From contig UQQZ01000001.1 of the NCBI GenBank assembly GCA_900543305.1, positions 4,083 to 68,082 of the forward strand: a stretch of 64,000 nt of DNA. The letters are read 5' to 3'. Under the pieces are notes generated by a model, which saw nothing but the letters and a program-made list of their open reading frames with translations, had not been told where the DNA came from and made no database searches. Source of the DNA: an uncultured Oscillospiraceae bacterium (GTDB lineage Bacteria > Bacillota > Clostridia > Oscillospirales > Acutalibacteraceae). The translations under genes were made by a program, and so were the position numbers. Positions 1 through 64,000 of the stretch are shown piece after piece; position 1 is the stretch's first letter; each line of letters opens with the position of its first letter.

Positions 1-120
1 ATAACGTGGGATGTTCCACTCCCATCACCCGCTCCATAAACAGTAGAGACAGGTTACAAAGAAGCAATATTCCCAGTATCAAGGTCAGCGCCACTTGCAC
101 TGTTTTCCCAATCACTTTCC

Positions 121-1224
121 TCATTGCTTGTCCTTCCGGCGATCTACCAGAAGCAGCAACAGCAGTACACCACTGATTCCCATCAGCCACAAATACATCG
201 TGACCGAGCTGTTGTCCCCTGTTTGAGGAGCTTGCGGATAGATATAATCTTCATCGGATGGATCGGGATCCTGCGTATCATCGGAATTCTGTGGGCTGTC
301 CGGGTCCGTGGGACTTTCGGGATCCGCGGGACCGTCCGGATCTTCAGGATTGTCCGGATCTTCAGGATTGTCCGGATCTTCGGGATTGTCCGGATCGTCA
401 GGATTGTCCGGATCTTCGGGGTTGTCCGGATCTTCGGGATTGTCAGGATCTTCAGGATTGTCCGGATCCTCGGGACTGTCCGGATCCTCGGGATTGTCAG
501 GATCTTCGGGATTGTCAGGATCCTCGGGATTGTCAGGATCCTCGGGATTGTCAGGATCTTCAGGATCTTCGGGAGTATTGCCGCCCGGCTGGGCCTCTTC
601 CTCCACCACAATATAGATGCCTGCCGTCACATCATCAGCGGTCTCCCAGGCAGCCCGGTTTCCCAGCTCAGTATCCACCTTGTCTCGTTCCTCGCTGTCG
701 TAATAGTTCCACTTCCAAGCGATGTCAAAATCCTGTATTTTTCCGCCCTCTACCGTTCCCGACACAGCCCGCACCACCTGGTCTTCCGTCACCCCACTGG
801 GCAAAGGGTAGGATTCTGTATCGGTAAACCCTTGACCGGATAATTCCGGCTCTACTGGGAGAGCCTCTTCCTCCTTGATCCGGTACACTACCGCCACATA
901 GCGGATGGAATAGGCAACACTGTTTTGCAATCGGACAATATTCAGGCCCTCCGTGCCAGGAGCCACCACTTTATCTTCGTTTTCCCCCTCCACGTTTTGA
1001 TAGACACTGTGGAAAAGACTCAGCTCCGCTACCCCGTTTGCATCGATGTTGGTGTTGCTGTCCCAGGTAAGGTTTCCCCTGGTATAGGTAAGCGTGTGAT
1101 CTGGGCTTTCGCTTCTTCCCCCATAGGTCCAACTCATTGCAAAGGGAAACAGGATGACTTCCAGCAAGAATAAAATCAACACAGTGGGCAAAAGCCATTC
1201 TTTTTTGACCCTCCAGGATTTCAC
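121..1224 (-). CDS. Cell-surface protein with a TasA/BsaA-like N-terminal region, an acidic (PEDPDN)n stalk and a C-terminal APQTG sortase-type sorting signal
   Basis: ORF 121..1392 trimmed to the GTG at 1224, which has an AAGGGAGGA SD 6 nt upstream. The N-terminus has basic residues then a hydrophobic anchor (KKEWLLPTVLILFLL). It shares a VVAPGTE motif with the adjacent 233-aa protein. The C-terminus reads APQTGDNSS, then a hydrophobic helix, then RRKDKQ. Confidence 0.75.
   Translation of the reverse strand: MKSWRVKKEWLLPTVLILFLLEVILFPFAMSWTYGGRSESPDHTLTYTRGNLTWDSNTNIDANGVAELSLFHSVYQNVEGENEDKVVAPGTEGLNIVRLQNSVAYSIRYVAVVYRIKEEEALPVEPELSGQGFTDTESYPLPSGVTEDQVVRAVSGTVEGGKIQDFDIAWKWNYYDSEERDKVDTELGNRAAWETADDVTAGIYIVVEEEAQPGGNTPEDPEDPDNPEDPDNPEDPDNPEDPDNPEDPDSPEDPDNPEDPDNPEDPDNPEDPDNPDDPDNPEDPDNPEDPDNPEDPDGPADPESPTDPDSPQNSDDTQDPDPSDEDYIYPQAPQTGDNSSVTMYLWLMGISGVLLLLLLVDRRKDKQ
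295..573. repeat. Tandem 18-bp repeat (unit approx ggattgtccggatcttca on the + strand) encoding about 15 PEDPDN hexapeptides
   Basis: Read directly from the sequence. The near-identical units keep several frames open on both strands, which explains ORFs 124..843, 183..611, 258..827 and 308..616. Confidence 0.95.
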
Positions 1225-1416
1225 GTCTATTCCTCCCTTGTTTTGTGTGGTTCTGAAACTGGTTTTTGACCTTGTGCCTGCCCCCCACTGATCAGCGGGA
1301 GGCAAGGACAAAATCAAAACAGGGAATTTACCAAGAGACAACGCCCCAGCCAGCCACATGGCCGGGGCCTCCCTCTCGGTTATTTCGATCAAGAAATGGG
1401 TGTCATCAAACGTACT

Positions 1417-2118
1417 TTAGTCGATCTGGGTGACAGTGGCACTAGCGTCAATAGAAATGGTGGGAGCTGCACCTCTGGCTGCTTTATCCCCTAAATATGT
1501 ATCCTTGGTATCTTCTCCCTCAAAGGGCCACTCCCACTCTAAAACAAAGTATTTGTCTAATTCTTGATTAGGTTCAAACTTTCCAGATAATGTGAGCTCT
1601 TCTGTCAACACACGCTCAATTTCAGCCATTAATTCAGCCTGTGTTCCATATTTACTTCCATCAATCGTCCCTTGAGTAGCTCCATTAAATGTGAAAATCA
1701 ACGGGCAGTAAAATTCTGTTTCTACACTTTCTGGAGTTTCTCCATCTTCAAGAGGTTCCCCGTTAGGCTTAATATTCCATCCTTCCAAATCAATATTGAA
1801 ATCGATTGTGTACTCGCAAGCCACCTCGGGGGTTCCGGAGAAGGTCAGTTCATAGGGCTCTGGACTCTCTGTACCTGGTGCAACCACATATCCTCCCCCT
1901 GATTGTACCGTAAAAGAATCCTCTCCTATATCATAAACACTTGAAAAAATATCCCCTGACCACTCTGCAGTCACGCCCCACTTTGCTACCCGGGCAGAAT
2001 CTTCTCCTTTTCCTTCACTGACATACTTGGCAAACGTCCCTCCCACAAAGCAGGAAGAGATCAACGTGAGAACCAGCAAAACAGCTGCCAGCCGCATGAC
2101 TTTGTTTGTTTTTTTCAT
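1417..2118 (-). CDS. Secreted TasA/BsaA-like protein with a SipW-dependent-type signal peptide
   Basis: Signal peptide MKKTNKVMRLAAVLLVLTLISSCFVGGTFAKY resembles the SipW-cognate motif (GGTxAxF/Y). The gene lies directly downstream of a SipW-type peptidase. An APGTE motif is shared with ORF 121..1224. Confidence 0.65.
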   Translation of the reverse strand: MKKTNKVMRLAAVLLVLTLISSCFVGGTFAKYVSEGKGEDSARVAKWGVTAEWSGDIFSSVYDIGEDSFTVQSGGGYVVAPGTESPEPYELTFSGTPEVACEYTIDFNIDLEGWNIKPNGEPLEDGETPESVETEFYCPLIFTFNGATQGTIDGSKYGTQAELMAEIERVLTEELTLSGKFEPNQELDKYFVLEWEWPFEGEDTKDTYLGDKAARGAAPTISIDASATVTQID

Positions 2119-2133
2119 TTGGATAAGCCTCCT

Positions 2134-2946
2134 TCAATAGGTTTGATCGGAACGAGTTTCTCGCCCTGTTGTGGAAATACGGCTTGTCCCCACACGAGGA
2201 TTTTGCCTTCCACTTATTTCTCTGCTCGGTCCGGCGTGTGGCCGCCTTCCCTGCATGGTTTCATGGGAATGCCTTGGAGATCCCCCTGCCACCGGCATGG
2301 GAATGCTCTTTTCTCCGGTCAAGGAACGAAGGCGTGAAAGTTCCTTTTCCATTTCCTGAGATTTTTTCCGTTCCCGATTTGCATATCGCTGACGGCGAAC
2401 AATGTCATACACAATAAACGCCAGCAAGGGGACCCCCACAAACAGCATCATCCCCAGCGGTTTTTGTAAAAATATCACCAGATCTCCCACTTTTGGGATC
2501 CGCCCCAGGTACGCTCCCACCAGCTGATTCTCTCCAACCGGTTCGGTATCCTCCGTTTCATTGGCATCTCCCTTTGTGGTAAACAGGAAACTGCCGTCCT
2601 CGTCGGTTTGAATCGAGGTAATCCGGTGGGTCACGGCAATGCTGCCGCTCATGTAGGCAATTACATCTCCAACTTCCAGCTTTTCCGGATCGGCAGAGCC
2701 CATAAATACCAGATCCCCTACCTCTATATGTCCTTCCTGAGATCCACTCATGGATCCCGATAACACAACCATGGGAGTTATCCCAAAAACCGATGGGGGA
2801 CGATCCGGGTTAACGGTTCCTTTGATTACGATGGTGAGATTACATGCCACCAACAACCCCAACACGATACAGAGTGCCAAACACAAAGCCGTTGCCACAC
2901 GACGGAGGGGGCTTGATTTATTTCGATGTTTTTTCGCATGTCTCAT
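2134..2946 (-). CDS. sipW: Signal peptidase I, SipW (archaeal/ER) type, with a basic C-terminal extension
   Basis: N-terminal TM segment, then VLSGSMSGS (catalytic Ser box) and AVTHRI (His box), then a C-terminal TM. The order sipW then TasA-like genes matches known SipW operons. Confidence 0.8.
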   Translation of the reverse strand: MRHAKKHRNKSSPLRRVATALCLALCIVLGLLVACNLTIVIKGTVNPDRPPSVFGITPMVVLSGSMSGSQEGHIEVGDLVFMGSADPEKLEVGDVIAYMSGSIAVTHRITSIQTDEDGSFLFTTKGDANETEDTEPVGENQLVGAYLGRIPKVGDLVIFLQKPLGMMLFVGVPLLAFIVYDIVRRQRYANRERKKSQEMEKELSRLRSLTGEKSIPMPVAGGSPRHSHETMQGRRPHAGPSREISGRQNPRVGTSRISTTGRETRSDQTY

Positions 2947-3348
2947 GGTTTCTTGCTCCCCTTCCTTGGGAAATATCTTTTCTGTTCCAGATTATAATAC
3001 AAAACCAATGCTATGTTCTATAGTTTTGGTAAATGTGACGAACCTGTGACTTTTCTCGTTTTTTAAAATTATTTCTGGTTTCACTATGCTATTTCCCACG
3101 CATTCAAATTTTTTCTCATTCTTGGCTGTATTGTTAGGCCTTAGAAAATTGGGCATTTATACGGAAATAGCATCAAAAGTTTAAGTGATTATTCTTTTGT
3201 GAAAAGGGAAATGGCCTTTGCTCGAAACCTTTTTTAGCAAGATTGGAAATCCTTCTAGAAACGTCGTAATTCTTACTTTGACCTAAAAAGCGGAAATTCT
3301 ATCTCTCTTTTGCACAAATACAAGTGACAATGGACTAGATGGCAACAA

Positions 3349-3387
3349 AAAAGACTCAAAACCGATGACCGGCTTGAGTCTTTTTCA
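3349..3387 (-). terminator. Rho-independent terminator downstream of the histidine kinase gene (hairpin usable in both directions)
   Basis: AAAGACTCAA ... TTGAGTCTTT inverted repeat, followed on the minus strand by TTTTGTT. Confidence 0.7.
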
Positions 3388-3430
3388 ATCCTTTACGGAT
3401 GCATTCGATATAAACACGTTCCAGGAAGGC

Positions 3431-5404
3431 CTATTCTTCCCCGAAAAGCAAAGGAAGCCTGATGGTGAACTGACTGCCTTGTCCCAGCTGAGAGGAAACT
3501 TCCACCACTCCTCCATGTTCCACCGCCACAGATCGGACAATGTACAGACCCAATCCCTCCCCGCTGTTATCCTCTCGATAGGTAAATCCCCGGTCAAACA
3601 CGCGGGACATGTTTTCCTCGGGAATTCCTTGCCCTGTGTCCTTTACTGAAATAAGAGCCCAGTTCTCTTTCCGTTTCAACTCCAATACCACAACACCTTC
3701 CTCCGGCGTAAAGGATAAGGCGTTGTAACAGAGGTTTTCCAAAGCAATTCGCAAACGGTCCTCGTTGCCCCGGATTGACAGCTTTTCCCAGGGGAGCTCC
3801 AGACGGAATTCCAATCCCTGCAATTCCATGTCAGGTTGATTAGACATATGAAATTCCCGCAAGAAATCGTTGAGACACATTTTCTCCATGGCGATCACGC
3901 CACGTTCACTCCTTGAGAAACTTTGAAGCAGACTAAACCTGTCTCCCAAGGCGTCCACCCTCTCTATCAAAGCATGAAGATACTGAGAAGTCTCCTGGTC
4001 CATCGCCACATTGCCACTGCGCACCAACTCCGCATACCCCCGCAATGCCGTCAAAGGATTTTTCACGTCGTGCAGCAAATTACCCAGCAGTTCCCTCCGC
4101 TCTGTCAAAAGGGCATTCATTCCCTGGGTCTTTCGCTCCACTTCCTCTTGCAGGTGCAAGGTCAGGTGCTGATTTTCCCGGGACAATAAAATTCCTCGGC
4201 GGACCATCATCCCCGCAAATCCAATCACCAAGGCGTATCCTCCGTACTCCTCAAACCAAGCTCCGAAAGCTGGCTCAAAGCGATTGGCCAACATGACCGT
4301 AGCAACCACGGATAACCCGTAAAATCCTGCCGCCCCCGCCAAACAACACCCAAGAAAGGTATCGGTCCGAAAACTGTGTCCTGCCAAAACCAGCAGATAT
4401 ATCCCCGCTGCGATTTTCCACACCCACAACAGCAAGCCATAGGGATTGATGAAAAAAGGAACATATGGTAAAATCCATAACGGGAACACCAGTGTAACAG
4501 CACACAGGGCAACGGCAGCTGGAATTGCCACACGTCTGTGATAAGGGCGCTTTGCCACACCGGAAAGCTCCCCAGCCAATAAAATGGCAAAAAGCAAGAC
4601 TGCGGTTCCTGCCACGTCCTCCAATCCATACAGAGGACGAACCCATGGAATCCCAATTGCCCGGAGAAAAGGATAGCTTTCTCGAAGGCCAAAGGCAAGG
4701 CTCAAAAGTCCCATCCATCTGGTGGAACGATCTTTACTTCCCAACCATTGGACGAAGTACATCAATGCCACGGCCAAAGAGCTGAAGCACAGCACCCCAT
4801 AGACCCCAAATCGGATCACAAGCATTCGGAAAATCGCCGTTGTGGATCCCACGGCAGGGGGATAATACAACCCCGAATAATAGTGAGTGAAATTCGCACA
4901 CTGGATGACTATTTCCGCAACGCCGTCTACCTGCACAGTATATAGCCCATCCATTACCAGAGGAATATAGGGCTCGATACTCCCCTGTTCCCCTAGCAGG
5001 GTTCCGTTAATATAGATTTTCCCTGCACACAGCAACTCCGGTAAATACAGGGCGATTTCGCCACCCCCATTTTCTCCATAGAGCAACAGCCTGTAAGTAG
5101 CTACTCCATAAGGGGTTCCCAAGTGGGAAGAAAAATTGGAGTATTGTCCCGGAAATGTGTATTCTTCCGGAGAAACCCCTTCCTGAAACTCTTCCGGCTC
5201 CAGCAGCTGACCTGGATAATATTCCCATCCGTCCACCAGGAACCCGATCTCATCCGGGTCTTCGTTTAAGATATTGTACCCATATCCCCCCGGAAGGGCA
5301 GAGGTATACTTGTTGTCCCAATGAAACAAGGCTCCACAAGCAGCAACCCCCACTATCAGCACCGCCAATAGGAGTATGTTCCGATATCCTATTTTCTTGT
5401 TCAC
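3431..5404 (-). CDS. Sensor histidine kinase, 7TMR-DISM type (extracellular domain, multi-TM region, HisKA and HATPase_c)
   Basis: H-box HDVKNPLTALRGYAELV. The G-box region reads DTGQGIPEE ... GEGLGLYIVRSVAVEHGG. There are several hydrophobic helices in the middle. GTG start at 5404. Confidence 0.85.
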   Translation of the reverse strand: MNKKIGYRNILLLAVLIVGVAACGALFHWDNKYTSALPGGYGYNILNEDPDEIGFLVDGWEYYPGQLLEPEEFQEGVSPEEYTFPGQYSNFSSHLGTPYGVATYRLLLYGENGGGEIALYLPELLCAGKIYINGTLLGEQGSIEPYIPLVMDGLYTVQVDGVAEIVIQCANFTHYYSGLYYPPAVGSTTAIFRMLVIRFGVYGVLCFSSLAVALMYFVQWLGSKDRSTRWMGLLSLAFGLRESYPFLRAIGIPWVRPLYGLEDVAGTAVLLFAILLAGELSGVAKRPYHRRVAIPAAVALCAVTLVFPLWILPYVPFFINPYGLLLWVWKIAAGIYLLVLAGHSFRTDTFLGCCLAGAAGFYGLSVVATVMLANRFEPAFGAWFEEYGGYALVIGFAGMMVRRGILLSRENQHLTLHLQEEVERKTQGMNALLTERRELLGNLLHDVKNPLTALRGYAELVRSGNVAMDQETSQYLHALIERVDALGDRFSLLQSFSRSERGVIAMEKMCLNDFLREFHMSNQPDMELQGLEFRLELPWEKLSIRGNEDRLRIALENLCYNALSFTPEEGVVVLELKRKENWALISVKDTGQGIPEENMSRVFDRGFTYREDNSGEGLGLYIVRSVAVEHGGVVEVSSQLGQGSQFTIRLPLLFGEE

Positions 5405-5432
5405 AGCAGATCAACTCCCAGGAGGATTATTT

Positions 5433-7154
5433 ATGAGCCCGTCATGGATGAAAAAATGCATTTTTTATGTCTGTACCCTATTTCTTTGTGGTATCGTTCC
5501 TCTTCCAGCCGCCGCCCAGGATACCCTGGAATTGTCTTCGGAAGAAACCACATGGGAGTTTTCTTCTCCCTCAGAGAACCTCCAAGAAGACATGGGGCTC
5601 TCCTGGGAGGAGCAAGGGGAAACGGAAGATTCTTCCTTTGATTCTCTCCCTCAGAAAGAAGGTTCCCAGTCCTCTTCCCTTTCCGGGTCTCCTTCCCCCA
5701 AATCCGCTCCGTCCTCGTACGATCTTGACAATGAAGAGGATGATACGGAGCTTCCGGATTCAAAAGAAGAAATGGGCAACAGTTATACTGTCACTCTCTC
5801 CTCCTGCACCATTGGCAACGGGCAAACACTCAGCTACACCACCATCTCCTCGGCTTTTGCAGGCGGCTCTCTTCCGGAAGGGTATTATCCCGGAGAATTG
5901 ACTGTGGAGATCTCCGGCCAAATCATTATTGAAGCAGGCGGAACCCTTTCCATTGGTCCCCTTTCCATTGGTGGACCTGAAGCCAGTCCTGTTCTTTCCT
6001 TCTCGGGCGGCCAGATCATCGTAAAATCAGGAGGCAGTCTGCGGCTGACAGAAACCGTCTTTGCAACCGATGGAACCACCCCTTTGATTGTACAGGAAAC
6101 AGGCGGCTCAATTGAACTGCAAATGACACAAGCTCCCCAAGGTCTCATTCAGTGGGCCCCTCCTCTGGTGGACAACTTGTACCAAAGCCCAGATGACCTT
6201 TGGCTGCCTGAAGGGACTCTGCTGCAACAGGCGATGCTGCCCAGCTCCCTGGAGGTAGACGTTCAGCTGCAAGGACAGGTTACCCAGGAACAGATGTCTC
6301 TGTCCTGGAATTTGGAAGAGTATGATGGCCGTTCCACCGGGGAACTGGTTCTGACGGGAACCTTTCTGGATGAAACCGGTCAAGCCGTCCTCAGCAGGAT
6401 TCCCTTAGATCTCACGATCCACTGGTATAAACCCAACTCATTGCAAGTGACTAAAGCTGTTTGGAAAGGAGAAACAGTTCCCGTAGTACAGCTGACAGTA
6501 TTGGAATTGCCAGAGGAAGCAGACATCTGGGGAGAAGTATCCACCGATAACGGAAAAACCTGGGAACGGTGGGAAACAGAAGATCTCTTCTTCATAGTAG
6601 AGAATGAGCCGGAAGGATTTGTCTGCAATTTTGCCTTGCCGGATGAAACACCCCGAATGTTTCGCATTGCCGCACAGGATTGGTTCGAGCCTTTGTTTTG
6701 GCAATCGGAAGCTTTTTCTCTGACTGCCCCCACAACAGATGATTCCAGCGGCAACCGCGGAGGCAGCACGATACCTGTTTCTCCTGAGCGGGAACCCAGT
6801 TCTGTGGCTCCGCCTGAGGTCGCTGCCGGCGCACCCTACGAAAATTCCACTTCTGTTCCGGAGTCCTCCTCTTCCCAGGAGGAAACCAGCTCTGGAACGG
6901 TCTCTGAAAAAGAAACGTCGCCCCAGAAAGAATCAGAAATCAAAGAGGAGGAACCTGGCTCTATCCAAAATAGGGAAGAATCCTCTGAGGTCCCATCCGC
7001 CTCCACGGAGCCAGAAGAAGCCTCCCCGCAAACCACTGCCCCACAAAAACTTTCCAAGGGGATGCAGATCCTGTTGGTAATTCTGGGAATTGTTTTCTGC
7101 GTCTCCATCGGAATCGTACTCAGCCGTTTGATAACAAAGAAAAAAGAGAATTAA
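5433..7154 (+). CDS. Secreted Ser/Glu-rich protein of unknown function with a C-terminal membrane anchor
   Basis: ATG at 5433 sits 7 nt after AGGAGG. Signal peptide MSPSWMKKCIFYVCTLFLCGIVPLPAAAQ. C-terminal TM GMQILLVILGIVFCVSIGIVL followed by KKKEN. Confidence 0.75.
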   Translation: MSPSWMKKCIFYVCTLFLCGIVPLPAAAQDTLELSSEETTWEFSSPSENLQEDMGLSWEEQGETEDSSFDSLPQKEGSQSSSLSGSPSPKSAPSSYDLDNEEDDTELPDSKEEMGNSYTVTLSSCTIGNGQTLSYTTISSAFAGGSLPEGYYPGELTVEISGQIIIEAGGTLSIGPLSIGGPEASPVLSFSGGQIIVKSGGSLRLTETVFATDGTTPLIVQETGGSIELQMTQAPQGLIQWAPPLVDNLYQSPDDLWLPEGTLLQQAMLPSSLEVDVQLQGQVTQEQMSLSWNLEEYDGRSTGELVLTGTFLDETGQAVLSRIPLDLTIHWYKPNSLQVTKAVWKGETVPVVQLTVLELPEEADIWGEVSTDNGKTWERWETEDLFFIVENEPEGFVCNFALPDETPRMFRIAAQDWFEPLFWQSEAFSLTAPTTDDSSGNRGGSTIPVSPEREPSSVAPPEVAAGAPYENSTSVPESSSSQEETSSGTVSEKETSPQKESEIKEEEPGSIQNREESSEVPSASTEPEEASPQTTAPQKLSKGMQILLVILGIVFCVSIGIVLSRLITKKKEN

Positions 7155-7186
7155 CCGGTAACCGTCTCGACTTTGTCGGGACGGTT

Positions 7187-7874
7187 TTACGTTTTAGGTA
7201 CCGCACAAAAACGATATCCCTTTCCCCGCACCGTCTCAATATATCGGACCCCGGGGCAGTATTTTTCCAGTTTTTGACGCACCCGCGCCATACAAACCTG
7301 TATATTGTGCAATCCACGATTCAGTGGCGTATGCCACACTCCATTGTACAGCTGTTCATATGAAAACACCTGATCTGGATTTTGGGCAAGAAACGCCAAA
7401 AGGTCAAACTCCAGGGCTGTAAAGGGAACACTCCCCCCCCTCATACCACACTTCCCGCAAACCTATATCGATTCTCAGGGCTTCGAAAGACAGAACCTTT
7501 CCGGAAAACACATGGTAATGGCGCAGGATTCGCGACCGCAGTCGAAGCTCCAATTCCACTAGGGAATAAGGTTTCCCGATATAATCGTCTCCTCCTGCCA
7601 TGAGCCCTTGAATTCTATCGTCCGTTTGAGAATAAGCTGACAAGAAAATCACGGGAATCTCGCTGGTTTCCCGCAATCTTTTACACACAGCCACTCCATC
7701 AATGCCCGGCATATCCACGTCTAATATCACCGCGTCCAGGGCAGTGGTACTCAAGATTGCCAACGCCTCTGTACCGTTTTCCGCTTGGTAGACCTGGTAT
7801 CCGCATTTCTTCAAATAATCCCCATTGGTTTTCTGAATATGGGGGTCATCATCCACCAGCAAGATCCGATACAT
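7187..7874 (-). pseudogene. OmpR-family response regulator disrupted by a +1 frameshift in a G8 (C8 on +) homopolymer
   Basis: The receiver domain (MYRILLVDDD ... DVDMPGIDG ... GADDYIGKP) ends in ORF 7404..7898. The winged-helix domain (LEFDLLAFL ... VRGKGYRF) continues in ORF 7187..7444. Removing one G from the run at 7433..7440 joins ...VWYEGG to SVPFTALEFDLL in frame. Confidence 0.85.
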
Positions 7875-8129
7875 TATCGCTCTCTCCTCCCACACCATGG
7901 CTTTGTGTATTCTTTAGTACTTCATTATACCACACAGAAAACTATTAAAAAATCACAAATCCGTCACATTCTGCAAGATTCATCTCCGCCTCGTCTCTTT
8001 TCCCCCTATGAATCGAAACTTGTTATACTTTTTCATGTATGGACCTCCGTCTTGACTATAGGGGTTTTCTTCCCTGCGTCTTTGCCTTATAATAGAGAAA
8101 AACCAGTGATGAGAGAAAGGAATCAGCGT

Positions 8130-8666
8130 ATGAATACTACGGCACAAGTGGACTTGCTCCAGCAGCACATGATGCTGTTTGATGGAGGGGATCCTAAACG
8201 GATTCAGCATTTTATCAAAGTACATCGATTTGCACAAATGATCGGCCGCATGGAACACCTGGACGACCACACCCAATTTCTCACCGAATGCGCCGCTCTT
8301 GTCCACGACATCGGCATCCGGCCCGCAGAGGAAAAATACGGAGCCTGCAATGGGAAACTCCAGGAACAGGAAGGTCCCGCCTATGCCCGCCGCATGCTGG
8401 AAAAAGTGGGGTTATCCCAGGAGGACATCGAGCGCATTTGCTATCTGGTTGGCCACCACCACACCTACACCCACATCGATGGGGTGGACTATCAGATTCT
8501 TGTAGAGGCGGACTTTCTGGTAAATCTCTATGAGGACGGATCCAATCAGGCATCGATTCAATCCGCTTATGACAGCATTTTCCGCACAAAATCCGGAAAG
8601 CTTTTGTGTCGGGCCATGTTCGGAATTTCCCCTATTCCGGCTTTGGAGGACTTCATGGATGAATAA
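8130..8666 (+). CDS. HD-domain phosphohydrolase
   Basis: ALVHDIG and GHHHTY motifs. The start is uncertain: ATG 8130 or ATG 8109, both in frame inside ORF 7785..8666, whose 5' part overlaps the response regulator on the other strand. Confidence 0.7.
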   Translation: MNTTAQVDLLQQHMMLFDGGDPKRIQHFIKVHRFAQMIGRMEHLDDHTQFLTECAALVHDIGIRPAEEKYGACNGKLQEQEGPAYARRMLEKVGLSQEDIERICYLVGHHHTYTHIDGVDYQILVEADFLVNLYEDGSNQASIQSAYDSIFRTKSGKLLCRAMFGISPIPALEDFMDE

Positions 8667-8928
8667 ACCCAAGATTAAAATCCCCTTAGGGGACAGAAAA
8701 GGCCCCATGGGCTGCCACCACGGCCATCAAATCGGGGATACCTTTGACTTTGATACAGATCGGGGAAAACTGTGTCCCATGGCCATGCATGTGGCGTTTC
8801 CCTACATTGACATCCTTCGTTACGGCGGAAAACTTCCTACACAGCCAGACGGATCTGTCTTGTTTTGCTGTCCGGATGTAAATGTGATCAATGTCTTCCA
8901 GCTGGAAGTGGTGGAGAACGACCAATGA
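8659..8928 (+). CDS. TIGR04076-family small protein
   Basis: MNKPKIKIPLGDRKGPMGCHHGHQIGDTFDFD...LCPMAMHVAFPYIDILRYGG is typical of the family. The ATG at 8659 overlaps the stop of the HD gene. Confidence 0.7.
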   Translation: MNKPKIKIPLGDRKGPMGCHHGHQIGDTFDFDTDRGKLCPMAMHVAFPYIDILRYGGKLPTQPDGSVLFCCPDVNVINVFQLEVVENDQ

Positions 8929-9277
8929 TTCCATTCCCTGGGCGAAAATTTCCAAAATGGCTGCCTCCATGGATTGGCCTTTTTCTAGGACATGCCGGGC
9001 TTTTTTCGGCTTGAATACTGTGACCTTCATCGCGCCGCTGCCTTCCCAATTTTGGAAGGGCAGCGGCAGTCCATTGTTCCATGTGAATCCTTTCGGGACA
9101 GGCTATTCCTCTGGTGCATTATCTGATTCCGGTAACTCTTTGACTCTCTCACTCTGTCCCCTGGAGGAGATTCTTTCTATTCTCAAAATCCCATGGATAG
9201 ATTCAGATAATTCCCGTTCTCTCTCCCTTTCGGTGTGATATAATCCGGAATCATATCACCTGAAAGAAGGCAGTCCA

Positions 9278-9772
9278 TTGACCAGAAAACCAAACTATGT
9301 GGCAGCGATCTTGACCATCTTGCTGGTATGCAATCTCTGTCTGATCTGGGGGAGCCCTTTGGCCAATGACACAGGATTGCCCCCTGTTTTCTTGGACTTC
9401 CTTGCTTTCCTTCTCACCCCGTTTCAAGATTCGGCCCAGCGAAACACAACCATACAAATTCTGATCCATGTGACGGAATTTGCCTTTTTGGGAGGAGTAT
9501 CCGGGGGCCTGCTGATCTCTTACCGGAAAGTCAGGCTGCAACCGGTGATCCATCTTCTTTCTGCTGGCCTTCTGGCAGCCAATATCGATGAAACCATTCA
9601 TCTGCTGGCAAATCTGAACGCCCAGCTGCAAACCGTCTGGATGGATTTCATCGGGTTTGCAGGGGGATCCATTCTGGTTCTTGGGATCCATGCTTTCGTA
9701 ACTCACCCACAGATTCCTCCGGAAAATATCATCGCATTTCCCGGAACACAATTTCATGGAAAAAGCCGGTAG
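9278..9772 (+). CDS. VanZ-family membrane protein
   Basis: IHVTEFAFLG and DETIHLL ... W.DF.GF.GG motifs. It is a paralogue of 52576..53061. Confidence 0.75.
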   Translation: MTRKPNYVAAILTILLVCNLCLIWGSPLANDTGLPPVFLDFLAFLLTPFQDSAQRNTTIQILIHVTEFAFLGGVSGGLLISYRKVRLQPVIHLLSAGLLAANIDETIHLLANLNAQLQTVWMDFIGFAGGSILVLGIHAFVTHPQIPPENIIAFPGTQFHGKSR

Positions 9773-9814
9773 ACGCTTTGGCTCCTCCGTTTCCGATCTT
9801 TAGACCTTTCCTTA

Positions 9815-9866
9815 TGAAAAAGTCATCCCCCCTGCGCGGTTGTCCTGCGCAAGGGGGATGATTCTA
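9815..9866. terminator. GC-rich hairpin acting as a bidirectional terminator between VanZ (+) and the aldo/keto reductase (-)
   Basis: TCATCCCCCCTGCGC ... GCGCAAGGGGGATGA. The minus-strand reading is followed by CTTTTTC. Confidence 0.55.
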
Positions 9867-10019
9867 TACTGTCGTTTTCCAAGGGGAGAAGCATTGGCAC
9901 TCCGGGATATTCTGGCAGCGGGCCAAAGAATTCCCCGCTGAATCGACAGGGAAAAACCACCGCTTCCCGTCAACCAGAGGGATTTAGCTTACAACACAAA
10001 AAGATTGTGATAGATTCCC

Positions 10020-11066
10020 TTACCTTCCCTGAATTTTCTGGCTGCCGGTTGACCAGACATGCTGTCCTTTGGCGGCGGCAGGAGTATTTTGTGCCATCAC
10101 ACCCACCAGCTTATGAGGAACGTAGGGCTCTTCCAGATAGGCAATTTCCTCCGGAGTCAAAGAGATCTCCACCGATTTGGCTGCCCCTTCGATATGGGAC
10201 AGCTTGGTGGCTCCTACCACAGGGGCAGTCACTTTTGTCAGCAGCCAGGCCAAGGCGATCTCCGTCATAGATACCCCGCGCTGTTCCGCCAATTCCGCTA
10301 CCCGGCGAATAATCACTCCATCTTGCTCTGCGGTGCTGTCATACTTGAATTTGGCGTAGCTGTCCTCTTCCAAGCGTTTGGAAGTTTCTCCGGGATGTTT
10401 GGAAAGCCTGCCTCCTGCCAGGGCACTGTAGGGTGTCATGGCAATGGAATCCTCTGCGCAGAGCTTTGCCATCTCTCGCTCTTCCTCTCGGAAAATCAAA
10501 TTGTAATGGCCCTGGATGGATACGAATTTCGAAAACCCTTCCTTTTCCGCCAGTGCGTTGGCCTTGGCCAACTGATAGGCAAAGCAGTTGGAAATGCCGA
10601 TATACCTGACTTTTCCTTCCTTGACAATCCGGTGCAATCCATCCATCACGTCGTACAAGGGCGTTTCATAGTCCCACATGTGGTAGATATACAGGTCTAC
10701 ATAATCCATTCCCAGATTTTTCAGGCTGGTATCGATCATCTGCTGAATGTGCTGTTGTCCCGTGATTCCCGCGGCAATTTCCTCCTGGGTCCGGGGCAGA
10801 AATTTGGTGGCGATCACCACATCCTCCCGTTTTGCAAAGTCCCGGACCGCTCTGCCCACATACTGTTCGCTGGTACCGCTTTGATATCCAATAGCCGTAT
10901 CAAAGAAGTTGACTCCCAGCTCCAGGCCTCGCCGGATGATTTCCCGGGAATGCTCTTCGTCCAGCGTCCAACTATGCTGGCCATTTTGAGGATCTCCAAA
11001 TCCCATGCATCCCATGCAGATCCGGGATACTGTCAGATCAGATGTGCCCAATTTCGTGTATTGCAT
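10020..11066 (-). CDS. Aldo/keto reductase
   Basis: MQYTKLGTSDLTVSRICMGCMGFG ... FFDTAIGY ... full-length AKR signature. Confidence 0.9.
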   Translation of the reverse strand: MQYTKLGTSDLTVSRICMGCMGFGDPQNGQHSWTLDEEHSREIIRRGLELGVNFFDTAIGYQSGTSEQYVGRAVRDFAKREDVVIATKFLPRTQEEIAAGITGQQHIQQMIDTSLKNLGMDYVDLYIYHMWDYETPLYDVMDGLHRIVKEGKVRYIGISNCFAYQLAKANALAEKEGFSKFVSIQGHYNLIFREEEREMAKLCAEDSIAMTPYSALAGGRLSKHPGETSKRLEEDSYAKFKYDSTAEQDGVIIRRVAELAEQRGVSMTEIALAWLLTKVTAPVVGATKLSHIEGAAKSVEISLTPEEIAYLEEPYVPHKLVGVMAQNTPAAAKGQHVWSTGSQKIQGR

Positions 11067-11078
11067 TTCTTTTCCTCC

Positions 11079-11516
11079 CTATTCCAATCCATCGTAGGTT
11101 TCATCCTCCACTGGTTCCAGCCATTGATTGGAGGTTTCCACGCCGGGAACCTCTACCGCAATATGGGAAAACCAGCTGTCTTTTTTCGCTCCATGCCAGT
11201 GTTTCACATTGGCGGGGATGGTGATGACCATGCCAGGGATTAAGCTCACCGGCTTCTTTCCCTCCTCCTGGTACCACCCCTCCCCTGCGGTGCAAATGAG
11301 TATCTGTCCCCCTCCCTCACTGGCTCGGTGAATATGCCAGTGATTCCGGCAACCTGGTTCAAAGGTCACATTGGCCAAGGAAACTGGACATTGTCCCTTT
11401 TCGGTAAGGGGGTTCAAGTAGGAATATCCGGTAAAATATTGGGCATATGCCGTATTGGCTTGTCCCAGGCCAAAAATGTTCTCTTTATGAAAAGCGCTGG
11501 AATCGTTGATTCGCAT
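11079..11516 (-). CDS. Cupin-domain protein
   Basis: Trimmed to the ATG at 11516, with an AAGGAGAA SD 6 nt upstream. Cupin motifs GCRNHWHIH and PANVKHWHGA. Confidence 0.8.
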   Translation of the reverse strand: MRINDSSAFHKENIFGLGQANTAYAQYFTGYSYLNPLTEKGQCPVSLANVTFEPGCRNHWHIHRASEGGGQILICTAGEGWYQEEGKKPVSLIPGMVITIPANVKHWHGAKKDSWFSHIAVEVPGVETSNQWLEPVEDETYDGLE

Positions 11517-11717
11517 TTGAATTTCTCCTTGTAAAAGTGATCCGGTATTGTCCTCCAGGAGTTCTCCCAATAACGCCTGTCCAAGATCCCGTTGAGAAAA
11601 CGGCCCTTTTTTGAAACAAGGGGTGAAATCATTTGGCCAGCGTGGTATGATGATAATCATCTACTAGGAGCGGCTTGTGATAAACATACTGCTCAGAGAA
11701 AACTCTTGGGGGAGTGA

Positions 11718-12689
11718 ATGATTGTGATAGAAGTGGTATTTTCGGAAAATGCTCAAGGCAGTCTGAAACTGGCCCAGCATTTTGGTGTTGACAAATATCT
11801 TGGAGGCGCTGTTAGTGTTATTATAAGACACGCCGATGGGAGAGAAGCCACTGCAGCTGAACGGAAAGCTGCCCTAGAAAAAGCAAAGGCCAGGGAAAAA
11901 CACGAATGGGAAACTGCCATCCCCTTGGGGGGAAATCCACAAGATGTACTCTGTCTCAACGCCGCCTGGAGCATGGGAGACATTTCGGAGCTACAAATCG
12001 GAGAAGGCCGTAAAAATGCCCTGGAACAGCTCTATTCTTTCTGGCCCTCGGGCGAGGACATTCCCCAGAAAATTGAAGAGAGACTCTGGGCCAACCGGAA
12101 TACCCTCCAAACAGTATTGGATCGCTCTTCAAAAGGAGAGGCCATTCGGATCTGGTACAGCCACAGCCCTGAGGAATTGTGCGGCTTTACTTGGCTATTG
12201 ACGCAGCTCTCTTCCCTGAAAAGTCACGGGCCTATCTACAGCGTCCTGCTGCCCGACTGGGAATACGGGGAGGAAAACACCGTTGTCAGTTATAGGGATT
12301 GGGGAGAAATGTCTCCGGGAAAATGGGGCCATTTTCTTTCCCTGCAGCAGCAGGTCCAACCTGCTCTCCTGACCGCCTGCGCCATGGAATGGAAAAAACT
12401 CCAAAGGGAGAACGCCCCTTTACGGATTTTCCTCAACGGTTCCCTTCAAAGCGCTCCGGAAACCATTTACGACAGTTTTATCCGACAGGAACTGGAAGCC
12501 CAGCCCCAGGAGTTTTCCGAGGCCATGGCTATCGGCCAGATTCTGGGAAGGCATCCTCTGGGCATCGGCGCCGACTGGATCGCACTGCGAATCCAGCAAT
12601 GGATCCACCAGGGGAAGATGGAAGTCCTTTCCACTCCGGATCCGGATCAATTCCAGTATCAGCAAACCCTTCGGAAACTGGGATGGTAA
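11718..12689 (+). CDS. DUF1835/DUF3658-domain protein
   Basis: The N-terminus VVFSENAQGSLKLAQ and the IRIWYSHSPEELCGF pattern are typical of DUF1835. The C-terminal half is DUF3658-like. Confidence 0.6.
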   Translation: MIVIEVVFSENAQGSLKLAQHFGVDKYLGGAVSVIIRHADGREATAAERKAALEKAKAREKHEWETAIPLGGNPQDVLCLNAAWSMGDISELQIGEGRKNALEQLYSFWPSGEDIPQKIEERLWANRNTLQTVLDRSSKGEAIRIWYSHSPEELCGFTWLLTQLSSLKSHGPIYSVLLPDWEYGEENTVVSYRDWGEMSPGKWGHFLSLQQQVQPALLTACAMEWKKLQRENAPLRIFLNGSLQSAPETIYDSFIRQELEAQPQEFSEAMAIGQILGRHPLGIGADWIALRIQQWIHQGKMEVLSTPDPDQFQYQQTLRKLGW

Positions 12690-12749
12690 AAGACAGCAAA
12701 CCAAACCTCAATCTACGCTCCAAAAAATCAGGTGTCCCCTACCTCTGCC

Positions 12750-13511
12750 TTATTCCTGAGCAAGGAGATCCTTGCAGGCATTGAGGGCATTGAACAGTCG
12801 GGGAATTCCCATGTAAGCGCCGGCGTGAACCAGAGCACATACCACTTCCTCTTTCGTGCTGCCTGTCTTTAGGGCACCGTCCACATGGCTCTTCACCTGG
12901 ACTTCGGCCCCTCCCATAGAAGCCAGCAGGACCACCGTCAGCAATTCTCTTGTCTTGCCGTCCAGACCACTGCGGGTATTGAAATCTCCAAAGCAAAACT
13001 CTGTCAGGAACCGGGGTACTGCCTGGGCAAATTCACCGGGCAAGTAGGCATACCGGTCAGCGATTTCATTGCCGTAAATGGGAGCTTGCAGCGCCAATCC
13101 CTTTTCGTACCGGTCTTCCGGATTGGTCACCGTTCCCTGCTTTGGCAAAGGCAACTGGATTCCGTTTTCAGTAAACACTTCGTTCATGGTGCTGATAGCG
13201 TTGAGGGTCTTGGGGAATCCAATAAAGGGAGCGCATTGGTATACGGCTTCCCGGATTTCCACCGGCGTGCATCCCACATTCAATCCAGCCTGCACATGGG
13301 CCTTCAACTGAGGCAGTGTGTTCAGAGACGTGAGGATGGTGATGGTAATCAATTCACGCATCCGATTGTCCAAGCTGCCGGTATAGCACAGATCCCCAAA
13401 AATATAGCCCTGCAAAATCTGCATAAATTCCGGGTCGGTCCCCTGCTCTCCGGCTGCGGGGGTATGAAACAATTCCTGTACTTTCTCTTCTGTTCTCTCT
13501 CTTCTATTCAT
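12750..13511 (-). CDS. Carboxymuconolactone decarboxylase (CMD) family protein with two CMD repeats
   Basis: Trimmed to the ATG at 13511, which has an AAAGGAGAG SD. Two AhpD-like CMD segments are present (LKAHVQAGLNVGCTPVEIREAVYQCAPFIGFP and VKSHVDGALKTGSTKEEVVCALVHAGAYMGIP). Confidence 0.8.
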   Translation of the reverse strand: MNRRERTEEKVQELFHTPAAGEQGTDPEFMQILQGYIFGDLCYTGSLDNRMRELITITILTSLNTLPQLKAHVQAGLNVGCTPVEIREAVYQCAPFIGFPKTLNAISTMNEVFTENGIQLPLPKQGTVTNPEDRYEKGLALQAPIYGNEIADRYAYLPGEFAQAVPRFLTEFCFGDFNTRSGLDGKTRELLTVVLLASMGGAEVQVKSHVDGALKTGSTKEEVVCALVHAGAYMGIPRLFNALNACKDLLAQE

Positions 13512-13531
13512 TATTCTCTCTCCTTTTCCCC

Positions 13532-14005
13532 TTAAAAGTTTTCCGCCCACTGACGCAGTTCCTGGTCCGAGGGGGTTCCATGGAACAGCCGTCCATTTAC
13601 AAGCTTTGCACCAGGACAGCTGGATGCCAGATCTTCCGCAGTTTTTCCCAAACCGCTGCCGCCTGACGTGGCAAATAAAATCACGGTTTTCCCTGTAAAA
13701 TCACAGCTCTCCAAAAAAGTGCGAACAATGGTGGGGGCTGTGTACCACCAAATGGGAAACCCCAAGAAAATCTTTTTATAGGGCGCCAGATCCAGTTGGC
13801 AGTTCTCAAGCTCCGGACGGGAAAACGGATCCTTCATCTCCAGAGAACTGCGAGACTGTTTGTTTTGCCAGTTTAAGTCCGCAGGCGTATAGGGCACCGC
13901 AGGCTTGATTTCATACAGATCGCCATCGATAGCCGAGGCAAGCTTTTCAGCGATGCGTTTTGTTGTCCCACTGGCAGAGAAAAAGACCACTAACATTTTA
14001 CTCAT
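13532..14005 (-). CDS. Flavodoxin
   Basis: MLVVFFSASGTTKRIAEKLA ... FPIWWYTAP motifs. Confidence 0.85.
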   Translation of the reverse strand: MSKMLVVFFSASGTTKRIAEKLASAIDGDLYEIKPAVPYTPADLNWQNKQSRSSLEMKDPFSRPELENCQLDLAPYKKIFLGFPIWWYTAPTIVRTFLESCDFTGKTVILFATSGGSGLGKTAEDLASSCPGAKLVNGRLFHGTPSDQELRQWAENF

Positions 14006-14177
14006 CCGATTCGCCCTCCTTACAGGTTACTGTACAAGACTACTTGACCATTTCCCGGGAAAAGCTCCCTGGACGAGAACTTGTTCCGGATTCTGATCCT
14101 ATTATAATGCAAGAGCTTCTCCCTGTATAATACCTATTTCTTATCCCATATCATGCCTTGATTGCATGATATGACTC

Positions 14178-14218
14178 TAAAACGAGGTCCCGTAGTTAGC
14201 TGCATCTAACTACGGGAC
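14178..14218 (-). terminator. Rho-independent terminator of the trypco2/HExxH operon
   Basis: Perfect 13-bp inverted repeat GTCCCGTAGTTAG / CTAACTACGGGAC (14187..14199 and 14206..14218) with a 6-nt loop. It is followed on the minus strand by CTCGTTTTAG. Confidence 0.7.
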
Positions 14219-14270
14219 AGAAACTTTCAAGGATGCTTGGAAAACACAGCACAAGTTCCAGCATTTGGCT

Positions 14271-15698
14271 CTATTTCTTCTTTTTTGAGGGAACCAGAAC
14301 CATACACGGCAGTTTTTTGGAAATGTGCCTGAGTTTGCGATTAAACTGCTCACAACAGAAAGAAAGGTAATGATAGGAGGGCTGATCCAGGTCATTGGGA
14401 ATGGACACTTCTATCTGCCGATGGGATCCATTGCCTGCCTTCCCCATTACCAGTTGATGGTAGTACTCGTGGACATTCCGCAAGAAGAAATACTCCTCAC
14501 AGTTTGTTCGAAAGATGGAACGGGACCCATTCTGAAAGACGATATCTATCAGCTTTTGCGGCGTAAAAGATGCTGAAAGAAAATGGAATGACATCAGCCT
14601 GTCGTTCTGAAAAAGGCGCTGGGCATCCAGAAATGCCTTTTCTTTACAATTTGAGCTTACCTGTTTCCATGGCTTAAAAAAGGATCCCTGTCTTTGGAGC
14701 ATTCTGCTGTCTTCCCATGGAGACGACAGACCACACCACCGAACCAATTCCATTTGGTAGCGGCTGTAGTCTTCCAGATGTCGGGGAGGTCGAATTTTCT
14801 GGGTCATGACAATCATGGCGGTAAACCTTGTCATAGGATCAAACAGAGGATGACGATAAAAGGGAAGCATAGGCGCGTTCAAGGCCAAATCACAGATAGC
14901 GAAAAATCCCAGCTTAAAGGACATAAAGTCCTCGGGATTTTGGAGATCGAATTGATGAGTTTTCCAGTAAAGCTGTAAAGGAACCAGATAATTGGCTTTT
15001 TCCCTGGTCAGCTGCTGGGGCTTCATCATCGCACAAAACGCCTCGTCTGCAACAGAATCAAAAAAATACTGGGTGAGATGAGCTTGGCTCTCCAAAATGG
15101 AGGAAACATTGATTTGAAGGCCGTCGTTCATAAATGAAGCCGCTAAAAGCTGTTTGGCTATCTGTGGGTCCACCTCCGGGGATAAAAAATCAGCCCTTAG
15201 CTTCTTAGGAATATGGGAAAGCCTACTTAAAAAAAGGTCCAGCTCTCCATAATAATCCAGAAAACCATTGCCTTTCATGATTCGGCACAGGTATTCGGTC
15301 AGCTCATCAAAGGTTCCTGTCAATTGGATCCTGACAATTTCCCCCAGAGCCCAATCGTAATAATATGTATTTTCCTTTGGCAAACCGTTTCTTGCCATAA
15401 TTTGATGGACAACACCATAGGGATCCACCTTATCTTCAAGGCAGCAATTCACCAGGGATACCATCGCATTTCTTTGAAATGTTTCCACCAGGTTCATGTA
15501 ATAGCCAAAAATCGTGGTTGCGTACTGAATGAGATGGCAATGTTCATGGAGCAATGACCGCAATGGAGGGGACAGAATCCCTTCTGTTTCATGGAGCATA
15601 AAACTCTCGTTTAGTTCTTCTTTCGTGCAAGCTAGGTCTATCTGATAAACAAAGCTGTCAAAGGTTGACCGCACGGAATCGCCCACTTTAGGATCCAC
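14271..15698 (-). CDS. Uncharacterised protein of about 476 aa with a single HExxH (LLHEHCHLIQ) motif; putative metallopeptidase-like effector
   Basis: ORF 14271..15776 (TTG) trimmed to the GTG at 15698, which lies 9 nt after GGAGG. I recognise no family beyond the HExxH motif. The gene overlaps the trypco2 gene by 11 nt. Confidence 0.6.
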   Translation of the reverse strand: MDPKVGDSVRSTFDSFVYQIDLACTKEELNESFMLHETEGILSPPLRSLLHEHCHLIQYATTIFGYYMNLVETFQRNAMVSLVNCCLEDKVDPYGVVHQIMARNGLPKENTYYYDWALGEIVRIQLTGTFDELTEYLCRIMKGNGFLDYYGELDLFLSRLSHIPKKLRADFLSPEVDPQIAKQLLAASFMNDGLQINVSSILESQAHLTQYFFDSVADEAFCAMMKPQQLTREKANYLVPLQLYWKTHQFDLQNPEDFMSFKLGFFAICDLALNAPMLPFYRHPLFDPMTRFTAMIVMTQKIRPPRHLEDYSRYQMELVRWCGLSSPWEDSRMLQRQGSFFKPWKQVSSNCKEKAFLDAQRLFQNDRLMSFHFLSASFTPQKLIDIVFQNGSRSIFRTNCEEYFFLRNVHEYYHQLVMGKAGNGSHRQIEVSIPNDLDQPSYHYLSFCCEQFNRKLRHISKKLPCMVLVPSKKKK

Positions 15699-16044
15699 GA
15701 GGATCCCCCTCCATTTCGGGGAACCTTCCACTGGACCGCTGACTCCTGGCGGGCGAGAATAGATTATCTTCGTCAAAATTGGGCAGGCAGGTCACGTCAA
15801 ATTTCAGTTTGATGGTTTGGGATTTTTTGGAAACAGAGGAAAGGTCTGTTTCCCCATTGAAAAGAGGAATGCCAATCTTCAATTTTCCGCTTGCATCTTG
15901 TTGGATCACAGTGGTCAGTTCAATCTCCATACCCGAGGTCTGAAAGAGAATCGGAGCACCCTCTTGTTCTCTCCGGTCTTCGGACTGAATCAATTCCCGT
16001 TGTACGGACCGTAAAATCTCACTCAACGGCAGAAAAGTTTCCAT
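15688..16044 (-). CDS. Trypco2-family (trypsin co-occurring domain 2) small protein
   Basis: LSEILRSVQRELIQSE...APILFQTSGMEIELTTVIQQDASGKLKIGIPLFNGETDLSS...SQTIKLKF follows the trypco2 pattern: an N-terminal helix, F..xxxEhEh, a G-rich turn and a terminal hKLxF. SD GGAAAGGGGAAA lies upstream of the ATG at 16044. Confidence 0.7.
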   Translation of the reverse strand: METFLPLSEILRSVQRELIQSEDRREQEGAPILFQTSGMEIELTTVIQQDASGKLKIGIPLFNGETDLSSVSKKSQTIKLKFDVTCLPNFDEDNLFSPARSQRSSGRFPEMEGDPRGS

Positions 16045-16509
16045 GACTTGTTTCCCCTTTCCAATCCATTCTATCTCTTCCCCCTGCCCCAGCCAATTCC
16101 GCTTTCCTCACAAGATATACGGAAAAACATGAATCGGGGCAATTTAGAGAGATGTAGGTGTAAAACTTCCCGTTCGAACATCATCCGGGCTTTTTTCTAG
16201 TGGATCATCAATAAGGCATCAATTTTCGTATCTAACCGTTATATAGAATTTATTTGCTAAGAAAACTCTAGATATTAAATTCATATTAAATATAACATAA
16301 ATACCAAGCAATTGCAAACCATGCGAAGTGTCCCCTCGGACCGATATCGAACCACCGGAATGAAGCATGCCTTCAGCACTGCTGATTCTCTGGAAAGGCC
16401 TGATTCCTGTTCTCTCCAACTTCACGGTTTGCTGTATTGAATTTGTAACACAATATTCTTCATGGAATCACTTTTCCATATTTTTTCTCCACCAGATCCA
16501 TTTTCGATT

Positions 16510-17082
16510 TTAAGAATACCGGTCAATTTTCTGCTGGATTTCCTCTGAGGTAATTTCACGAGGAACATGATCCACAAACTCGGTGCCGTACCAGGTGGTA
16601 TAACCATCCCAGGTATAGGAATCCGGATCCCATCCCGAGTTGTACCCTTCTTTGGTCGACCTGGCAGAAAATTGGTAGCGGTCGGTCCACAAAGCTGTCA
16701 GGTGGAGTCGAATTCCGGGACGGTATCCCAGCTCCCAATTGTGCTCGTTTGGCCGCTCTTCTTCAAAAAGCTCAAATAGCTCCTGGATAAATTCCTCGTC
16801 CCGGACAATGGGCTGTAACTGGGAGAGAATCCCATAGGCGGTTTCTTCATCAAAACCAAATCGATATACGGTAATCGCCACCCCAGCCTCATAAGTAAAT
16901 TGACAGGTTACTACAGAAAGAGGATATTTGCTGCGAACCTTGGTTTCGAATTCTTTCATGCCGGAAAGGGTCAGGGGGCGGTACCAGATGCACCCCGAAA
17001 GGCTGACAGCCAAAAGCAGGGTCATTCCAAGCAACCAGGCTACCCGGAGAACGGTTCCTCTTCGCCGAAAACACTTTGTCAT
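16510..17082 (-). CDS. Lipoprotein of unknown function
   Basis: Trimmed to the ATG at 17082. Signal peptide plus lipobox: LLLAVSLSGC. No canonical terminator lies between it and the helicase gene 99 nt upstream. Confidence 0.65.
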   Translation of the reverse strand: MTKCFRRRGTVLRVAWLLGMTLLLAVSLSGCIWYRPLTLSGMKEFETKVRSKYPLSVVTCQFTYEAGVAITVYRFGFDEETAYGILSQLQPIVRDEEFIQELFELFEEERPNEHNWELGYRPGIRLHLTALWTDRYQFSARSTKEGYNSGWDPDSYTWDGYTTWYGTEFVDHVPREITSEEIQQKIDRYS

Positions 17083-17181
17083 CCTGCAATCGCTCCTTTC
17101 CGTCTTCTTTCTCCGGTTTCCTAGACCCACTAGGGTCTTTCCCGCCCAGAGAAAATTCCCGTCCGCAGAAGAGATCAGTAG

Positions 17182-19440
17182 TCAAACTGGAGGTCGCGCC
17201 GGCCCTGAAGGAATATCTATCCAGCTTTGTACCCGGTGCTTCATACCTTCCACATCCAGCACACCCAAGGCAAACCCCTTGCGTACCAGCTCTTCCGGCA
17301 CAAACTCATCATACTTCTCAAAAACAGGCACCTCTTTGGGGTACACCAGTTCCAAAGGGTCAAAATCTTTAGCGGCTTCTTCCGCCACAATCCGGTAGAA
17401 ATCCTCCTCGCCCACCTTCATGGTAAACTGAAGATAGTAAGGCCGGGCAGGGCTCATGCCTCTGAGCCCCAGCCTTTTTCCACAGCGAATTTTCAAAAAA
17501 CGCTCCAAAGCCAAAAAAGCGTAGCTTCCCAACCAGGGGAACAGGGCCCACATATTCCCTCCAAGATGCACCAGCGGGTGACCTTCCATTCCGGAATTTT
17601 GAAAACTGACTCGGGCATCCTCCAGCCGGCACACTGCATGCTTCATCAGGTAAGGATACTGTTTCTGCTCCTGCAATACCCTGTACATTCGTTCCAGGAT
17701 GTGGGTATGGATGTCTCCCGGCACATCCCCAAAGTATGCCGGAATATTGCCTTTTACCAGTGTGCAGTAGACCTCTCGTTTCTGGTGATCCACCTCATCC
17801 ACCGCCCAGACTCTGCCGGCAATGGCGATTTTATCCCCAACAGGCGGCGGCTTAACAATGGTCCCCAGCTCCTCGGAACCTGTGCGGACGGAATACTCGA
17901 TATTCTCCCGGAAAACCGCGTAAAACTTGTAGTTGTTCACAACCCGCTCTCCCGCAAGACCCACAATCAAACCACCATTTTCCGTCTGCGCAATGTGATC
18001 GATTTCCAGCAAGTGCCGAAGAAGGATTCTGTAATCTTCCTGGGTGATCCGATGGAAACAGGACAGACTGAGCACCCGAGAGGCAAGTTCTCCCGGTGTC
18101 ATCTCGCCGCAGGAAGCCAGTGTGCTCATGGTCTGGTGATACAGCAGACTAAAGGGCAGCCGACCTGTCCGGGGAGGTTCCACAAAGCGTTCCTCCAGAT
18201 ACAGCTGCACCAGGGCAATTCCCTGAATCAAATACCAGGGAATCATGTCAGGCAGCATGGCACGGGGTTCCGGGTGATCTTCCCGCATGACAAACCACAT
18301 TTCCGAAGGGTCGCCCCGCCTGCCGGTCCGGCCCATCCGCTGCAAAAAGCCGGATACCGTAAAAGGAGCGTCTATCTGAAAGGCCCGTTCCAGTCTGCCG
18401 ATGTCAATGCCCAACTCCAAGGTGGCGGTGGCACAGACGGACATCAGGGAATCGTCATCCTTCATCTCCACCTCCGCGCTTTCCCGATAAGAGGCGGAAA
18501 GGTTCCCATGATGGATGAGAAACCGGTCAGGCTCGTGGTTGACTTCACAATATTGTCTCAGGCTTTGACATACAGCTTCACACTCTTCCCGGGAATTGGT
18601 GAAGACAAGACATTTCTTGCCCCGGGTGTGCTCAAAAATGTATCCGATGCCCGGGTCCGCCGCTTTAGGAGCAGTGTCCCCCGGAGGTTCCAGCAGAGGA
18701 GCATGGGGCACATTCAGCTTACCCTCATCTGCCTGGGGGGCCGTATTAAAAAAATGCTCCATGGAAAGCCGCCACACCTCCCTGCCCCCTTCGCAGGCGG
18801 GAATCCTGGTTGGGCGGCTGCCCCCGGAGGCCAGAAACTTTCCCGCAGCCTCCGGATTGCCGATGGTGGCCGACAATCCAATCCGCCTGGGATCACATCC
18901 GGCGGTCCTGCACATCCGCTGAATCAGGCAAAAGGTCTGCATTCCCCGATCTCCTCGCAGCAGAGAGTGAATCTCATCGATGACCACAAACCGCAAGTCC
19001 CCAAACAAGGCGGCAATCTCCATATGCTTGTTGATCATCAAGGACTCCAGGGATTCCGGAGTGATCTGCAATATGCCCCGGGGTTTTTGCAGCAGTTTCC
19101 GCTTTTGAGACTGGGCCACGTCTCCATGCCAGCGGGTGACAGGGATCCCCGCCTCCTGACACAACTGGGAAAGCCTGCCAAACTGGTCGTTGATCAGGGC
19201 TTTCAACGGAGCGATATACAATACTCCCACGCTTTTGGGAGGATCCTCGTCCAGCAAAGTCAGGATGGGGAAAAAAGCTGCCTCGGTTTTTCCGGACGCC
19301 GTAGACGCCGTCAGAAGCACATTGTCATCGCTGCCGAAAATGGCCTCCCCGGCAGCGTTCTGCACCCCACGCAACGCCTGCCAACCGGAGCGGTAAATGT
19401 AATCCTGGATAAATGGCGCGTACCGATCATAGATGTTCAT
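17182..19440 (-). CDS. sngC: Lhr-like DEAD/DEAH-box (SF2) helicase; Shango SngC-like
   Basis: Motif I TASTASGKTEAAF, motif II VVIDEIHS, motif III LSATIGN, HHGNLS, TATLELGIDIG, and motif VI QRMGRTGRR. Its start overlaps the upstream stop (ATGA, 19437..19440). Confidence 0.85.
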   Translation of the reverse strand: MNIYDRYAPFIQDYIYRSGWQALRGVQNAAGEAIFGSDDNVLLTASTASGKTEAAFFPILTLLDEDPPKSVGVLYIAPLKALINDQFGRLSQLCQEAGIPVTRWHGDVAQSQKRKLLQKPRGILQITPESLESLMINKHMEIAALFGDLRFVVIDEIHSLLRGDRGMQTFCLIQRMCRTAGCDPRRIGLSATIGNPEAAGKFLASGGSRPTRIPACEGGREVWRLSMEHFFNTAPQADEGKLNVPHAPLLEPPGDTAPKAADPGIGYIFEHTRGKKCLVFTNSREECEAVCQSLRQYCEVNHEPDRFLIHHGNLSASYRESAEVEMKDDDSLMSVCATATLELGIDIGRLERAFQIDAPFTVSGFLQRMGRTGRRGDPSEMWFVMREDHPEPRAMLPDMIPWYLIQGIALVQLYLEERFVEPPRTGRLPFSLLYHQTMSTLASCGEMTPGELASRVLSLSCFHRITQEDYRILLRHLLEIDHIAQTENGGLIVGLAGERVVNNYKFYAVFRENIEYSVRTGSEELGTIVKPPPVGDKIAIAGRVWAVDEVDHQKREVYCTLVKGNIPAYFGDVPGDIHTHILERMYRVLQEQKQYPYLMKHAVCRLEDARVSFQNSGMEGHPLVHLGGNMWALFPWLGSYAFLALERFLKIRCGKRLGLRGMSPARPYYLQFTMKVGEEDFYRIVAEEAAKDFDPLELVYPKEVPVFEKYDEFVPEELVRKGFALGVLDVEGMKHRVQSWIDIPSGPARPPV

Positions 19441-20762
19441 AGGGTAAACTCCGCATATTTTTGATCTATCTCTTGGGAAACCGCCTGGGTGTAGGTGAAC
19501 TCATCCGATTGAAGCAGATCCTCCAAGGTCATGGAAGGGTTCTGATACAGCAGATCCAGCAGCTCGATAAAGTCCCGGATCACTTCCCGAGGGGTGATGT
19601 TCTGATCCGCCCCAATGCGGCTATACTCCAGCTTGATAAATCCTGCCAGCTCCTGAGTGGTAAGACTTCTCTGGTGGCCGTAAAGATCCTGGTGCATCTC
19701 CCAGAGCTTCTCACAAAGCACCGTCATCTCCTCGGGAGTCAGGGGATCCAGATGGATGACAGGGGCCAGAAGGTCCCGGGTTCCGGGCTTGGAGAATTTC
19801 CCCTCTGCCAAACGGGAACGAAGCGCTTCATAACTGTATACGCCCCGGCGCTTATCTTCAATGGCCTGGGGCGTGGCACCCATGAGAAATCCCAGGTATC
19901 GGGCTTTGCCCTGCAAGGTGTCGTTGTAGAGGGTGAGAAGCTTTTCATAGTTGTACTGACGGGTAATAGCGTTGGGAATCTTATATAGGTTTACCAGCTC
20001 ATCGATCATCACCATCATACCCGCATAACCGGCCAAGCGGAAAAACACTGCAAAGATCTTCAAATACTCATACCAGTTGTCATCGGTAATCAGCAGGTTG
20101 ACCCCCAGTTCTTCCTTCGCCTCCCGTTTGGTGGCATACTCGCCCCGAAACCAACGCACCACCTTCAGTTTTGTCTCATCGTCCCCGTCCACATAGGCGT
20201 GGTAATACAGGGAAAGAAGCCTGGCAAACTCAAAGCCGTGTACCAGTTCGCTCAAGGAGGCGATCACCTGATAAATTCTTCGGTCCACCTCCTTGGTCAG
20301 GGCCGGATCGCCCGGTTCCAAACCGGTCTCCTGAACAGCTTCCCCTTGAACACTGCTGATCCACCGGTCCAGCACCAAGGTCAACGCGCCGCCTTCCGGC
20401 TTCGTCTTGGTGGACAGGTTGCCGATCAGCTCCCGATAGGTGGCTAATCCCTGGCCTCGTGTTCCTTGCAGACGTCTTTCCGGAGACAGGTCTGCATCCG
20501 CCACCACAAAGCCCCGGTCCATCACATAGTTCCGAATGGTCTGGAGCAGAAAACTTTTACCGGAACCGTACCGCCCCACAATGAAACGGAAGGAGGCGCC
20601 CCCCTCCGCAATGATGTCCACATCGTGAAGCAGGGCCTCAATTTCACTTTTCCTGCCCACGGTGATATAGGGCAGGCCGATTCTGGGAACTACACCCCCT
20701 TTTAAGGAATTCAGTATAGTCTGGGCAATCCGCTTGGGTACCCTTTTCTTTTCTTCACTCAT
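19437..20762 (-). CDS. sngB: DUF2791/BrxC-BrxD-type P-loop ATPase; Shango SngB-like
   Basis: Trimmed to the ATG at 20762 (MSEEKKRVPK...). Walker A VGRYGSGKSF and Walker B MVMIDELV. It overlaps the upstream stop by 8 nt. Confidence 0.8.
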   Translation of the reverse strand: MSEEKKRVPKRIAQTILNSLKGGVVPRIGLPYITVGRKSEIEALLHDVDIIAEGGASFRFIVGRYGSGKSFLLQTIRNYVMDRGFVVADADLSPERRLQGTRGQGLATYRELIGNLSTKTKPEGGALTLVLDRWISSVQGEAVQETGLEPGDPALTKEVDRRIYQVIASLSELVHGFEFARLLSLYYHAYVDGDDETKLKVVRWFRGEYATKREAKEELGVNLLITDDNWYEYLKIFAVFFRLAGYAGMMVMIDELVNLYKIPNAITRQYNYEKLLTLYNDTLQGKARYLGFLMGATPQAIEDKRRGVYSYEALRSRLAEGKFSKPGTRDLLAPVIHLDPLTPEEMTVLCEKLWEMHQDLYGHQRSLTTQELAGFIKLEYSRIGADQNITPREVIRDFIELLDLLYQNPSMTLEDLLQSDEFTYTQAVSQEIDQKYAEFTL

Positions 20763-22665
20763 CCGATCTATCCTCCAGCATATCCAGAATGTCTTCCCTG
20801 TAATCCTCAACCACTGCAAGTGTACTGCCATCAAATTCCAACACGGTGTCTCCCAATCGGTCCAGAAACGCTTCGTTGATGGTATCTGCTACCACGGAAG
20901 CCATCAGGTGATGGGATCGGAGAATGGGCTCCGGTGACTCTCCTTGCAGAAGAGCCCGTAAGATCTGGGAATGTATCTGATCCAACCCGGGAACATCCGT
21001 GCCTTCTGAATGGGTCTCCTGGGAAACGACAGGGGAATTTTCCTGGGGCACAGGCAACTCCGGCCTGTCCTCCGGGATCTCTTGTCTTTCCTCTTCCGTG
21101 AGAAGGCTGTCCCGGGTAAGGACCGCATCCCGCCGAATCTGATCCAGATTGGAAAGGTCAATGACAATTTTGGGCTTGGCAGCTTCCAGCCGTTCCCGTT
21201 GGTCTTGTTCCACCACCGCTTCCACAAAAGGCGTCGCCCAAGCCTCCTCTGGTTTTTCCCGGAGATACCGTCCTGTTTTCAGATATTTTCTCAGCTGCCG
21301 GTCCGCCTCATGGAACAGGGCCTGAAACTTGTTTTTATTATAATACAGTTTGTTATACTCCTCTACCTGCCAGCTGCCCTGCTGACAACGATAAGTCCGG
21401 CAGGGATCGAGAACATACACTCCGTCCGGGTGCGGTTGTTCTTCCCAATAAACCGCGTTACCCAAGGGATACCAGGAAAGAAACTGCTTTTCCCCAAAAC
21501 AGACGGCAAATAGATTTTTGCCGTTTTCGTGGTAGTGTTTCCAGGCAGTTCGCCAAACCTGGGCAAATAGATGCTTCCCACCGGATTCTCCTTTTTGCAG
21601 CACAGGGGATTCCCCCAGCTTTTTCCCTTCAAAGGTGCAAATAGCGGAGAAAAGCTCCTGGTCCCCGGCCTCTTCAGGATGGGCCAATTTCTCTAGAGCA
21701 TCGTCCTGCCGTAAAAGTTCCGGCTCCACATATTGCCGGGCCAGTTCCGGGGAAACGCCTTGAACCACAGCAAATTCCAGCATCCAATTGCGAAGATTGC
21801 CCTCCATGGCCGGATCCCCGATTCCGGAATTCACAAACTTTTCCTGGAAATTCCGAAGTTTCTCCAAGCTGTCCTCCGGGGAGCTTGCTCCAATCCCGTT
21901 GAGAAGTTCATACACATAGAGATAGGCAAAGGATGCTGCAATGGGCGTGTATTTCCCTTTCCGAACCTGAGTTCTCCAGGTAAAATAACCCCGAAGCTGC
22001 CGGACATTTAAATCGTGATAGGTGGGGAAATACCGCTTGTAATCCCCGGTCCACGGTTCGTTGTCCTCGTAGTCCTCCATAAACTTGCCCTGTTTCCAGA
22101 AATTATAACATTTCTCCCGGAAAGACTCGTCCCCGTGTTCATACAGACGAAGCATTTCCTGAATCTTTCCCGGAACCCTCACACCGAGAGGGGGAAATGA
22201 TTTTTGAACCGGAGGAAAAGGTTCGCTGGGATAAATCACTGTCTGTTGAACAGGCGCATGCTGCAGTACAATCGTACAGCCTTCCTGGTCCTCAGAAGAA
22301 ATCGCTCGGTCAAACAGCTGGAATACCACCTGAGGATTTGTCCCATCCTCAAAAGTGATGCCCACCCATTTGGGGCCTTTCATGCGAAAGGGCTTTGACA
22401 AGAAGGGCTGGGGCTGTTCGTATAAAACCTGCTGGCCACATTTGAGGTCACACCGCTGGATTTCTTCGCCGCAATCCTCATCCCAGTGACGCATGAGTAG
22501 AGCCACCCATTTTCCCGTGTGTGGGTGTGTCAAAACGGAAAAGCCAGGAAAATCTGCCCATTTGTGCTGCTCCTGCATGTGGTATTTCTCTCGAACATAA
22601 GCTGCCAGTTCAGACAGTTCCAAGTTTCTCCCCCCTCCCAGGCCCTTCCCGCCTGCCTCCTGCAT
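20755..22665 (-). CDS. sngA: TerB-N and TerB-C domain protein with an extra N-terminal MmcQ/YjbR-like domain; Shango SngA-like
   Basis: TerB-N signature: YHDLNVRQLRGYFTWRTQVRKGKYTPIAASFAYLYVYELLNGIG. TerB-C-like C-terminus: IVIDLSNLDQIRRDAVLTRDSLLTEEE ... LMASVVADTINEAFLDRLGDTVLEFDG...VVEDYREDI. Confidence 0.8.
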   Translation of the reverse strand: MQEAGGKGLGGGRNLELSELAAYVREKYHMQEQHKWADFPGFSVLTHPHTGKWVALLMRHWDEDCGEEIQRCDLKCGQQVLYEQPQPFLSKPFRMKGPKWVGITFEDGTNPQVVFQLFDRAISSEDQEGCTIVLQHAPVQQTVIYPSEPFPPVQKSFPPLGVRVPGKIQEMLRLYEHGDESFREKCYNFWKQGKFMEDYEDNEPWTGDYKRYFPTYHDLNVRQLRGYFTWRTQVRKGKYTPIAASFAYLYVYELLNGIGASSPEDSLEKLRNFQEKFVNSGIGDPAMEGNLRNWMLEFAVVQGVSPELARQYVEPELLRQDDALEKLAHPEEAGDQELFSAICTFEGKKLGESPVLQKGESGGKHLFAQVWRTAWKHYHENGKNLFAVCFGEKQFLSWYPLGNAVYWEEQPHPDGVYVLDPCRTYRCQQGSWQVEEYNKLYYNKNKFQALFHEADRQLRKYLKTGRYLREKPEEAWATPFVEAVVEQDQRERLEAAKPKIVIDLSNLDQIRRDAVLTRDSLLTEEERQEIPEDRPELPVPQENSPVVSQETHSEGTDVPGLDQIHSQILRALLQGESPEPILRSHHLMASVVADTINEAFLDRLGDTVLEFDGSTLAVVEDYREDILDMLEDRSDE

Positions 22666-22712
22666 GATTCTTCCGTCTACATCCTGTCCCCGGAAGAATC
22701 TCTCATCTTTTT

Positions 22713-22741
22713 ATTATAATCGGGTTTTCTCTCCGCTGCAA
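22713..22741 (-). promoter_or_regulatory. Putative sigma-A promoter of the TerB/ATPase/helicase operon
   Basis: On the minus strand, TTGCAG (22741..22736), a 17-nt spacer, then TATAAT (22718..22713). It lies about 48 nt upstream of the ATG at 22665. Confidence 0.5.
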
Positions 22742-22918
22742 GAATGCGGAAATCCATTTTCGCCCCCCACCGGGAGTAACCGTCTCACTCCTAAGGTGGT
22801 CCACAACCAGTGAGAAAGCCGGGTTTTACATCCCTGCTCCGGCCAATCCCCCCTGGCAGATTACAGGAAATGTGGTACAATAGAACCGGAAACACAACCC
22901 CGCAAACAGGAGGACACG

Positions 22919-23242
22919 ATGCTGGGACAAATTGTAACGATCACCATCGATAGAGAAATAGGGACATTCCATCCGGAGCACCCCAACCTTTTCTATCCCA
23001 TCAATTACGGCTATATTCAAGGTACCTTCGCCCCCGACGGTGAAGAGCAGGACGCCTATCTATTGGGGGTCAACGAACCTGTCAAGGAATTTACCGGGAA
23101 AGTGATCGCCATCATACACAGGAGGAACGACGTGGAGGAAAAATGGGTTGTTGCGCCTGTGGAACAATCGTTTACCAAGGAAGAAATCATAGAAAAGGTC
23201 CGTTTTCAAGAACAATACTTTGATTCCATTGTCCTTATGTAG
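22919..23242 (+). CDS. Short inorganic-pyrophosphatase-like protein
   Basis: YPINYGYIQGTFAPDGEEQDAYLLG ... IHRRNDVEEKWVVAP resembles the family I PPase core. AGGAGG SD; extended -10 TGGTACAAT upstream. Confidence 0.6.
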   Translation: MLGQIVTITIDREIGTFHPEHPNLFYPINYGYIQGTFAPDGEEQDAYLLGVNEPVKEFTGKVIAIIHRRNDVEEKWVVAPVEQSFTKEEIIEKVRFQEQYFDSIVLM

Positions 23243-23334
23243 CTTCCAACCCAGAATAAGGGGTTCGTATTATACCAGTAGGTATATACTTTCTAGGGTT
23301 TCAGCCTCATGACACGGACAAGTGCTCTATATAA

Positions 23335-23372
23335 CATCGGATCGGCACCCTTTTTCAGGATCCCGATCCGAT
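23335..23372. terminator. Hairpin between the convergent PPase-like gene and glmM
   Basis: Perfect 11-bp arms CATCGGATCGG / CCGATCCGATG with a 16-nt loop. The flanking T-runs are weak. Confidence 0.45.
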
Positions 23373-23396
23373 GTTTGCATACAGCAAGTTTAATTT

Positions 23397-24803
23397 TTAC
23401 TCGACAACATATCCGTTTTTCCGGATAATGTCAACCACTTCGTCCACATACTTCTGGCAAGTTTCCTGCTCAGGCGCTTCGACCATAACCCGCAGGACAG
23501 GCTCTGTTCCGGATTCCCGGACCAAGATCCGGCCAGTGTCGCCCAGGGCTGCTGTCACCCGCTCTACCGCAGCCTGAACTTCCTTGTCTCCCCGAGCGGT
23601 TGCCTTATCCGTCACACGAACATTTTCCAGCACTTGAGGATAGATGGCCAGAGGCGCTGCCAGCTCGCTCATAGGCTTCTTCTTCGCCATCATCACTTCC
23701 ATCATCTTCAAAGAGGTGAGGATACCATCGCCGGTGCTGGCATACTTGGAGAAAATGATGTGTCCGCTCTGTTCCCCACCGATCCGGGCTCCGCTCTGCT
23801 GCATATACTCGTACACATACTTGTCGCCCACTTTTGTCTTAGCATAGTCGATGCCCAGCTCGTCAAAGGCCTTATACAGGCCGAAGTTGGACATGACAGT
23901 GGTCACCACCGTATTGGTCACCAGCTTGCCCCGCTCCTTCATATAGCGGCCATAAATATACAGAATGTGGTCGCCGGTAACTACATTGCCCTTTTCATCC
24001 ACACACAGGCAACGGTCCGCGTCACCGTCATAAGCAAAGCCAATATCCAGGCCCTTTTCCACCACGAACTTCTGCAAGCCCTCGATGTGGGTGGATCCAG
24101 CATTCAGGTTGATATTCAGGCCATTGGGTTCCGCATTGATCACATAGGTGTCCGCGCCCAGAGCGTCAAAAACAGCCTTGGCAATGTTCCAGCTGGAACC
24201 GTTGGCGCAGTCCAAGCCAACTTTTACGCCACGGAAAGAGTACATGCCCAGAGAGATCAGGTAACCGATATACCGGTTACGGCCAGAGACATAGTCCACG
24301 GTACAGCCGATTTTCTCCTTCTGAGCAAAGGGCAGCTCCGGCCACTCCTGACCGAAGGCCACCAGCTTGCCATCCAGATAGTCCTCTACCAAGTTGATGG
24401 TCTCCTCATCCATCTTCTCACCCTGGTCGTTGATCAGCTTGATGCCGTTATCATAGAAGGGGTTATGGCTGGCAGAGATCATGATACCGCAATCGAAATC
24501 GTCCACACGGGCAATATAGGCTACAGACGGCGTGGTGGTAACATGCAGCATATACGCATCCGCACCGGAGGCCACCAGACCAGCCACCAGAGCATACTCA
24601 AACATATAGCTGGACCGCCGGGTATCCTTGCCGATGACAATCCGGGCGGGACCTTCTTTAATCGGTCTGCCCTCTTCCCCGGCGCGGCTACGCTTCTCAT
24701 TGTAATACCAGCCCAAGAACCGGCCTACTTTGTAAGCATGGTCAGCAGTCAAATTGATATTGGCTTCCCCACGGAAACCGTCTGTTCCAAAATAACGTCC
24801 CAT
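23397..24803 (-). CDS. glmM: Phosphoglucosamine mutase
   Basis: Trimmed to the ATG at 24803 (CAGGAGG SD). MGRYFGTDGFRG and the active-site loop SASHNPFYDNGIK. Confidence 0.9.
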   Translation of the reverse strand: MGRYFGTDGFRGEANINLTADHAYKVGRFLGWYYNEKRSRAGEEGRPIKEGPARIVIGKDTRRSSYMFEYALVAGLVASGADAYMLHVTTTPSVAYIARVDDFDCGIMISASHNPFYDNGIKLINDQGEKMDEETINLVEDYLDGKLVAFGQEWPELPFAQKEKIGCTVDYVSGRNRYIGYLISLGMYSFRGVKVGLDCANGSSWNIAKAVFDALGADTYVINAEPNGLNINLNAGSTHIEGLQKFVVEKGLDIGFAYDGDADRCLCVDEKGNVVTGDHILYIYGRYMKERGKLVTNTVVTTVMSNFGLYKAFDELGIDYAKTKVGDKYVYEYMQQSGARIGGEQSGHIIFSKYASTGDGILTSLKMMEVMMAKKKPMSELAAPLAIYPQVLENVRVTDKATARGDKEVQAAVERVTAALGDTGRILVRESGTEPVLRVMVEAPEQETCQKYVDEVVDIIRKNGYVVE

Positions 24804-25034
24804 TGTTGGTGCCTCCTGTATCAATAAATATGATAGGGATGTTTAACTAATAAATTATACCACATACATTTTGCTCTGTCTACGGGATACGGTTATTGTC
24901 CGCCTCTGCAAACATCTACAAATGTATGACAAAAAACAAAGTTCGGTTACATTTTCTCGTAAAATGTATCCCCTCCGTTTCTCTGCTAAAGCCTGAGAAA
25001 CAATTCTTTGATTGTGAAATAATGCTAAGAACAG

Positions 25035-26270
25035 TTAATCTCTCTGGAACAGATCACGAGTATATACTTTTTCTTTCACATCGTCAAGACAGCTATCATA
25101 GCGGTTTGCAATAATCGCCTGTGCCTGCTCTTTGAAAGCAGCCAGATTATTTACCACTCTACTACCAAAGAAAGTCGTTCCATCTTCCAAAGTCGGCTCG
25201 TAAATAATAACCGTTGCTCCCTTAGCTTTGATACGCTTCATAACACCCTGTATGGAGGACTGCCGGAAGTTATCAGAATTTGCCTTCATGGTCAAACGAT
25301 ACACACCGACGATTACTTCTTTTTCCTTGCTGGCATCATAGGCGCTGTTTGCTTCATATCCACCGGCGATCTCCAGCACCCTATCTGCAATATAGTCTTT
25401 CCGTGTTCTGTTGCTCTCAACGATAGCGGACATCATGTTCTGCGGAACATCCGCATAGTTGGCAAGAAGCTGCTTGGTATCCTTCGGCAAACAGTAACCG
25501 CCATATCCAAAGCTTGGATTATTATAATGCGAACCAATGCGAGGGTCAAGGCAAACGCCATTGATAATGTCCTGCGTGCTTAGTCCCTTCATTTCAGCAT
25601 AGGTATCCAGTTCATTGAAGTAGGACACACGCAGCGCAAGATATGTATTAGCAAACAACTTGACCGCTTCTGCTTCGGAAAAACCCATAACCAGAGTGTC
25701 AATGTTTTCTTTGATAGCACCTTCCTGCAGAAGCTCTGCAAAGGTCTTTGCCGAAGTATTCAGTCTTTCGCTTCCATCAGTTGAAACGATAATTCTTGAC
25801 GGATACAAATTATCATACAGAGCCTTAGATTCACGCAGGAACTCCGGACTGAAGATAATATTCTCACTGCCCATCTTCTTACGGATGTTTGCTGTATAGC
25901 CTACCGGAACCGTGGACTTGATAACCATAATGGCATCCGGATTCACCTGCATAACCAGCTTAATAACAGCTTCTACCGCAGAAGTATCGAAATAGTTCTT
26001 CTTGCTGTCATAGTTGGTAGGTGCTGCGATCACAACAAACTCAGCATTTTTATATGCTGCTTCACCATCCAGTGTTGCGGTTAAATCCAGCTCTTTTTCA
26101 GCCAGATATTTCTCAATGTACTCATCCTGGATAGGAGACTTGCGACTATTGATTATCTCCACTTTTTCAGGAATAATGTCAACTGCCACAACATGATTGT
26201 GTTGTGCTAAAAGTGTTGCAATAGACAGACCGACATAACCAGTTCCTGCAACTGCAATTTTCTTGTTCAT
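25035..26270 (-). CDS. ugd: UDP-glucose 6-dehydrogenase
   Basis: [16 protein letters not shown] Rossmann N-terminus ... GGYCLPKD catalytic Cys motif. Confidence 0.9.
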
Positions 26271-26325
26271 CTTGTTGCTCTCCTTCTACAGTGTGGTGAT
26301 TACAAAACCTTCACACTGGTTGGTT

Positions 26326-27405
26326 CTATATCTCGTAAAACTCCTTATACCATTCTGCGAATCGACGCAGACCTGTTCTCAAATCGGTACTCGGCTTAAA
26401 CCCGAAATCACGCTCCAAATCGCTGGTATCTGCATAGGTAACCGGCACATCTCCCGGTTGCATCGGAACAAGCTCTTTATGTGCTTCAAAGTCATAATCC
26501 TCAGGCAGTACCTCTGCACGGATCAACTCCTGCTGCAGAATATCCACGAAATCCAACAGGTTTTCTGGCCGGTTATTGCCGATATTATAGACTGCATACG
26601 GAGGAACCGGCAGACCATCCTCTCCAATCTTTCTTTCCGGCGCTCCCTGCATCACACGCTTGACACCTTCCACAATGTCGTCCACATAGGTGAAATCACG
26701 CTTGCAGTTGCCATAGTTGAAAATTTGGATCGTCTCGCCCTTCAGCAGCTTATCGGTAAAACCAAAGTAAGCCATATCCGGACGTCCTGCAGGGCCATAA
26801 ACTGTAAAGAAACGCAATCCGGTAGACGGAATGTTGTAGAGCTTGCTGTAGGCATGAGCCAACAGCTCATTGGATTTCTTAGTTGCAGCATAGAGGGACA
26901 CCGGGTTGTCCACCTTATCCTCTGTGCTGTACGGCACTTTCTTGTTAGAACCGTAAACAGAGCTGGAAGAGGCATAAACCAAATGCTCTACACCTTTTGC
27001 ACCATTGTCATAGGAATGACGACAGGCTTCCAGAATGTTGTAGAAGCCAATCAGATTAGATTCTATGTATACATCCGGATTGGTGATGCTGTAACGCACA
27101 CCAGCCTGAGCCGCTAGGTTCACTACAATGTCCGGATTGTAGTCATGGAAGATGGAATCAATCAGCGATTTGTCTGCAATGTTTCCTTTTATAAAAGTCC
27201 ATGTAGAATCTGGGTGTTCCTCTGCACATCTCTGAATTTCAGACAGACGCCACTCTTTTATAGACACATCATAATAATCGTTCAAACTGTCGATTCCAAT
27301 AATTGTGAGCGGTGACTGCGTATTCAAAAGCTCTAAAACCAGATTGGAACCGATAAAACCAGCAGCTCCGGTTACTAAAATTGTTTTGCCAAATAATTTA
27401 ATCAT
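26326..27405 (-). CDS. NAD-dependent epimerase, UDP-glucuronate 4-epimerase type
   Basis: VTGAAGFIGSNL, YASSSSVYG and YAATKKSNE (YxxxK). Adjacent to ugd. ATG 27405 is preferred over GTG 27417. Confidence 0.8.
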   Translation of the reverse strand: MIKLFGKTILVTGAAGFIGSNLVLELLNTQSPLTIIGIDSLNDYYDVSIKEWRLSEIQRCAEEHPDSTWTFIKGNIADKSLIDSIFHDYNPDIVVNLAAQAGVRYSITNPDVYIESNLIGFYNILEACRHSYDNGAKGVEHLVYASSSSVYGSNKKVPYSTEDKVDNPVSLYAATKKSNELLAHAYSKLYNIPSTGLRFFTVYGPAGRPDMAYFGFTDKLLKGETIQIFNYGNCKRDFTYVDDIVEGVKRVMQGAPERKIGEDGLPVPPYAVYNIGNNRPENLLDFVDILQQELIRAEVLPEDYDFEAHKELVPMQPGDVPVTYADTSDLERDFGFKPSTDLRTGLRRFAEWYKEFYEI

Positions 27406-27824
27406 TTTTCTTTTCACCCCTACTATTTCTTACTTTAAAAATAATTCTATTATGGTGGAATGCAACAATAGCACCAAGAACATTCATAATCAGATCATTC
27501 GTTTCGAAACATCCTCACATCATACAATATTCGGATATTATTTTGGTTTTTCTTAGACGAACTGCATTTGAAAAGTCATCCGAAATTAAAAAAATATTGT
27601 TCCATAATTTAAGAACAACGTTTCCGAACACAAAACACTTCCAACTTTACTAATATTTCTGTTTCTGATGGTCTTGAAAAAATATAATATACAATACCAG
27701 CAAATATTACAAAGAAGCTCCACATCTACACAGAAAATGTACTTAAATCTGTATGCTCCTTCAGTATGCTCATCCCAACCGCAATGAATATCACTATGGC
27801 TAAAAACAGATAAACATACAACAT
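27398..27824 (-). pseudogene. Degraded VanZ-like gene (several frame changes and stops)
   Basis: GAGGAG SD plus the ATG at 27824 give MLYVYLFLAIVIFIAVG..., which stops after 32 codons. Other frames carry MWSFFVIFAGIVYYIF..., and a C-terminal ETNDLIMNVLGAIVAF that matches the VanZ C-terminal motif. Confidence 0.4.
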
Positions 27825-27854
27825 GACTATGCTCCTCAAATTCTACTTTTAAAT

Positions 27855-29060
27855 TTATATTCTTGATTGACGTTCCTGACGTACCTTTCGTCTTTTCCGT
27901 TCAACAATCCATGGAGCGATTTTCGTAAACAGTACTCTGATTTTCTGAGAATGTGATGTTCCCTTTCTATAATCTTTCATTATATCCAGAAAATCTTGTC
28001 CCTGATTTAATCGTTGAAAAAATTCTTCTCTTTTTTGATTTTCCTTTGTTGGCTCAATCAGATTATGGTTTTCTCTTACTGCTCGTTCACGATCAACTAA
28101 TGTCAACTCCATTATTTCCTGCATCTTCAAAATCAATGCATTTCCTTTTTCAGAATTAACTACGATTAGTGAACTACCTTTTTTGTCATCATATGAAGGA
28201 TTCACTGATTTACTTCCCCAGAAGTCACCAATTGTCAGATCCGCCGGACGTTTAATTTCTGAATTAGCATATTGACAAGAATAGCAAACAGGTCTGTAAA
28301 ACATTGCTCTCAAAAAACCAGACATATAGAAATCCTGACCCCAAGCCTGATGTTTCCACTGTTTGTCATTTCCAAAGGCTGTTCCTATTTCCCAATCACC
28401 CCAAAAGTAGCTTTTATCTCTAAAGGAAAACTTGCAAATATCAAAGCCTTCTTTTTTTTGGAGACTTCTTAAATAAGAGTCAAAAACTTTTTGGCTTGGA
28501 ACTCCATGGCAAATCAAATCTACTGTATATAACCTGTCTGGTTTATCGCCCAAATATGCATATAGACCTGATACCTGGCACGCTGTTCCACTAAACAGGA
28601 CGGTCTTTCCTTCATTTAAAAATCTTTTTACTTTTCCATATATATCACCAACATTACTTTGTAAGTACTTAGATTTTCTAAAAATATCTATTTCATCACC
28701 ATTTACACACCAACGATGATGCACTTTCAGTTCATCATCATAAGTTGCTCCACAAATGATTGCATCATCATCAAGAACATTACAAATAGCCGAAAATGCT
28801 CCGCCTGATGAACTTTTCATCAATATGGTTTCATCTTTTATTTTTCCACCCCAAAACTCTATTGCCCCTTGATTTACATAATCATTTCCGTTTTGAGGAC
28901 ATATTTTCATACAAATATCGCAATGAATACAAATATCATTTTGTATATCCGGATATAAAAATCCTTCTTCATCCGGTTTCATCTCAATTGCGTTTTGGGG
29001 ACACTTTGCTGCACAAGCTCCGCAACCTGTACATTCTTTTTTTTCTTTTAATACTAACAC
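27855..29060 (-). CDS. 4Fe-4S ferredoxin plus coenzyme F420 hydrogenase/dehydrogenase beta-subunit-like protein (cps-associated)
   Basis: CTGCGACAAKCP and CIHCDICMKICP clusters, followed by a FrhB/FdhB-like C-terminal part. This is the usual partner of polysaccharide pyruvyl transferases. Confidence 0.75.
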   Translation of the reverse strand: MLVLKEKKECTGCGACAAKCPQNAIEMKPDEEGFLYPDIQNDICIHCDICMKICPQNGNDYVNQGAIEFWGGKIKDETILMKSSSGGAFSAICNVLDDDAIICGATYDDELKVHHRWCVNGDEIDIFRKSKYLQSNVGDIYGKVKRFLNEGKTVLFSGTACQVSGLYAYLGDKPDRLYTVDLICHGVPSQKVFDSYLRSLQKKEGFDICKFSFRDKSYFWGDWEIGTAFGNDKQWKHQAWGQDFYMSGFLRAMFYRPVCYSCQYANSEIKRPADLTIGDFWGSKSVNPSYDDKKGSSLIVVNSEKGNALILKMQEIMELTLVDRERAVRENHNLIEPTKENQKREEFFQRLNQGQDFLDIMKDYRKGTSHSQKIRVLFTKIAPWIVERKRRKVRQERQSRI

Positions 29061-29067
29061 TTCATAA

Positions 29068-30030
29068 TCACCGCCTAAGCTTCTTCTTCAAATTTCTCCA
29101 TTTTAATTGGAAATACTGTGGATAAATTAGCTTGTCTTTTGTATATCTATTAACTAATTCTTTTGTAATTTCACCCTCAAACGGCATTATCCTATTAGGA
29201 ATAACCAAAAAGGAATCACATTCTGCAATATCTTCAAGCTGAATATTTCTTTTTTGGAAATGAAAATAGCGAAACTCCTCTACCACTAAAGCATCAGCAT
29301 TATTCAGCGCATATCGGTATAATTTTCCATCATTCCAATAGAATATTTGCTTAATAATATTCTCTGTTTTTACACTCCTATTCCTTTTACTCGCGGAACC
29401 ATAGTCATATAATGATCTCCTAAATAAAAATGAATATGGATTTATATCCGCAATTTTATAATCAAAATATGTATTTATGCCACTTTTTTCAGCAATCAAA
29501 TTTATGTTTAACCCATCCGAAGATTCATCAAATATATGATTTTCTGCATCCGCTAATATCTTCCAATATGTTTCCGGAAAATCAACTTGCTTCATAAACA
29601 ATCTGTTCATCTCATAATTATTCTTGAATAAAGTCATATGTCCATGGACAAATAATTTATCATAACCGGCTTCAATTGGAATACATCTACTCAGATCTCC
29701 AAGCACAATATCAATGTCACAATATCCCCAATACAGATATTCTTTTATTTCATCTTCAAATATGTACCCATATGTTGGCTTGAAATCACATAATTTTCTT
29801 GGCGTTTTTAATCCTAAGGTGAATGAGAACTTTTTTTGAGCTTTTTCCACCAGCTCAGCAAAAGACATAAATACTATTTTGATGTTCTCAGATATAGATG
29901 TCACTGTATTATCGTCTGTAATTACCCAGAAATCATACTCCGAATTTGCTTTTGCGGTTTTTGACCACACAGAAAAATAATGTGGTAATTTCCCAAAATA
30001 CGGAATAAGAAAGACTGCTTTTTTCATCAC
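29068..30030 (-). CDS. Hypothetical cps-locus protein, possibly glycosyltransferase-like
   Basis: Long AT-rich ORF in operon context. The N-terminus KKAVFLIPYFGKLPHYFSVW recurs in polysaccharide loci. I cannot name the function. Confidence 0.55.
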   Translation of the reverse strand: MMKKAVFLIPYFGKLPHYFSVWSKTAKANSEYDFWVITDDNTVTSISENIKIVFMSFAELVEKAQKKFSFTLGLKTPRKLCDFKPTYGYIFEDEIKEYLYWGYCDIDIVLGDLSRCIPIEAGYDKLFVHGHMTLFKNNYEMNRLFMKQVDFPETYWKILADAENHIFDESSDGLNINLIAEKSGINTYFDYKIADINPYSFLFRRSLYDYGSASKRNRSVKTENIIKQIFYWNDGKLYRYALNNADALVVEEFRYFHFQKRNIQLEDIAECDSFLVIPNRIMPFEGEITKELVNRYTKDKLIYPQYFQLKWRNLKKKLRR

Positions 30031-30038
30031 TATACCTC

Positions 30039-31142
30039 TTATCGTAATGCACGTTTCAAATACACATACGATTCTTCTCTTTTTTCTTCCAATATCCCCG
30101 AAACTTTCACATAGTCAATATCTGACAATTCTTTATATTCCTCTCCAGAATACCTACGCAGATTTCTCTCTTGTAAATCAAACATTTGAAAAACACTATC
30201 GAACCTAGCATTATTTTCTGTTATTGGATAACTCAAAAATTGTTTTTCAAAGTTAATGGAAAAAATAGTTCCATGGAAGGAATTGGTAATCACATAAGCA
30301 GCGTTTAAGAATAATGAAACAAATCTTTCTGGAGTTACAAACTTTTCAATTACATCATCGTTGGAATACTTTTCAAATCCAACAGAAATCCTCCGTATTT
30401 TTAAGCCTTTCTTTTGTGCAATCTGGCGTGCAATATTCAAAATAGATTTTGCATTTCCAAAATAGTACACCAGTAAGTACGATTCTTCCTCGACCTGTCC
30501 ATGTGAAAAATATCTCCATTCTTCTTGTCCTAACAACAATGTTGGATCAAGTACACAGACTGGTCGATATCCAAGGTTTTTCAAGATCGGAATACTCGAA
30601 AGCTCACGAACAGAAATAAAACAGTAATCTTTCAAATATTCTTTTATTATTTTACCTTCTTTATCAGTCAAATCAGGTATACCAATACTAGAAGCATATG
30701 ATATTTTCTTTCCGGTCACCCCATCCAGAAAGTAAACCGGGTTAAAGCCGCCATTTGCTCTGGGATTCCATATTTGATCACTGCCAGAGCAATATATATC
30801 TGCCTTCGGAAAGTTCCATCTTTTCTCTTCGTCAAGCGTCACGGGTTCTGATAGCTTTAACCTTCTCTCCTGAAAATCCCTAAATAGTCTTGTTGTAATA
30901 TGTTTGGGATATAGTGTTTTAGCTAAATATGCAAGTTTAATAATTGGGTTTTTTTTAAATTTGTTGTTTATATTAAGTAAATAACCTTTTATAGTCTGAT
31001 TAGGCAATTTGTAATCAATTATTTCTACTTCATTTCCCATTTCTTCAAAATAATGTTGTAGCGCGTATGTCTGAAGAACGGCTCCATAATTTCTGGCAGC
31101 GTGCATAGTAATAATTGCAACCTTCATTTCTCCTGTCTCCAT
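30039..31142 (-). CDS. Polysaccharide pyruvyl transferase family protein
   Basis: MKVAIITMHAARNYGAVLQTYALQ is the typical N-terminus. The real start may be the ATG at 31127. Confidence 0.8.
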   Translation of the reverse strand: METGEMKVAIITMHAARNYGAVLQTYALQHYFEEMGNEVEIIDYKLPNQTIKGYLLNINNKFKKNPIIKLAYLAKTLYPKHITTRLFRDFQERRLKLSEPVTLDEEKRWNFPKADIYCSGSDQIWNPRANGGFNPVYFLDGVTGKKISYASSIGIPDLTDKEGKIIKEYLKDYCFISVRELSSIPILKNLGYRPVCVLDPTLLLGQEEWRYFSHGQVEEESYLLVYYFGNAKSILNIARQIAQKKGLKIRRISVGFEKYSNDDVIEKFVTPERFVSLFLNAAYVITNSFHGTIFSINFEKQFLSYPITENNARFDSVFQMFDLQERNLRRYSGEEYKELSDIDYVKVSGILEEKREESYVYLKRALR

Positions 31143-31784
31143 TTATTCTGTATGATCATTTAAATATTTATCAATATTTAAATAGCGGCTATATGATGTA
31201 ATATCGTTTTTAACATAGTCATCATGTTCAAATTCAGTAAACTGAATTGTACAATCAGTACCGTCAACAACATGAGCAACAAAACACAACTTATTTTTAA
31301 ACGAAAGTTTATCAAATGCCTTGATATGGTCCGCTGTTGCTCTATTCTGATCGTTAAATTTCACAATCAAATTATCCCAGTTCATTCTGGCTTTTCTACG
31401 GTTCCATTTTTCGTATGCCTCTTTTTCGCTTTTGTAATGCAAAAAGACGATCTCAACATCATCCAGTAATCCTATCGGGTAATATCTATCTCTTTCTGTA
31501 TAAAAATCATAATATTTTGATTTTTTTTTGGGAATGAATTTCAAATCCAGAGAAAGATAATATTCCAGATTTTGAACAAATTTCAAATACTCATCTGCAA
31601 AGAACGTTAAGCCGATGGTTGGGGACGTGTATGGAAGACCATATCGTTGATAGATTTTCCCTCCCCAACAATTATTGGAAATTATTGTAAAATTTTTATT
31701 CTTTAATAAAAAGCTCCGCCTATACCACTTTAAGAAATTATCAATCGTATGTTCTTTTATCCATTTTATTTGTCCTTTGACCAT
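31143..31784 (-). CDS. DUF1919-domain protein (EPS-locus associated)
   Basis: FTIISNNCWGGKIYQRYGLPYTSPTIGL motif. Trimmed to the ATG at 31784, with a GAGGAG SD. Confidence 0.7.
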   Translation of the reverse strand: MVKGQIKWIKEHTIDNFLKWYRRSFLLKNKNFTIISNNCWGGKIYQRYGLPYTSPTIGLTFFADEYLKFVQNLEYYLSLDLKFIPKKKSKYYDFYTERDRYYPIGLLDDVEIVFLHYKSEKEAYEKWNRRKARMNWDNLIVKFNDQNRATADHIKAFDKLSFKNKLCFVAHVVDGTDCTIQFTEFEHDDYVKNDITSYSRYLNIDKYLNDHTE

Positions 31785-31867
31785 AACTAAATCTCCTCGC
31801 ATTAAGGTTACCCTTTTCCCAGAAAACCTTTTTATTTTTCTCTTGACACATCGCCACATTTCTATCA

Positions 31868-33427
31868 TCAATGAATTTTTCTTTTTAATATCCGAAATAT
31901 GAGATTTTTCAATTCAAGAAAATCTCGTTTTCTTCCATATATAAGGAATATATATGATATTATGAAAATAGTAGAATACAATATTGTAATAAAGAAATAC
32001 AATACCGGGCTCAAGTTCAAAGCAATAACTTTAGAGCGAATAATGAAAAGAAGTCCTATTCCTAAAAAATCATATACTACATACCTAATAAATGTGAAAT
32101 AATACCTGAATGCTTTCTTATTAAACACTAATTCATATGTATACATAGAATCGATCCAAAATGTCGTCAATAACCTACTAATGCTTGTTGCTAGAACAAT
32201 GCCTGTTATTCCCATAATTTTTGCTAAAACAATAGACATGAACACATTAATAATTATTGTAAGTAATGGTCTGTACCTCCCTACTTTAAAAACACCACAA
32301 GCATCTTTAAAGGTATCAATTGGTATCATATATCCAGCAAGAATAAAGTCCATCACAAACACAAACACCGTGAGATCAGAAAAAATAAATTCTTCGCCTA
32401 ACCATAATGTGATAAAGGGATTCAGCATTTGAAATAACATCATGCCCCCTGCCCCATATAAAACAGAAGATGCCAAAAAAATTTTATCGAATATTCTTTC
32501 TCTTTTCTCACTCTCTGCGGACACATTTAGATTACCAACACTCGCGGTTAACGATGTAAATATTAAACCAATAAAACCTGTAACCGTTGAAATCAAAAGG
32601 TGATAATTTGAATATATTCCAACAATAGATACACCAATAAAGGCAGATATTATTATATTATCAGTTGAGTTCAGCATTACCGCACCCATTTTAAAAAGCG
32701 CAATACTGAAAACACTATTTCCAATGCTCTTCTTATCATCAACTGAAAGAGATTTACACTTAGAGGCCTTTATATAAGGATATTCTTTTTCAACAATTTT
32801 ATATACCCAATATTGTTGAGCATTCTGAGTCAAAAACTGAATTGCTAAATATAATATATAATTATGATAAAATAGCAACAGCACAATTTGAACACAATTT
32901 GTAATAAAATAACAAATTATATTTGTTTTCTCAATTTTATGTTTTTTTTGCGACGCAACCAATAAGACTTGCCTATAAGAAAACAACAAATAACTTGACG
33001 CAATATTTACGACATAAATTACATATGCGAAATATAAGTCGGTGGTCAAATGATAGTCTGAAACAATAATCTGTAAAAAAGGAAGGATTAGTAAACCTGT
33101 TCCCAGGATAACAAAACCTATTATCTTATAAACTCTCCGATAAAACTGAACTATTGATTTAATCTTTTCAATATTTTTTTCTGCAATCGGCTTATATAGT
33201 GTAAAAGTAACTGCCGTACCGATTCCTAGTTCGCTTAAAGCCAAATAGCTTAATATACTTGCATATACTCCGTTAATGCCAAGTATTTCTTTACCTAGCA
33301 CATATATAAATACTGTTCGAGATAAGAACGAAAAGATAATCTTTATCAACTGGCTGATTATGCTAAAATTTATATTTAGTATTGAGTTTTCTGTTCTTGA
33401 CTTCTCTGCCATAGCATTCCTCTTCAA
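31868..33427 (-). CDS. wzx: Wzx-type oligosaccharide flippase (MOP superfamily)
   Basis: 519 aa with about 12-14 hydrophobic helices. Position within the cps cassette supports the call. Confidence 0.75.
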   Translation of the reverse strand: MKRNAMAEKSRTENSILNINFSIISQLIKIIFSFLSRTVFIYVLGKEILGINGVYASILSYLALSELGIGTAVTFTLYKPIAEKNIEKIKSIVQFYRRVYKIIGFVILGTGLLILPFLQIIVSDYHLTTDLYFAYVIYVVNIASSYLLFSYRQVLLVASQKKHKIEKTNIICYFITNCVQIVLLLFYHNYILYLAIQFLTQNAQQYWVYKIVEKEYPYIKASKCKSLSVDDKKSIGNSVFSIALFKMGAVMLNSTDNIIISAFIGVSIVGIYSNYHLLISTVTGFIGLIFTSLTASVGNLNVSAESEKRERIFDKIFLASSVLYGAGGMMLFQMLNPFITLWLGEEFIFSDLTVFVFVMDFILAGYMIPIDTFKDACGVFKVGRYRPLLTIIINVFMSIVLAKIMGITGIVLATSISRLLTTFWIDSMYTYELVFNKKAFRYYFTFIRYVVYDFLGIGLLFIIRSKVIALNLSPVLYFFITILYSTIFIISYIFLIYGRKRDFLELKNLIFRILKRKIH

Positions 33428-34443
33428 GTTAAATTTGATTTTATTCTATATACAGCTTGCTTAGTTCGTCTTTTGATTATATAATTAGCAATACATATAC
33501 GGCTTCGTGACATTCTATCAAGCACAGAACTATTGCAATATTTTTTAATATACGCAGCTATATCTTTGCGATTCAGAAAATTAAAAATATTGTTGACGCA
33601 TTCTATTATTCCTATTTTTTGTTTAGTATACATATTTACACACTGCATAGGAAACCCTATCAAAAGGTCATGATAAAAAATTGACCAGTTAATTTCAGTT
33701 GTTCGACTAATCGTTCTCTTTAGTACATCTATAACACATTCCCATGATGTTATATCTTCAAGTTGACTACTTTTGGATAGTGAGTCTTTATGTATAAACT
33801 GATGATAAAGAACTGCTTCAATCAGTTCTATATTTTTACAGTGAGAAATATACTCCATACAAAAACATAAATCCTCCATCATCTTAATTGTTTCTGGAAA
33901 TTTAATATTACAATGTTCAATAATAGTTTTTTTGAAAAGCTTACATACAGGTCCTCTTGTTCCTGTATATTTAAAAAACGCATATGGATTTCTCTGCAGT
34001 TCCTCTTTTCGTACTATAGTGTGCTGGTACCGTTCCTTACCAATACACTCTACCTTGTCCTTCCCATCAGGAACTTCATCATAGAATCTGCCACAAAGAA
34101 TTAAATCTAAATCTGAATTCGCCTCTGCCGCTTTAATCATCTTCTCAAGATAATCAGATTCCCAATAGTCATCACAATCAAGGAATGTAATATATCTACC
34201 CTTTGCTACTGACAAACCTCTGTTTCTAGCGCATCCAGGTCCAGGTTTCATCTCCTGAAATAAGACAACTTTTTTTGTAAATTCAGCATATCTCTTACAA
34301 ATCGCATAGCTACGGTCATTTGAATTGTTGTCAATCAGCACAATTTCAAATTCCTGATAAGTTTGGTTTAGTAAAGACTCCATACAGCGTTCAATATATT
34401 TTTCTCCGTTATATATTGGTATTATTATTGAAATATTAACCAT
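33424..34443 (-). CDS. Family 2 glycosyltransferase
   Basis: ISIIIPIYNGEKYIERCMESLLNQTY ... DCDD (DxD). Confidence 0.85.
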   Translation of the reverse strand: MVNISIIIPIYNGEKYIERCMESLLNQTYQEFEIVLIDNNSNDRSYAICKRYAEFTKKVVLFQEMKPGPGCARNRGLSVAKGRYITFLDCDDYWESDYLEKMIKAAEANSDLDLILCGRFYDEVPDGKDKVECIGKERYQHTIVRKEELQRNPYAFFKYTGTRGPVCKLFKKTIIEHCNIKFPETIKMMEDLCFCMEYISHCKNIELIEAVLYHQFIHKDSLSKSSQLEDITSWECVIDVLKRTISRTTEINWSIFYHDLLIGFPMQCVNMYTKQKIGIIECVNNIFNFLNRKDIAAYIKKYCNSSVLDRMSRSRICIANYIIKRRTKQAVYRIKSNLT

Positions 34444-34456
34444 TTTTTATCACTCT

Positions 34457-35536
34457 TTATCGCCAAAAAGAATAACCATATGTACACAAACCATTGTGTG
34501 GGAATAGATACAACATTAGTGCAGTCAAAAGTAAAAAAATAACTCCTTTAAATAACCGTCTCTGATCTTCCACAATGGCATATTGCAATTCTGGCAATAG
34601 AAGTGTGAAAAATACGAAAAAATATCGTCCCTGACGGGCTGATGCTGAAACCGCTAGAGCAATTATAAAAAAGAAAGTCGTTAAAAACATCGCATCCACT
34701 AAACTCGGAAACAATGAGACGCTATTCGTCTCGCATGCATCTATTGTACTTTGCTTAATAATAGTATTGTAATAGGTAATGCTAAATAGCAATACAAGAG
34801 CAGCAATTAACATCCGGGAATAGGCTCCTGTTGAACCTACTTGATATGCATTAAAAAAACGATCCACTAAAATCTGTCCAATTTGATATCTGAAAATATA
34901 GGCAGAAAAAACCCCAACAATATATACCAATTTCTTTGCTGCTTGATTTTTTATCAGCTCCATTAAATATATAATCAAAAAAGCCCATGCAGATCTATGA
35001 AAAAAGCCTCCCCCTATAACTAATACAAGTGCAAAAATTTTTAAAATTTTTCTATCAGACTGAAATAAAATATACGACGAATATACAAAAAAATATGCTA
35101 CATTTTGTCTCATTCCTGTCATCGCAAAAAGGATAAATTCCATCGTGCTAAATGCATAGAATGACAAAACACAATCTTTCGAGTATTTATAAATAATTAT
35201 TCCAAGAGGAATAATCGAGATACAAGCACCTATAGTTAGAAAAATCCTTGGATCACTAGTTATTTTAGCTATAAAATAAGTATACCATCTAAAACCAATT
35301 TCATAAACGTTTCTGGTAAGAGCACTTTGTGGATTATTAACTACCGATCTAAAATAATTCACATAGTTCTGTGTATCATTGCCCACAGATTCTCCTCGAA
35401 GGGAAACAAAGAGTAATATCTGTAATGTATTTAAAATGCAAACATATTTTCTTCTTTTATCTATATCTTTTGTTACGGCGAATATTATTACATCTACCAA
35501 TATAATCAAAAAGGCATTTATATAAAATGGAATCAT
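34457..35536 (-). CDS. wzy: EpsG/Wzy-type polysaccharide polymerase
   Basis: 359-aa polytopic membrane protein with an EpsG-like layout, located between glycosyltransferase genes. Confidence 0.65.
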   Translation of the reverse strand: MIPFYINAFLIILVDVIIFAVTKDIDKRRKYVCILNTLQILLFVSLRGESVGNDTQNYVNYFRSVVNNPQSALTRNVYEIGFRWYTYFIAKITSDPRIFLTIGACISIIPLGIIIYKYSKDCVLSFYAFSTMEFILFAMTGMRQNVAYFFVYSSYILFQSDRKILKIFALVLVIGGGFFHRSAWAFLIIYLMELIKNQAAKKLVYIVGVFSAYIFRYQIGQILVDRFFNAYQVGSTGAYSRMLIAALVLLFSITYYNTIIKQSTIDACETNSVSLFPSLVDAMFLTTFFFIIALAVSASARQGRYFFVFFTLLLPELQYAIVEDQRRLFKGVIFLLLTALMLYLFPHNGLCTYGYSFWR

Positions 35537-36678
35537 TTGCCTCTCCTCTGAATTTCATTTACAAAAGCTTTAATATTCTGCTCCAACGAAAAGTTCTTTT
35601 GTGCAAACTCCATTCCACATCGTCCTAGTGGCTTTATAAGGGAATTATCATTAGCTAGCGCCCTCATTCTCTCTGCCATTTCACTAATATTGTGGACAAC
35701 ATACCCACCTGGCAAGAATTGTACAGAGCCACAATCTGTTGAAATAAACGGAATACCACATGCCATACCCTCTACAAGAACCATCGGGAACTTTTCCACT
35801 CTGCTGCTCAACACAATAGCAGTGGCATGTTTAAACTTTTCAATTGTCTCCTGCCGATCTATTCCCACAAGAAATTCCACATTTCTTTCGCCATGCTCAT
35901 TTCTTAACTTCTCATTTAGTTGAATCAGATATTCAAAATATGCATTCTTTTGAGAACCGATATAAACCATTTTCATCTCCGGACAATTTGACTGATAAAA
36001 AGCCCTCAAAGAATATTCTTGATTCTTATGTTCTGCATAGTTTGCAACTTGAAGAAAATAATTCTCATTGCATTCTGTACTTGCTGGTTCAAAGAATGCT
36101 CGTTCAGCAGCATTATGGATTACAATGTTTTGGGTGACTCCATGCTTTTCCATGTACTTCATTGAACTATCATTTTGATCTAAATGAACAATTAAATCAT
36201 AGGTTTTCGCATATCTATATAAATTGGCATAAAACTTTCTGCGTCGTGCATTATAGTATAATTTTGATACAATCCTGCCCGGAGAAGATTTGTCTTTTTG
36301 GCTCCAGCCAAACTCATAAATCCCATGCAAATACAATACTTTACAGCATTTGATTTCTCCTATATACGGCAAGAGCGCATCTGTCAATGCAGAATGCACA
36401 GACACATTAACTAGCACATCCACATTCTCACACATTTCCTTTAAATAGCAAACATACTTGTTTTGGTTACCTATGATACGATCTTTCTTTGTGTATAAAT
36501 CCCAATACTCTAATTTCACTCCATTATGCATCGGAAATTCCTGAATATTATTATTTCGAGAGATTATAACGGTTACGTCATGCCCATTTTTCACCAATTC
36601 CTCCGCCATACTTTGAGTTACCATCTGAACGCCGCCTACTATTGGGTAATATGACGCAACTGTAAATAAAAACTTCAT
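35533..36678 (-). CDS. Family 4 glycosyltransferase
   Basis: YYPIVGGVQMV N-terminus and a C-terminal EKFPMVLVEGMACGIPFIS (E..7E) motif. Confidence 0.8.
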   Translation of the reverse strand: MKFLFTVASYYPIVGGVQMVTQSMAEELVKNGHDVTVIISRNNNIQEFPMHNGVKLEYWDLYTKKDRIIGNQNKYVCYLKEMCENVDVLVNVSVHSALTDALLPYIGEIKCCKVLYLHGIYEFGWSQKDKSSPGRIVSKLYYNARRRKFYANLYRYAKTYDLIVHLDQNDSSMKYMEKHGVTQNIVIHNAAERAFFEPASTECNENYFLQVANYAEHKNQEYSLRAFYQSNCPEMKMVYIGSQKNAYFEYLIQLNEKLRNEHGERNVEFLVGIDRQETIEKFKHATAIVLSSRVEKFPMVLVEGMACGIPFISTDCGSVQFLPGGYVVHNISEMAERMRALANDNSLIKPLGRCGMEFAQKNFSLEQNIKAFVNEIQRRGK

Positions 36679-36683
36679 AAGTC

Positions 36684-37856
36684 CTACCTCAACTTATTTT
36701 CTTTCAGAACCATATCAAAAAATTTATTTCTTCTTGTATAAATCTCGTCTCTTTGATATTTTAATGCTGTATTGTAGTTTTTCTCCGCCTGAGCCAGTTG
36801 CATCTTTCTATCGCTCATGAAGCGTAATACATCTACCAGTTCATTAACCTTTTTCCGTGTAAAAATAGCATTATCATCAAGCAATTCCGGAATTCCTGCA
36901 GTTGTAGACCCAATAGCCGGACAAGCCCTGCTCATAGCCTCAATTAAAGCTCTCGGAAGCCCTTCTTGGTTACTTGGCTGAATGTAAATATCTAGTTGGT
37001 CAATCCACTCAAATACTTTTTCATGGGGAAGTGTTCCAACTATTTCAAAATCATCAGATACGCCATATTTTTTTGCCATACCTAATAAATAATCTGGCTT
37101 TCCTCCACCAATAACCTGATACTTAAACTTGAAACCTTCTTTCTTTAAAATAGACATAGCTTCCAATACATAGGCTTGACCTTTATATAAAACATCAATC
37201 GCTGCAGCAGTCCCTAAAACAAGCGGCTCGAAACAGTCTTTTTTTTGTATTTTTTCAATTCTTCTATCTAAATAACACCTATCCATTGGCATTAGCTCAA
37301 CATTAGAAGCTGGAATCCATTTTCCTTTTGTCGGATAACGTCTCTGTAAAAATTCATCGGTAACATAAATGACATATGGTGCTTTTTTTACTAACTTTTT
37401 TTGTTCGAGGAATTTATACAAGGCGATTATTTTACCTTTTGCATTGTAATTCCAATAAGAATCCCATGCACACCCAACACATTCTACAATGTACGGTTTT
37501 TGAATCCGATGACAGATACTCGCAGCAATCTTACCTGTTTCTCCAGAAAACCTACATACTACAAGATCGGCATCTGAGATTAGCTTTTCAAGTTTTCTCT
37601 TTACTGCATTTCTCTGTAGCAACAGTCCCTTGATTGACATATAATTATCTACATGTTCAATTTTATATTCCGAGGGAATCTGCATATATCTGTCACGGGA
37701 TTCACCCTCTTTAAAAGGGTATGTTCTAATGACAACTGTTATATCATCAGACATATATTTATATCTTGATAAAGAATACGGTGTTACCGCCGTTCCATAA
37801 TAGTTCCCATTTTTATCGAATTTTAGTGTTCCATCATGCACAAACAATAATTTCAT
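36684..37856 (-). CDS. Family 1/4 glycosyltransferase
   Basis: C-terminal NQEGLPRALIEAMSRACPAIGSTTAGIPELL motif. Confidence 0.8.
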   Translation of the reverse strand: MKLLFVHDGTLKFDKNGNYYGTAVTPYSLSRYKYMSDDITVVIRTYPFKEGESRDRYMQIPSEYKIEHVDNYMSIKGLLLQRNAVKRKLEKLISDADLVVCRFSGETGKIAASICHRIQKPYIVECVGCAWDSYWNYNAKGKIIALYKFLEQKKLVKKAPYVIYVTDEFLQRRYPTKGKWIPASNVELMPMDRCYLDRRIEKIQKKDCFEPLVLGTAAAIDVLYKGQAYVLEAMSILKKEGFKFKYQVIGGGKPDYLLGMAKKYGVSDDFEIVGTLPHEKVFEWIDQLDIYIQPSNQEGLPRALIEAMSRACPAIGSTTAGIPELLDDNAIFTRKKVNELVDVLRFMSDRKMQLAQAEKNYNTALKYQRDEIYTRRNKFFDMVLKENKLR

Positions 37857-39010
37857 TTTCTTCCCTCAATTAATTTCTCATAATCTGCTCTCTGGTTTTC
37901 AAGCATAATCCGGCGATCATAATATTGTTTTGTTCTTTCATATGCCGCCTGACCAATTTTCTGTGAGTATTCCTTATCCGTAATTAGCTTTTTCATAGCA
38001 GACTCCAATTCAGAAACATCTTTTGGTTCTACCAGTAAGCAGGAAATTCCATCTTCCATCACTTCAGAGGCTCCAGGAATTTTTGTTGTAATCATTGCAA
38101 TTCCAAGTGCACCAGCTTCCTGAAGCACCATTCCAAACCCCTCTCTGTATGTCGGATGAACCAGCACATCCATTGCCGAATAGTATTCATTCATCTTTGA
38201 GCCATCAACCATTCCGGTCATAACAACCTGCTCTGATTTTCTCGCCCAATCTAACAACTCAACCGGAACACCGCAACTATCTTCCATAGGACCAACAATC
38301 AGCAGCTTCGCATCAGGCACAGATTCCGAAATTCTCTGAAAAGCTGTCAGCAATTCTGTGCATCCCTTATCTGCCGAAACACGCCCAGCAAAGCCATATA
38401 CAAATGCTTCATCAGAAATACCGCATTGCTTACGAATTGCTGAACGATATTCTGGCTTTTTTAAAATATTATACCGTTTCATATCGACACCAATCGTGCC
38501 GCCATTTCCTACAACAACAGCTTTTTCTTCTGGATAAAGCCCATCTGATACTGCAAACGCCTTGTTCATTGGACTAACAGCCCGGATATCTGTTGAATTT
38601 CTGCATACTAATTTCTCAATGGCTTTAAAAATTTTTCGGGATATTCCACTCATTCCTACATAACGGATACCCCACTGACAATACAGTCTGATAGGCACCT
38701 TTGCTATTTTAGCTGCAATACTTGCATAGCAAGCGGCATTCGGAGTAGAATACTGCACCATATCAAACTTCTGCTCTTTGAAGATTTGCATAAACTGCTT
38801 AATAGATTTAAGTGCAAACAGATCAATCCCTCTTGCCATATGCACAGGAATAAAATGCAGGTATTCCGGCAATGATTTTTCAAATTTTTCATCCTCATTA
38901 CAAATCAAAGTAATGTCATATCCGCAGTTTTCATGTAAATATTTTGCAGTTTCAACCACAAATGTTTTCATCGTGATTGAAACCGTTGTACAAATACAAA
39001 TCTTCTTCAT
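37853..39010 (-). CDS. Family 4 glycosyltransferase
   Basis: REGFGMVLQEAGALGIAMITTKIPGASEV motif. Its stop and start overlap those of the neighbouring genes. Confidence 0.8.
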   Translation of the reverse strand: MKKICICTTVSITMKTFVVETAKYLHENCGYDITLICNEDEKFEKSLPEYLHFIPVHMARGIDLFALKSIKQFMQIFKEQKFDMVQYSTPNAACYASIAAKIAKVPIRLYCQWGIRYVGMSGISRKIFKAIEKLVCRNSTDIRAVSPMNKAFAVSDGLYPEEKAVVVGNGGTIGVDMKRYNILKKPEYRSAIRKQCGISDEAFVYGFAGRVSADKGCTELLTAFQRISESVPDAKLLIVGPMEDSCGVPVELLDWARKSEQVVMTGMVDGSKMNEYYSAMDVLVHPTYREGFGMVLQEAGALGIAMITTKIPGASEVMEDGISCLLVEPKDVSELESAMKKLITDKEYSQKIGQAAYERTKQYYDRRIMLENQRADYEKLIEGRK

Positions 39011-39021
39011 TCTTTCAATCC

Positions 39022-39870
39022 CTACTTCTTCTGTTTTTTTGCTTCGACAATTAAATTTACTTTATCCCGAATCAAGTCCAAATTTCGCTGATATTCTTCT
39101 TCAGAATACTTCTCAACTTCTTTTTCTTTCAGTCGGATATTTTTTACACCTTCGATAAAAATACTCTCAATTTCCCAAGGGTCTTTCACGATGTTTGCAT
39201 CGCAGAAGCCTCTGGACAAAATTGCAGCGGATGAACCAAGATGATAATGCTCGGCTATGATATATTCTGCCGGAAGCATGCCGTAACCAACTCTTGCGAT
39301 CCCACCAAAACCATATTTTATGCCTTTATCTCTGATTTTCTGACAAAGGTTTTTGACAACATCTCCACAAATCAGTTCGAACATAAAATTCATATGGTAC
39401 GCAAGATGAAGATCATTCAATCCTATGTGAACTTCGTCAATTCCTGAAACTTCCAAAATAGAATCAATATTAGCTGCGGATTCAGCTGTTTCCACGAGAA
39501 GCTGCACCTTTGCTCTGCCATTGACATAACGCACAAATTTCTTAACATCATCCGCAGTCCTAAACATAGGAAGCATAATCACATCAGCACCTGCTTCAAT
39601 AGCTTGGTTGATTTCATCCTCAGAACTACAATAATCTTCAGTAGCCGTATGCAACGGATTTACCCTGACCATAAGCTCCGCATCTGTGACAATCGGACGC
39701 AGTTTTTTTATATCATCAATCGTATGATGATTCTTGACAGTATCCATCCCACCCTGTCTTTTATTCTTACCTATGTATTCCATATCAATCCAGATACGGT
39801 CAACCCCTGCTTTTTGAGCAATTTGTGCTGTCACTGGATTATTTGTAATATACATTAACGTTAATGCCAT
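39022..39870 (-). CDS. HpcH/HpaI aldolase/citrate-lyase family protein
   Basis: TIM-barrel aldolase-like sequence (RIWIDMEY ... VIMLPMFRTADD ... LLVETAES ... VHIGLNDL). Confidence 0.6.
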   Translation of the reverse strand: MALTLMYITNNPVTAQIAQKAGVDRIWIDMEYIGKNKRQGGMDTVKNHHTIDDIKKLRPIVTDAELMVRVNPLHTATEDYCSSEDEINQAIEAGADVIMLPMFRTADDVKKFVRYVNGRAKVQLLVETAESAANIDSILEVSGIDEVHIGLNDLHLAYHMNFMFELICGDVVKNLCQKIRDKGIKYGFGGIARVGYGMLPAEYIIAEHYHLGSSAAILSRGFCDANIVKDPWEIESIFIEGVKNIRLKEKEVEKYSEEEYQRNLDLIRDKVNLIVEAKKQKK

Positions 39871-39888
39871 CGTTTTACTCCATTTCTT

Positions 39889-40491
39889 CTATCTTTTCCT
39901 TCTTGCCGGAACTCCCATATATGTTCCGGCTGAATCAATATTCTTCACTATTACTGCCCCAGCACCGATCATACAGTTTGAGCAGATAGCAATATTATTG
40001 CTGACGGTTGCTCCCGCCCCGATCCATGATCCACTTCCCACAGTGACAGTCCCACACAAATGACTGCCTACTGCAATATGTACATAATCGCCTACTACAC
40101 AGTCATGATCCACGGACGAACAGGTGTTGATGATGCACCCTATTCCAATCCTTACTCCCGGATTGATTACAGCACCAGCCATGACTACAGTTCCTTTGCC
40201 TATCACTACATCTTCCGCAACAACTGCATCTGGATGAATGAGTGTAACCAATTTTTCCTCCGGAACTGATTCCTGTATCCGCTTCCGAACACCTGCATTG
40301 CCAATACCAATGATTATCTCAGCGTCTATTCCTCTAGCTTTAGAGCTATTCCCTATGACCGGATAACCTCCACATTCGTGCACACTTTCATCGTCATCTA
40401 AAAAAACAATCTCTCTGTAGCCATTCTTTCTTGCAATGTCTGCAATTACCTTTCCATGACCACTCGCACCAATAATAGCTATTTTTTTCAT
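39889..40491 (-). CDS. NeuD/PglD-type left-handed beta-helix sugar N-acetyltransferase
   Basis: MKKIAIIGASGHGKVIADIA N-domain followed by hexapeptide repeats. Confidence 0.8.
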   Translation of the reverse strand: MKKIAIIGASGHGKVIADIARKNGYREIVFLDDDESVHECGGYPVIGNSSKARGIDAEIIIGIGNAGVRKRIQESVPEEKLVTLIHPDAVVAEDVVIGKGTVVMAGAVINPGVRIGIGCIINTCSSVDHDCVVGDYVHIAVGSHLCGTVTVGSGSWIGAGATVSNNIAICSNCMIGAGAVIVKNIDSAGTYMGVPARRKR

Positions 40492-40493
40492 TC

Positions 40494-41147
40494 CTATACC
40501 TCCGCATTGTCTTTTGCTTCATCAGCTTCTGTTCCCATGAATTCCTCCATGGTTGCGGAGGTTTCAGAGTTGATTCCTTCTCGTTTCAATACCGTCCATA
40601 CTGTCTTAAAGATAATCTTCCAATCTCCAAGGAAAGTAATGTGATCAACATACTCCACGTCCAGATCAAATTTTTCTTCCCAACTAATGGCGTTTCTTCC
40701 ATTTACCTGCGCCAGCCCTGTAAATCCCGGTCTTACTTCATGCCTTCTCGCTTGATGTTCGTTATAAAGCGGGAGATACTTCACCAGGAGCGGCCGAGGT
40801 CCGCAAACCGCCATTCGTCCCGTTAGGATCGAGTACAATTCAGGCAGTTCATCCAAAGACGTAGAGCGCAACAATTTACCAAAAGACGTAAGGCGCTGCT
40901 CATCCGACAATAATTCACCGTTCTCATCTCGTTCATTGGTCATTGTCCGGAACTTATACAGCCTGAATATCTCGCCATGCAGTCCCGGTCTTTCCTGGGC
41001 AAACAGGACGGGGGAGCCAATCTTAATCTTTACAAGAATCGCAATCACCAGCATAACCGGGCTTAATACAATACACGCAAGCAATGCGCATAGAAAATCT
41101 TGAGGACGTTTTATATACTTTTCATAAAAACCCTTTTTATGCTCCAT
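40494..41147 (-). CDS. Small phosphoglycosyl (bacterial sugar) transferase, PglC/WbaP-C type; initiating enzyme
   Basis: SPVLFAQERPG ... YKFRTM ... DELPEL ... VCGPRP motifs. ATG 41147 is preferred over TTG 41171. Confidence 0.85.
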   Translation of the reverse strand: MEHKKGFYEKYIKRPQDFLCALLACIVLSPVMLVIAILVKIKIGSPVLFAQERPGLHGEIFRLYKFRTMTNERDENGELLSDEQRLTSFGKLLRSTSLDELPELYSILTGRMAVCGPRPLLVKYLPLYNEHQARRHEVRPGFTGLAQVNGRNAISWEEKFDLDVEYVDHITFLGDWKIIFKTVWTVLKREGINSETSATMEEFMGTEADEAKDNAEV

Positions 41148-41158
41148 ATCCAAATACC

Positions 41159-42427
41159 TTACATGAAACAACTCTTTATTATTTCAATAATCTTCTTCTG
41201 CTCATCGGCAGTCATCTTGTTATCGCTCGGCAGACACAGACCTCTTTCAAAGATATCCATACCTACATCCTCACTACCACCTTCGATATAGGCATTGGTT
41301 CTTGCTCTGCCGTTACCTTCACTTGTGATGAACGGATTCATACGGAAAAGTGGTTGTTCGTGCATCGGCTTCCAGATCGGACGACCTTCCGCATTGTACT
41401 TCGCCAGGGTTTCGAGAATCTCCGTTGGACAGCTCTTACCAGGTTCGCTGATGTAGAGTGCTTTCTGTTCTCCACGAACCTGCTGGCACATAGCGTCTTT
41501 GTCAATAATCATGCAGCTCAGCCAGAAGTTCGGTCCACTGTTCTTCTCATCGTAAGGATTCATCTGCACCGGAAGGTCTTTCAAACCTTCCTTGTAGCGC
41601 ATATAGATCGCTTTCTTCTGCGCAATGTGTTCTTCTAAATATGGAATCTGCCCACGCACAACTCCGGCGATCACATTGCTCATGCGGTAGTTATATCCCA
41701 GCTCCTCATGCTGATACCACGGGGCTGCTTCCCGACTTTGAGTTGACCACTTTCGTACCTTCTCGGCATCCGCCTTAGAATTAGTGAGGAACATTCCACC
41801 GGATGAACCAGTAATGATCTTGTTTCCATTGAAGCTGATGCAGCCGTAATCGCCAAAGCTGCCAGTTTCTTTTCCTTTATATGTAGCACCTAGGGATTCC
41901 GCTGCATCTTCAACAATCACAGCTCTGTGGGCAGTTGCTATCTTCTTAATTTCATCAATCTTGCCCGGTGTACCATACAGGTGAGCCACTACAATCACCT
42001 TGACATCTGGATAAATCTCAAATGCCTTTTCCAATGACACCGGGTCCATATTCCAAGTGTCACGCTCGGTATCAATAAAAACAGGGATACCGCCCTCATA
42101 GACAACCGGATTCACCGTGGCACCGAAAGTGACATCTGAACAGAATATTTTCTTATTACTCAGTGCTCCTTTTCCAATTTCCGGCTGACCATACATAGCT
42201 TCCCCGGCAAGCTTCATGGCAAGATGGAGAGATGCCGTTCCTGCCGATAATGCGACTGCATATCGTACCCCAACTCGTTCAGCAATCAATCGCTCTACTT
42301 CGTTAATATTCTTTCCTACCGTGGACATCCAGTTCGTTTCATAAGCTTCGGTAACGTACTTCAATTCGTCACCGTGCATTGTGGGCGATGACAGCCAAAT
42401 TTTGTGTTCAAACGGATTAATGTTCAT
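41159..42427 (-). CDS. DegT/DnrJ/EryC1/StrS-family sugar aminotransferase (PglE-like)
   Basis: Trimmed to the ATG at 42427. PLP-lysine region ISFNGNKIITGSSGG. Confidence 0.85.
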   Translation of the reverse strand: MNINPFEHKIWLSSPTMHGDELKYVTEAYETNWMSTVGKNINEVERLIAERVGVRYAVALSAGTASLHLAMKLAGEAMYGQPEIGKGALSNKKIFCSDVTFGATVNPVVYEGGIPVFIDTERDTWNMDPVSLEKAFEIYPDVKVIVVAHLYGTPGKIDEIKKIATAHRAVIVEDAAESLGATYKGKETGSFGDYGCISFNGNKIITGSSGGMFLTNSKADAEKVRKWSTQSREAAPWYQHEELGYNYRMSNVIAGVVRGQIPYLEEHIAQKKAIYMRYKEGLKDLPVQMNPYDEKNSGPNFWLSCMIIDKDAMCQQVRGEQKALYISEPGKSCPTEILETLAKYNAEGRPIWKPMHEQPLFRMNPFITSEGNGRARTNAYIEGGSEDVGMDIFERGLCLPSDNKMTADEQKKIIEIIKSCFM

Positions 42428-42735
42428 CTCTTCTTTTCTACCTTTCGCATTAAACATCATCTTAATTAACAGATTCACATCTGAGCTATAACACGACAAT
42501 TAGCCTAGAATGGCAAATAGCTCACCGCCTAACACGGCATGTGAGCTAAGTCAGTTTCCAAACCAATCAATGTCTGCCATTTCTTTAAGCGAAAACAAAA
42601 GAAATCGCTTCAATTAAAACAGGCTTAGACAAATGCCGTTTCAACAATCAATGTTTTAATTTCAGGCAATACCAAATCAATTCTTTCATACGAACGATTA
42701 CCTAAAATGGCATGAACAACACAAACAAAAAACTG

Positions 42736-44817
42736 TCAGCCCCCCACTACAACAGGAATTGTTTCTCTCACTTCCTTGGGAGCGAATGTACCTGTTTGAA
42801 GAGCTTTTGCGTTCACTTGTTCCGGAGAATGGAATGTGGGAACCACTTCTTTCAGTGCAATTCGAATAAAATCGTCGTCTTCTCTTATCAAAGCTCTCCG
42901 AAGTTTTTCCAGTTTCTCCTCGATTTTCTGCCGGGATAAGGGTTCATCCCGTTCCACAAAGATCATATTGTTATCAGTTTTTGTCAAAGTCTCCGTTTGA
43001 ATGAGCAGCTCCTCATAGAGTTTTTCACCGGGACGCAGGCCTGTTTCTATGATGTCTATATCCTGATAAGGCTCCATGCCACTTAGGCGGATCATGTTCT
43101 CGGCCAAATCAAGGATCTTCACTGGCCGTCCCATATCCAGAACAAAAAGTTCTCCGCTCTTGGCCATAGCACCGGAAGTCAGCACCAACTGGCTGGCCTC
43201 GGGAATCGTCATAAAGTAACGGATGATCCGCTTATCAGTCACCGTAACCGGACCTCCATTGGCGATCTGCCGCTTGAACAGAGGAATCACGCTGCCGTTG
43301 CTGCCCAGTACATTGCCAAAACGCGTGCAACTGAAGGAGGTACCTTTCTGCTCCGCCGCTCTGCTCAGAACGATCATTTCACACAGTCGTTTTGTAGCCC
43401 CCATCACATTGGTGGGGTTCACCGCTTTATCGGTGCTGATCATGATAAACTTTTCAACGCCATACTTTTCTGCGACATTGACCACATTCCAAGTGCCGAA
43501 CACATTGTTTTTCACGGCCTCCGAGCAGTTGTGTTCCATCAGGGGAACATGCTTATGGGCCGCAGCATGAAGTACCACCTGGGGACGATACGTACGAAAC
43601 ACCTTATCCAACTGTTCCGCATCACGAACACTGGCAATCTCCACTGCAAGATTGAGTGAGTCCCCATACACAAGGCGCAATTCTTGCTGGACATCGTATA
43701 CGTTATTCTCGTAGATATCCAACAATACCAGTTGTTTGGGGCCCATTCGTGCAATCTGCCGGCTCAGTTCAGAGCCAATAGACCCTCCCCCACCGGTAAC
43801 TAACACCACTTTATCCTTATAGTAAGACCGAGTGGCATCCCCAAGAAAATCCACTTCCTGTCGGAAAAGCAACTCTTCCACATCGAATTCCCGAATCTGT
43901 CTCTTGCCACTTGCTTCCGTATTCTCCACGGGGAAGGAATACACTTTGATTTTATAACCCATGGTTTTATAGCGGTTATAAAGCGAAGCTCTTTCATCGG
44001 GAGCTTTATTGACTGCAAAAACCACTTCCTGCACGGAAAGTCGATCCAACCGTTCCTTATTCACTTCGCCAGGTGAAAGCACATCAATCCCCATAACCTG
44101 CCGGCCAATTTTTTCCCGGTCCACATCGATAAAACAAACCGGTATGTAAACAGCATTAGGGTTACTGAGAAGTTCATCTGCCAACATGGCCCCAATGCGT
44201 CCAGCCCCCACGATGGCAATTCGGATCTTATTCTGCTTGGGCATTACACTGCTCAAAGCCTCGTGCATCAAGGAAATCCCCGTCAGGCCATACACAAGTG
44301 CATCGATTCCTTTTACCAGAATACTGGAACTGCCAAAAAAGTTTCGGGCCCAGCTGCTGCTGGTACAAATCTGGTAGAGCCAGGTATAGAGAAAACGAAG
44401 CATCATGGATCCCAAGAAGGCCAACATAACCATTCCCGCCGCCCGAAACAAAGTGGGATGTTCAAAGGGCATCAAAGTACGGATTACAAGATAGAGGATC
44501 CCTCCCAGAAAATCCGCACCAATCAGACGAAAATAGCTGTTGACACGACTGTATCGCCAGACCTGAGAATAGACCTTGCAAACATTCCGCATCACAAGAA
44601 GGCACACAGCTTCCAGAAAAAACTGAATGGCAGCCTCTCCCCAAGAAAGAGTAGCGCCCCCACGGGGGAATACAGTAAGAATAGGGAACGTCACGATCGC
44701 CAATACACAAAGATCATAAAACATGAGCTTTATTTTTCGGTTCCTGCTTCTTGCCTGTACCACTTCTCTTGAGGTCCCAACCGCTCGATCTTTTCTATTT
44801 CTGTTCATTTGCTTCAC
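42736..44817 (-). CDS. Membrane-anchored UDP-GlcNAc 4,6-dehydratase (CapD/PglF family)
   Basis: N-terminal TM helices, then VLVTGGGGSIGSEL and an SDR-extended domain. Confidence 0.85.
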   Translation of the reverse strand: MKQMNRNRKDRAVGTSREVVQARSRNRKIKLMFYDLCVLAIVTFPILTVFPRGGATLSWGEAAIQFFLEAVCLLVMRNVCKVYSQVWRYSRVNSYFRLIGADFLGGILYLVIRTLMPFEHPTLFRAAGMVMLAFLGSMMLRFLYTWLYQICTSSSWARNFFGSSSILVKGIDALVYGLTGISLMHEALSSVMPKQNKIRIAIVGAGRIGAMLADELLSNPNAVYIPVCFIDVDREKIGRQVMGIDVLSPGEVNKERLDRLSVQEVVFAVNKAPDERASLYNRYKTMGYKIKVYSFPVENTEASGKRQIREFDVEELLFRQEVDFLGDATRSYYKDKVVLVTGGGGSIGSELSRQIARMGPKQLVLLDIYENNVYDVQQELRLVYGDSLNLAVEIASVRDAEQLDKVFRTYRPQVVLHAAAHKHVPLMEHNCSEAVKNNVFGTWNVVNVAEKYGVEKFIMISTDKAVNPTNVMGATKRLCEMIVLSRAAEQKGTSFSCTRFGNVLGSNGSVIPLFKRQIANGGPVTVTDKRIIRYFMTIPEASQLVLTSGAMAKSGELFVLDMGRPVKILDLAENMIRLSGMEPYQDIDIIETGLRPGEKLYEELLIQTETLTKTDNNMIFVERDEPLSRQKIEEKLEKLRRALIREDDDFIRIALKEVVPTFHSPEQVNAKALQTGTFAPKEVRETIPVVVGG

Positions 44818-44883
44818 CTAATCCCCACGTTCCATCAAGCCAAACCTTACAAACGCTCCGGCAAAATCATCTAAAAACAGACA

Positions 44884-45363
44884 TCACTCGACCTTACTGG
44901 ATGAAAAAATATCTTGATCCGTCGTTTTCGACTTTCGCCTTCGCCTCCAAAAAGCCAATACCAAACACCCGACAGCAACCCCCGCCGCGTCCAGCACCAC
45001 ATCTTTTACCATGGCTGTTCTCGCGGTAAAAAGCTGGTGAAACTCGTCGCTAGCTGCAAATGCTGTTCCCAGGATCATAGCGCCGATCCAGGGAGGGATC
45101 TTTTTTTGCCAATGGAAGGTTCCCATTAACCCGAAACCCAGCAAAAAATAAAGTGTGAAATGAGCTCCTTTTCGCACAAAATAATCGAGCGTCTTCATAG
45201 CCTCGTCTCCGGGTTCCCACCCAAAAAGACCAGTTGCCCAACGGATCAACCCCTTGCTTAATTCCTGGGAAGTGGAACCGGACTGGCTGGAGAAGAGAAA
45301 TGCCAGCACAGCCGTTCCAACAGTCAAAAGAATAAACAGCACAAGGAGTCGTTTTTGCTTCAT
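44884..45363 (-). CDS. VanZ-family membrane protein
   Basis: FVRKGAHFTLYFLLG ... ASDEFHQLF ... DVVLDAAG motifs. Confidence 0.75.
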   Translation of the reverse strand: MKQKRLLVLFILLTVGTAVLAFLFSSQSGSTSQELSKGLIRWATGLFGWEPGDEAMKTLDYFVRKGAHFTLYFLLGFGLMGTFHWQKKIPPWIGAMILGTAFAASDEFHQLFTARTAMVKDVVLDAAGVAVGCLVLAFWRRRRKSKTTDQDIFSSSKVE

Positions 45364-45382
45364 GTTTCCCTCAATGGGCTTT

Positions 45383-46405
45383 TCAGCCTTCTCTCACAAA
45401 TTCATAGAACACATCCATCACTAGATCCTGCAAAGCCTGTTCATCGGGATAAAACTCCATGAATTCTTCTCCCACGGTTGCCTCTCCTTCCACGGTTCGG
45501 ATCTCTGAAATCTGATCCTTCCCGAGGCTCTCCCCAATTTGGGAGAGCTCTTCCACCGTGCAATCAGACACCATGTAATCATTCATTTGCAGAAGGGCAT
45601 TCAGGATAAATCCCCCATCCTCTCCCGCTTTGGAGGAAAGCTGTTCCTGTAGAGCGGACATGTATTGACGTTGACGCTCCATCCGGTGCAGGTTGGTGCT
45701 GTCTTCCAGGTTTCCACGAGCCCGGACATAGGTCAAAGCCTGTTCTCCACTGAGGGTTACAGTCTCTCCCTGAACCAGACTTGAATCCACCTGAGAAAAA
45801 TCGTCCATCACCTTCACCGTGACGCCTCCTACCAGATCATTGAGAATGGCGACTCCATCCATGGTCATGGATACATAATGATCAATGGTGATTCCATAGA
45901 GAAGTTTGGACACTGCTATTACCGTGTTTTCACAGCTGTCCTCTTCCCCGCTCCCGTAGGTGTGGGCCAGGGCAAGCTGTCCTGTAAAGGTGCCAGCCGG
46001 CTCTCCGGTTACCCCTAAAATTTGAATTTCCGTCATGGTATCCCGGTTCAGTTGGATGGGCGTACAGGTGCCAGCCTTCCGGTCCAGCACCAACAACAGC
46101 AAAAAGTCCGCTTGCTGATCGTTGAGGTAACCTTCCTGCTGAGCTCCCTCGTACTTATCTAGACCCAGAAGCAACACTGTCTCCAGATCTTCTCGCCGGG
46201 CATACCATGCGCCTTGATAGTAGGTGAGTTCCCGCTCTTCCTCCGAAGCAGAGGCGTTATCCGTTGAGACATCCTCAGGAACGGAAACCTGTCCTTGAGT
46301 CTGATCCCAACGCTGCAGCAGGAGCAATCCCACCAATATCACAAGTATTGCTGCCAGAAGTACCGCGATCCCTTTCAGCACACGGACATCCAAACGAATT
46401 TTCAT
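45383..46405 (-). CDS. LytR-CpsA-Psr (LCP) family glycopolymer ligase
   Basis: N-terminal TM segment. LLLGLDK ... ADFLLLLVLD ... IQLNRDTM LCP core. Confidence 0.8.
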   Translation of the reverse strand: MKIRLDVRVLKGIAVLLAAILVILVGLLLLQRWDQTQGQVSVPEDVSTDNASASEEERELTYYQGAWYARREDLETVLLLGLDKYEGAQQEGYLNDQQADFLLLLVLDRKAGTCTPIQLNRDTMTEIQILGVTGEPAGTFTGQLALAHTYGSGEEDSCENTVIAVSKLLYGITIDHYVSMTMDGVAILNDLVGGVTVKVMDDFSQVDSSLVQGETVTLSGEQALTYVRARGNLEDSTNLHRMERQRQYMSALQEQLSSKAGEDGGFILNALLQMNDYMVSDCTVEELSQIGESLGKDQISEIRTVEGEATVGEEFMEFYPDEQALQDLVMDVFYEFVREG

Positions 46406-46406
46406 C

Positions 46407-47195
46407 TCAGTTCTGAGAACGCTTTTTCCAAACCACCACAGCGCTGGTCACCGCAATGCAGCCCAGGGTAATGGCGCCCATGCCCAACGCAGGGAACATG
46501 TTGTTGTCCCCGGTCTGAGGAGAAGTGGGAGCATTGGCATCGGCGGAAACGCTGGTATCGGTCTCGGTCTTATCCACCACAAAGGCAATGGGAGACAGAC
46601 TGTCGAAGGTCACATCCACGGAACCATTAGCATTGCGCACTACCCGGTCATTCGAAATGACTTCCCAGTTGGACCCCTCGTAGTTGTGGAGCACCAGCAG
46701 GGTGGCGGTGGGAGCCAGGTTCAAAGAGAATCGGATGGTGATATTGTTGCCTTCCTGTGCCAGGAACTCAGCGGCATCCCCATCCAAGGATACGTCGAAC
46801 ACATCACGGACTACCAAATCTTCCACATTGGCTGTGCTGCCCATCTGCTGTAGGATACCAGCAAGATCCACATCGGGAACCAGATCCGCAATAGTCTCTG
46901 CCTGCTGGATCTGTTCAAATGCGTTGGAAAGCATCTCACTGATTTGTTCCGCTGCCTGAGCCAGGGCAGAAATAGGAGTCACAATCAATTGGCTTGCATC
47001 TATGCCGGCCACCTGGTTGCCGTTTGCGTCCCGGATGATCGCGGAAACCTGATTACCGTTGTCATCGGTCATGGTTTCCACAGTAGGAGCAGGCTTCTGC
47101 TCCACGCTGTTCACAAAATCCACCGCCGCGGAGGCAGGAATGGCCAGCGTGACGAACATCATCACTACGACGAGTAATAAAGCGAGCTTTTTCAT
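46407..47195 (-). CDS. Cell-wall-anchored surface protein with an SPQTG sorting signal
   Basis: Signal peptide MKKLALLLVVVMMFVTLAIPASA. C-terminus reads APTSPQTGDNN, then a hydrophobic helix, then KKRSQN. Confidence 0.8.
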   Translation of the reverse strand: MKKLALLLVVVMMFVTLAIPASAAVDFVNSVEQKPAPTVETMTDDNGNQVSAIIRDANGNQVAGIDASQLIVTPISALAQAAEQISEMLSNAFEQIQQAETIADLVPDVDLAGILQQMGSTANVEDLVVRDVFDVSLDGDAAEFLAQEGNNITIRFSLNLAPTATLLVLHNYEGSNWEVISNDRVVRNANGSVDVTFDSLSPIAFVVDKTETDTSVSADANAPTSPQTGDNNMFPALGMGAITLGCIAVTSAVVVWKKRSQN

Positions 47196-47224
47196 GGGAA
47201 TTCATCCTTTCCTATTTGGGGAGA

Positions 47225-48019
47225 TTAATCTATCACAGTCTGGCAAACCGCCAGAACTAGATATCGTTTTTGAGAATTGCCTGCCAAACAGGTTGACAGA
47301 ACCAAAATTTTATCCTCAGCGGAAACGGTAACCGAATCGCTAAACTGAGCACCAATTTCCCTAACTTCATACACACTGTTTAAAAACGCAGTGACCCGTC
47401 GGGGATCGGAACTATCGTAGTTGTAAAGAATATGGCGGTTGTCATAGGGAACAGCAGCAAACACTCTATAATGCAGCTCCCTCTCCGGCAGGTAGACTAC
47501 AATCTCTCCGTAATCCTCCAGGGCACTTTCCTGAGAGTAGGTCTCCTGGAGCTTTCCAAACATGGTTCCCGCGTGCATCTGATGGCCATAGGCCACCGTA
47601 ATGGGATCTTCCATGGTAGTGGTATTGTAGGTGCTTTCGGTAAAGATAGCTCCGGCAGAGCTTTCATTGCCGTCACTGTCGTGAGTCAGATAGAAGGCAT
47701 CGTCCCCTTCCCGCTGGACCAGAGGGAAATCAAACTCCGTTCCTGGGATCCGCAGCCAACCGTAAATATCCGGGTTGGTGGCTTGAAGAGATGCAAAATC
47801 AATGGGGCTGACATACGGTTCTTCCTGAGAGGAGGTCTCCTGAGAAGAGGCTGCAGACTCCGATTCGGGCTGTGGAGTGGGATCCTGAGAAACAGAAGGA
47901 ACGGGATCCGGATCCGCTGTCTCCGGCTTCTCTCCTCCGCCCTGCAGAAGCATCACCCCGCAAACCACACAGAGCACACCTAACACTCCAATCAGTATCG
48001 CCAGGGTTCGCTTTTTCAT
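47225..48019 (-). CDS. srtB: Class B sortase
   Basis: Trimmed to the ATG at 48019 (ATGA overlap with the cpsB stop). N-terminal TM segment, YGHQMHAGTMFGKL (His), VLSTC (Cys) and KRYLVLAV (Arg). Confidence 0.8.
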   Translation of the reverse strand: MKKRTLAILIGVLGVLCVVCGVMLLQGGGEKPETADPDPVPSVSQDPTPQPESESAASSQETSSQEEPYVSPIDFASLQATNPDIYGWLRIPGTEFDFPLVQREGDDAFYLTHDSDGNESSAGAIFTESTYNTTTMEDPITVAYGHQMHAGTMFGKLQETYSQESALEDYGEIVVYLPERELHYRVFAAVPYDNRHILYNYDSSDPRRVTAFLNSVYEVREIGAQFSDSVTVSAEDKILVLSTCLAGNSQKRYLVLAVCQTVID

Positions 48020-48720
48020 GGAGCACTCCCAGCTTTCAGCAGTTCCACGGTGCGGCGTTGGAAATTCCGCAAAGCGTCCCTGCCCAGGGATTTCTCTATT
48101 ACTTCCATAGCATCTCCCAACCGAGGGGGCCTTGTAGTCATATTGTGTGCATCTGAACCTAACATATGGATCTCTCCCTTCTGGAGCATCCGAAGAGCTT
48201 TCCGCTTCGTTCTCCAGGACAGGAAGAAGGAAGCATTGCATTGCATCCAAACACCGGACCGTTGCAAGGTGCGGATCACCTGCTTGGATTGGGCGCTCCA
48301 ATACCGCTCCACATGGGCCAAAAGGACTTGGGTTTCTTTGTGGCTCTGAATCTCCAGAACCTCGTCTACCATCCGTTTACTCCAGGTACAAAAGGGCATT
48401 TCCAACAGCAACACGGGGGATCCCTCCAGTCTGAGGAAATCCAACTCCTCCGTCCGGGACATACCTTCGAAATACCTGACCTCCGCTCCCAAGACGATCT
48501 TGGGAAATCCCGGCTTTAACCGGCTGCGCAATGCTTCCACCGAAACTCTCCTGCGGCGAAGAAACTGGGAGGGAGTTTGTTCCGTGGCGTAAAAATGGGG
48601 CGTGGCTACCATCCATTTCACTCCTTGACGGGCAGAAGCTTCCAGCATCTGCAAACTCTCTGCCACATTGCGGCTGCCGTCATCCAATCCCGGTAAAATA
48701 TGAGAATGTAGATCAATCAT
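48016..48720 (-). CDS. CpsB/CapC-type PHP-domain protein-tyrosine phosphatase
   Basis: MIDLHSHILPGLDDGS N-terminal motif ... GSDAHN. Confidence 0.85.
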   Translation of the reverse strand: MIDLHSHILPGLDDGSRNVAESLQMLEASARQGVKWMVATPHFYATEQTPSQFLRRRRVSVEALRSRLKPGFPKIVLGAEVRYFEGMSRTEELDFLRLEGSPVLLLEMPFCTWSKRMVDEVLEIQSHKETQVLLAHVERYWSAQSKQVIRTLQRSGVWMQCNASFFLSWRTKRKALRMLQKGEIHMLGSDAHNMTTRPPRLGDAMEVIEKSLGRDALRNFQRRTVELLKAGSAP

Positions 48721-49520
48721 GAATTCGTTGTCTCTTGTTTCTGCTTGTTTTCCCTGTTTTCTTGGTTGTTACCATACCCATAGCCATACTCATACCCATA
48801 GCCGTACTGCTTATAGTACCGTTTGTAATACCGCTTCCGGCCTGTCTCTGCCCCGTTGACGCCGGTCATGACAAATCCCAGAATCTTGGCATCTACAAAT
48901 CGAAGCTGCCGCACGGCTTCCGCCAAGGCTCGGCGGTTACTATAATTTTGCCGGACTACCAAAATCATTCCGTCCACCAGCTTCGAGACCACCAAGGGAT
49001 CCGAAACCGCATTGACCGGCGGTAGATCCAACAGAATGAAATCAAAATCTTTGCACAACACATCCATGGTAATGCGCATTTGCTCGGAACCCAACAGCTC
49101 CGAAGGATTGGGAGGAATATCCCCCGCAGTAATCACCCACAAATTTTTATGCAAACCAGACTTTTGCAAGACTTCCGCGCCGTTGCACTGACCTGCCAAA
49201 AGATTGGAAATTCCCTTGGTGTTGGATAAATTCAACCGCTTGGACAAGGTGGGAAGACGCATGTCTCCTTCCACCACCAATACATACTTGCCGGTTTCTG
49301 CAATGGAATAGGCAAGATTCAGCGTGGTGGTGCTCTTTCCCTCACCACGCACCGAACTGGTTACGCCAACCACCCGGCAGCCTTGACCTTCCGCCAGGGC
49401 AAATTCCAAATTGGTACGGAGCAACTTGTAGGCTTCTGAGGCGGCAAAATTCAGGCGGTCGCCGATCATGACGCCATACTCCTGACTGGAAAGCTCCGCC
49501 ATCTTCTTTTTCTTATTCAT
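48717..49520 (-). CDS. CpsD/CapB-type BY-kinase (tyrosine autokinase)
   Basis: Walker A SSVRGEGKST, Walker A' VVEGDMR, Walker B ILLDLPP. The C-terminal Tyr cluster reads YYKRYYKQYGYGYEYGYGYG. Confidence 0.9.
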   Translation of the reverse strand: MNKKKKMAELSSQEYGVMIGDRLNFAASEAYKLLRTNLEFALAEGQGCRVVGVTSSVRGEGKSTTTLNLAYSIAETGKYVLVVEGDMRLPTLSKRLNLSNTKGISNLLAGQCNGAEVLQKSGLHKNLWVITAGDIPPNPSELLGSEQMRITMDVLCKDFDFILLDLPPVNAVSDPLVVSKLVDGMILVVRQNYSNRRALAEAVRQLRFVDAKILGFVMTGVNGAETGRKRYYKRYYKQYGYGYEYGYGYGNNQENRENKQKQETTNS

Positions 49521-50284
49521 GGATTCTCCCCCTTCCCCGCTGCGCTATTACCGCTATCCCGGTAATAATTCTCCCGGCTCTTGGAAAGTAAGTCGGGCAC
49601 AGCGGCCAACAAGGGCAGATCGAAGGTTTCCCGGACATAATCTTCATCTCGGATCTGTTCATCAAAAAGCTCGAATAGGATGATCACACCGCAGCTGATC
49701 ACGGCGCCCAAGAGCAAACCAATCATGGTATACCGGGAAATACTGGGAGAAGACTTGTGGGAAGGAACCACGGCGTAATCCACAATCTTCGCGGAGCTCC
49801 CGTCGATAATCTGAGAAATCCGCTCTGGCAATAGATCCGCAATGGTGTTGGCAAGCTTTTCCGCTTCCTGTGGATCGGCACTTGTCACCTGAATTTCAAA
49901 TACCTCTGTAGAGTTGACAGCTCCGGCAGTAATCATTCCCGAAAGCTGTTCATATGTATAGGGAACATCTGCCGCCTCAATAACCTCTTCCAAGGTGCCC
50001 CGGGTTTTCAAAATCACCAGGTAGGTTTCCACCAAGCTTTGGGCAGCGTTCAAGTCACTTAAATCCACCTGAGTACTGCCCACGGAAACGGAACTGTTAT
50101 TTACATACATCATGGCGCTGGCCTGATACAGAGGCGTAACAAGAAAGTAGGCGTAAGAAAACGCTGCGCCGCCACAAATAATCATGGCCAACACAATCGC
50201 CCACGCCCGCCGCCACAGAGCCTTCGCCAGTTGCACCAGGTCTATCACCATCACATCGTCTTTTTCTCTTACGGGTTTCTCCAC
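49517..50284 (-). CDS. CpsC/Wzz-type chain-length determinant and kinase modulator
   Basis: Two TM segments flank a Wzz-like loop. It overlaps the kinase start. Confidence 0.8.
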   Translation of the reverse strand: MEKPVREKDDVMVIDLVQLAKALWRRAWAIVLAMIICGGAAFSYAYFLVTPLYQASAMMYVNNSSVSVGSTQVDLSDLNAAQSLVETYLVILKTRGTLEEVIEAADVPYTYEQLSGMITAGAVNSTEVFEIQVTSADPQEAEKLANTIADLLPERISQIIDGSSAKIVDYAVVPSHKSSPSISRYTMIGLLLGAVISCGVIILFELFDEQIRDEDYVRETFDLPLLAAVPDLLSKSRENYYRDSGNSAAGKGENP

Positions 50285-50329
50285 TGGATCTTCTCCTTTT
50301 CAGTTCTCCGGTTCATAACATCCTATCCG

Positions 50330-51199
50330 TTAAAAAGCACTGGGATAATTTTCCGCACAGTAAGTTTCTTCTTTCCAATCCGTGCTCATTTGCTCGTCTT
50401 CTAACAGCTTGTCATAAGTTTGATCCACCAGCTCCGCCAGGTTGGCCAGGATTTTTTCCCTTGTGGCAGAATACAGCTTGTGAAGGTACCGAGGGTTGCA
50501 TTTCTCCGGCTCCACCTTGGCGTCCAAGGACAAGCTTTGAATTAGCTCAGTCACCACAGTCCGGCGAATGGGCTTCCCATTCCGGCCCAGGAATACGGGG
50601 CCTTCCCGCAATCCCGACTGACGGATATAGTCCATCAATTCCTTCTGAACACAGGGAGAAATACGGATCGTCCGCTTTACTCCACTGGGATATACCACCA
50701 AATAGCCAGCGACTACTGCTTCTACCGTTAAGCTGGGAAGCTCCTGCACCGTAAGGCCTGTTGTAGCAAAGATCTTTACCAAAAGATAGGCCCGTTTTTT
50801 CCCCAAGGACCGCGCTGCAGATAACAGCCGAAGATATTCCCCCCGAGACAATTCCCGAGGCGTCTCCTCTGCTCCCACAGGCAGTTGGGTGGTGGACTGA
50901 AACTCTCGCAAACCCACAAACTCCAGAAACCCATTGACAGATGAACAAAGCAAATTGACCGTTCGAGGCATATATCCCTGTTCCAACAGGTCGCCCTGAA
51001 AACGGTCCATATCTCCTTTGCAGAGAACCTTGTCTTCTGGCAGCCAAGCAAAAAACTTGGTCAGACCTCTTTGGTAGCTGTCGATGGTCCCTGGTGAATA
51101 CTTTCGGGAAACCAACTCATCCAGATAAGATTGCACACTTTCCCAGGTAATGCGACTTTCATCCCCATTGAACTCTGGACCAGATACCGGGTCTTCCAC
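50330..51199 (-). CDS. Tyrosine-recombinase-like protein with a degenerate catalytic set
   Basis: Trimmed to the GTG at 51199, 6 nt after GAGGAGAGG. It aligns along its length with the 51554..52399 product, but TGIR is replaced by TGLT and HNLRH by PRYLH. Confidence 0.65.
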   Translation of the reverse strand: MEDPVSGPEFNGDESRITWESVQSYLDELVSRKYSPGTIDSYQRGLTKFFAWLPEDKVLCKGDMDRFQGDLLEQGYMPRTVNLLCSSVNGFLEFVGLREFQSTTQLPVGAEETPRELSRGEYLRLLSAARSLGKKRAYLLVKIFATTGLTVQELPSLTVEAVVAGYLVVYPSGVKRTIRISPCVQKELMDYIRQSGLREGPVFLGRNGKPIRRTVVTELIQSLSLDAKVEPEKCNPRYLHKLYSATREKILANLAELVDQTYDKLLEDEQMSTDWKEETYCAENYPSAF

Positions 51200-51222
51200 T
51201 GCAATCCTCTCCTCAAGTTTAT

Positions 51223-51242
51223 GACAATATTTACATATTGTC
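51223..51242. promoter_or_regulatory. Perfect palindrome GACAATAT-ttac-ATATTGTC immediately upstream of the recombinase-like/cps operon start
   Basis: Read directly from the sequence. It lies about 25-45 nt upstream of the GTG at 51199 and overlaps a weak -10-like CAATAT. Confidence 0.4.
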
Positions 51243-51269
51243 TTATTTATCGTAATAGTAAAACTGGCA

Positions 51270-51329
51270 TCTCCCTTTAAAAAATAAAATAAATGCCCAT
51301 ATTCTCCTAAATTTAGAAAAATATGGGCA
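51270..51329 (-). terminator. Terminator/attenuator-like hairpin in the leader of the cps operon
   Basis: 10-bp arms TGCCCATATT (51294..51303) and AATATGGGCA (51320..51329). They are followed on the minus strand by TTTATTTTATTTTTT. Confidence 0.5.
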
Positions 51330-51338
51330 AAGTAATTA

Positions 51339-51374
51339 GGCCGAAGAGAAAAAATTGCCTCTTTCGGCTTTTTT
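51339..51374 (+). terminator. Plus-strand-oriented intrinsic terminator-like hairpin
   Basis: GGCCGAAGAG ... CTCTTTCGGC (one bulged T) followed by TTTTTT. No plus-strand gene lies upstream of it. Confidence 0.45.
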
Positions 51375-51420
51375 GGCGTGCTCTGATAATAATTTTCACT
51401 TGCTCTTTTTGGGGTAGTAT

Positions 51421-51457
51421 GATAAAATATAAAAGCCGGTAGCGAAAAAATCGGCTT
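51421..51457 (-). terminator. Possible terminator downstream of the tyrosine recombinase gene
   Basis: On the minus strand, AAGCCG-13 nt-CGGCTT followed by TTATATTTTAT. Confidence 0.4.
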
Positions 51458-51553
51458 ATAGGAAGCTAAACCTGACAATTTGTAAATTTTGTTCTATTTA
51501 TTGTGCCAATGAATCCTTGGCTTTTTTCGTTATCACAGGCTCCCCCACAATTC

Positions 51554-52399
51554 TTACAGAACCAGTCTTAATCGCTCCAGGGTATAAGCGTGTTCCGCGC
51601 CTGTGGAGATCAGATAAATGCGGGTGGTTTCCATGCTGGAATGTCCCAGAACATCTGCCAGCTTGGCAACGTCGGGACAGACCTTATAAAAGATTCTGGC
51701 AAACAAGTGACGAAGATTGTGGGGAAACACCTTGGATGCCGCTACCCCAGCCTTGCTACAGAGAGCTTTCATCTGTGCCCAAATCTGTTTCCGGGAAAGA
51801 CTCGTTCCGTTTCTGGTGAGAAAGATCTCCCCAGAGACGGTTTTTTGTTTCTTGGCGTATTGCAGCAATTTCTTCCGCAATTTTCCAGGAATCAAAATGG
51901 TGCGAATTTTTCCTTTGAGAGAGATCTCTGCCCGCCCCTGGTTCAAGGCCTCCACAGTGATATACTTGACCTCGGACACCCGGATACCCGTCCCGCAGAT
52001 CGTCTCCATCAGAAGCACCAAGCGCTCCTGTCCCAATGTCTTTGCAGTGTGCAGCAGGCGGTTGTATTCCCCTCGGGTCAACTCCTTGTTGTCATCCCGG
52101 AACAGTCTTCTTTGCAGGCGCAATGTCTTCACGCGGTATTCTCGCCACCCCATGAAATCAAAAAATCGGTTGATGGATACCACCATGGAATTGATGGTTC
52201 CCGGACAATAATTTTTGGAAAGCAGATGTTCTTTCCAGGCTGCCGCCCGTTCTTTGGACACTTCTTGGTCCCCAAGCCAAAGGGCAAACTCCCGAACATG
52301 ACGCAAATAATTCTCAATGGTCCCTGAGCTTCGCTCGTCCTCCTGTAAATGCCGGCAAAAGGCCTGGATCTCTGTAGATGTGATACAATGGTCATTCAT
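51554..52399 (-). CDS. Tyrosine site-specific recombinase (XerC/XerD-like) with an intact catalytic set
   Basis: SAM-like N-domain (SGTIENYLRHVREF). Catalytic residues are GTGIRVSE (Arg), KGKIRT (Lys), HNLRH (His-x-x-Arg) and GHSSMETTRIYL (His, Tyr). Confidence 0.85.
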   Translation of the reverse strand: MNDHCITSTEIQAFCRHLQEDERSSGTIENYLRHVREFALWLGDQEVSKERAAAWKEHLLSKNYCPGTINSMVVSINRFFDFMGWREYRVKTLRLQRRLFRDDNKELTRGEYNRLLHTAKTLGQERLVLLMETICGTGIRVSEVKYITVEALNQGRAEISLKGKIRTILIPGKLRKKLLQYAKKQKTVSGEIFLTRNGTSLSRKQIWAQMKALCSKAGVAASKVFPHNLRHLFARIFYKVCPDVAKLADVLGHSSMETTRIYLISTGAEHAYTLERLRLVL

Positions 52400-52575
52400 A
52401 CAATTTTCCTCTCTCCATTAAAGTACCATTATTTTTCCACATTCCCATCAGGCTATGCCCTGTCCTCTTTCTTTCCAATGGGCGAATTTTAATTTTTTCT
52501 GAATATTTTAATATGACACTCACCTTCTCTGGAAGGATGTGGTATAATTCTACATCATATCCCCTTTAGGAGGCT

Positions 52576-53061
52576 TTGTCCATGACCCGATCCCGAAAAA
52601 TTGCGGCGGGGATCCTGCTGTTTCTGCTGCTGTGCAATCTTTGCTTCATCTGGGGCAACTCCTTGGCCAGCAAGGACAGCTCTCACAACATGAGTATGAA
52701 TGTGCTGGATGTTCTCCCGGCCTTTATCCAACAGCTTTTCTCCAATGTGGAACAACTGGAACATATCGTCCGCAAACTGGCCCATTTTTCCGAGTTCGCC
52801 TGTCTGGGGGGACTGGGGTGTGGATTGCTCATCGTCTTCCAAAAAGTTTCTCTCCACCCGGTAGTTCATTTGCTTTCCGGCGGATTTTTGGCAGCATCCA
52901 TCGACGAAACCATTCAAATCTTTTCCCATCGGGGGTCTCAGCTGCAGGATGTGTGGCTGGACTTTTCCGGTTTCCTGGTGGGTACGGGCATTGTCTTGGG
53001 GATCTACGCCCTTGGGCATTTCCTGGGAAAACAAACAGATCAACATTCCCCGGCCGCGTAA
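52576..53061 (+). CDS. VanZ-family membrane protein
   Basis: KLAHFSEFACLG ... SIDETIQIF ... WLDFSGFLVG. Extended -10 TGGTATAAT at about 52540..52548. Confidence 0.75.
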   Translation: MSMTRSRKIAAGILLFLLLCNLCFIWGNSLASKDSSHNMSMNVLDVLPAFIQQLFSNVEQLEHIVRKLAHFSEFACLGGLGCGLLIVFQKVSLHPVVHLLSGGFLAASIDETIQIFSHRGSQLQDVWLDFSGFLVGTGIVLGIYALGHFLGKQTDQHSPAA

Positions 53062-53123
53062 ACATTTCCTGCCTTCCAAAAAATATCAATTTGCTTCCCA
53101 AGCCCAATGATCCTGAGCTAAGG

Positions 53124-53162
53124 AAACACCGCCTTTTCATCCGATGAAGGCGGTGTTTTTTG
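53124..53162 (+). terminator. Rho-independent terminator of the VanZ gene
   Basis: CACCGCCTT ... AAGGCGGTG stem followed by TTTTTT. Confidence 0.8.
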
Positions 53163-53591
53163 TATACTATTATATTATATATTATGGCGTCTTCGGAAAC
53201 GTGCAGGGTTCGGCCACCGGTTAACGGGAATTTTAGAGGCCAGCAGAAGGGTTATTCCAGAAGCAACAATCGCCAGGAAATCTTTTTTCCAATGGGGATT
53301 CCACTCATTCCGAAGAAGGGTCCCTCTTGGGTGCAAATAGGACAAGATTCCAAACGACATTTTTATTTTCTCACTTTCATACCAATGCACAGGGGTGATA
53401 CGTTTGGAAAACGCACAAAAAGACTTGATCCGTGTCCTACTGGAGCACCTTTGCTCCCAAGGACTCATTTCAACCGCCATCTGCTCTCAGGCAGCAGATT
53501 GGATAGATTCTCATGGAGATTTCCCTCCGTTTTTCCGGTATCCTGAGAACTCCACAAAGGAGGTAACCATTCGAAGGAGGTAACTAGTGGA

Positions 53592-55215
53592 ATGAACGTG
53601 CTTAAAATCCGCAACGAATTGCGCAATGGAAAAACCATTTTTGACCTGCCTCTCCGGGTGACCTTTTACGCTCGTGTCTCTACGGAAAAGGATGAACAGC
53701 TCAACAGCCTGGAAAATCAGGTTCAATACTACACCGAGCTGATCCAATCAAAACCCAACTGGACCTATGTTCCGGGGTACATTGACGAAGGCATCAGCGG
53801 CACCAGTACAAAAAAACGAGACAGTTTTCTCCGGATGATCGAAGACGCCAAGAAGGGCCTCTTCGATTTCATTATCACCAAGGAAATCTCCCGTTTTTCC
53901 AGATCCACTTTGGACAGCATCCAGTACACCCAGGAGCTGCTGGAACACGACGTGGGGGTCCTGTTCCAAAACGACAACATCAACACCCTGGACGGAGACA
54001 GCGAATTCCGGTTGGTGGTCATGGCCGGAGTGGCCCAGGATGAGGTGAGGAAGCTTTCGGAACGGCTGAAATTCGGATTCCGGCAAGCCATCAAAAACGG
54101 CCATGTATTGGGAAACGACAAGCTGTGGGGATACAATAAAAAAGACTGCGTCCTCACCATCAACGAGGCGGAGGCCGCCGTGGTTCGCCGGATTTTCGAC
54201 CTGTACGCCAACCAGAAAATGGGCATCCGGCGCATCTCCCAACAACTTTACGACGAAGGGTATACCAGCCGGATGGGCAACGCCTTCAATGTTGCCACCA
54301 TCCGACACATTTTGGAAAATCCCAAATACAAGGGCTGGTTCTGCGCCGGAAAAACCCAGACGGTGGATTACCGCAGCAAACGGAAGATAGTCCTGGACGA
54401 AAGCGAGTGGATCACCTACCCGGATCCTTCCATCCCAGCCATCGTCTCCGAGGAACTATGGGACCGGGCCAACGCCCTTTACAAGCTTCGGAGCAAGCAG
54501 TGCATGTCCCACCAGCACGGAGCCGATTACCATCACCGCTATCCCTACAGCAGCAAAATCTTCTGCGAGGTCCACAACGCCACCTACCACCGGGCAACAT
54601 CTCGGGGATCCCGGGACAAAAAGGAAATCTGGCAGTGCCAAGTCTACCACAAACGCGGCAGAGCCGGTTGTTCTTCCCCCTTGATCCGTTCCACAGAGCT
54701 GGACCAAATCCTGGCAAGTATTTTTGACCAGCTGATCCTCTCCAAAGAGGCTGTCGTGGATCAAGTGATTCAGGTGATTCAAGCGGTCCCCCATACGCGG
54801 AACTATCAGCGGGACGCCTCCCGGATTGAAGGGGAAATCACTTCCATTCAGGGGAAAAAGGACCGGATCCTGGAAATGAGCATTGACGGCACTCTTCCCC
54901 ACGAAGAATTCAAACTGCGCAACGATGCCTTCAACCGGCAAATCCAGGACCTGGAAAAGCAGCTGGAGACACTGAAAAAGGAAGAGGAAAAAAGTAGAAT
55001 GACCCCGGAACAGCTGGAGAAAATGCGGCTCTCCCTGACACGGGTTCTCTCCCATGAAGACGGTATCTCCTCTGCCCTGGTCACCTCGATCCTAGATCAC
55101 ATTTTGGTCAAAAAAAACAGCACCAAACAGGTGCTGGAACTGGAGATCCACTTAAAATTTGGGAACCCTTGGGAGGTTTATTACCAGCGAAACGAGGGTT
55201 CCCTTCGCTTTCAGC
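53592..55215. mobile_element. Right end of a sigK-intervening (skin-like) element; left boundary not identified in this window
   Basis: A serine recombinase gene points at and abuts the breakpoint of an interrupted sigK. Confidence 0.5.
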
Positions 55216-55358
55216 CTTTTTTATTATGTGCGCCACAAGACGCAAATTGTGTTCCACAAGTTTCTGTCTGGCGGCTTCACTCCCTTGGGCCATTTCTTCC
55301 AGACAGAGTTTTTCCTCGGCGGCGGAAAGGGCTTTGGGAAAGGTTCCCCCGCCGGTAA
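53592..55358 (+). CDS. Large serine recombinase (SpoIVCA-like; resolvase, recombinase and zinc-ribbon domains plus a coiled coil)
   Basis: FYARVSTEKDEQLNSLENQ (catalytic Ser), ISRFSRS, recombinase-domain motifs, and Cys pairs (CEVH...C..C). The last 47 or so codons run antisense through the sigK fragment. Confidence 0.85.
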   Translation: MNVLKIRNELRNGKTIFDLPLRVTFYARVSTEKDEQLNSLENQVQYYTELIQSKPNWTYVPGYIDEGISGTSTKKRDSFLRMIEDAKKGLFDFIITKEISRFSRSTLDSIQYTQELLEHDVGVLFQNDNINTLDGDSEFRLVVMAGVAQDEVRKLSERLKFGFRQAIKNGHVLGNDKLWGYNKKDCVLTINEAEAAVVRRIFDLYANQKMGIRRISQQLYDEGYTSRMGNAFNVATIRHILENPKYKGWFCAGKTQTVDYRSKRKIVLDESEWITYPDPSIPAIVSEELWDRANALYKLRSKQCMSHQHGADYHHRYPYSSKIFCEVHNATYHRATSRGSRDKKEIWQCQVYHKRGRAGCSSPLIRSTELDQILASIFDQLILSKEAVVDQVIQVIQAVPHTRNYQRDASRIEGEITSIQGKKDRILEMSIDGTLPHEEFKLRNDAFNRQIQDLEKQLETLKKEEEKSRMTPEQLEKMRLSLTRVLSHEDGISSALVTSILDHILVKKNSTKQVLELEIHLKFGNPWEVYYQRNEGSLRFQPFLLCAPQDANCVPQVSVWRLHSLGPFLPDRVFPRRRKGLWERFPRR

Positions 55359-55413
55359 CATGGAGAAATAAAAACAGAACGTGGGAGAACAGTTCCATGA
55401 GCTGTGTGAACAT
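55216..55413 (-). pseudogene. sigK: 5' segment of an interrupted sigma-K gene (spoIVCB-like: pro-sequence plus regions 1.2/2.1)
   Basis: MFTQLMELFSHVLFLFLHVTGGGTFPKALSAAEEKLCLEEMAQGSEAARQKLVEHNLRLVAHIIKK aligns with the pro-sigma-K N-terminus (...FPQPLSSSEEKKYL...ARNMLIEHNLRLVAHIVKKF). Similarity stops after KK, at about 55216. Confidence 0.8.
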
Positions 55414-55545
55414 AGAGGACCACTTCCCTTCTAAAATGTGTTTCATATATATGGAGCAGTTTCCTCCGTCGTGCCAGTACACCTACAAAAGGGGACGGCT
55501 TCCCTTTGAAGCCGTCCCCATCTTCCTTTTCTTTTCCTTGATCAA

Positions 55546-56253
55546 TCAGTGACCAGAGGGTTTGCGAAACAGCAAATCCTTTTCATCGGTCAGGTCCGCA
55601 TGGACCAAACGCACCAAGACAATCCCTAAGGGAATCAGGTTCAGCCAGATAGCTTTGGCATACAGTGCATGCCCCACCACCGTGGAGAGAACCCCTCCGG
55701 AAAAGAAGCACCCCAGCATGCCCAGAAAAAACAGCGCCCGGTCCCGGGCCTGCCGATCTTTCTTCCGAATGGCCTTGGCAAAAGAGATCCCCACCTGACG
55801 CAATTGGTTGGTACAAAACGTGGTGGCCATGGGAATTCCCTCCGCTTGGCGGAAGGTATTATACTGCATGGAAGCAATAAAATTCACCAGCACCTGCACC
55901 AGGTGATTGGGCCAACTGAGGGGAATAAAACCAATGATAAACAGAGAAATCACTTCAAAAGCTACCAGATAAGTATCCCATCGGAGAAATCCGAACCGCC
56001 GCATGGGAGAAGGAAGAATTTCAGATAAAAAAGCTCCGGCCAAATAAGCGGTGATGGGAATCAGATAATATCCTCCTCCCAGCCAATCTCCCTTGCCGAA
56101 AGCAATTGCCATCAAGACAATATTGGCGGTGTGCGCGTTACAAAATACCCCGCCCCGGAGATTGAAGGTATAGGCACCCATCATCCCTGCACTGAAGGTC
56201 AACAGCGCGAACACACTTCTCTTTTCACAAACCAGATATTTCTTCTCTTCCAT
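55546..56253 (-). CDS. YoaK/DUF1275-family membrane protein
   Basis: FALLTFSAGMMGAYTF ... ANIVLM pattern with 6 TM helices. ATG 56253 is preferred over 56289. Confidence 0.7.
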   Translation of the reverse strand: MEEKKYLVCEKRSVFALLTFSAGMMGAYTFNLRGGVFCNAHTANIVLMAIAFGKGDWLGGGYYLIPITAYLAGAFLSEILPSPMRRFGFLRWDTYLVAFEVISLFIIGFIPLSWPNHLVQVLVNFIASMQYNTFRQAEGIPMATTFCTNQLRQVGISFAKAIRKKDRQARDRALFFLGMLGCFFSGGVLSTVVGHALYAKAIWLNLIPLGIVLVRLVHADLTDEKDLLFRKPSGH

Positions 56254-56481
56254 AGCATTCCCTGCCTTGCCGATGTTTTTCAAATCCACGTCGCATTATA
56301 TACCTAAAACGATAAAATAGCAACTTTCTGCTAACAGGAAATCCCTCGAATCGATTTCAGAAACCGCCTGCCCAGTCCCGTTCCCATTCGGCCGGGCATG
56401 CTACTAAACTCTCTTAAACTTTGTCTTAGATTTCATCTGTTCGGGCATACTAAGTCTATCCTTAAAAAGGAGGGCTTGGGC

Positions 56482-57327
56482 GTGAAAATATCCAGACAGG
56501 GTGGATTTGAGGGTTGGTATTTCAAACACCAGAAAGAAGATGACATGGTAGCATTCATCCCTGGTCAGGCCGAGAGCGGTGCTTTTATTCAATTGATTTC
56601 ACAAGAAGGCGCCCGACAATTTGAAGTTAGCCAGATGACCGTCAGAGAAGATGGGATACAAGCTGACCGGTGTCGGTTCTCAAAGCAGGGGTGTCATATT
56701 GAGTTGCCCGGTATCCACGGCGAAATTATCTACGGACCATTTGCACCTCTCCGTTCCGACATCATGGGGCCATTTCGTTTTTTCCCTATGGAGTGTCGGC
56801 ACGGTGTACTCAGCATGGCCCATGACCTCCAGGGCAATCTCACAATAGACGGGCGTCTGCACAACTTCGACGGTGGTCGGGGCTATGTTGAAAAAGACAG
56901 CGGAACCTCCTTCCCCAGCTCTTACCTGTGGATGCAGTGCAACGATTTCCCAGTATTTTGTTCTATCATGATCTCCATCGCCCATATTCCCTTTTGCGGA
57001 TTTTCCTTTCAGGGATGCATTTGCGCCATTCTCTATCAGGGCAAGGAGTATCGTTTGGCAACGTACAGAGGCGTTAGACTCCGGTCATTGAGCGCCAACC
57101 ATATCTGTTTGTCCCAAGGCAATCTGCGTCTGGAATTGGACATGGTTCCCTCCCATGGAGGTCACCCTCTCCGTGCGCCTCAGGGAGGGAAAATGTCCAG
57201 CACCATCCGGGAAAGCTGTAATGCTAAGCTGCGGGCAAGACTTTGGGAGAGAGGAAAGCCTGTATTTCACCTGCAAAGCGACCATGCAGTCTATGAATTC
57301 GTACCGAATCTTTGTGGTTCAAGTTGA
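56482..57327 (+). CDS. Tocopherol-cyclase-like family protein
   Basis: The GTG at 56482 lies 7 nt after AGGAGGG. The FEGWYFKHQ N-terminal motif is present. Confidence 0.6.
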   Translation: MKISRQGGFEGWYFKHQKEDDMVAFIPGQAESGAFIQLISQEGARQFEVSQMTVREDGIQADRCRFSKQGCHIELPGIHGEIIYGPFAPLRSDIMGPFRFFPMECRHGVLSMAHDLQGNLTIDGRLHNFDGGRGYVEKDSGTSFPSSYLWMQCNDFPVFCSIMISIAHIPFCGFSFQGCICAILYQGKEYRLATYRGVRLRSLSANHICLSQGNLRLELDMVPSHGGHPLRAPQGGKMSSTIRESCNAKLRARLWERGKPVFHLQSDHAVYEFVPNLCGSS

Positions 57328-57468
57328 TTCCAACGGCGCATCCGCATTTTCTTCCTCTCAGACCGGGGGAAAACAGGAAATGGGCCAACCTCGTATTCAG
57401 CATCTCCACCCTGCGGATTTCTCTGTCTGGACCACACTGTTACAAAAACCATCATCGAGGAGGAGTAT

Positions 57469-58767
57469 ATGGAATCATTATGGGAGCAATCTTGGAAACC
57501 GTTGGAATTTTCTGTTCAGGAGGGAGACATGACCACCGATGTGTTGATTATCGGTGGCGGCATGGTTGGAGTTTTGTGTGCCTACCAGCTTCACCGCGCC
57601 GGAGTGCCCTATGTGCTGACAGAAGCGGAAACCATATGCAGCGGCATCACCAAGAACACCACCGCTAAAATTACCAGCCAACACGGGCTGATTTACCACA
57701 AGCTGATTTCCAAGTTCGGAATCCAGCAAGCAAAACTATATCTTACAGCCAACCAGGAGGCCCTTCAACAATATCGTAACTTGTGCCGGGGAATCGACTG
57801 TGACTTTGAGGAGAAGCCTGCCTACACCTATACTCTCAACGACCCCCGCAAAATTGAGAAGGAATTGAATGCTTTGGAGCAGCTGGGATTTCCAGCGGAA
57901 TTTGCAGATACGCTCCCCCTTCCTTTTTCCGTTGCCGGCGCGGTCAAATTTCCCCATCAGGCGCAGTTTCATCCACTGAAATTCGTTTCCAGCATTGCCA
58001 AGGGCCTGCACATCTATGAGCACACCCGGGTGCGGGAACTGATGGGCACTACGGCTGTGACGAATCGAGGCAGAATCCGTGCCAAGAAGATCATTGTGAC
58101 CACCCACTTTCCCTTTCTCAACAAGCACGGCAGTTATTTTCTCAAGCTGTACCAGCACCGCTCCTATGTGATTGCCTTGAAAAACGCCCCAGATGTGGAC
58201 GGCATCTATGTGGATGAAGCGCAAAAAGGCATGTCCTTCCGAACCTACGACCATTTGCTGCTTGTAGGGGGTGGAGATCATCGAACCGGAAAAAAGGGCG
58301 GCGGTTGGCAGGAACTGCTAGACTTTGCCCAGCAGTATTATCCCCAAGGGGAGGAAGAATACCGCTGGGCCGCACAGGACTGTATGAGCCTGGACAGCGT
58401 CCCCTATATTGGACCCTATTCCGCCTCTACGACAAATTTATATGTGGCCACCGGTTTCAACAAGTGGGGGATGACCACCTCCATGGCAGCTTCTAACATT
58501 CTCAGCGATCTAGTGCAGGAAAAGAAAAATCCCTATGTGGAGGTCTTCTCCCCTTCTCGCTCCATTCTCCATCCTCAATTGGCTGTCAATGGTTGGGAAG
58601 CTGTGGTCAGTCTGTTGACGCCTACCACCAAACGCTGTCCCCATCTTGGGTGTGCATTGAAATGGAATCCTGCGGAACACTCCTGGGATTGCCCCTGTCA
58701 CGGCTCCCGATTCACCGAGGGCGGAAAGTTGATCGACAACCCTGCAACGGGCAATTTGAAAAACTGA
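57469..58767 (+). CDS. FAD-dependent oxidoreductase with a C-terminal Rieske [2Fe-2S] domain
   Basis: VLIIGGGMVGV dinucleotide motif and CPHLGC...CPCHGS Rieske motif. Confidence 0.85.
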   Translation: MESLWEQSWKPLEFSVQEGDMTTDVLIIGGGMVGVLCAYQLHRAGVPYVLTEAETICSGITKNTTAKITSQHGLIYHKLISKFGIQQAKLYLTANQEALQQYRNLCRGIDCDFEEKPAYTYTLNDPRKIEKELNALEQLGFPAEFADTLPLPFSVAGAVKFPHQAQFHPLKFVSSIAKGLHIYEHTRVRELMGTTAVTNRGRIRAKKIIVTTHFPFLNKHGSYFLKLYQHRSYVIALKNAPDVDGIYVDEAQKGMSFRTYDHLLLVGGGDHRTGKKGGGWQELLDFAQQYYPQGEEEYRWAAQDCMSLDSVPYIGPYSASTTNLYVATGFNKWGMTTSMAASNILSDLVQEKKNPYVEVFSPSRSILHPQLAVNGWEAVVSLLTPTTKRCPHLGCALKWNPAEHSWDCPCHGSRFTEGGKLIDNPATGNLKN

Positions 58768-58776
58768 GGTGAGCCT

Positions 58777-60744
58777 ATGAGCAACCATCTGAAAAACCAG
58801 ACAAGCCCCTACCTGCTCCAGCACGCGGATCATCCGGTGGACTGGTACCCCTGGGGCGAGGAGGCTTTTTCCAAAGCTAGGAACGAGGACAAGCCCATCT
58901 TCTTGAGCATCGGTTACAGCACTTGCCACTGGTGCCATGTGATGGCCCATGAAAGCTTTGAGGACCCCGAAATTGCCGATCTTCTGAACAGATACTATGT
59001 GTCTATAAAAGTAGATAAGGAAGAGCGCCCGGACATTGACAGCATTTATATGGCGGTATGTCAGGCTTATACAGGCAGCGGCGGATGGCCCACCAGTATT
59101 TTCATGACCCCGGAGCAAAAACCGTTCTTTGCGGGAACCTATTTCCCCAAAACGTCTCGGTATGGGACAGTGGGCTTCAAAGAACTGCTGCTCCTCCTTC
59201 ACCAGAAATGGACGACGGAACGGGACAAGCTTCTTTCCTCCGCCGAAGAAATTACAAAGGCAGTAAATCGGGATCCTGTCTTCCGGTCACAAGCAGATGA
59301 AACCATCCTGGACACCGCCCTGCGATGGTTTCGGCAAAACTTTGACGCGTCCTTTGGAGGTTTTGGAGGAGCGCCCAAATTTCCCTCCCCCCACAATCTG
59401 CTGTTCCTGATGCAGGAATACGAAAAACACGGCGACAAGCAAGCCTTGCATATGGCGGAAGTGACTCTCCAAAGGATGTATGCCGGGGGTTTGTTCGATC
59501 ACATCGGATACGGATTTTGCCGGTATTCCACAGACCCCTATTATCTCATTCCCCACTTTGAAAAGATGCTCTACGACAACGCCCTGCTGATCCTCGCCTA
59601 CTGCAAAGCCTATGAAATGACGGGACGGTCCTTTTATTTGAAAGTTGCAAAACAGACAGCCTCCTATCTCTTCCACGAAATGTCCTCTCCCAACGGAGGC
59701 TTTTACAGTGCCCAAGATGCGGACAGCGATGGCGAGGAGGGAAAATACTATGGATTTACCCCGGAGGAAATTATGGAGGTTCTGGGGCCATCCCACGGCA
59801 CAGCTTTTTGTGAAGGGTTTGGCATTACCAAATCCGGAAACTTTGAGGGCAAGAGCATCCCCAACCTTCTTCACGCCAAGGATCTGACAGACCCCCGTTT
59901 TGATTCCCTCCTTCCGGCGTTGCGAGAGTACAGGCGCAGACGCACCCACCTGCACACGGATGACAAGATTTTGACAGCGTGGAATGCTCTCATGATTGCG
60001 GCACTGTGCAGACTGTATCGGTGCAGCCGGGATTCCAGTTATCTGGAAGCTGCAAAACGGACGCAAGATTTCATCGAAAACAACTTGTGCAATCAAAATA
60101 CGCTTTATGTAAGCATTCGAAAGGGCCGGGTGGGCGAACACGGCTTCCTAGATGATTACGCTAGCTATCTTTTTGCACTCCTTTCTCTGTATGACGCCAC
60201 ACTGGATCCCACGTTTTTGAACCGCGCCACAGAATTGATCCAGGAAACTGTCCTCCAGTATTACGATTGGGAGCAGGGTGGCTTTTATCTCAGCGGCACA
60301 GAGAACGAAAAACTTCTATTCCGTCCCAAGGAATGCTATGACGGAGCAATCCCCAGCGGGAATTCCCTCATGGCATATGTTCTTGTACGCATCCATGAAC
60401 TGCTCCCGGAGCACAGCAAGGAGGAGATTCTGAAGAAGCAGCTTGCCTATATGACAGGCAAAGCGCAACAGTATCCCGCTGGATTTTCGGGGTTTTTAAT
60501 GGCACTGTCGGATAATATGGAACCTCCGCTTTCCGTCACCGTGGTTCCGAAGGGAGATGATTTTCACTACCTTCCATGTGTGGTGCCTTCTGATGCCATC
60601 GTCAAGGTCCTGGATGGTCCGGTAGGCGATTATCAGCTGATTAACCATGAAACCACTTTCTATGTGTGCCAAAATCGGTCCTGTCTTCCACCCATGAATC
60701 AGCACCAACTACTGGCAAAGATACAAAAGCAAAATAAAATCTAG
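58777..60744 (+). CDS. Thioredoxin-domain/DUF255 protein (YyaL-like, with a six-hairpin glycosidase-like C-terminal part)
   Basis: [22 protein letters not shown] ... [11 protein letters not shown] motif. Confidence 0.85.
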
Positions 60745-61115
60745 AGGACCTTCTTCTGCACAGGAAAAGAGGTCTTCCGGTTGTTACTGTGATCATCTGA
60801 TTAGAACCTGAGGCCCTATAACGAAGCCGGAGTTCTGCCGGATTTAAAAAGAGGGAAAACGGAACCTTGGGTCAGAAAAGCAAACCGGCCCTGCAAAAAG
60901 CACCGTCATCTCCGTAAACCAACATGCTCCCCCTATGATTGACAGTGGTCTGTTTCACTGTCTCTCACAGAGGGAGCATGTCAGTATCTTCAAAATACTC
61001 TTTTCCATCTTGCCCAAAAACAGGCAGAGGGAAACTGTCGCGAGAGGGACGTTCCCCTGGGAAATGGAAAAAGACCTTTAGGGATATCCTCTTTCCAAAA
61101 GAACCCGGGGCCTCG

Positions 61116-61775
61116 TTAGTTGCTCATTGTCCAGGACATTTCCCAGAATGCCAGCTCATAGCGAGAACAAACGGTAAAAATATGGACGAGATGTTCTATC
61201 TGCTTTTCGCTGCAATTTTCCGTTATATGGTCAAGTTCTTTCAGAAGGATCTTATTTTCTTCCCTATAATCATCGGAAATATACCCCTTGATCCAATCGC
61301 CGTAAAAAGGGTCCTCCAAAGATGCAGGGTTATTTTTTACCATATTTTCGGCGATGACCTCATAGCTGTACGCACAGGAGAGAATGGCAGCAAGAATTTC
61401 CGCTTCCCCTTCTTCATAGGCCACACGGAGCATGTAGGAAGTGTAGGAAAGGCTATCGAGAGAACGGGGAGTGGAATCTATTTCTTCCTGCGACACACCC
61501 AATTTTGCCAGATATCCCTGGTGAACATTCAATTCCCCATTCATAACAGCAATGTACTTGGCAAACAGATTTGCTAGGGAAAGGCTCTTGGCTTTTGCGA
61601 CGCCTACCGCAAAGGTTTTCGCGTAGTCCTCTAAATACAGATAGTCCTGGATCATGTAATAGCGGAATTTATCTCTGTCCAAGGTGCCGTTTTGAATGCC
61701 CAAAACAAAGGGATGCTGGTTGTACGCTTTCCAAATGCCATCCGTTGCATGGAGCAGCTTTGCTGCTGTGCTCAT
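61116..61775 (-). CDS. tenA: Thiaminase II / aminopyrimidine aminohydrolase
   Basis: HPFVLGIQNGTLDRDKFRYYMIQDYLYL motif. It lies in the thi operon. Confidence 0.85.
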   Translation of the reverse strand: MSTAAKLLHATDGIWKAYNQHPFVLGIQNGTLDRDKFRYYMIQDYLYLEDYAKTFAVGVAKAKSLSLANLFAKYIAVMNGELNVHQGYLAKLGVSQEEIDSTPRSLDSLSYTSYMLRVAYEEGEAEILAAILSCAYSYEVIAENMVKNNPASLEDPFYGDWIKGYISDDYREENKILLKELDHITENCSEKQIEHLVHIFTVCSRYELAFWEMSWTMSN

Positions 61776-62587
61776 TCCGCGGCCTCCTTTGCGTATTCGC
61801 CCCCCAGATCAAATGCATGATTCATGGGCCCTGAACCTTTGCCCAGGTCCAGCATTGCCGCCAATGCTCCGGAAATATACTGTTTTGCCCTTTGTACAGA
61901 CTGAGCAAGAGAAAATCCCTTGGCAAGGTTTGCGGCGATTGCACTGGACAACGTACAGCCTGTACCGTGGGTATTGGGGTTATGGATGCGTTTTCCCTTA
62001 AACCACACCAGTTCTCCGTTGGCGTAAAGCAGGTCATTGGCATCGTTGATGCTGTGGCCCCCTTTGAGCAGGACAGAGCAGTGATAGGTGTCTCCTATTT
62101 GCTTGGCCGCCGCAATAATATCTTCTGTCGTTTCAATGGACAAGCCAGACAGAACTTCTCCTTCGGGAATATTGGGCGTAATCACCGTCGCGATGGGCAA
62201 CAGCTCTTCGATCAGAGATTGCACCGCATCCGTCTTCATCAGCGCAGAACCGGAAGTCGCCACCATTACCGGATCAACCACCACGTTCTTTGCTTTGTAA
62301 TGCTTCAGTCTTTCTGCAATCACATCTATCAATTCTCGAGAAGATACCATGCCGATTTTTACGGCATCGGGATAAATGTCCTGGAATACCGCGTCAATTT
62401 GCTGGCGCAAAAATTCAGGCGTAGACTCCTGAATGGCCCTCACACCTGTGGTATTCTGCGCCGTTAGCGCCGTTATGACGCTCATGGCGTAAACACCGTT
62501 CATCGTCATGGTTTTCAGGTCAGCTTGGATTCCGGCGCCTCCACTGCAATCGCTTCCCGCAATGGTCAATGCTGTTTTTAATTTCAT
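61772..62587 (-). CDS. thiD: Hydroxymethylpyrimidine/phosphomethylpyrimidine kinase
   Basis: ALTIAGSDCSGGAGIQADLKT ... THGTGCTLSSAIA. Confidence 0.9.
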   Translation of the reverse strand: MKLKTALTIAGSDCSGGAGIQADLKTMTMNGVYAMSVITALTAQNTTGVRAIQESTPEFLRQQIDAVFQDIYPDAVKIGMVSSRELIDVIAERLKHYKAKNVVVDPVMVATSGSALMKTDAVQSLIEELLPIATVITPNIPEGEVLSGLSIETTEDIIAAAKQIGDTYHCSVLLKGGHSINDANDLLYANGELVWFKGKRIHNPNTHGTGCTLSSAIAANLAKGFSLAQSVQRAKQYISGALAAMLDLGKGSGPMNHAFDLGGEYAKEAAE

Positions 62588-62716
62588 GGTTTCGTACTCC
62601 TTCCCTGCTTCAGCATTCTTTTATAGAGCGGCATAAGGTGGTGCCCCCAATGTGCCGCTTCAACCTGTTGGCTTGCTCTGTCAAAGGATATTTCCTAAAA
62701 GGCGGTAAAAATCTTC

Positions 62717-63367
62717 TCAAGCATTTACCATTTGCTCGGATAACTTCCGCAGCAAGCGGCACTCCCCTTCAATATCCTCCGCCGAAAAAATGGCGCTGAC
62801 CAGTGCTACACCGTCAACTCCTGTACCTGCAAGCTCCAGAAGATTGGATTTTCCAATGCCGCCGATGGCAACCACAGGAATATCCACCGCGGCACAAATT
62901 TCCCGGAGAACTTCTTTTGGCAGAACCTCTGCGTCCTTTTTTGTGGAAGTGGAGAACATAGCGCCTACTCCAAGACAATCCGCGCCGTTTTGAACTGCGT
63001 CCAGCGCTTCCTGAACAGAGTGGACGGATACGCCGATCATCATGCCGTCCCCCACCTTTTTGCGCACCTGGGCCGCTGCCATATCCTCTTGACCTACATG
63101 GATCCCGTCTGCCTGACATTGAATGGCAACTTCTACATTGTCATTGATAAAGAGGGGAACTCCATACTGCTTGCACAGAGCAGAGATTTCTTTGGCTTCT
63201 TCCAAAAACTCTTCCTGGCCCATTTCCTTCTCACGAAGCTGCACACAGGTTACACCGCCCTTTAAAGCGCATTCTACCTGTTCATACAAACTTTGCTTGC
63301 CGGTCCACGCCCGGTCAGTAACCGCGTAAAGCAGCATGGTATTCTTATCGCACTTCATAGTTCGCAC
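62717..63367 (-). CDS. thiE: Thiamine-phosphate synthase
   Basis: LYAVTDR ... VQLREK ... IGVS ... GGI motifs. The start could be 63358. Confidence 0.85.
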   Translation of the reverse strand: MRTMKCDKNTMLLYAVTDRAWTGKQSLYEQVECALKGGVTCVQLREKEMGQEEFLEEAKEISALCKQYGVPLFINDNVEVAIQCQADGIHVGQEDMAAAQVRKKVGDGMMIGVSVHSVQEALDAVQNGADCLGVGAMFSTSTKKDAEVLPKEVLREICAAVDIPVVAIGGIGKSNLLELAGTGVDGVALVSAIFSAEDIEGECRLLRKLSEQMVNA

Positions 63368-64000
63368 CTTTCTCCAGCATTTCTGGCGTCATATTGTAAA
63401 CCGCATCAATGATGTAATTTCGGTAAGTTGCGTTTCCGTCCATGGGGGACAGTCTCCCAAAAGCCACCTCTCCGGCATACCCCATTGTGGCAACTGCCGC
63501 AGCGGTCGCCTCCAAAGGACATTGGGGGTTAGCTGTCACAAAAGCTGTGGCCATGGCGGAAAGCTGGCAGCCTGTTCCCGTGACAGATGCCATCATGGGA
63601 TGGCCGTTTCGGATGCAGTAGGCCTTTTCCCCGTCCGCCACAATATCGATAGCACCGGTAATGGCAATTACCGCTCCTGTCTTCCGGGCAAAGGCCTTGG
63701 CAAACGAAATGGCTTGATCCAGGTTTTCCTCTGTCACCTGATCTGCCACGTCGGCGTCTACACCTTTTGTAGTGCCGCTTCCGGATGCAATGGTCTTGAT
63801 CTCGGAAATATTGCCTCGAATGACGGTAAACTTCACTTCCTTGAGAAGAGCCAGGGCAGTATCCATTCTCAGTTTAGATGCTCCAGCTCCCACGGGATCC
63901 AACAAAACCGGATGATTCAACTCATTGGCCCGTTTGCCCGCAATCAGCATGGAAGCAATGGTGCGGCTGTTCAGGGTACCAATATTGAGGTTGAGTCCCC
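63345..64000 (-). CDS. thiM: Hydroxyethylthiazole kinase, 5'-truncated by the window edge
   Basis: VLLDPVG ... IRGN.SEI ... TGTGC motifs. The frame stays open to position 64000. Confidence 0.85.
   Translation of the reverse strand, partial: GLNLNIGTLNSRTIASMLIAGKRANELNHPVLLDPVGAGASKLRMDTALALLKEVKFTVIRGNISEIKTIASGSGTTKGVDADVADQVTEENLDQAISFAKAFARKTGAVIAITGAIDIVADGEKAYCIRNGHPMMASVTGTGCQLSAMATAFVTANPQCPLEATAAAVATMGYAGEVAFGRLSPMDGNATYRNYIIDAVYNMTPEMLEKGANYEVR

Follow-up and report, generated by a model that had tools for sequence, protein, structure and literature searches.

Recurrence of a Trypco2/Pepco–HExxH gene pair in at least 16 distant lineages suggests a protease-triggered suicide defence with a new class of activating enzyme

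The closest described systems are those in which a small protein of the Trypco2 family is encoded next to a protease. Evans et al. 2025 (bioRxiv 10.1101/2025.11.14.688446), by whom Trypco2 was renamed Pepco, found experimentally that the protein is a pore-forming beta-barrel death effector and that the neighbouring protease activates it. The Pepco genes lie immediately upstream of their own proteases, as in the SsPepco-SsAvs4 pair of Streptomyces subrutilus, and the characterised activators are all hydrolytic, being serine or cysteine proteases with large sensors fused to them (Evans et al. 2025). SsPepco forms a 9-10-mer beta-barrel resistant to denaturation; the full-length protein alone is harmless, it becomes toxic once the neighbouring protease, cutting after I97, removes a tail of about 20 aa that is charged and rich in Pro, and truncated Pepco alone kills E. 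coli (Evans et al. 2025). The unstructured C-terminal tail of Pepco is about 40% charged and about 20% proline, with a conserved Ile right before the cleavage site (Evans et al. 2025). Before this work, Trypco1/Trypco2-trypsin pairs had been described in the vWA-MoxR (VMAP) ternary conflict systems by Kaur et al. 2020 (PMC7159879), where a separate zincin metallopeptidase is also paired with a small FxSxx-COOH precursor, a pairing not linked there to Trypco2.

The locus considered here lies in a window of 64,000 nucleotides from an uncultured Oscillospiraceae bacterium and consists of two overlapping genes.

15688..16044, minus strand: Trypco2/Pepco gene, 118 aa; a predicted latent pore-forming effector, from Pfam PF19631 and homology to SsPepco.
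14271..15698, minus strand: HExxH-family gene, 475 aa, GTG start at 15698; a predicted metal-dependent tail-processing enzyme (activator, possibly sensor), from the family alignment and an AlphaFold2 model.

The arrangement is that of SsPepco-SsAvs4: directly ahead of the gene for a larger protein with a hydrolase active-site motif stands the gene for a small Pepco (117-118 aa) that begins with an amphipathic helix and ends in a charged tail. The predicted logic, in which removal of the tail would license the pore, is also the same. Unlike in SsPepco-SsAvs4, the partner has neither a trypsin or caspase domain nor a STAND or other recognisable sensor; it is a member of an HExxH family that is unclassified and lacks a fold relative, and the whole is a bare two-gene unit. 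With the VMAP systems the locus shares PF19631 as a separate small gene beside a peptidase-type gene, while the vWA, MoxR and VMAP components and the trypsin of those systems are absent here. The FxSxx-COOH/zincin pairing of Kaur et al. 2020 has a logic analogous to that of the present pair.

The membership of the 118-aa protein in the Trypco2 family is established, and so is its homology to SsPepco. The product matches PF19631 with E=7e-11 and 42.7 bits (cut-off 24.2) over residues 6-82, covering 75 of the 78 profile positions, which bears out the preliminary description, where the product was said to follow a trypco2 pattern. Against SsPepco (117 aa) it shows 26% identity, with a BLASTP E of 3e-5 and an hhalign probability of 83%. 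The N-terminal amphipathic helix that characterises Pepco is present as well, as computed from a helical hydrophobic moment of 1.63 (Kyte-Doolittle scale) for residues 7-24. Two features concern the other end of the protein.

15691..15780, minus strand: residues 89-118 of the Trypco2 protein, its C-terminal tail and the predicted target of processing.
15720..15718, minus strand: codon of the invariant Pro109 in GRFPEMEGD, from the alignment of partner Trypco2 proteins.

Of the last 20 residues, 35% are charged and 10% are proline, to be compared with about 40% and about 20% in tails of the SsPepco type. The conservation of the tail was judged from alignments of 8, later 17, partner Trypco2 proteins. 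In the window's protein a conserved hydrophobic position, in the region of L98, is accompanied by the motif GRFPEMEGD; in the partner tails generally there is a conserved L/F/I position and, near the extreme C-terminus in the 17-protein alignment, a [GS]R[FY]xP[R]x[ED] motif with an invariant Pro. Unlike in SsPepco, the Ile that is said to be conserved ahead of the cut site in the Pepcos associated with serine proteases is not clearly present here, and the register relative to SsPepco depends on the method, with hhalign placing L98 opposite I97 and BLASTP placing PAR-S opposite PAR-I. The conserved motifs of the tails give directly testable predictions of the cut site.

The large protein was said in the preliminary description to have about 476 aa; the coordinates and strand stand, and the actual length is 475 aa from the GTG at 15698, a start that was also picked by gene callers on two other contigs. 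The LLHEHCHLIQ motif noted then is present, with HEHCH at 15548..15534, and a second invariant site lies further downstream.

15534..15548, minus strand: codons of H51-E52-H53-C54-H55 (HEHCH), the HExxH motif that is invariant in the family, within predicted helix 44-61.
15090..15092, minus strand: E203 codon, an invariant Glu on predicted helix 198-209, the candidate third metal ligand.

An exhaustive HMMER scan gave 33 representative matches to the 475-aa protein, about 30 of them real distant homologues, mostly of 470-500 aa, at 17-35% identity; the family amounts to about 30 clusters at 50% identity. One match, P0012 (1952 aa, 15 matched stretches), was rejected as a tandem-repeat artefact. 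A word-indexed homologue search returned only the protein itself, and three proteins only when the family profile was used. Six columns are invariant among the 27 aligned family members, namely H51, E52, H55, G65, E203 and P279, and R291, Y237 and Y311 are nearly so; HExxHxx[Q/H] occurs in every related locus, and E203 is part of a conserved [ILV][LF]E[SN]xAxxxE motif. The 475-aa protein is thus a member of an unclassified family with an invariant HExxH and a later invariant Glu.

The earlier statement that the large protein fits no family was confirmed. No useful match was obtained in Pfam, NCBIfam, PADLOC or PHROGs for the window protein, 27 relatives or N-terminal fragments at E<=10, and what the PDB yielded by sequence or by profile was at most chance matches such as RAD24 and a cephalosporin deacetylase. 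A single-sequence AlphaFold model (pLDDT 40) was of no use; the AlphaFold2 model (pLDDT 83, pTM 0.88) has an all-alpha body with a C-terminal alpha/beta unit, and with it Foldseek found no relative in the PDB (entries to April 2026) or in BFVD, the best E being 0.2-0.25 with TM<0.16. Neither Pfam nor the model reveals a recognisable sensor domain. In the model both the HExxH motif and E203 lie on helices, with a beta-hairpin and then a helix ahead of the motif helix, a layout that would be compatible with a minimal zincin core. The invariant HExxH on a predicted helix, the invariant Glu on a later predicted helix and the hairpin and helix ahead of the motif are also features of gluzincins. In gluzincins the spacing from HExxH to the Glu ligand is not known to reach the roughly 150 residues that separate HExxH from E203 here. 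The family differs from them further in that neither its profile nor its fold matches a peptidase family and in that the rest of the all-alpha body and the C-terminal unit have no counterpart there. The large protein is probably a metal-dependent peptidase, with E203 as a candidate ligand of the metal.

The relation between the two genes is not confined to this window. A same-strand Trypco2 ORF lies directly upstream of the HExxH gene in 16 of the 18 testable lineages, with GC contents of 40-75%; 19 lineage groups were found in all, of which two have HExxH-family members without a Trypco2 neighbour (L014 and L029) and one, ending at a contig end, was untestable. All-against-all clustering of the flanking ORFs gave no third recurrent gene, and the pair is therefore an autonomous two-gene module. 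The Anaerocolumna version of the pair has a TPR partner. The view in the preliminary description that the cassette is self-contained is upheld mainly by this recurrence in unrelated contexts and not by the promoter, which is weak (see below). Within the window, the 8 kb or so to either side contain no gene for a serine or cysteine protease, and the adjacent gene is not one either. The proposal made in the preliminary description, that a metallopeptidase-like protein here takes the trypsin's place as partner of Trypco2, agrees with the profile match, the conservation of the motif and the synteny. That the pairing had not been described before also holds, in that neither PADLOC nor the searchable literature gave a description of it.

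The genes are also arranged for joint expression, as far as can be read directly from the sequence.

15688..15712, minus strand: translational-coupling junction, with GGAGG at 15712..15708, GTG at 15698..15696 and the Trypco2 stop at 15690..15688.
14187..14218, minus strand: 13-bp hairpin, candidate intrinsic terminator, 52 nt past the stop codon.
16142..16114, minus strand: candidate promoter TTGCCC-17-TATATC, 8 of 12 consensus positions.
16096..16068, minus strand: candidate promoter TTGGCT-17-TAGAAT, 9 of 12 consensus positions.

As had been described, the coupling consists of an 11-nt overlap, GTGGATCCTAA (15698..15688), with the GGAGG inside the 3' end of the Trypco2 gene, 9 nt ahead of the GTG. 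Locus L009 has the same 11-nt overlap, and at the loci with called genes the junctions range from an 11-nt overlap to a 61-nt gap; such tight junctions fit co-expression of the pair. The terminator proposed earlier is sound as to its hairpin (-24.1 kcal/mol, z=-6.0 against shuffles) and weak as to its U-tract, which is short (UUUU) and set off from the stem by CUCG. The promoter proposed earlier, the first of the two listed, is present as a sequence, but it agrees with the consensus at only 8 of 12 positions and is absent from the promoter-scan list, so that the evidence for it is weak; promoter-like sites number 10 in the region, against 4.2+/-2.2 expected by chance. Both candidates lie in a 465-nt spacer 3' of an upstream gene for a 190-aa lipoprotein-like protein. 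This gene was considered as a member of the module and rejected, since it does not recur at the other loci. No structured RNA was found with Rfam in the cassette region. Both ORFs are real coding genes, as seen from the distant homologues and from a 96-97% identical copy of the pair on another contig, which gives pN/pS of 0.32 and 0.37 from few substitutions.

The operon beside the pair, earlier called Shango-like, is a real Shango system by PADLOC, with SngC (2.8e-280), SngB (8.7e-190) and SngA (1e-82); it is made up of SngA (TerB), SngB (ATPase) and SngC (helicase), and the Pfam domains TerB_N/TerB_C and BrxC_BrxD were found in it. The proximity to Shango is peculiar to the window's lineage and is not a property of the family. 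The cassette as a Shango accessory was accordingly rejected, no Shango genes being present at the other loci of the pair.

Taken together, we consider that the two genes form a protease-effector module of the Pepco type that stands by itself and in which the HExxH enzyme licenses Pepco, probably as a suicide (abortive-infection) defence; we give this reading a probability of roughly 55%. Based on this reading, the 118-aa Pepco would be a death effector in latent form. By homology it would make an oligomeric beta-barrel, carry an amphipathic helix at its N-terminus and stay harmless as long as the charged C-terminal tail is attached. The 475-aa HExxH protein would stand in for the trypsin- or caspase-type protease found beside other Pepco genes. 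Upon activation by a signal, presumably linked to infection, it would remove the tail of Pepco, which would thus be its substrate with the cut site in the tail, and the loss of the tail would license the Pepco pore, leading to cell death. It is noted that the occurrence of the same pair in at least 16 distant lineages suggests a protease-triggered suicide defence with a new class of activating enzyme. Tentatively, and at a little under even odds, the 475-aa protein would found a new peptidase family, metal-dependent and perhaps new in fold as well, that is dedicated to licensing Pepco pores and combines infection sensor and protease in one protein of about 480 aa, giving a minimal two-gene abortive-infection system.

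An HExxH motif does not always denote a peptidase, the alpha-ketoglutarate-dependent HExxH oxygenases being an exception, and the same module logic would be retained if the HExxH protein were a non-heme Fe/alpha-ketoglutarate-dependent oxygenase-like enzyme that hydroxylates the Pepco tail or oxidatively cleaves its end. The HExxH enzymes of this kind in RiPP pathways (IPR026337; ChlH, BpmH, PflC/PosC; PMC12636437) likewise stand beside a small substrate protein, have a fold reminiscent of zincins, carried metallopeptidase annotations in the past and have small partner peptides as substrates. Some of them take off a conserved C-terminal peptide: PflC and PosC use oxidation to remove a tetrapeptide that is conserved at the C-terminus, and they can also hydrolyse it with several metals (PMC12636437). 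The motif that the partner Trypco2 proteins share at their extreme C-terminus would suit such an activity, and the near-invariant R291, Y237 and Y311 could bind a co-substrate. However, unlike at the RiPP loci, the neighbourhood contains no radical-SAM, MNIO or transporter genes, and the partner is a predicted pore toxin rather than a RiPP precursor. None of the 27 family members matches a model of the alphaKG-HExxH type in NCBIfam at E<=0.1, in a release that may lack TIGR04267, the sole match being a borderline one to a lipoprotein family that has HExxH but is unrelated (E=0.06); the Foldseek search of the PDB described above gave no match either, and the characterised Pepco activators are all hydrolytic (Evans et al. 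2025). We thus regard an oxygenase as unlikely.

The HExxH protein could also be a guard or negative regulator that binds Pepco, keeps degrading it or trims it into an inactive form, with loss of the HExxH protein or its inhibition by a phage giving rise to toxicity as in toxin-antitoxin systems. The tight coupling and the near-obligate co-occurrence of the two genes suit a toxin-antitoxin pair equally, and this is also consistent with the lack of a recognisable sensor domain in the large protein. Full-length SsPepco is non-toxic until cleaved (Evans et al. 2025), so that no antidote is needed; moreover, the adjacent protease is the activator in the known systems, and the order here, with the small gene first and the protease second, is that of SsPepco-SsAvs4. 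A guard is accordingly quite unlikely.

Our assignment of a defence role would fall if the pair served envelope physiology, stress-induced lysis or export as a metalloenzyme with a small membrane-active protein, Shango being beside it by coincidence. Most of the related contigs are short, and several of the related loci sit in metabolic, polysaccharide-biosynthesis or glycoside-hydrolase clusters rather than in obvious defence islands; PADLOC-DB v2 has no family at E<=1 for either cassette protein; and no relatives were found in two scans of viral contigs, nor any match to the large protein in plasmids by tblastn. Yet all finds and tests of Trypco2/Pepco to date concern conflict or defence systems (Evans et al. 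2025). The patchy spread of the pair across phyla, over GC contents of 40-75% and in changing gene contexts, is typical of mobile defence genes, and Shango adjoins the pair in the window while an RloB/AAA_21 pair is near it in L004. A non-immune function therefore has a similarly small chance.

The version of the preliminary description, in which Trypco2 is an adaptor that recruits or regulates a toxic HExxH effector, follows earlier comparative genomics, where Trypco2 was called a trypsin-co-occurring or effector-associated domain, and is very improbable, because Pepco itself is the pore-forming toxin, lethal to E. coli by itself once truncated, and the neighbouring protease merely activates it (Evans et al. 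2025), so that Trypco2 would be no adaptor and the HExxH protein no effector.

Returning to the reading in which the HExxH enzyme licenses Pepco, we note its relation to other protease-licensed effectors. In bacterial gasdermin systems, a pore-forming effector is held inactive by a C-terminal segment until a neighbouring protease cuts it; the licensing logic is the same, while neither the fold of the effector nor the classes of protease are related to those of the Pepco-HExxH pair. Protease-licensed death effectors, among them gasdermins, MBL nucleases, EACC1 and Pepco, are an emerging general principle in prokaryotic immunity. If the 475-aa protein is a peptidase of the kind proposed, it would add a third catalytic class, that of the metallopeptidases, to the protease-effector modules of bacterial immunity. 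If confirmed, the finding would also establish a new protein family that no Pfam, NCBIfam or PADLOC model covers and that lacks a fold relative in the PDB, would provide a profile by which defence-annotation pipelines could find such loci, and would offer a minimal two-protein system for studying how a protease of this kind is silenced and what it senses.

Both genes of the cassette were found on the minus strand of the window at the positions proposed in the preliminary description, as follows.

15688..16044, minus strand: Trypco2 gene, 118 aa, Pfam PF19631
15698 to 14271, minus strand: HExxH-family gene, 475 aa if the start is GTG 15698

The Trypco2 identity of the 118-aa product is borne out by a significant match to PF19631 (E=7e-11, 42.7 bits relative to the curated cut-off of 24.2, 75 of the 78 profile positions). 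With GTG 15698, the start picked by gene callers on two independent contigs, the large protein has 475 aa versus the about 476 aa given before, and another possible start is the GTG located 33 nt upstream. Given the start at GTG 15698, the large gene overlaps the Trypco2 stop by 11 nt (GTGGATCCTAA), with its SD sequence GGAGG at 15712..15708, 9 nt 5' of the start codon. The motif LLHEHCHLIQ is present in the large protein, with the HEHCH codons at 15548..15534, and the 13-bp hairpin is present at 14218..14187, having a free energy of -24.1 kcal/mol (z=-6.0 versus shuffles) and a short U-tract. At 16142..16114 the proposed promoter TTGCCC-17-TATATC is present but agrees with the consensus at just 8 of 12 positions, and a second promoter-like site at 16096..16068 agrees at 9 of 12. 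As the region is rich in promoter-like sites (10 versus 4.2±2.2 expected), the proposed promoter is weak evidence. The locus is present also on other metagenome contigs (L001-L003), and comparison with a copy of 96-97% protein identity gives pN/pS values, based on few substitutions, of 0.32 for the large gene and 0.37 for the Trypco2 gene. The 90% clusters of the cassette proteins have 22 and 10 members (NCBI, ENA and Logan assemblies; contigs of at most 230 kb).

The large protein is a member of a genuine, rare and unclassified family. It has no match in Pfam, NCBIfam, PADLOC, PHROGs or PDB sequences, and a word-indexed homologue search returned only the protein itself. When 1.84 billion representatives were scanned exhaustively with HMMER, 33 proteins passed E<=1e-3 and ten of these also E<=1e-10, with the majority of the relatives being 470-500 aa long and aligned across most of their length; one of the 33, P0012, was discarded as a tandem-repeat artefact. 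In the family alignment of 27 sequences, which are 17-35% identical to the window protein, only six columns are invariant (H51, E52, H55, G65, E203 and P279), with Q58, T62, W116, E210, Y237, L273, P276, R291 and Y311 being near-invariant. The family signature is [RK][TS]x[LF]HExxHxxQ followed, 150-180 residues on, by [ILV][LF]E[SN]xAxxxE, where the window protein has Q in place of the final Glu. Searches of the 27 members against Pfam and NCBIfam gave no family match beyond chance or borderline ones, the one worth mentioning being to an HExxH lipoprotein family (E=0.06), and profiles of the whole family and of the N-terminal 135 residues gave nothing meaningful against PDB sequences.

The single-sequence AlphaFold2 model (pLDDT 40) is not usable and the 27-sequence alignment was used instead, giving a confident model (mean pLDDT 83.2, pTM 0.88) of a compact, mostly alpha-helical body with the following elements.

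Residues 12-14 and 19-21: short N-terminal beta-hairpin
Residues 26-39: helix between the hairpin and the HExxH helix
Residues 44-61: HExxH helix
Residues 198-209: E203 helix, within a long helical region
Residues ~385-470: C-terminal alpha/beta unit

In the model, the order of hairpin, helix and HExxH helix, with the later Glu helix, is compatible with a minimal zincin core. Foldseek searches with the model were negative both for the PDB (best E=0.25, TM ~0.1) and for BFVD (best E=0.2).

For the gene neighbourhood, contigs of eight diverse members of the family were looked up, and genome and metagenome collections were scanned with sub-alignments; the 29 loci obtained fall into 19 lineage groups and span a GC of 0.40-0.75. 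The two genes are conserved neighbours: by local hmmsearch with a Trypco2 profile, 16 of the 19 groups have a Trypco2 ORF directly upstream in the same orientation, while the L014 and L029 groups have no upstream Trypco2 and the L013 group is not scorable, its contig stopping 150 nt upstream. The junction, in those loci where genes were called, varies between an 11-nt overlap, identical in L009 to that in the window, and a 61-nt gap. In the all-against-all clustering of every flanking ORF, only the Trypco2 and HExxH families recur; Shango, a 190-aa lipoprotein-like gene and all other neighbours proved lineage-specific. The contexts vary: the window has Shango, L004 an RloB/AAA_21 pair, L025 ParA- and Rep-like genes, and L010 and L005 polysaccharide or glycoside-hydrolase clusters. 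As only these two families recur and the contexts vary, the unit is a two-gene module that is autonomous and patchily distributed. Searches of plasmid and viral collections gave no relatives.

Some individual loci have further features. A 276-aa TPR-repeat protein, which may be an added sensor or adaptor, is encoded downstream of the pair in L004 (Anaerocolumna xylanovorans, 11518..12348) and in L005, a related metagenome contig (11523..12353); in L004 the AAA_21 and RloB pair lies two genes upstream. In L014 (5341..8263), where the homologue P0030 has no upstream Trypco2, a divergent gene 520 nt away encodes a 315-aa protein that has hydrophobic segments and whose long tail is coiled-coil-like and rich in Ala, Gln and Lys; this protein might be an alternative substrate. 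In L025, an 11.9-kb metagenome contig, the ORFs flanking the cassette (42..2038) resemble ParA and a replication initiator, suggesting that it is plasmid-borne; searched by tblastn with two family members, the PLSDB plasmids gave no match. Large polysaccharide-biosynthesis clusters, with PGM/PMM, UDP-glucose dehydrogenase, epimerases, pyruvyl transferase and glycosyltransferases, adjoin the cassette in the window (23397..33427, minus strand) and at the unrelated locus L010 of the homologue P0014 (129..17479), which may be coincidence or reflect a preferred variable region for insertion.

The neighbouring Shango operon is genuine and complete (17182..22665, minus strand), lying immediately upstream of the cassette, with PADLOC matches to all three genes.

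16510..17082, minus strand: 190-aa gene with lipoprotein-type signal LLLAVSLSGC, between SngC and the Trypco2 gene
17182..19440, minus strand: SngC, DEAD/Lhr-like helicase (PADLOC E=2.8e-280)
19437..20834, minus strand: SngB, BrxC/D-type ATPase (E=8.7e-190)
20755..22665, minus strand: SngA, TerB_N/TerB_C domains (E=1e-82)

The 80-nt SngA/SngB overlap in the mechanical ORF list probably arises because SngB is listed from its first TTG rather than from its real start codon, as the PADLOC match starts at residue 29. A 745-aa ORF antisense to SngC (17227..19464, plus strand) was rejected as a shadow ORF of the mechanical listing; similar long antisense ORFs, likewise shadow ORFs, occur in the high-GC loci. 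The 190-aa gene, followed by a 465-nt spacer, has no real family match; it is kept in L001 and L003 and absent beside the cassette in all other lineages. Downstream of the cassette, just past flavodoxin and carboxymuconolactone-decarboxylase genes, the opposite strand carries a gene for a DUF1835/DUF3658 protein (11718..12689, plus strand), which is kept in L001 and L002.

Trypco1 and Trypco2 were named by Kaur et al. 2020 (PMC7159879) as small genes that, in vWA-MoxR conflict systems, accompany trypsin-like peptidases, and they were renamed Pepco by Evans et al. 2025 (bioRxiv 10.1101/2025.11.14.688446). In the latter work, the 117-aa SsPepco of Streptomyces subrutilus, encoded immediately upstream of a trypsin-domain Avs4 gene, was shown experimentally to be a denaturation-resistant 9-10-mer beta-barrel, which becomes a membrane-permeabilising toxin once the Avs4 protease cuts after Ile97 and the C-terminal tail of ~20 residues is lost. 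There the Pepco-associated proteases are described as serine or cysteine proteases, and the terms metalloprotease, metallopeptidase and HExxH are absent. The window Trypco2 is homologous to SsPepco, whose sequence was taken from the supplement of that work (26% identity, E=3e-5; for the profile of the partner Trypco2 proteins, hhalign probability 83% over 104 columns), and has an N-terminal amphipathic helix, LSEILRSVQRELIQSEDR.

These results are most simply explained if the HExxH protein is the licensing enzyme, because Pepco depends on a protease, the one neighbour conserved in this subfamily is the HExxH protein with its invariant metalloprotease-type motif, and no Ser or Cys protease gene was found near the cassette. 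The HExxH protein, probably also the sensor, would be activated by a trigger and would then take off the Pepco tail, after which the pore of tail-less Pepco would kill the cell. The analysis shows the family memberships, the invariance of the motif, the synteny and the homology to a toxin characterised by experiment; we infer the peptidase activity, the metal, the substrate, the cut site, the trigger and the immune role here, the catalytic role resting on the motif and the genomic association. As to the presumed cut site, the final 20 residues of the window Trypco2 are 35% charged and 10% Pro, and the tails in the 16 lineages have in common a hydrophobic residue (L/F/I) ~10-12 residues past the last strand and a near-terminal [GS]R[FY]xP[R]x[ED] with invariant Pro (GRFPEMEGD in the window, P109). 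The registers differ, with hhalign pairing window L98 with the cut-site I97 of SsPepco while BLASTP pairs PAR-S with PAR-I. As a P-R-x-D element is found in the SsPepco tail too, the terminal motif may belong to Pepco proteins in general and not be specific to the HExxH partner. An analogous logic, a zincin metallopeptidase with a small FxSxx-COOH precursor, was described in conflict systems by Kaur et al. 2020 (PMC7159879), with no link to Trypco2 drawn.

The HExxH protein could instead have the chemistry of the alpha-ketoglutarate-dependent HExxH oxygenases, enzymes of zincin-like fold that target small partner peptides and for a long time carried a wrong peptidase annotation, with PflC and PosC removing a conserved C-terminal tetrapeptide oxidatively, and hydrolytically too (PMC12636437); however, no member of the family of the window protein matches an NCBIfam model of that kind at E<=0.1 and there is no PDB fold match. 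The pair could also have a physiological, non-defence function. That the HExxH protein is a guard or antitoxin restraining Pepco, rather than its activator, is disfavoured because full-length Pepco is harmless. The roles proposed in the preliminary description, with Trypco2 as adaptor and the HExxH protein as effector, are contradicted and indeed reversed by the Pepco experiments (bioRxiv 10.1101/2025.11.14.688446), while its pairing and its claim of novelty stand, no description of a Trypco2/Pepco-HExxH pairing having been found in the searched literature or PADLOC-DB v2.

The cassette is probably a protease-effector module with a new, unclassified, putatively metal-dependent partner family having no detectable fold relative, a result that is specific, conserved and directly testable.

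Follow-up and report, generated by a model that had tools for sequence, protein, structure and literature searches.

Shango defence systems homologous to the one described here are anti-phage in E. coli and P. aeruginosa (bioRxiv 10.1101/2022.05.11.491447; PMC10250203), and the Shango systems validated by experiment are all proteobacterial. The systems of E. coli and P. aeruginosa PA14 (Millman et al. 2022; Johnson et al. 2023) have the same three components in the same order as our locus, and the literature agrees with the original prediction made from this DNA that the Shango mechanism is still unsolved. Several better described proteins are relevant to it. BrxHI of BREX, an SF2 helicase, is described as containing a wHTH, a beta-barrel, and an Lhr-CTD-like alpha/beta domain; its tightly linked partner BrxD, an ORC/Cdc6 AAA+ ATPase, is a proposed loader or activator of BrxHI (PMC12839542). 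Lhr translocates 3'-to-5' along ssDNA and unwinds RNA:DNA duplexes (PMC5758891), and Hachiman (HamAB) is a defence system built on a DNA-surveying SF2 helicase (PMC12278908).

We analyzed a 64,000-nucleotide stretch of DNA (the window) from an uncultured human-gut bacterium. It carries a chromosomal operon of three genes, and the same Shango locus recurs in several independent human-gut metagenome samples. The genes and a candidate promoter are as follows:

20755-22665, minus strand: sngA, longest open reading frame of 636 aa from the ATG at 22665, probable true start at TTG 22623 (622 aa)
19437-20762, minus strand: sngB, 441 aa counted from ATG, a BrxD-like (DUF2791) ORC/Cdc6-type AAA+ ATPase
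17182-19440, minus strand: sngC, 752 aa, an Lhr-core-like SF2 DExH helicase
22713-22741, minus strand: candidate sigma-70-type promoter, predicted by reading the sequence, with -35 TTGCAG (22741-22736), a 17-nt spacer, and -10 TATAAT (22718-22713)

As originally predicted, the three minus-strand frames overlap by 8 nt (sngA/sngB, ATGAGTGA) and 4 nt (sngB/sngC, ATGA), and these stop/start overlaps suggest translational coupling. The true start of sngA is likely TTG 22623, the position at which 20 of 24 aligned homologues start, with a GGAGG-type Shine-Dalgarno sequence (GGAGGGGGGAG) as ribosome-binding site upstream; the resulting 622 aa is also the length of several gene calls in the 90% cluster of SngA. 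The promoter had been called near-consensus, a description that is right for the perfect -10 and overstated for the -35. Because the -35 agrees with TTGACA at only three of six positions and the site is absent from the listing of a consensus promoter scan, the term is best limited to the -10 element. That scan listed 8 promoter-like sites for the region, where chance alone would give 5.7 +/- 2.2.

Profile searches show the locus to be a complete three-gene Shango (SngABC) defence operon, a known kind of system. PADLOC models were matched at 1e-82 (SngA), 7.4e-190 (SngB), and 2.8e-280 (SngC), bearing out the proposed identity, and the next-best families, BrxD for SngB (1.3e-46) and BrxHI for SngC (1.1e-124), were far behind. 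Every domain that had been read from the letters was recovered with Pfam: TerB_N (4.4e-26) and TerB_C (3.3e-26) in the first protein, BrxC_BrxD (PF10923, formerly DUF2791; 2.7e-168) over the whole length of the second, and DEAD (2.6e-28) and Helicase_C (1e-17) in the third. Judged from its sequence, the operon is apparently functional, and an enterobacterial example on a Klebsiella IncF plasmid gives comparable PADLOC Sng scores. The SngB and SngC of that plasmid are 41% and 31% identical to those of the window; its SngA has no BLASTP match to the window SngA at 1e-3.

SngB-SngC and the BrxD-BrxHI of type 2 BREX (Pgl) are each a tightly linked ATPase-helicase pair. The match of SngC to BrxHI extends over its full length, and the SngC model has elements of the BrxHI kind (helical bundles, a beta-strand region, and a C-terminal alpha/beta domain). 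SngB also matches NCBIfam BREX_BrxD (3.8e-46), with 158 bits, far under the 350-bit cut-off. None of BrxC, PglX, PglZ, or PglW is present, and the longest open reading frame in the 64-kb window is 752 aa. The partner of the Shango pair is SngA and not the BREX methylation module, so epigenetic self-marking is not evident, and no methyltransferase or like self/non-self marker is encoded in the operon.

The three genes had been expected to be co-conserved in relatives, and sngB and sngC were both present at each of the 66 related genome loci that had 3.7 kb or more 3' of sngA, to which the count was limited. Strict adjacency and the same gene order were kept in 61 of these 66 loci. Related loci span several phyla; the nearest named relatives make the earlier label "Clostridia-type" plausible, but it must be qualified, as the operon moves between phyla. 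SngB and SngC are 72 to 88% identical between MAG copies assigned to different phyla, which points to frequent transfer, and PLSDB holds SngB homologues on 696 plasmids, 542 of them predicted to be conjugative. Such a distribution is in line with a module acting mainly against plasmids or other mobile elements, in inter-element competition or in the exclusion of incoming conjugative DNA, which arrives as ssDNA whose 3' end is free, a substrate to which an Lhr-type translocase would be ideally suited. The reported experimental phenotypes are only anti-phage, however, and the window operon lies in the chromosome, where no integrase, transposase, or tRNA is close to it; we regard this role as quite unlikely. 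Plasmid targeting is itself compatible with anti-phage activity.

The domains of SngA are arranged as follows:

22291-22623, minus strand: YjbR/MmcQ-like "double-wing" domain, N-terminal (aa 15-125)
21523-22185, minus strand: TerB_N (aa 161-381; Pfam PF13208), all-helical
21211-21522, minus strand: middle region (aa 382-485), a four-strand beta meander and helices
20788-21210, minus strand: TerB_C (aa 486-626; Pfam PF15615)

A YjbR fold at the N terminus is supported by both profile and model comparisons. Residues 15-125 match PDB profiles of PSPTO_3016 (2kfp/3h9x) at an E value of 1.8e-9 with the family hallmark motifs present, and the top four Foldseek matches of the AF2 model are all of the YjbR family (3h9x, with a TMt of 0.81, 2kfp, 2fki, and 2a1v). 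The Pfam YjbR match is weak (E 0.0079; 17.3 bits, under the 30.1-bit curated cut-off). Relative to the YjbR/MmcQ family (PF04237; PSPTO_3016, E. coli YjbR), the SngA version is divergent, and it forms a domain within a defence protein instead of a small protein standing alone. The YjbR family is regarded as DNA-binding, and fusions of YjbR to TerB-family proteins have been noted before (PMC7641849); from the fold alone, we infer that this domain may bind DNA.

The TerB_N domain is modelled with a pLDDT mostly above 85 and holds a motif invariant among aligned homologues (YFPTYHDLNxRQLRGYFTWR), and it had no structural match in PDB or BFVD. TerB_C is broken by a disordered, hypervariable linker (aa 529-556; pLDDT below 50, 17% mean pairwise identity). 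Between them, the middle region (pLDDT roughly 82 to 96, with one 10-residue block at 68) matches no Pfam family, TerB PF05099 included, and occupies the place of the TerB domain (PF05099) in the SngA of Klebsiella and Sulfitobacter. The contrast with the Klebsiella plasmid copy, which stands in here for the validated E. coli and PA14 proteins, is one of architecture: that SngA has an N-terminal TM helix, TerB_N, a true TerB (PF05099), and TerB_C, whereas the window SngA has the YjbR-like domain, TerB_N, a beta-rich insert, and TerB_C, with neither a TM segment nor TerB. The original prediction overlooked the YjbR-like N terminus and did not remark that a true TerB domain and a membrane anchor are both missing.

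The N-terminal module swaps between lineages, being YjbR-like in the window, a TM helix in Klebsiella, two TM helices in Sulfitobacter, and a TM2 domain in B. cereus, and it is missing in about 10 of 80 related loci. Some lineages do without the YjbR-like domain, so the mechanism cannot centre on it. SngA also diverges much faster than its partners: its median identity is 48%, while at the same loci SngB and SngC reach 80% and 82%. A membrane role for TerB-containing systems was proposed by Millman et al. (bioRxiv 10.1101/2022.05.11.491447) and repeated in 2025, and a membrane anchor is present in the SngA of the Klebsiella, Sulfitobacter, and Bacillus plasmid versions, two of which also have a TerB domain. 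SngA could accordingly be imagined at, or cycling to, the inner membrane face, where it would sense envelope perturbation or DNA injection and activate SngB and SngC. In the window SngA, however, no transmembrane segment or 19-aa hydrophobic stretch was found, TerB PF05099 is lacking, and a domain of a DNA-binding type sits exactly at the anchor position of the other versions, all of which makes membrane surveillance improbable here. Peripheral (amphitropic) membrane binding of SngA stays compatible with the sequence.

The two motor proteins have intact catalytic motifs. SngB carries Walker A (GSGKSF, 66-71) and Walker B (MIDE, 252-255), as predicted for a P-loop ATPase, and no relative with a solved structure was found for it. 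In SngC, SGKT (49-52), DEIH (155-158), SAT (190-192), and QRMGRTGRR (367-375) are all present, and motifs I, II, III, and VI are invariant across 53 diverse homologues. The SngC model (AF2 pLDDT 91.2) consists of two RecA domains, a winged helix, a beta-barrel, and a C-terminal alpha/beta domain. The description of SngC as Lhr-like is upheld by its match to the Lhr-core 5v9x profile (E 3.3e-65, profile positions 27-562), which runs through the helicase, winged-helix, and barrel domains, and by Foldseek (E 1.1e-29, TMq 0.69); on this evidence SngC is a complete Lhr-core-like helicase. The fold is shared with mycobacterial/E. coli Lhr along the whole length of SngC at about 20% identity. The gene settings differ, with sngC in a mobile three-gene operon and lhr in a damage-inducible repair operon.

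Among solved structures, the repair helicases Lhr and MrfA come closest, and the best NCBIfam match of SngC is a ligase-associated DEXH helicase, as would be expected of a housekeeping DNA-repair module around an Lhr- or MrfA-like helicase. Yet all the NCBIfam repair equivalogs score far under their cut-offs (200 versus 850 bits) while the PADLOC SngC match reaches 930 bits, and SngC lacks the 650-aa C-terminal domain of Lhr (tetramerisation, glycosylase). Moreover, as is usual for mobile defence genes, the distribution is patchy and crosses phyla while SngB and SngC stay nearly identical, and homologous operons are anti-phage by experiment. A repair function is therefore very improbable.

We favour, with slightly more confidence than doubt, an explanation that joins the Shango identity to an inferred division of labour among sensor, loader, and helicase. 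SngA would be the sensor or targeting subunit, a role suggested by its rapid evolution and lineage-swapped N-terminal module; the soluble protein would be put on nucleic acid by its YjbR-like double-wing domain, and the TerB_N and TerB_C core common to all SngA would couple it to the motor. SngB may serve SngC as a switch or loader driven by ATP, since its homologue BrxD is paired with BrxHI and proposed as its loader or activator. SngC, with an Lhr-core fold over its whole length, would translocate 3'-to-5' on ssDNA and unwind duplexes, possibly RNA:DNA hybrids, a polarity and substrate extrapolated from Lhr at about 20% identity. Its substrates may be phage replication or recombination intermediates, and phage DNA replication would be blocked directly, with the cell not killed.

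Nucleic-acid processing is also suggested by nucleases associated with related systems. Helicases 34 to 37% identical to SngC along their full length carry fused RNase_T, PD-(D/E)XK, DUF2779, or metallo-beta-lactamase nuclease domains, and the roseobacterial Sulfitobacter faviae plasmid NZ_CP116427, which has SngA, SngB, and SngC in the window's order, has a fourth gene directly 3' of sngC for a PD-(D/E)XK nuclease of at least 741 aa. No such fourth gene occurs at the window operon or recurs among the 80 related loci, and no nuclease is encoded in the operon or recognisable in SngA, SngB, or SngC, so any degradation of unwound DNA would fall to host nucleases. Hachiman offers a functional analogy for a helicase as sensor or motor, although HamB is of another helicase clade and has the nuclease effector HamA as its partner, whereas Shango has no nuclease and adds an AAA+ ATPase and SngA. 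Many helicase- or ATPase-containing defence systems work by abortive infection, and the lack of a self/non-self marker such as a methyltransferase would fit a SngBC motor that acts on host and phage DNA alike, or burns ATP, until the cell is arrested or killed before progeny form. We consider this unlikely, as no toxin, nuclease, or membrane effector, nor any other effector, was recognisable in the three proteins.

One point against the sensor-loader-helicase reading lies in the part of SngA common to all versions: no structural relative was found for its TerB_N and TerB_C core, where an activity of a new kind might be concealed. By the sequence of its SngA, the window operon is an under-described soluble subtype of Shango.

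The three open reading frames of the original prediction lie on the minus strand of the window at exactly the positions it had assigned to them:

20755-22665, minus strand: sngA, open reading frame of 636 aa counted from the ATG at 22665
19437-20762, minus strand: sngB, open reading frame of 441 aa from its ATG
17182-19440, minus strand: sngC, open reading frame of 752 aa

The sngA stop and the sngB start overlap by 8 nt (ATGAGTGA), and sngB and sngC overlap by 4 nt (ATGA), as had been read from the sequence. The quoted motifs are also in place, with GSGKSF (66-71) and MIDE (252-255) in SngB and SGKT (49-52), DEIH (155-158), SAT (190-192), and QRMGRTGRR (367-375) in SngC. Judging from the sequence, the most likely start of sngA is TTG 22623, downstream of GGAGGGGGGAG, rather than ATG 22665. 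This TTG position is the start in 20 of 24 aligned SngA homologues, and 622 aa is the length of several gene calls in the 90% cluster of the window SngA. The promoter proposed as near-consensus, TTGCAG-17-TATAAT, exists as a sequence (22741-22736 and 22718-22713), but its -35 hexamer matches only three of the six TTGACA positions, and it is missing from the output of a consensus scan of the region. That scan returned eight promoter-like sites, compared with 5.7 +/- 2.2 in shuffled sequence, and thus no excess.

No intrinsic terminator was found 3' of sngC, and the following gene starts approximately 100 nt downstream. This 190-aa open reading frame (16510-17082, minus strand) carries a lipoprotein-like signal (…LLLAVSLSGC) and matches no family; it may be cotranscribed with sngC because no terminator lies between them, and it was not found in 80 other Shango loci. 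A 745-aa open reading frame on the plus strand (17227-19464) is antisense to sngC and codon-aligned with it. It is open only because sngC lacks TTA and CTA codons and uses TCA just once. Only 5 of 67 homologues keep this frame open; we regard it as a shadow open reading frame and not as a gene.

The best PADLOC families for the three proteins are PDLC03958 for SngA (1e-82, covering aa 58-630), PDLC03959 for SngB (7.4e-190, full length), and PDLC03960 for SngC (2.8e-280), and the next-best families are BrxD for SngB (1.3e-46) and BrxHI for SngC (1.1e-124). Pfam likewise recovered every domain that had been predicted: TerB_N (4.4e-26) and TerB_C (3.3e-26) in SngA, BrxC_BrxD (PF10923, formerly DUF2791) over the whole length of SngB (2.7e-168), and DEAD (2.6e-28), Helicase_C (1e-17), and a weak Lhr winged-helix match in SngC. 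None of the three proteins reaches the cutoff of any NCBIfam model. Phage resistance has been demonstrated for the Shango homologues of Escherichia coli and Pseudomonas aeruginosa PA14 (bioRxiv 10.1101/2022.05.11.491447; PMC10250203). For co-conservation, a profile of SngA homologues was run on one genome per GTDB species, and the best 80 loci were kept and searched for SngB and SngC. Sixty-six of these loci include 3.7 kb or more of sequence downstream of sngA. All of them carry both sngB and sngC, 61 in strict A-B-C adjacency, and the commonest sngB-sngC junction among related loci is the same overlap as in the window. The source metagenome-assembled genomes of the best 80 loci are assigned to Clostridia, Erysipelotrichales, Lactobacillales, Chloroflexi, Spirochaetes, Planctomycetes, Kiritimatiellia, Bacteroidales, and one archaeon. 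Because profile searches recovered the domains and relatives keep the three genes together, the two findings on which the original prediction could have failed, we assign the locus to Shango; identity, integrity, tight coupling, co-inheritance, and domain content all agree. As far as sequence can tell, the operon corresponds at every point to the HMM-based definition of PADLOC and DefenseFinder, with SngA, SngB, and SngC profiles, intact motifs, and adjacent co-directional genes.

Three other systems were considered for this operon. In BREX type 2 (Pgl), BrxD and BrxHI stand beside a core of BrxC/PglY, the PglX methyltransferase, and the PglZ phosphatase, with PglW in addition. No open reading frame longer than 752 aa occurs anywhere in the 64-kb window, which excludes the large BREX core genes, and with the core missing and the Sng models by far outscoring the Brx models for both SngB and SngC, BREX type 2 was rejected. 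The NCBIfam BrxD equivalog scores 158 bits on SngB against a cutoff of 350 bits. Lhr repair helicases are approximately 1500 aa in total and possess a large C-terminal domain for tetramerization or glycosylase activity. An Lhr repair operon was rejected because this domain is missing from the 752-aa SngC and the curated cutoffs are far from reached (PRK09751, 83 versus 1496 bits; DEXH_lig_assoc, 200 versus 850 bits). Tellurite resistance (Ter) operons encode a TerB protein together with TerC, TerD, TerZ, or TerA. This reading was also rejected, as SngA lacks PF05099 and none of the 19 neighboring open reading frames scanned contains a Ter domain.

The N terminus of SngA sets this operon apart from Shango as usually described. 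A profile of 24 SngA homologues found one solved match in the PDB, PSPTO_3016 (2kfp/3h9x; E 1.8e-9, profile residues 4-104), and the hallmark motifs of YjbR line up in this match. The Pfam YjbR model stays under its cutoff on SngA (E 0.0079). The AlphaFold2 model (mean pLDDT 77.8, with both linkers disordered) has YjbR/DUF419 structures as its four top PDB matches, 3h9x (TMt 0.81), 2kfp, 2fki, and 2a1v; outside the YjbR-like domain, no part of the protein, the TerB_N/TerB_C core included, has a structural match in the PDB or the viral BFVD. From these profile and structure matches, we therefore derive the following layout of SngA:

aa 15-125: YjbR-like "double-wing" domain, from the profile and the AlphaFold2 model
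After the YjbR-like domain: linker, disordered in the AlphaFold2 model
aa 161-381: TerB_N, helical
aa 382-485: beta-meander and helices
aa 486-626: TerB_C, split by a disordered hypervariable linker

The YjbR family is considered to be DNA binding, and fusions of YjbR to TerB-family proteins were noted earlier (PMC7641849). A true TerB domain (PF05099) had no match in the window SngA at E <= 0.01, and no hydrophobic segment that could form an N-terminal membrane anchor was found. The literature describes SngA as a TerB-domain protein that is possibly membrane associated, whereas the window SngA has neither feature. Because the HMM-based definitions do not require them, their absence marks a subtype and not an exclusion from Shango.

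A tblastn search of PLSDB with SngB identified homologues on 696 plasmids (449 from Klebsiella and 144 from Salmonella; 542 predicted to be conjugative), and three plasmid Shango loci were compared in detail with the window.

SngA proteins of three plasmid Shango loci and of the window (N-terminal feature; PF05099; fourth gene; PADLOC SngA E value)
Klebsiella pKPN-498: one TM helix; present; none; 1e-104
Sulfitobacter plasmid: two TM helices; present; PD-(D/E)XK nuclease gene right after sngC; 4e-103
B. cereus plasmid: TM2 domain; absent; none; 8e-54
Window: YjbR-like domain; absent; none; 1e-82

TerB_N and TerB_C are common to all four proteins. Between the window and Klebsiella systems, SngB and SngC are 41% and 31% identical, respectively, whereas SngA gives no BLASTP match at 1e-3. 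The YjbR-like domain is missing from SngA in about ten of the 80 genome loci (among them L070, L057, L058, L060, L069, L072, L074, L076, and L079). In L070, the first ~20 residues and those following the domain are kept, as if the domain had been precisely deleted internally. From the plasmid comparison and the loci without the domain, we therefore conclude that the N-terminal module of SngA is exchangeable and can be a membrane anchor, a YjbR-like domain, or nothing. The TerB_N/TerB_C core and the SngB-SngC pair are constant while the SngA N terminus swaps between lineages.

SngA also diverges faster than its partners. In the 61 loci with strict synteny, SngA has a median identity of 48% to its window counterpart, compared with 80% for SngB and 82% for SngC. 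This divergence affects all SngA domains (mean pairwise identity of 55-68%) and is extreme in the two linkers (38% and 17%). Between the window and L100, another strain of its species, SngA, SngB, and SngC are 97.3%, 98.6%, and 98.7% identical, a gap too small to bear on selection. A protein search with SngA scored 8000 candidates and returned 1388 proteins at E <= 0.001, the best 120 of which are 44-58% identical over nearly their full length. To judge from these sequences, the YjbR-type SngA subtype is common among gut and rumen bacteria. Shango as a whole is widespread, given the SngB homologues on PLSDB plasmids and at least 592 SngA-encoding stretches confirmed in GTDB species-representative genomes.

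No solved relative of SngB was found, even at E <= 10. Its homologue BrxD has been described as an AAA+ ATPase of the ORC/Cdc6 type that is tightly linked to its partner BrxHI, the helicase that it has been proposed to load or activate (PMC12839542). The description of SngC as Lhr-like was borne out by comparison to the four-domain Lhr-core helicase. A profile of 53 diverse full-length SngC homologues matched Lhr-core 5v9x with E 3.3e-65 across the helicase, winged-helix, and barrel regions. The AlphaFold2 model of SngC (pLDDT 91.2, pTM 0.90) has Lhr-core as its top PDB match over the whole length (Foldseek E 1.1e-29, TMq 0.69), and MrfA, Hjm, and Hel308 rank next. Lhr itself translocates 3' to 5' on single-stranded DNA (ssDNA) and unwinds RNA:DNA duplexes (PMC5758891). 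Motifs I, II, III, and VI are invariant across the 53 homologues, and the C-terminal domain contains one nearly invariant lysine, K709, which by analogy would fit the DNA-binding role suggested for the C-terminal domain of BrxHI (PMC12839542).

Pfam returned nothing for the C-terminal 272 aa of SngC, even at E <= 10. No invariant acidic/histidine cluster occurs outside the helicase motifs among the 53 homologues, and therefore no hidden nuclease is seen in SngC. Among related loci with at least 1.5 kb downstream, no recurrent fourth gene was found 3' of sngC, the best cluster comprising five loci. A search among 1.84 billion 50%-identity cluster representatives gave 1475 SngC relatives at E <= 1e-30. 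Seven longer relatives (P0215, P0219, P0221, P0228, P0232, P0256, and P0268; 34-37% identity across the full 730 aa) have a nuclease-type domain fused at the C terminus: RNase_T exonuclease (three proteins), PD-(D/E)XK (two), and DUF2779 and metallo-beta-lactamase/RMMBL (one each). One of the RNase_T-fused proteins also has a WYL domain. In the Sulfitobacter faviae plasmid NZ_CP116427 (L088), a fourth gene at 6015-8239, 3 nt past sngC, codes for a large nuclease of the PD-(D/E)XK family that goes unrecognized by PADLOC. This four-gene variant could provide the effector missing from three-gene Shango.

The window sequence matches human gut metagenome assemblies (for example, PRJEB1220 and GCA_900527525.1), with the same gene order in several independent samples. 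Phosphoglucomutase, UDP-glucose dehydrogenase, and epimerase genes of a polysaccharide biosynthesis region flank the operon on one side, and small redox genes (flavodoxin, a CMD-family gene, cupin, and aldo-keto reductase) flank it on the other; within ~10 kb on either side are polysaccharide, redox, signaling, and unannotated genes. The window contains no tRNA gene, and no integrase or transposase was found among the neighboring genes scanned. All contigs of the window species that reach the operon position contain it in whole or in part, leaving no empty site from which to define insertion boundaries. In one of these, L092 (human gut metagenome contig ERZ28627610, positions 1-1664), sngC is called in two pieces, with a cut product of 157 aa and another product of 384 aa, which may reflect a frameshift, a pseudogene, or an assembly error.

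Several neighboring features deserve mention in their own right. After the phosphoglucomutase, UDP-glucose dehydrogenase, and epimerase genes, a co-directional minus-strand block at ~27800-40500 has 30-35% G+C, compared with ~50% elsewhere. Gene calls for this block in locus L081 include a pyruvyl transferase, DUF6625, and an FrhB-like protein, and the second strain L100 has different genes at its position. The block has the look of a polysaccharide or capsule locus acquired by horizontal transfer. At 14271-16044 on the minus strand, ~470 nt downstream of the Shango neighborhood, lie two genes overlapping by ~10 nt. The first encodes a 118-aa Trypco2 protein (trypsin-co-occurring domain 2, PF19631, 7e-11), and the second encodes a 475-aa protein with an HExxH motif (LLHEHCHLIQY) and no Pfam or PADLOC match. 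They may form an uncharacterized conflict-system pair with a metallopeptidase-like effector; the pair is kept in all strains of the window species seen and has no link to Shango elsewhere. A 107-aa open reading frame (22919-23242, plus strand) located between sngA and the phosphoglucomutase gene gives a weak partial match to inorganic pyrophosphatase (profile positions 29-94 of 153); it is present in all strains seen and probably represents a gene remnant.

As the original prediction had it, Shango has no published mechanism in the literature searched, up to 2026. We propose a scheme of SngA sensing, an SngB switch or loader, SngC translocation, and a replication block, to which as a whole we give somewhat less than an even chance. 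SngA would be the sensing or targeting subunit, because it is the fastest-evolving component and has a modular N terminus, and in the YjbR subtype it would engage nucleic acid through the YjbR-like domain. SngB would act as an ATP-driven switch or loader, and SngC would move 3' to 5' on ssDNA, unwinding phage replication or recombination intermediates, with substrates that may include the RNA:DNA hybrids used in priming. The outcome would be blocked phage replication; host nucleases might then degrade the exposed DNA, which we invoke because the operon encodes no nuclease. That related helicases are repeatedly fused or linked to nucleases supports, by analogy, a nucleic acid-processing outcome. 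PA14 Shango protects liquid cultures over a wide range of phage doses (PMC10250203), which, if it carries over, favors direct immunity over abortive infection.

Membrane surveillance by TerB, the only published idea, was suggested for TerB-containing systems, including Shango. It agrees with the anchored versions of SngA but is hard to apply here, and the window locus, as a clean example of its subtype, argues against it because this SngA has no anchor, no TerB domain, and a DNA-binding-type domain instead. A speculative view that would unify both forms is that the N-terminal module sets the site of motor deployment, either the site of DNA entry or the DNA itself. With a membrane anchor, the motor would sit at the DNA entry site; with a YjbR-like domain, it would sit directly on phage DNA or RNA:DNA intermediates. 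That YjbR-type SngA defines a distinct, soluble, nucleic acid-sensing class of Shango, in which the N-terminal module decides where the SngB-SngC loader-helicase motor is deployed, is a tentative proposal that we consider rather doubtful.

The locus does not represent a new kind of system, and PADLOC models already detect the YjbR subtype. Its value lies in architectural and comparative constraints on the Shango mechanism, which are testable: a swapped SngA N terminus, very strongly conserved SngB and SngC against a diverging SngA, and helicase relatives repeatedly coupled to nucleases. Its soluble proteins should purify more easily than membrane-anchored versions. If the proposal is true, YjbR-type Shango could be the most tractable entry to the Shango mechanism, because it is soluble and has no nuclease, and it could further demonstrate that phage replication can be blocked by an Lhr-type helicase with no dedicated nuclease.

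Follow-up and report, generated by a model that had tools for sequence, protein, structure and literature searches.

The rebuilding of a split sigK gene by a serine recombinase is a textbook developmental DNA rearrangement, described mainly for Bacillus and for a few Clostridium species. In the skin element of B. subtilis, arranged as attL-skr-spoIVCA-attR within sigK, the skr product has 64 aa (PMC6957869). In the case of C. difficile, the skinCd element encodes the large serine recombinase (LSR) CD1231 and CD1234, a small acidic recombination directionality factor (RDF) of 72 aa expressed in the mother cell, and CD1231 has been shown in E. coli to invert DNA when its att sites are opposed (PMC5025042). 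Excision by serine recombinases also rebuilds other sporulation genes, such as gerE of B. cereus, interrupted by gin, and spsM, interrupted by SPbeta, and such elements are not necessarily prophages (PMC5595907, PMC4191935). For the fragmented nif genes of Calothrix NIES-4101, restoration from far-apart fragments on opposite strands is reported to need inversions as well as excisions (PMC11249958).

In this study, we have analysed a 64-kb stretch of DNA (hereafter the window) from an uncultured Clostridia species of the human gut; by sigK, Clostridium sp. CAG:1013 and Acutalibacter are its closest relatives. The features discussed here are collected in Table 1. The minus strand holds codons 1-66 of a pro-sigma-K gene (MFTQLMELF...NLRLVAHIIKK), referred to as k5. 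A B. subtilis SigK query gave a sole tblastn match in the window (55419-55201, aa 3-74, E 2e-14), as did the intact SigK of the closest relative (55413-55192, E 2e-33; next best E 1.6). The NCBIfam model for SigK, TIGR02846, scores 62.8 bits on k5, against 31-34 bits for SigE models; k5 covers no more than positions 3-67 of the 227 in the model, and so falls short of a full-length SigK match and of the curated cut-off of 298.65 bits. On sequence grounds, k5 is thus a fragment of a SigK gene and not a SigK protein. The original prediction of a pro-sigma-K N-terminus in this reading frame is borne out, and its alternative, that the fragment is not sigK at all, is excluded by the tblastn matches and by the preference for TIGR02846 over the SigE models. 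DNA homology to intact sigK genes starts at 55431 and ends at 55216 (55212 in the alignment with locus L006), in agreement with the predicted abrupt end of similarity, and the break point lies after codon 66, between Lys66 and Tyr67 (HIIKK/YY).

Table 1. Positions of the split sigK gene, the recombinase module and the displaced flanking genes in the window
Feature	Position	Strand	Basis or details
TIGR04076-family gene (a)	8659..8928	+	tblastx/tblastn orthologues; NCBIfam TIGR04076
Interval between displaced sigK upstream flank and LSR module, 44.5 kb	8929..53394	.	Pfam, PADLOC, composition
62-aa ORF directly 5' of LSR, candidate recombination directionality factor	53395..53583	+	conserved position
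LSR gene, 588 aa as it stands	53592..55358	+	core 53592-55215; last 47 codons are read-through into antisense k5
attL	55198..55240	.	element-side arm GTTCCCTTCGCTTTCAGC 55198-55215; core CTTTTTT 55216-55222; sigK-side arm ATTATGTGCGCCAC
sigK 5' fragment (k5)	55216..55413	-	tblastn, TIGR02846, homology end, strain comparison
sigK upstream region retained with k5	55414..55490	-	RBS GAAGGGAAGTGG 55420-55431; -10-like CATATATAT 55445-55453
DUF1275/YoaK-family gene (d)	55546..56289	-	Pfam DUF1275; terminator hairpin 55491-55519

The fragment has kept its upstream signals. The ribosome-binding site and a CATA(G/C/T)A(C/T/G)AT box, for which we infer a promoter function, lie at an equal distance from the start codon in four related loci (L012, L013, L006 and L094). 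Between strains, the 132-nt spacer separating k5 from the DUF1275 gene differs at 1 position, whereas the rest of the intergenic DNA is 94-96% identical; no other intergenic stretch is as well conserved across the 20 kb compared. Within k5, which is free of stop codons and indels between strains, 2 synonymous changes and 1 nonsynonymous change separate the window from strain L098, so that its selection signal consists of three substitutions only; its divergence is no greater than the neighbours a and d would predict.

On the opposite strand, an LSR gene runs towards the break. It encodes an N-terminal resolvase catalytic domain (PF00239) with the active-site serine motif, YARVSTEKDEQ being present at residues 26-36, a recombinase domain (PF07508) and a zinc ribbon (Zn_ribbon_recom, PF13408). 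No SpoIVCA-specific model matches the protein, and generic LSR models match only below their cut-offs. The original prediction had the recombinase gene converging exactly on the break; convergence holds, exactness does not, since the open reading frame continues 143 nt beyond the junction, antisense to k5. LSRs 68-73% identical occupy the identical sigK codon in related gut species, in both orientations. GenBank phage integrases reach at most 40% identity; some LSR relatives sit on IMG/VR contigs. The length of 588 aa is preserved, free of frameshifts, in 16 of 16 database variants at 98% identity or more. Between the window and L098, which shares the layout, the LSR gene has accumulated 43 synonymous and 8 nonsynonymous changes (dN/dS 0.05), a pattern indicating strong purifying selection after the rearrangement described below; in the read-through part, the strains differ at three positions, each of which changes the amino acid in the LSR frame. 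Directly upstream of the LSR gene, the 62-aa ORF matches no Pfam or NCBIfam family and has homologues (30-49% identity) directly upstream of LSR genes in L006-11, L061, L113, L115, L116, L121 and L237, a sample that covers both orientation classes. By analogy with skr, in position and size, and with CD1234, in size, it is a candidate RDF.

The attL site was aligned with loci of the same orientation (L006, L061, L117, L118) and of the opposite one (L113-116, L119/120, L227, L237), and is defined to the level of its shared A/T core rather than to the crossover dinucleotide. The attR arms of relatives bear the mirror motif GTTCCC, the two att arms being mirror images (GTTCCC...GGGAAC), and the target of this LSR family in sigK is one nearly palindromic site, CATAATA-AAAAAG-TATTATG, found in many related gut species. 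In one class of insertions (L006-L011, L061, L117/118) the sigK 5' half and the LSR gene converge, as they do here; in the other (L113-116, L119/120, L227, L237) the LSR gene is followed by the 3' half in the same direction, and in L227 and L237 it adjoins that half. In a sister species (the one with protein P0123; pieced together from L006 and L093, with an overlap 97.8% identical over 540 nt), both sigK halves surround an 11.25-kb element with attL and attR, so that a close relative of the LSR is flanked by the complete split gene. In the window, similarity to intact sigK breaks off inside the reading frame, where the coding sequence is interrupted, and the LSR gene lies at the element end, beside the att site, with its 3' end crossing the junction. 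By homology, the window contains the recombinase-proximal end (attL) of a skin-type sigK-intervening element; the same-codon LSRs of relatives and the sister-species element support the original assignment to this type. The corresponding attR arm would be expected to read GTTCCCTT...AAAAAG/TATTAY, and the rebuilt sigK junction GTGGCGCACATAATAAAAAAG/TATTAYGC. A second interruption of sigK sometimes accompanies insertion by this LSR family, and the clade has a second recurrent insertion site after ...CIEN, at about residue 115, which, we presume, may correspond to the site used in B. subtilis.

The genes around the junction are not in the order expected for an insertion. The TIGR04076 gene is 56-65% identical in amino acids to genes that lie 70-140 nt upstream of sigK in L012, L013, L006 and L094-96; here it lies 46 kb from k5, on the opposite strand. 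The DUF1275 gene is 83% identical in amino acids to the gene found 3' of sigK, or of the sigK 3' half, in L012, L092 and L094 (in L097, the gene following the 3' half encodes a more diverged DUF1275 protein); directly downstream of sigK in relatives, it is here directly upstream of k5. The order in relatives is thus a, sigK, d (L012, L094-96) or 3' half, d (L092, L097), whereas the window has a on the plus strand followed by k5 and d on the minus strand, with d directly upstream of k5. Comparison of gene orders indicates that the locus is rearranged and is not a simple insertion, as had been suggested among other possibilities; both genes flanking sigK are displaced and inverted. Recent homologous recombination between VanZ paralogues or other repeats was considered as the source of an inversion and set aside, since the break points are not connected by any repeat of at least 30 nt.

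The interval between the displaced upstream flank and the LSR module holds genes for VanZ, an aldo-keto reductase, a cupin, a CMD protein, flavodoxin, the Shango defence system, PGM/PMM and UDP-glucose dehydrogenase, a low-GC capsule locus, two tyrosine recombinases and a second VanZ, all of which are candidate cargo of the element. Phage structural and replication genes are absent from the annotated genes at 8.9-53.4 kb, which does not qualify as a prophage, and plasmid and phage collections contain no close relative of the region. A minimal element, formed by the 62-aa ORF and the LSR gene with attR in 53062-53394, was rejected, that stretch consisting of a VanZ terminator and an AT-rich spacer, free of att arms and of sigK.

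The sigK 3' half, which the original prediction had missed in the ORFs of 60 aa or more over the 55 kb to the left, is absent by tblastn from both strands of the whole window, and the 44.5-kb interval has no attR-like arm. It is also absent from positions 1-77440 of ERZ28620492 scaffold_101, a contig of the same species with the junction at 59298, which extends the window by 4 kb on the left, to the contig end, and by 9.4 kb on the right; no 3' half is therefore found within about 59 kb to the left (contig end) or 18.1 kb to the right of the junction. Six-frame translation and tblastn revealed no remnant at 8929-9277, next to the TIGR04076 gene, or at 56254-56397, on the upstream side of the DUF1275 gene. 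The best 120 SigK C-terminal matches from 5.8 billion proteins do not include a 3' half of this species, and neither do the fragment clusters in their membership, an absence that is weak evidence because only cluster representatives and the best 120 matches are displayed. A protein-guided metagenome scan did not return it among the best 80 loci, none of which overlaps the known 77 kb of this species; the split loci that it did return (L197, L227, L237) belong to other species. The attR pattern GTTCCC...AARTAYTAY... gave 0 matches in metagenome and viral collections and was probably too strict. The split form is seen again and again across samples, whereas the protein collection contains no intact sigK from this species. 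A spare 3' half carried by the element had been suggested by SigK proteins sharing an identical C-terminus after unrelated N-termini, with the switch at HIIKK/YY; this idea was rejected, the proteins being metagenome assembly chimeras, since their C-termini also follow SigE N-termini and are joined at other positions as well.

As the 3' half is absent from the 59 kb left of the junction and the 18 kb right of it, the usual rejoining of sigK must either work over a long distance or be dead. Because the LSR is under strong purifying selection, k5 and its promoter are conserved and the strains share the layout, we lean towards a switch that still works with a distant partner, attR joined to the sigK 3' half. 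A chromosomal rearrangement after insertion has separated the attL module from the native sigK flanks. In the mother cell, the LSR, licensed by the small protein, would recombine attL with the distant site. Between directly oriented att sites, recombination would excise 59 kb or more; with one site flipped by an inversion, it would invert the DNA between them. Either outcome would rebuild sigK and be harmless in a terminally differentiated cell. A specific version, in which an inversion ending inside the element flipped attL relative to attR, and sigK is rebuilt either by a programmed inversion or by the removal of a segment between 60 kb and several hundred kb long, is put forward tentatively. 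A programmed excision would remove a chromosomal segment that includes housekeeping-like genes, unlike the loss of a compact element. If the working switch is real, the terminal state of the mother cell would permit the two parts of a split sporulation gene to move away from each other along the chromosome.

The strongest competitor is that the rearrangement deleted the 3' half together with attR, leaving a species that has no sigma-K and probably forms no spores, with the k5-attL-LSR module a leftover still to decay or the LSR kept for another role. Every simple rearrangement path that we drew places the 3' half by the DUF1275 or the TIGR04076 gene, and its absence from both, which speaks against a working switch, is the pattern that a deletion would leave; the window, contig, protein and metagenome searches, and the lack of an intact sigK in the protein collection, point the same way. 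These absences have to be set against the dN/dS and the 16 frameshift-free variants of the LSR, the synonymous changes having arisen between strains that already share the layout, and against the intact k5 with its conserved spacer, ribosome-binding site and -10-like box; the protein search, moreover, carries little weight. The decayed relic of the original prediction is on balance disfavoured, and we consider it a rather unlikely outcome.

Much less probable is a colinear insertion of more than 59 kb carrying the capsule locus and Shango, with the 3' half beyond the left contig end and the placement of a and d unrelated to it. Cargo in this family is highly variable and can look chromosomal: in L092, sugar-metabolism genes extend up to attR, and in L006 it comprises a kinase, a phosphatase and GH43. 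The contig does end 59 kb to the left of attL, and the B. subtilis skin element itself is 48 kb. However, the orthologue of the upstream neighbour lies inverted inside the supposed element and the downstream neighbour lies upstream of k5, a coincidence made unlikely by the fact that both adjoin sigK only in this small clade. As the native upstream flank of sigK is found at the far end of the cargo, free of a 3' half or attR, the unusually large element with capsule and defence cargo that the original prediction had raised is not supported as a simple colinear insertion. A chimeric contig joining the sigK 5' end to unrelated DNA is barely credible. Metagenome assemblies do yield chimeric sigK (e.g., a SigE N-terminus joined to a SigK C-terminus), but at least seven independent assemblies have exactly the same DUF1275-k5-LSR junctions, which recur in a strain with 97.3% nucleotide identity over 20.4 kb; among the contigs listed, 13 carry the nearby thiE protein. 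The TIGR04076-VanZ-AKR side is present in at least one place, L105, among the matches listed, with three similar places besides.

All together, a single LSR family, accompanied by a conserved small ORF, targets one palindromic sigK site in many uncultured gut Oscillospirales, in both orientations. At least one species has had the half that bears the recombinase moved off the native locus, with the LSR still strongly selected. A partner half, if present, would make this species a test of the limits of distance and orientation of a split-gene switch; its absence would make the species a dated example of sporulation loss in a gut lineage. As orthogonal integrase tools, both the att sites and the LSRs are candidates.

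Compared with the skin element of B. subtilis, the locus shares an LSR gene at one end of an element interrupting sigK, an ORF of about 60 aa directly 5' of it (skr there), cargo dispensable for the switch, and a sigma-K with an N-terminal pro-sequence-like region; it differs in the insertion site, here after residue 66, in an LSR outside the reach of SpoIVCA-specific models, and in that the two halves are not both at the locus. With skinCd it has in common a clostridial sigK-intervening element with an LSR, but skinCd is an independent insertion at another site, in a gene for a sigma-K lacking a pro-sequence, its RDF gene does not adjoin the LSR gene in the way seen here for the small ORF, and both halves flank a compact element. 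In the cases of gin and SPbeta, the target genes differ and both halves adjoin the element. Calothrix NIES-4101, a cyanobacterial heterocyst system acting on other genes, offers a precedent for restoration from distant fragments. The closest counterpart is the sister-species element, with an orthologous LSR (73% aa, 79% nt identity), a homologous small ORF, and the same sigK codon and orientation; its arrangement is canonical, the TIGR04076 gene preceding the sigK 5' half, the 11.25-kb element and the 3' half, and its cargo is quite different, comprising a Ser/Thr kinase, FHA, PP2C, GH43 and Fe-ADH.

The minus-strand ORF at 55108-55482, read from the ATG at 55413, gives MFTQLMELFSHVLFLFLHVTGGGTFPKALSAAEEKLCLEEMAQGSEAARQKLVEHNLRLVAHIIKK followed by unrelated residues. 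It is the sole match in the window both to B. subtilis SigK (aa 3-74, E 2e-14) and to the intact SigK of the closest relative (aa 4-77, E 2e-33; next match E 1.6). Its 66 sigK residues score 62.8 bits against the NCBIfam SigK model TIGR02846 (positions 3-67 of 227), as compared with 31-34 bits for SigE, and homology with intact sigK genes at the DNA level starts at 55431 and stops exactly at 55216, confirming the original prediction of a sigK 5' fragment with an abrupt end. Similar N-termini retrieved in a protein search, which gave no full-length proteins, are all shortened and form two groups: in one the break follows HIIKK, as in the window (site A), and in the other it follows ...CIEN, at about residue 115 (site B). 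A single sigK gene with two interruptions is found in locus L113 (9818-10294; IMG/VR UViG_3300010163_002043), where the recombinase gene reads into ...|KKYYTQNVDQ...ARCIENAIL| and similarity ends again; this locus therefore holds a 50-codon middle piece of sigK between a site-A and a site-B element.

The gene facing the fragment encodes a large serine recombinase (LSR) with Resolvase, Recombinase and Zn_ribbon_recom domains. It had been proposed to converge on exactly the sigK break: the convergent gene is present, but its ORF ends 143 nt beyond the break, antisense to the fragment. All 16 variants with at least 98% identity are 588 aa long, relatives at about 70-76% identity number thousands in gut metagenomes, and no GenBank phage integrase is more than 40% identical to this lineage, which has only sub-threshold matches to the CcrC, CcrB and XisF models. 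In the integrated state, 47 extra C-terminal residues derive from antisense sigK (55216-55358, +); within the species, the tail changes in its own frame as non-coding sequence would, and among relatives the C-terminal length varies (542-593 aa) with whatever sequence adjoins the junction. A 62-aa ORF just upstream, with no family match in Pfam or NCBIfam, has homologues (30-49% identity) immediately upstream of the sampled LSR relatives of both orientation classes. It resembles skr, the 64-aa directionality factor upstream of spoIVCA (PMC6957869), in size and place, and CD1234 of C. difficile in size (PMC5025042), and is thus a candidate directionality factor.

At the element end beside the sigK 3' half (attR), junctions from three species read GTTCCC-N(19-20)-AA(A/G)|TATTAC, and the junction of fragment and LSR gene in the window (attL), CACATAATAAAAAAG|GCTGAAAGCGAAGGGAAC, is the mirror-image arm. 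Intact sigK genes share a target, CATAATA-AAAAAG-TATTATG, that is almost perfectly palindromic and leaves only the central bases to set polarity. The LSR gene converges on the sigK 5' half in the window, L006-11, L061 and L117/118, and reads straight into the 3' half in L113-116, L119/120, L227 and L237; LSRs of opposite orientation are equally related (55-72%), and the same sigK codon is used in both classes.

The two-half arrangement is preserved in a sister species (L006 and L093), in which a TIGR04076-family gene leads into the sigK 5' half, met by a convergent LSR gene (542 aa, 73% identical to that of the window) that is preceded by a 64-aa ORF and, past it, by cargo encoding a Ser/Thr kinase, FHA, PP2C, AP endonuclease, GH43 and Fe-ADH. 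As the end of L006 is shared with L093 (97.8% over 540 nt), which then runs into the sigK 3' half, this element measures 11.25 kb. Intact sigK lies between the TIGR04076 gene (70-140 nt upstream) and a DUF1275 gene (about 60 nt downstream) in Clostridium sp. CAG:1013 (L012) and in the species of L094-96; the former gene is likewise found ahead of sigK in L013 and L006, and the latter behind the 3' half in L092 and L097. Of 85 related loci, just those of this small clade have the two neighbors. In the window, the locus is rearranged. No sigK 3' half or attR-like arm was found between the TIGR04076 gene and the LSR module, and no path by a single inversion was found from the canonical layout. 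Each path that we drew needs at least two events, and every one predicts the 3' half beside the TIGR04076 or the DUF1275 gene, where the window has nothing. Inversion of the whole split gene fits the position of the TIGR04076 gene and the adjacency of the DUF1275 gene, but fails on the orientation of the latter and on the missing 3' half.

Features of the window around the split sigK gene
Feature	Position	Strand	Remark
SipW-like signal-peptidase, TasA/camelysin-like and surface-protein genes	121-2946	-	
TIGR04076 gene	8659-8928	+	46 kb from sigK fragment, opposite orientation
VanZ-like paralogue	9278-9772	+	
Shango system	17182-22665	-	complete
SngC	17182-19440	-	PADLOC E 3e-280
SngB	19437-20834	-	PADLOC E 9e-190
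SngA	20755-22665	-	PADLOC E 1e-82
Capsule locus	25035-50284	-	about 23 kb; G+C down to 30-35%
VanZ-like paralogue	44884-45363	-	
Tyrosine recombinases, two adjacent	50330-52399	-	
Second tyrosine recombinase	50330-51199	-	degenerate
Tyrosine recombinase	51554-52399	-	XerA/XerD-like
VanZ-like paralogue	52576-53061	+	
62-aa ORF	53395-53583		ends 9 nt 5' of LSR start
LSR gene	53592-55358	+	
sigK 5' fragment	55216-55413	-	pro-sigma-K codons 1-66
DUF1275 gene	55546-56289	-	directly upstream of sigK fragment; terminator 77 nt from sigK start
Tocopherol-cyclase-like gene	56482-57327	+	adjoins DUF1275 gene

The stretch from the TIGR04076 gene, the displaced flank of sigK, to the LSR gene carries VanZ, several redox genes, a PGM/PMM gene and the low-GC capsule locus, headed by the two tyrosine recombinases, as well as the Shango anti-phage system. 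One VanZ-like paralogue stands at each end of the 44.5 kb of intervening DNA and one within the capsule locus, with no DNA-level repeat in common. Several same-species metagenome contigs end at 53082-53448, at the LSR start or slightly to its left. At the left edge, the surface-protein gene contains a long 9/18-nt tandem repeat run encoding PEDPDN, and sortase genes lie just past the edge (contig L105).

As had already been observed, the window holds no sigK 3' half to the left of the fragment, nor was one found on either strand of its whole length. The window corresponds to positions 4083-68082 of scaffold_101 of ERZ28620492 (107.7 kb), of which positions 1-77440 were covered together with the same-species contigs L105 and L099, and no 3' half occurs in this part, which starts at the left contig end and extends 18.1 kb beyond attL (position 59298) on the right. 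When 5.8 billion proteins were searched with the C-terminal half of CAG:1013 SigK, the best 120 matches, representatives of 90% clusters, included no intact SigK with an N-terminus more than 85% identical to the fragment and four clusters of 3' fragments, all from other species, whose members add one further split species and none assignable to that of the window. A metagenome scan returned at least 80 loci, and among those listed none overlaps the known 77 kb. These protein and metagenome negatives are weak, since they concern cluster representatives, the best 120 matches and part of the nucleotide matches. Many metagenome proteins (P0286-P0292, P0306, P0320, P0322, P0336, P0344, P0355, P0377 and P0397) carry an identical SigK C-terminus on unrelated SigK or SigE N-termini, with the join falling in a conserved stretch. 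Such proteins appear to be chimeras made in assembly, and a survey that compares intact with split sigK could be misled by them.

On balance, we lean slightly towards a functioning switch, in which attL recombines in the mother cell with a distant attR joined to the sigK 3' half. During sporulation, the mother cell would make the small protein, which would switch the LSR to recombination between the two sites, excising a segment of at least 59 kb if they are in direct orientation, or inverting it if they are opposed. Either outcome would be tolerable, because the chromosome of the mother cell is not inherited and a sigK LSR inverts DNA between opposed sites in E. coli (PMC5025042).

That the locus is instead a relic, its sole partner site gone, is an unlikely though serious alternative; it agrees with the missing 3' half, and it leaves selection on the LSR after the rearrangement hard to explain. 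Compared with strain L098, which has the same rearranged layout, the LSR core shows 43 synonymous and 8 nonsynonymous changes (dS 0.13, dN/dS 0.05), and is constrained as much as the DUF1275 gene (0.06) and more than the DAO (0.30) and thioredoxin (0.13) genes. The sigK fragment is free of indels and has two synonymous changes and one nonsynonymous one; each of the three alters an amino acid in the LSR read-through frame that overlaps it, and therefore, small as the numbers are, sigK is the constrained frame. The 132-nt spacer upstream has a single change (99.2% identity, against 94-96% in other intergenic DNA) and contains an RBS, GAAGGGAAGTGG, and a -10-like box, CATATATAT, where relatives have CATAGACAT or CATACAGAT. 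The sigK fragment is 80-83% identical to its relatives, which fits the values for the TIGR04076 (56-63%) and DUF1275 (83%) genes and so gives no sign of accelerated decay. Between strains, the XerA/XerD-like recombinase gene has 20 synonymous and no nonsynonymous changes. The tocopherol-cyclase-like gene, with 6 synonymous and 22 nonsynonymous codon differences and a 125-nt indel in strain L102, seems to be under relaxed constraint or on the way to becoming a pseudogene.

A plain giant element would account for a 3' half far from the fragment; it is quite improbable, as the placement of the TIGR04076 and DUF1275 genes is inconsistent with simple insertion. An assembly artefact can practically be dismissed because at least seven independent assemblies agree exactly over the region from the DUF1275 gene through the fragment to the LSR gene, which L098 (97.3% over 20.4 kb) shares as well.

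The element belongs to the known class of sporulation-gene-intervening elements that have a serine-integrase recombination unit, together with skin of B. subtilis, skinCd, gin in gerE and SPbeta in spsM. It is set apart from the described members by its insertion site, its LSR lineage, cargo that is not of phage type and the dislocation of its sigK halves.
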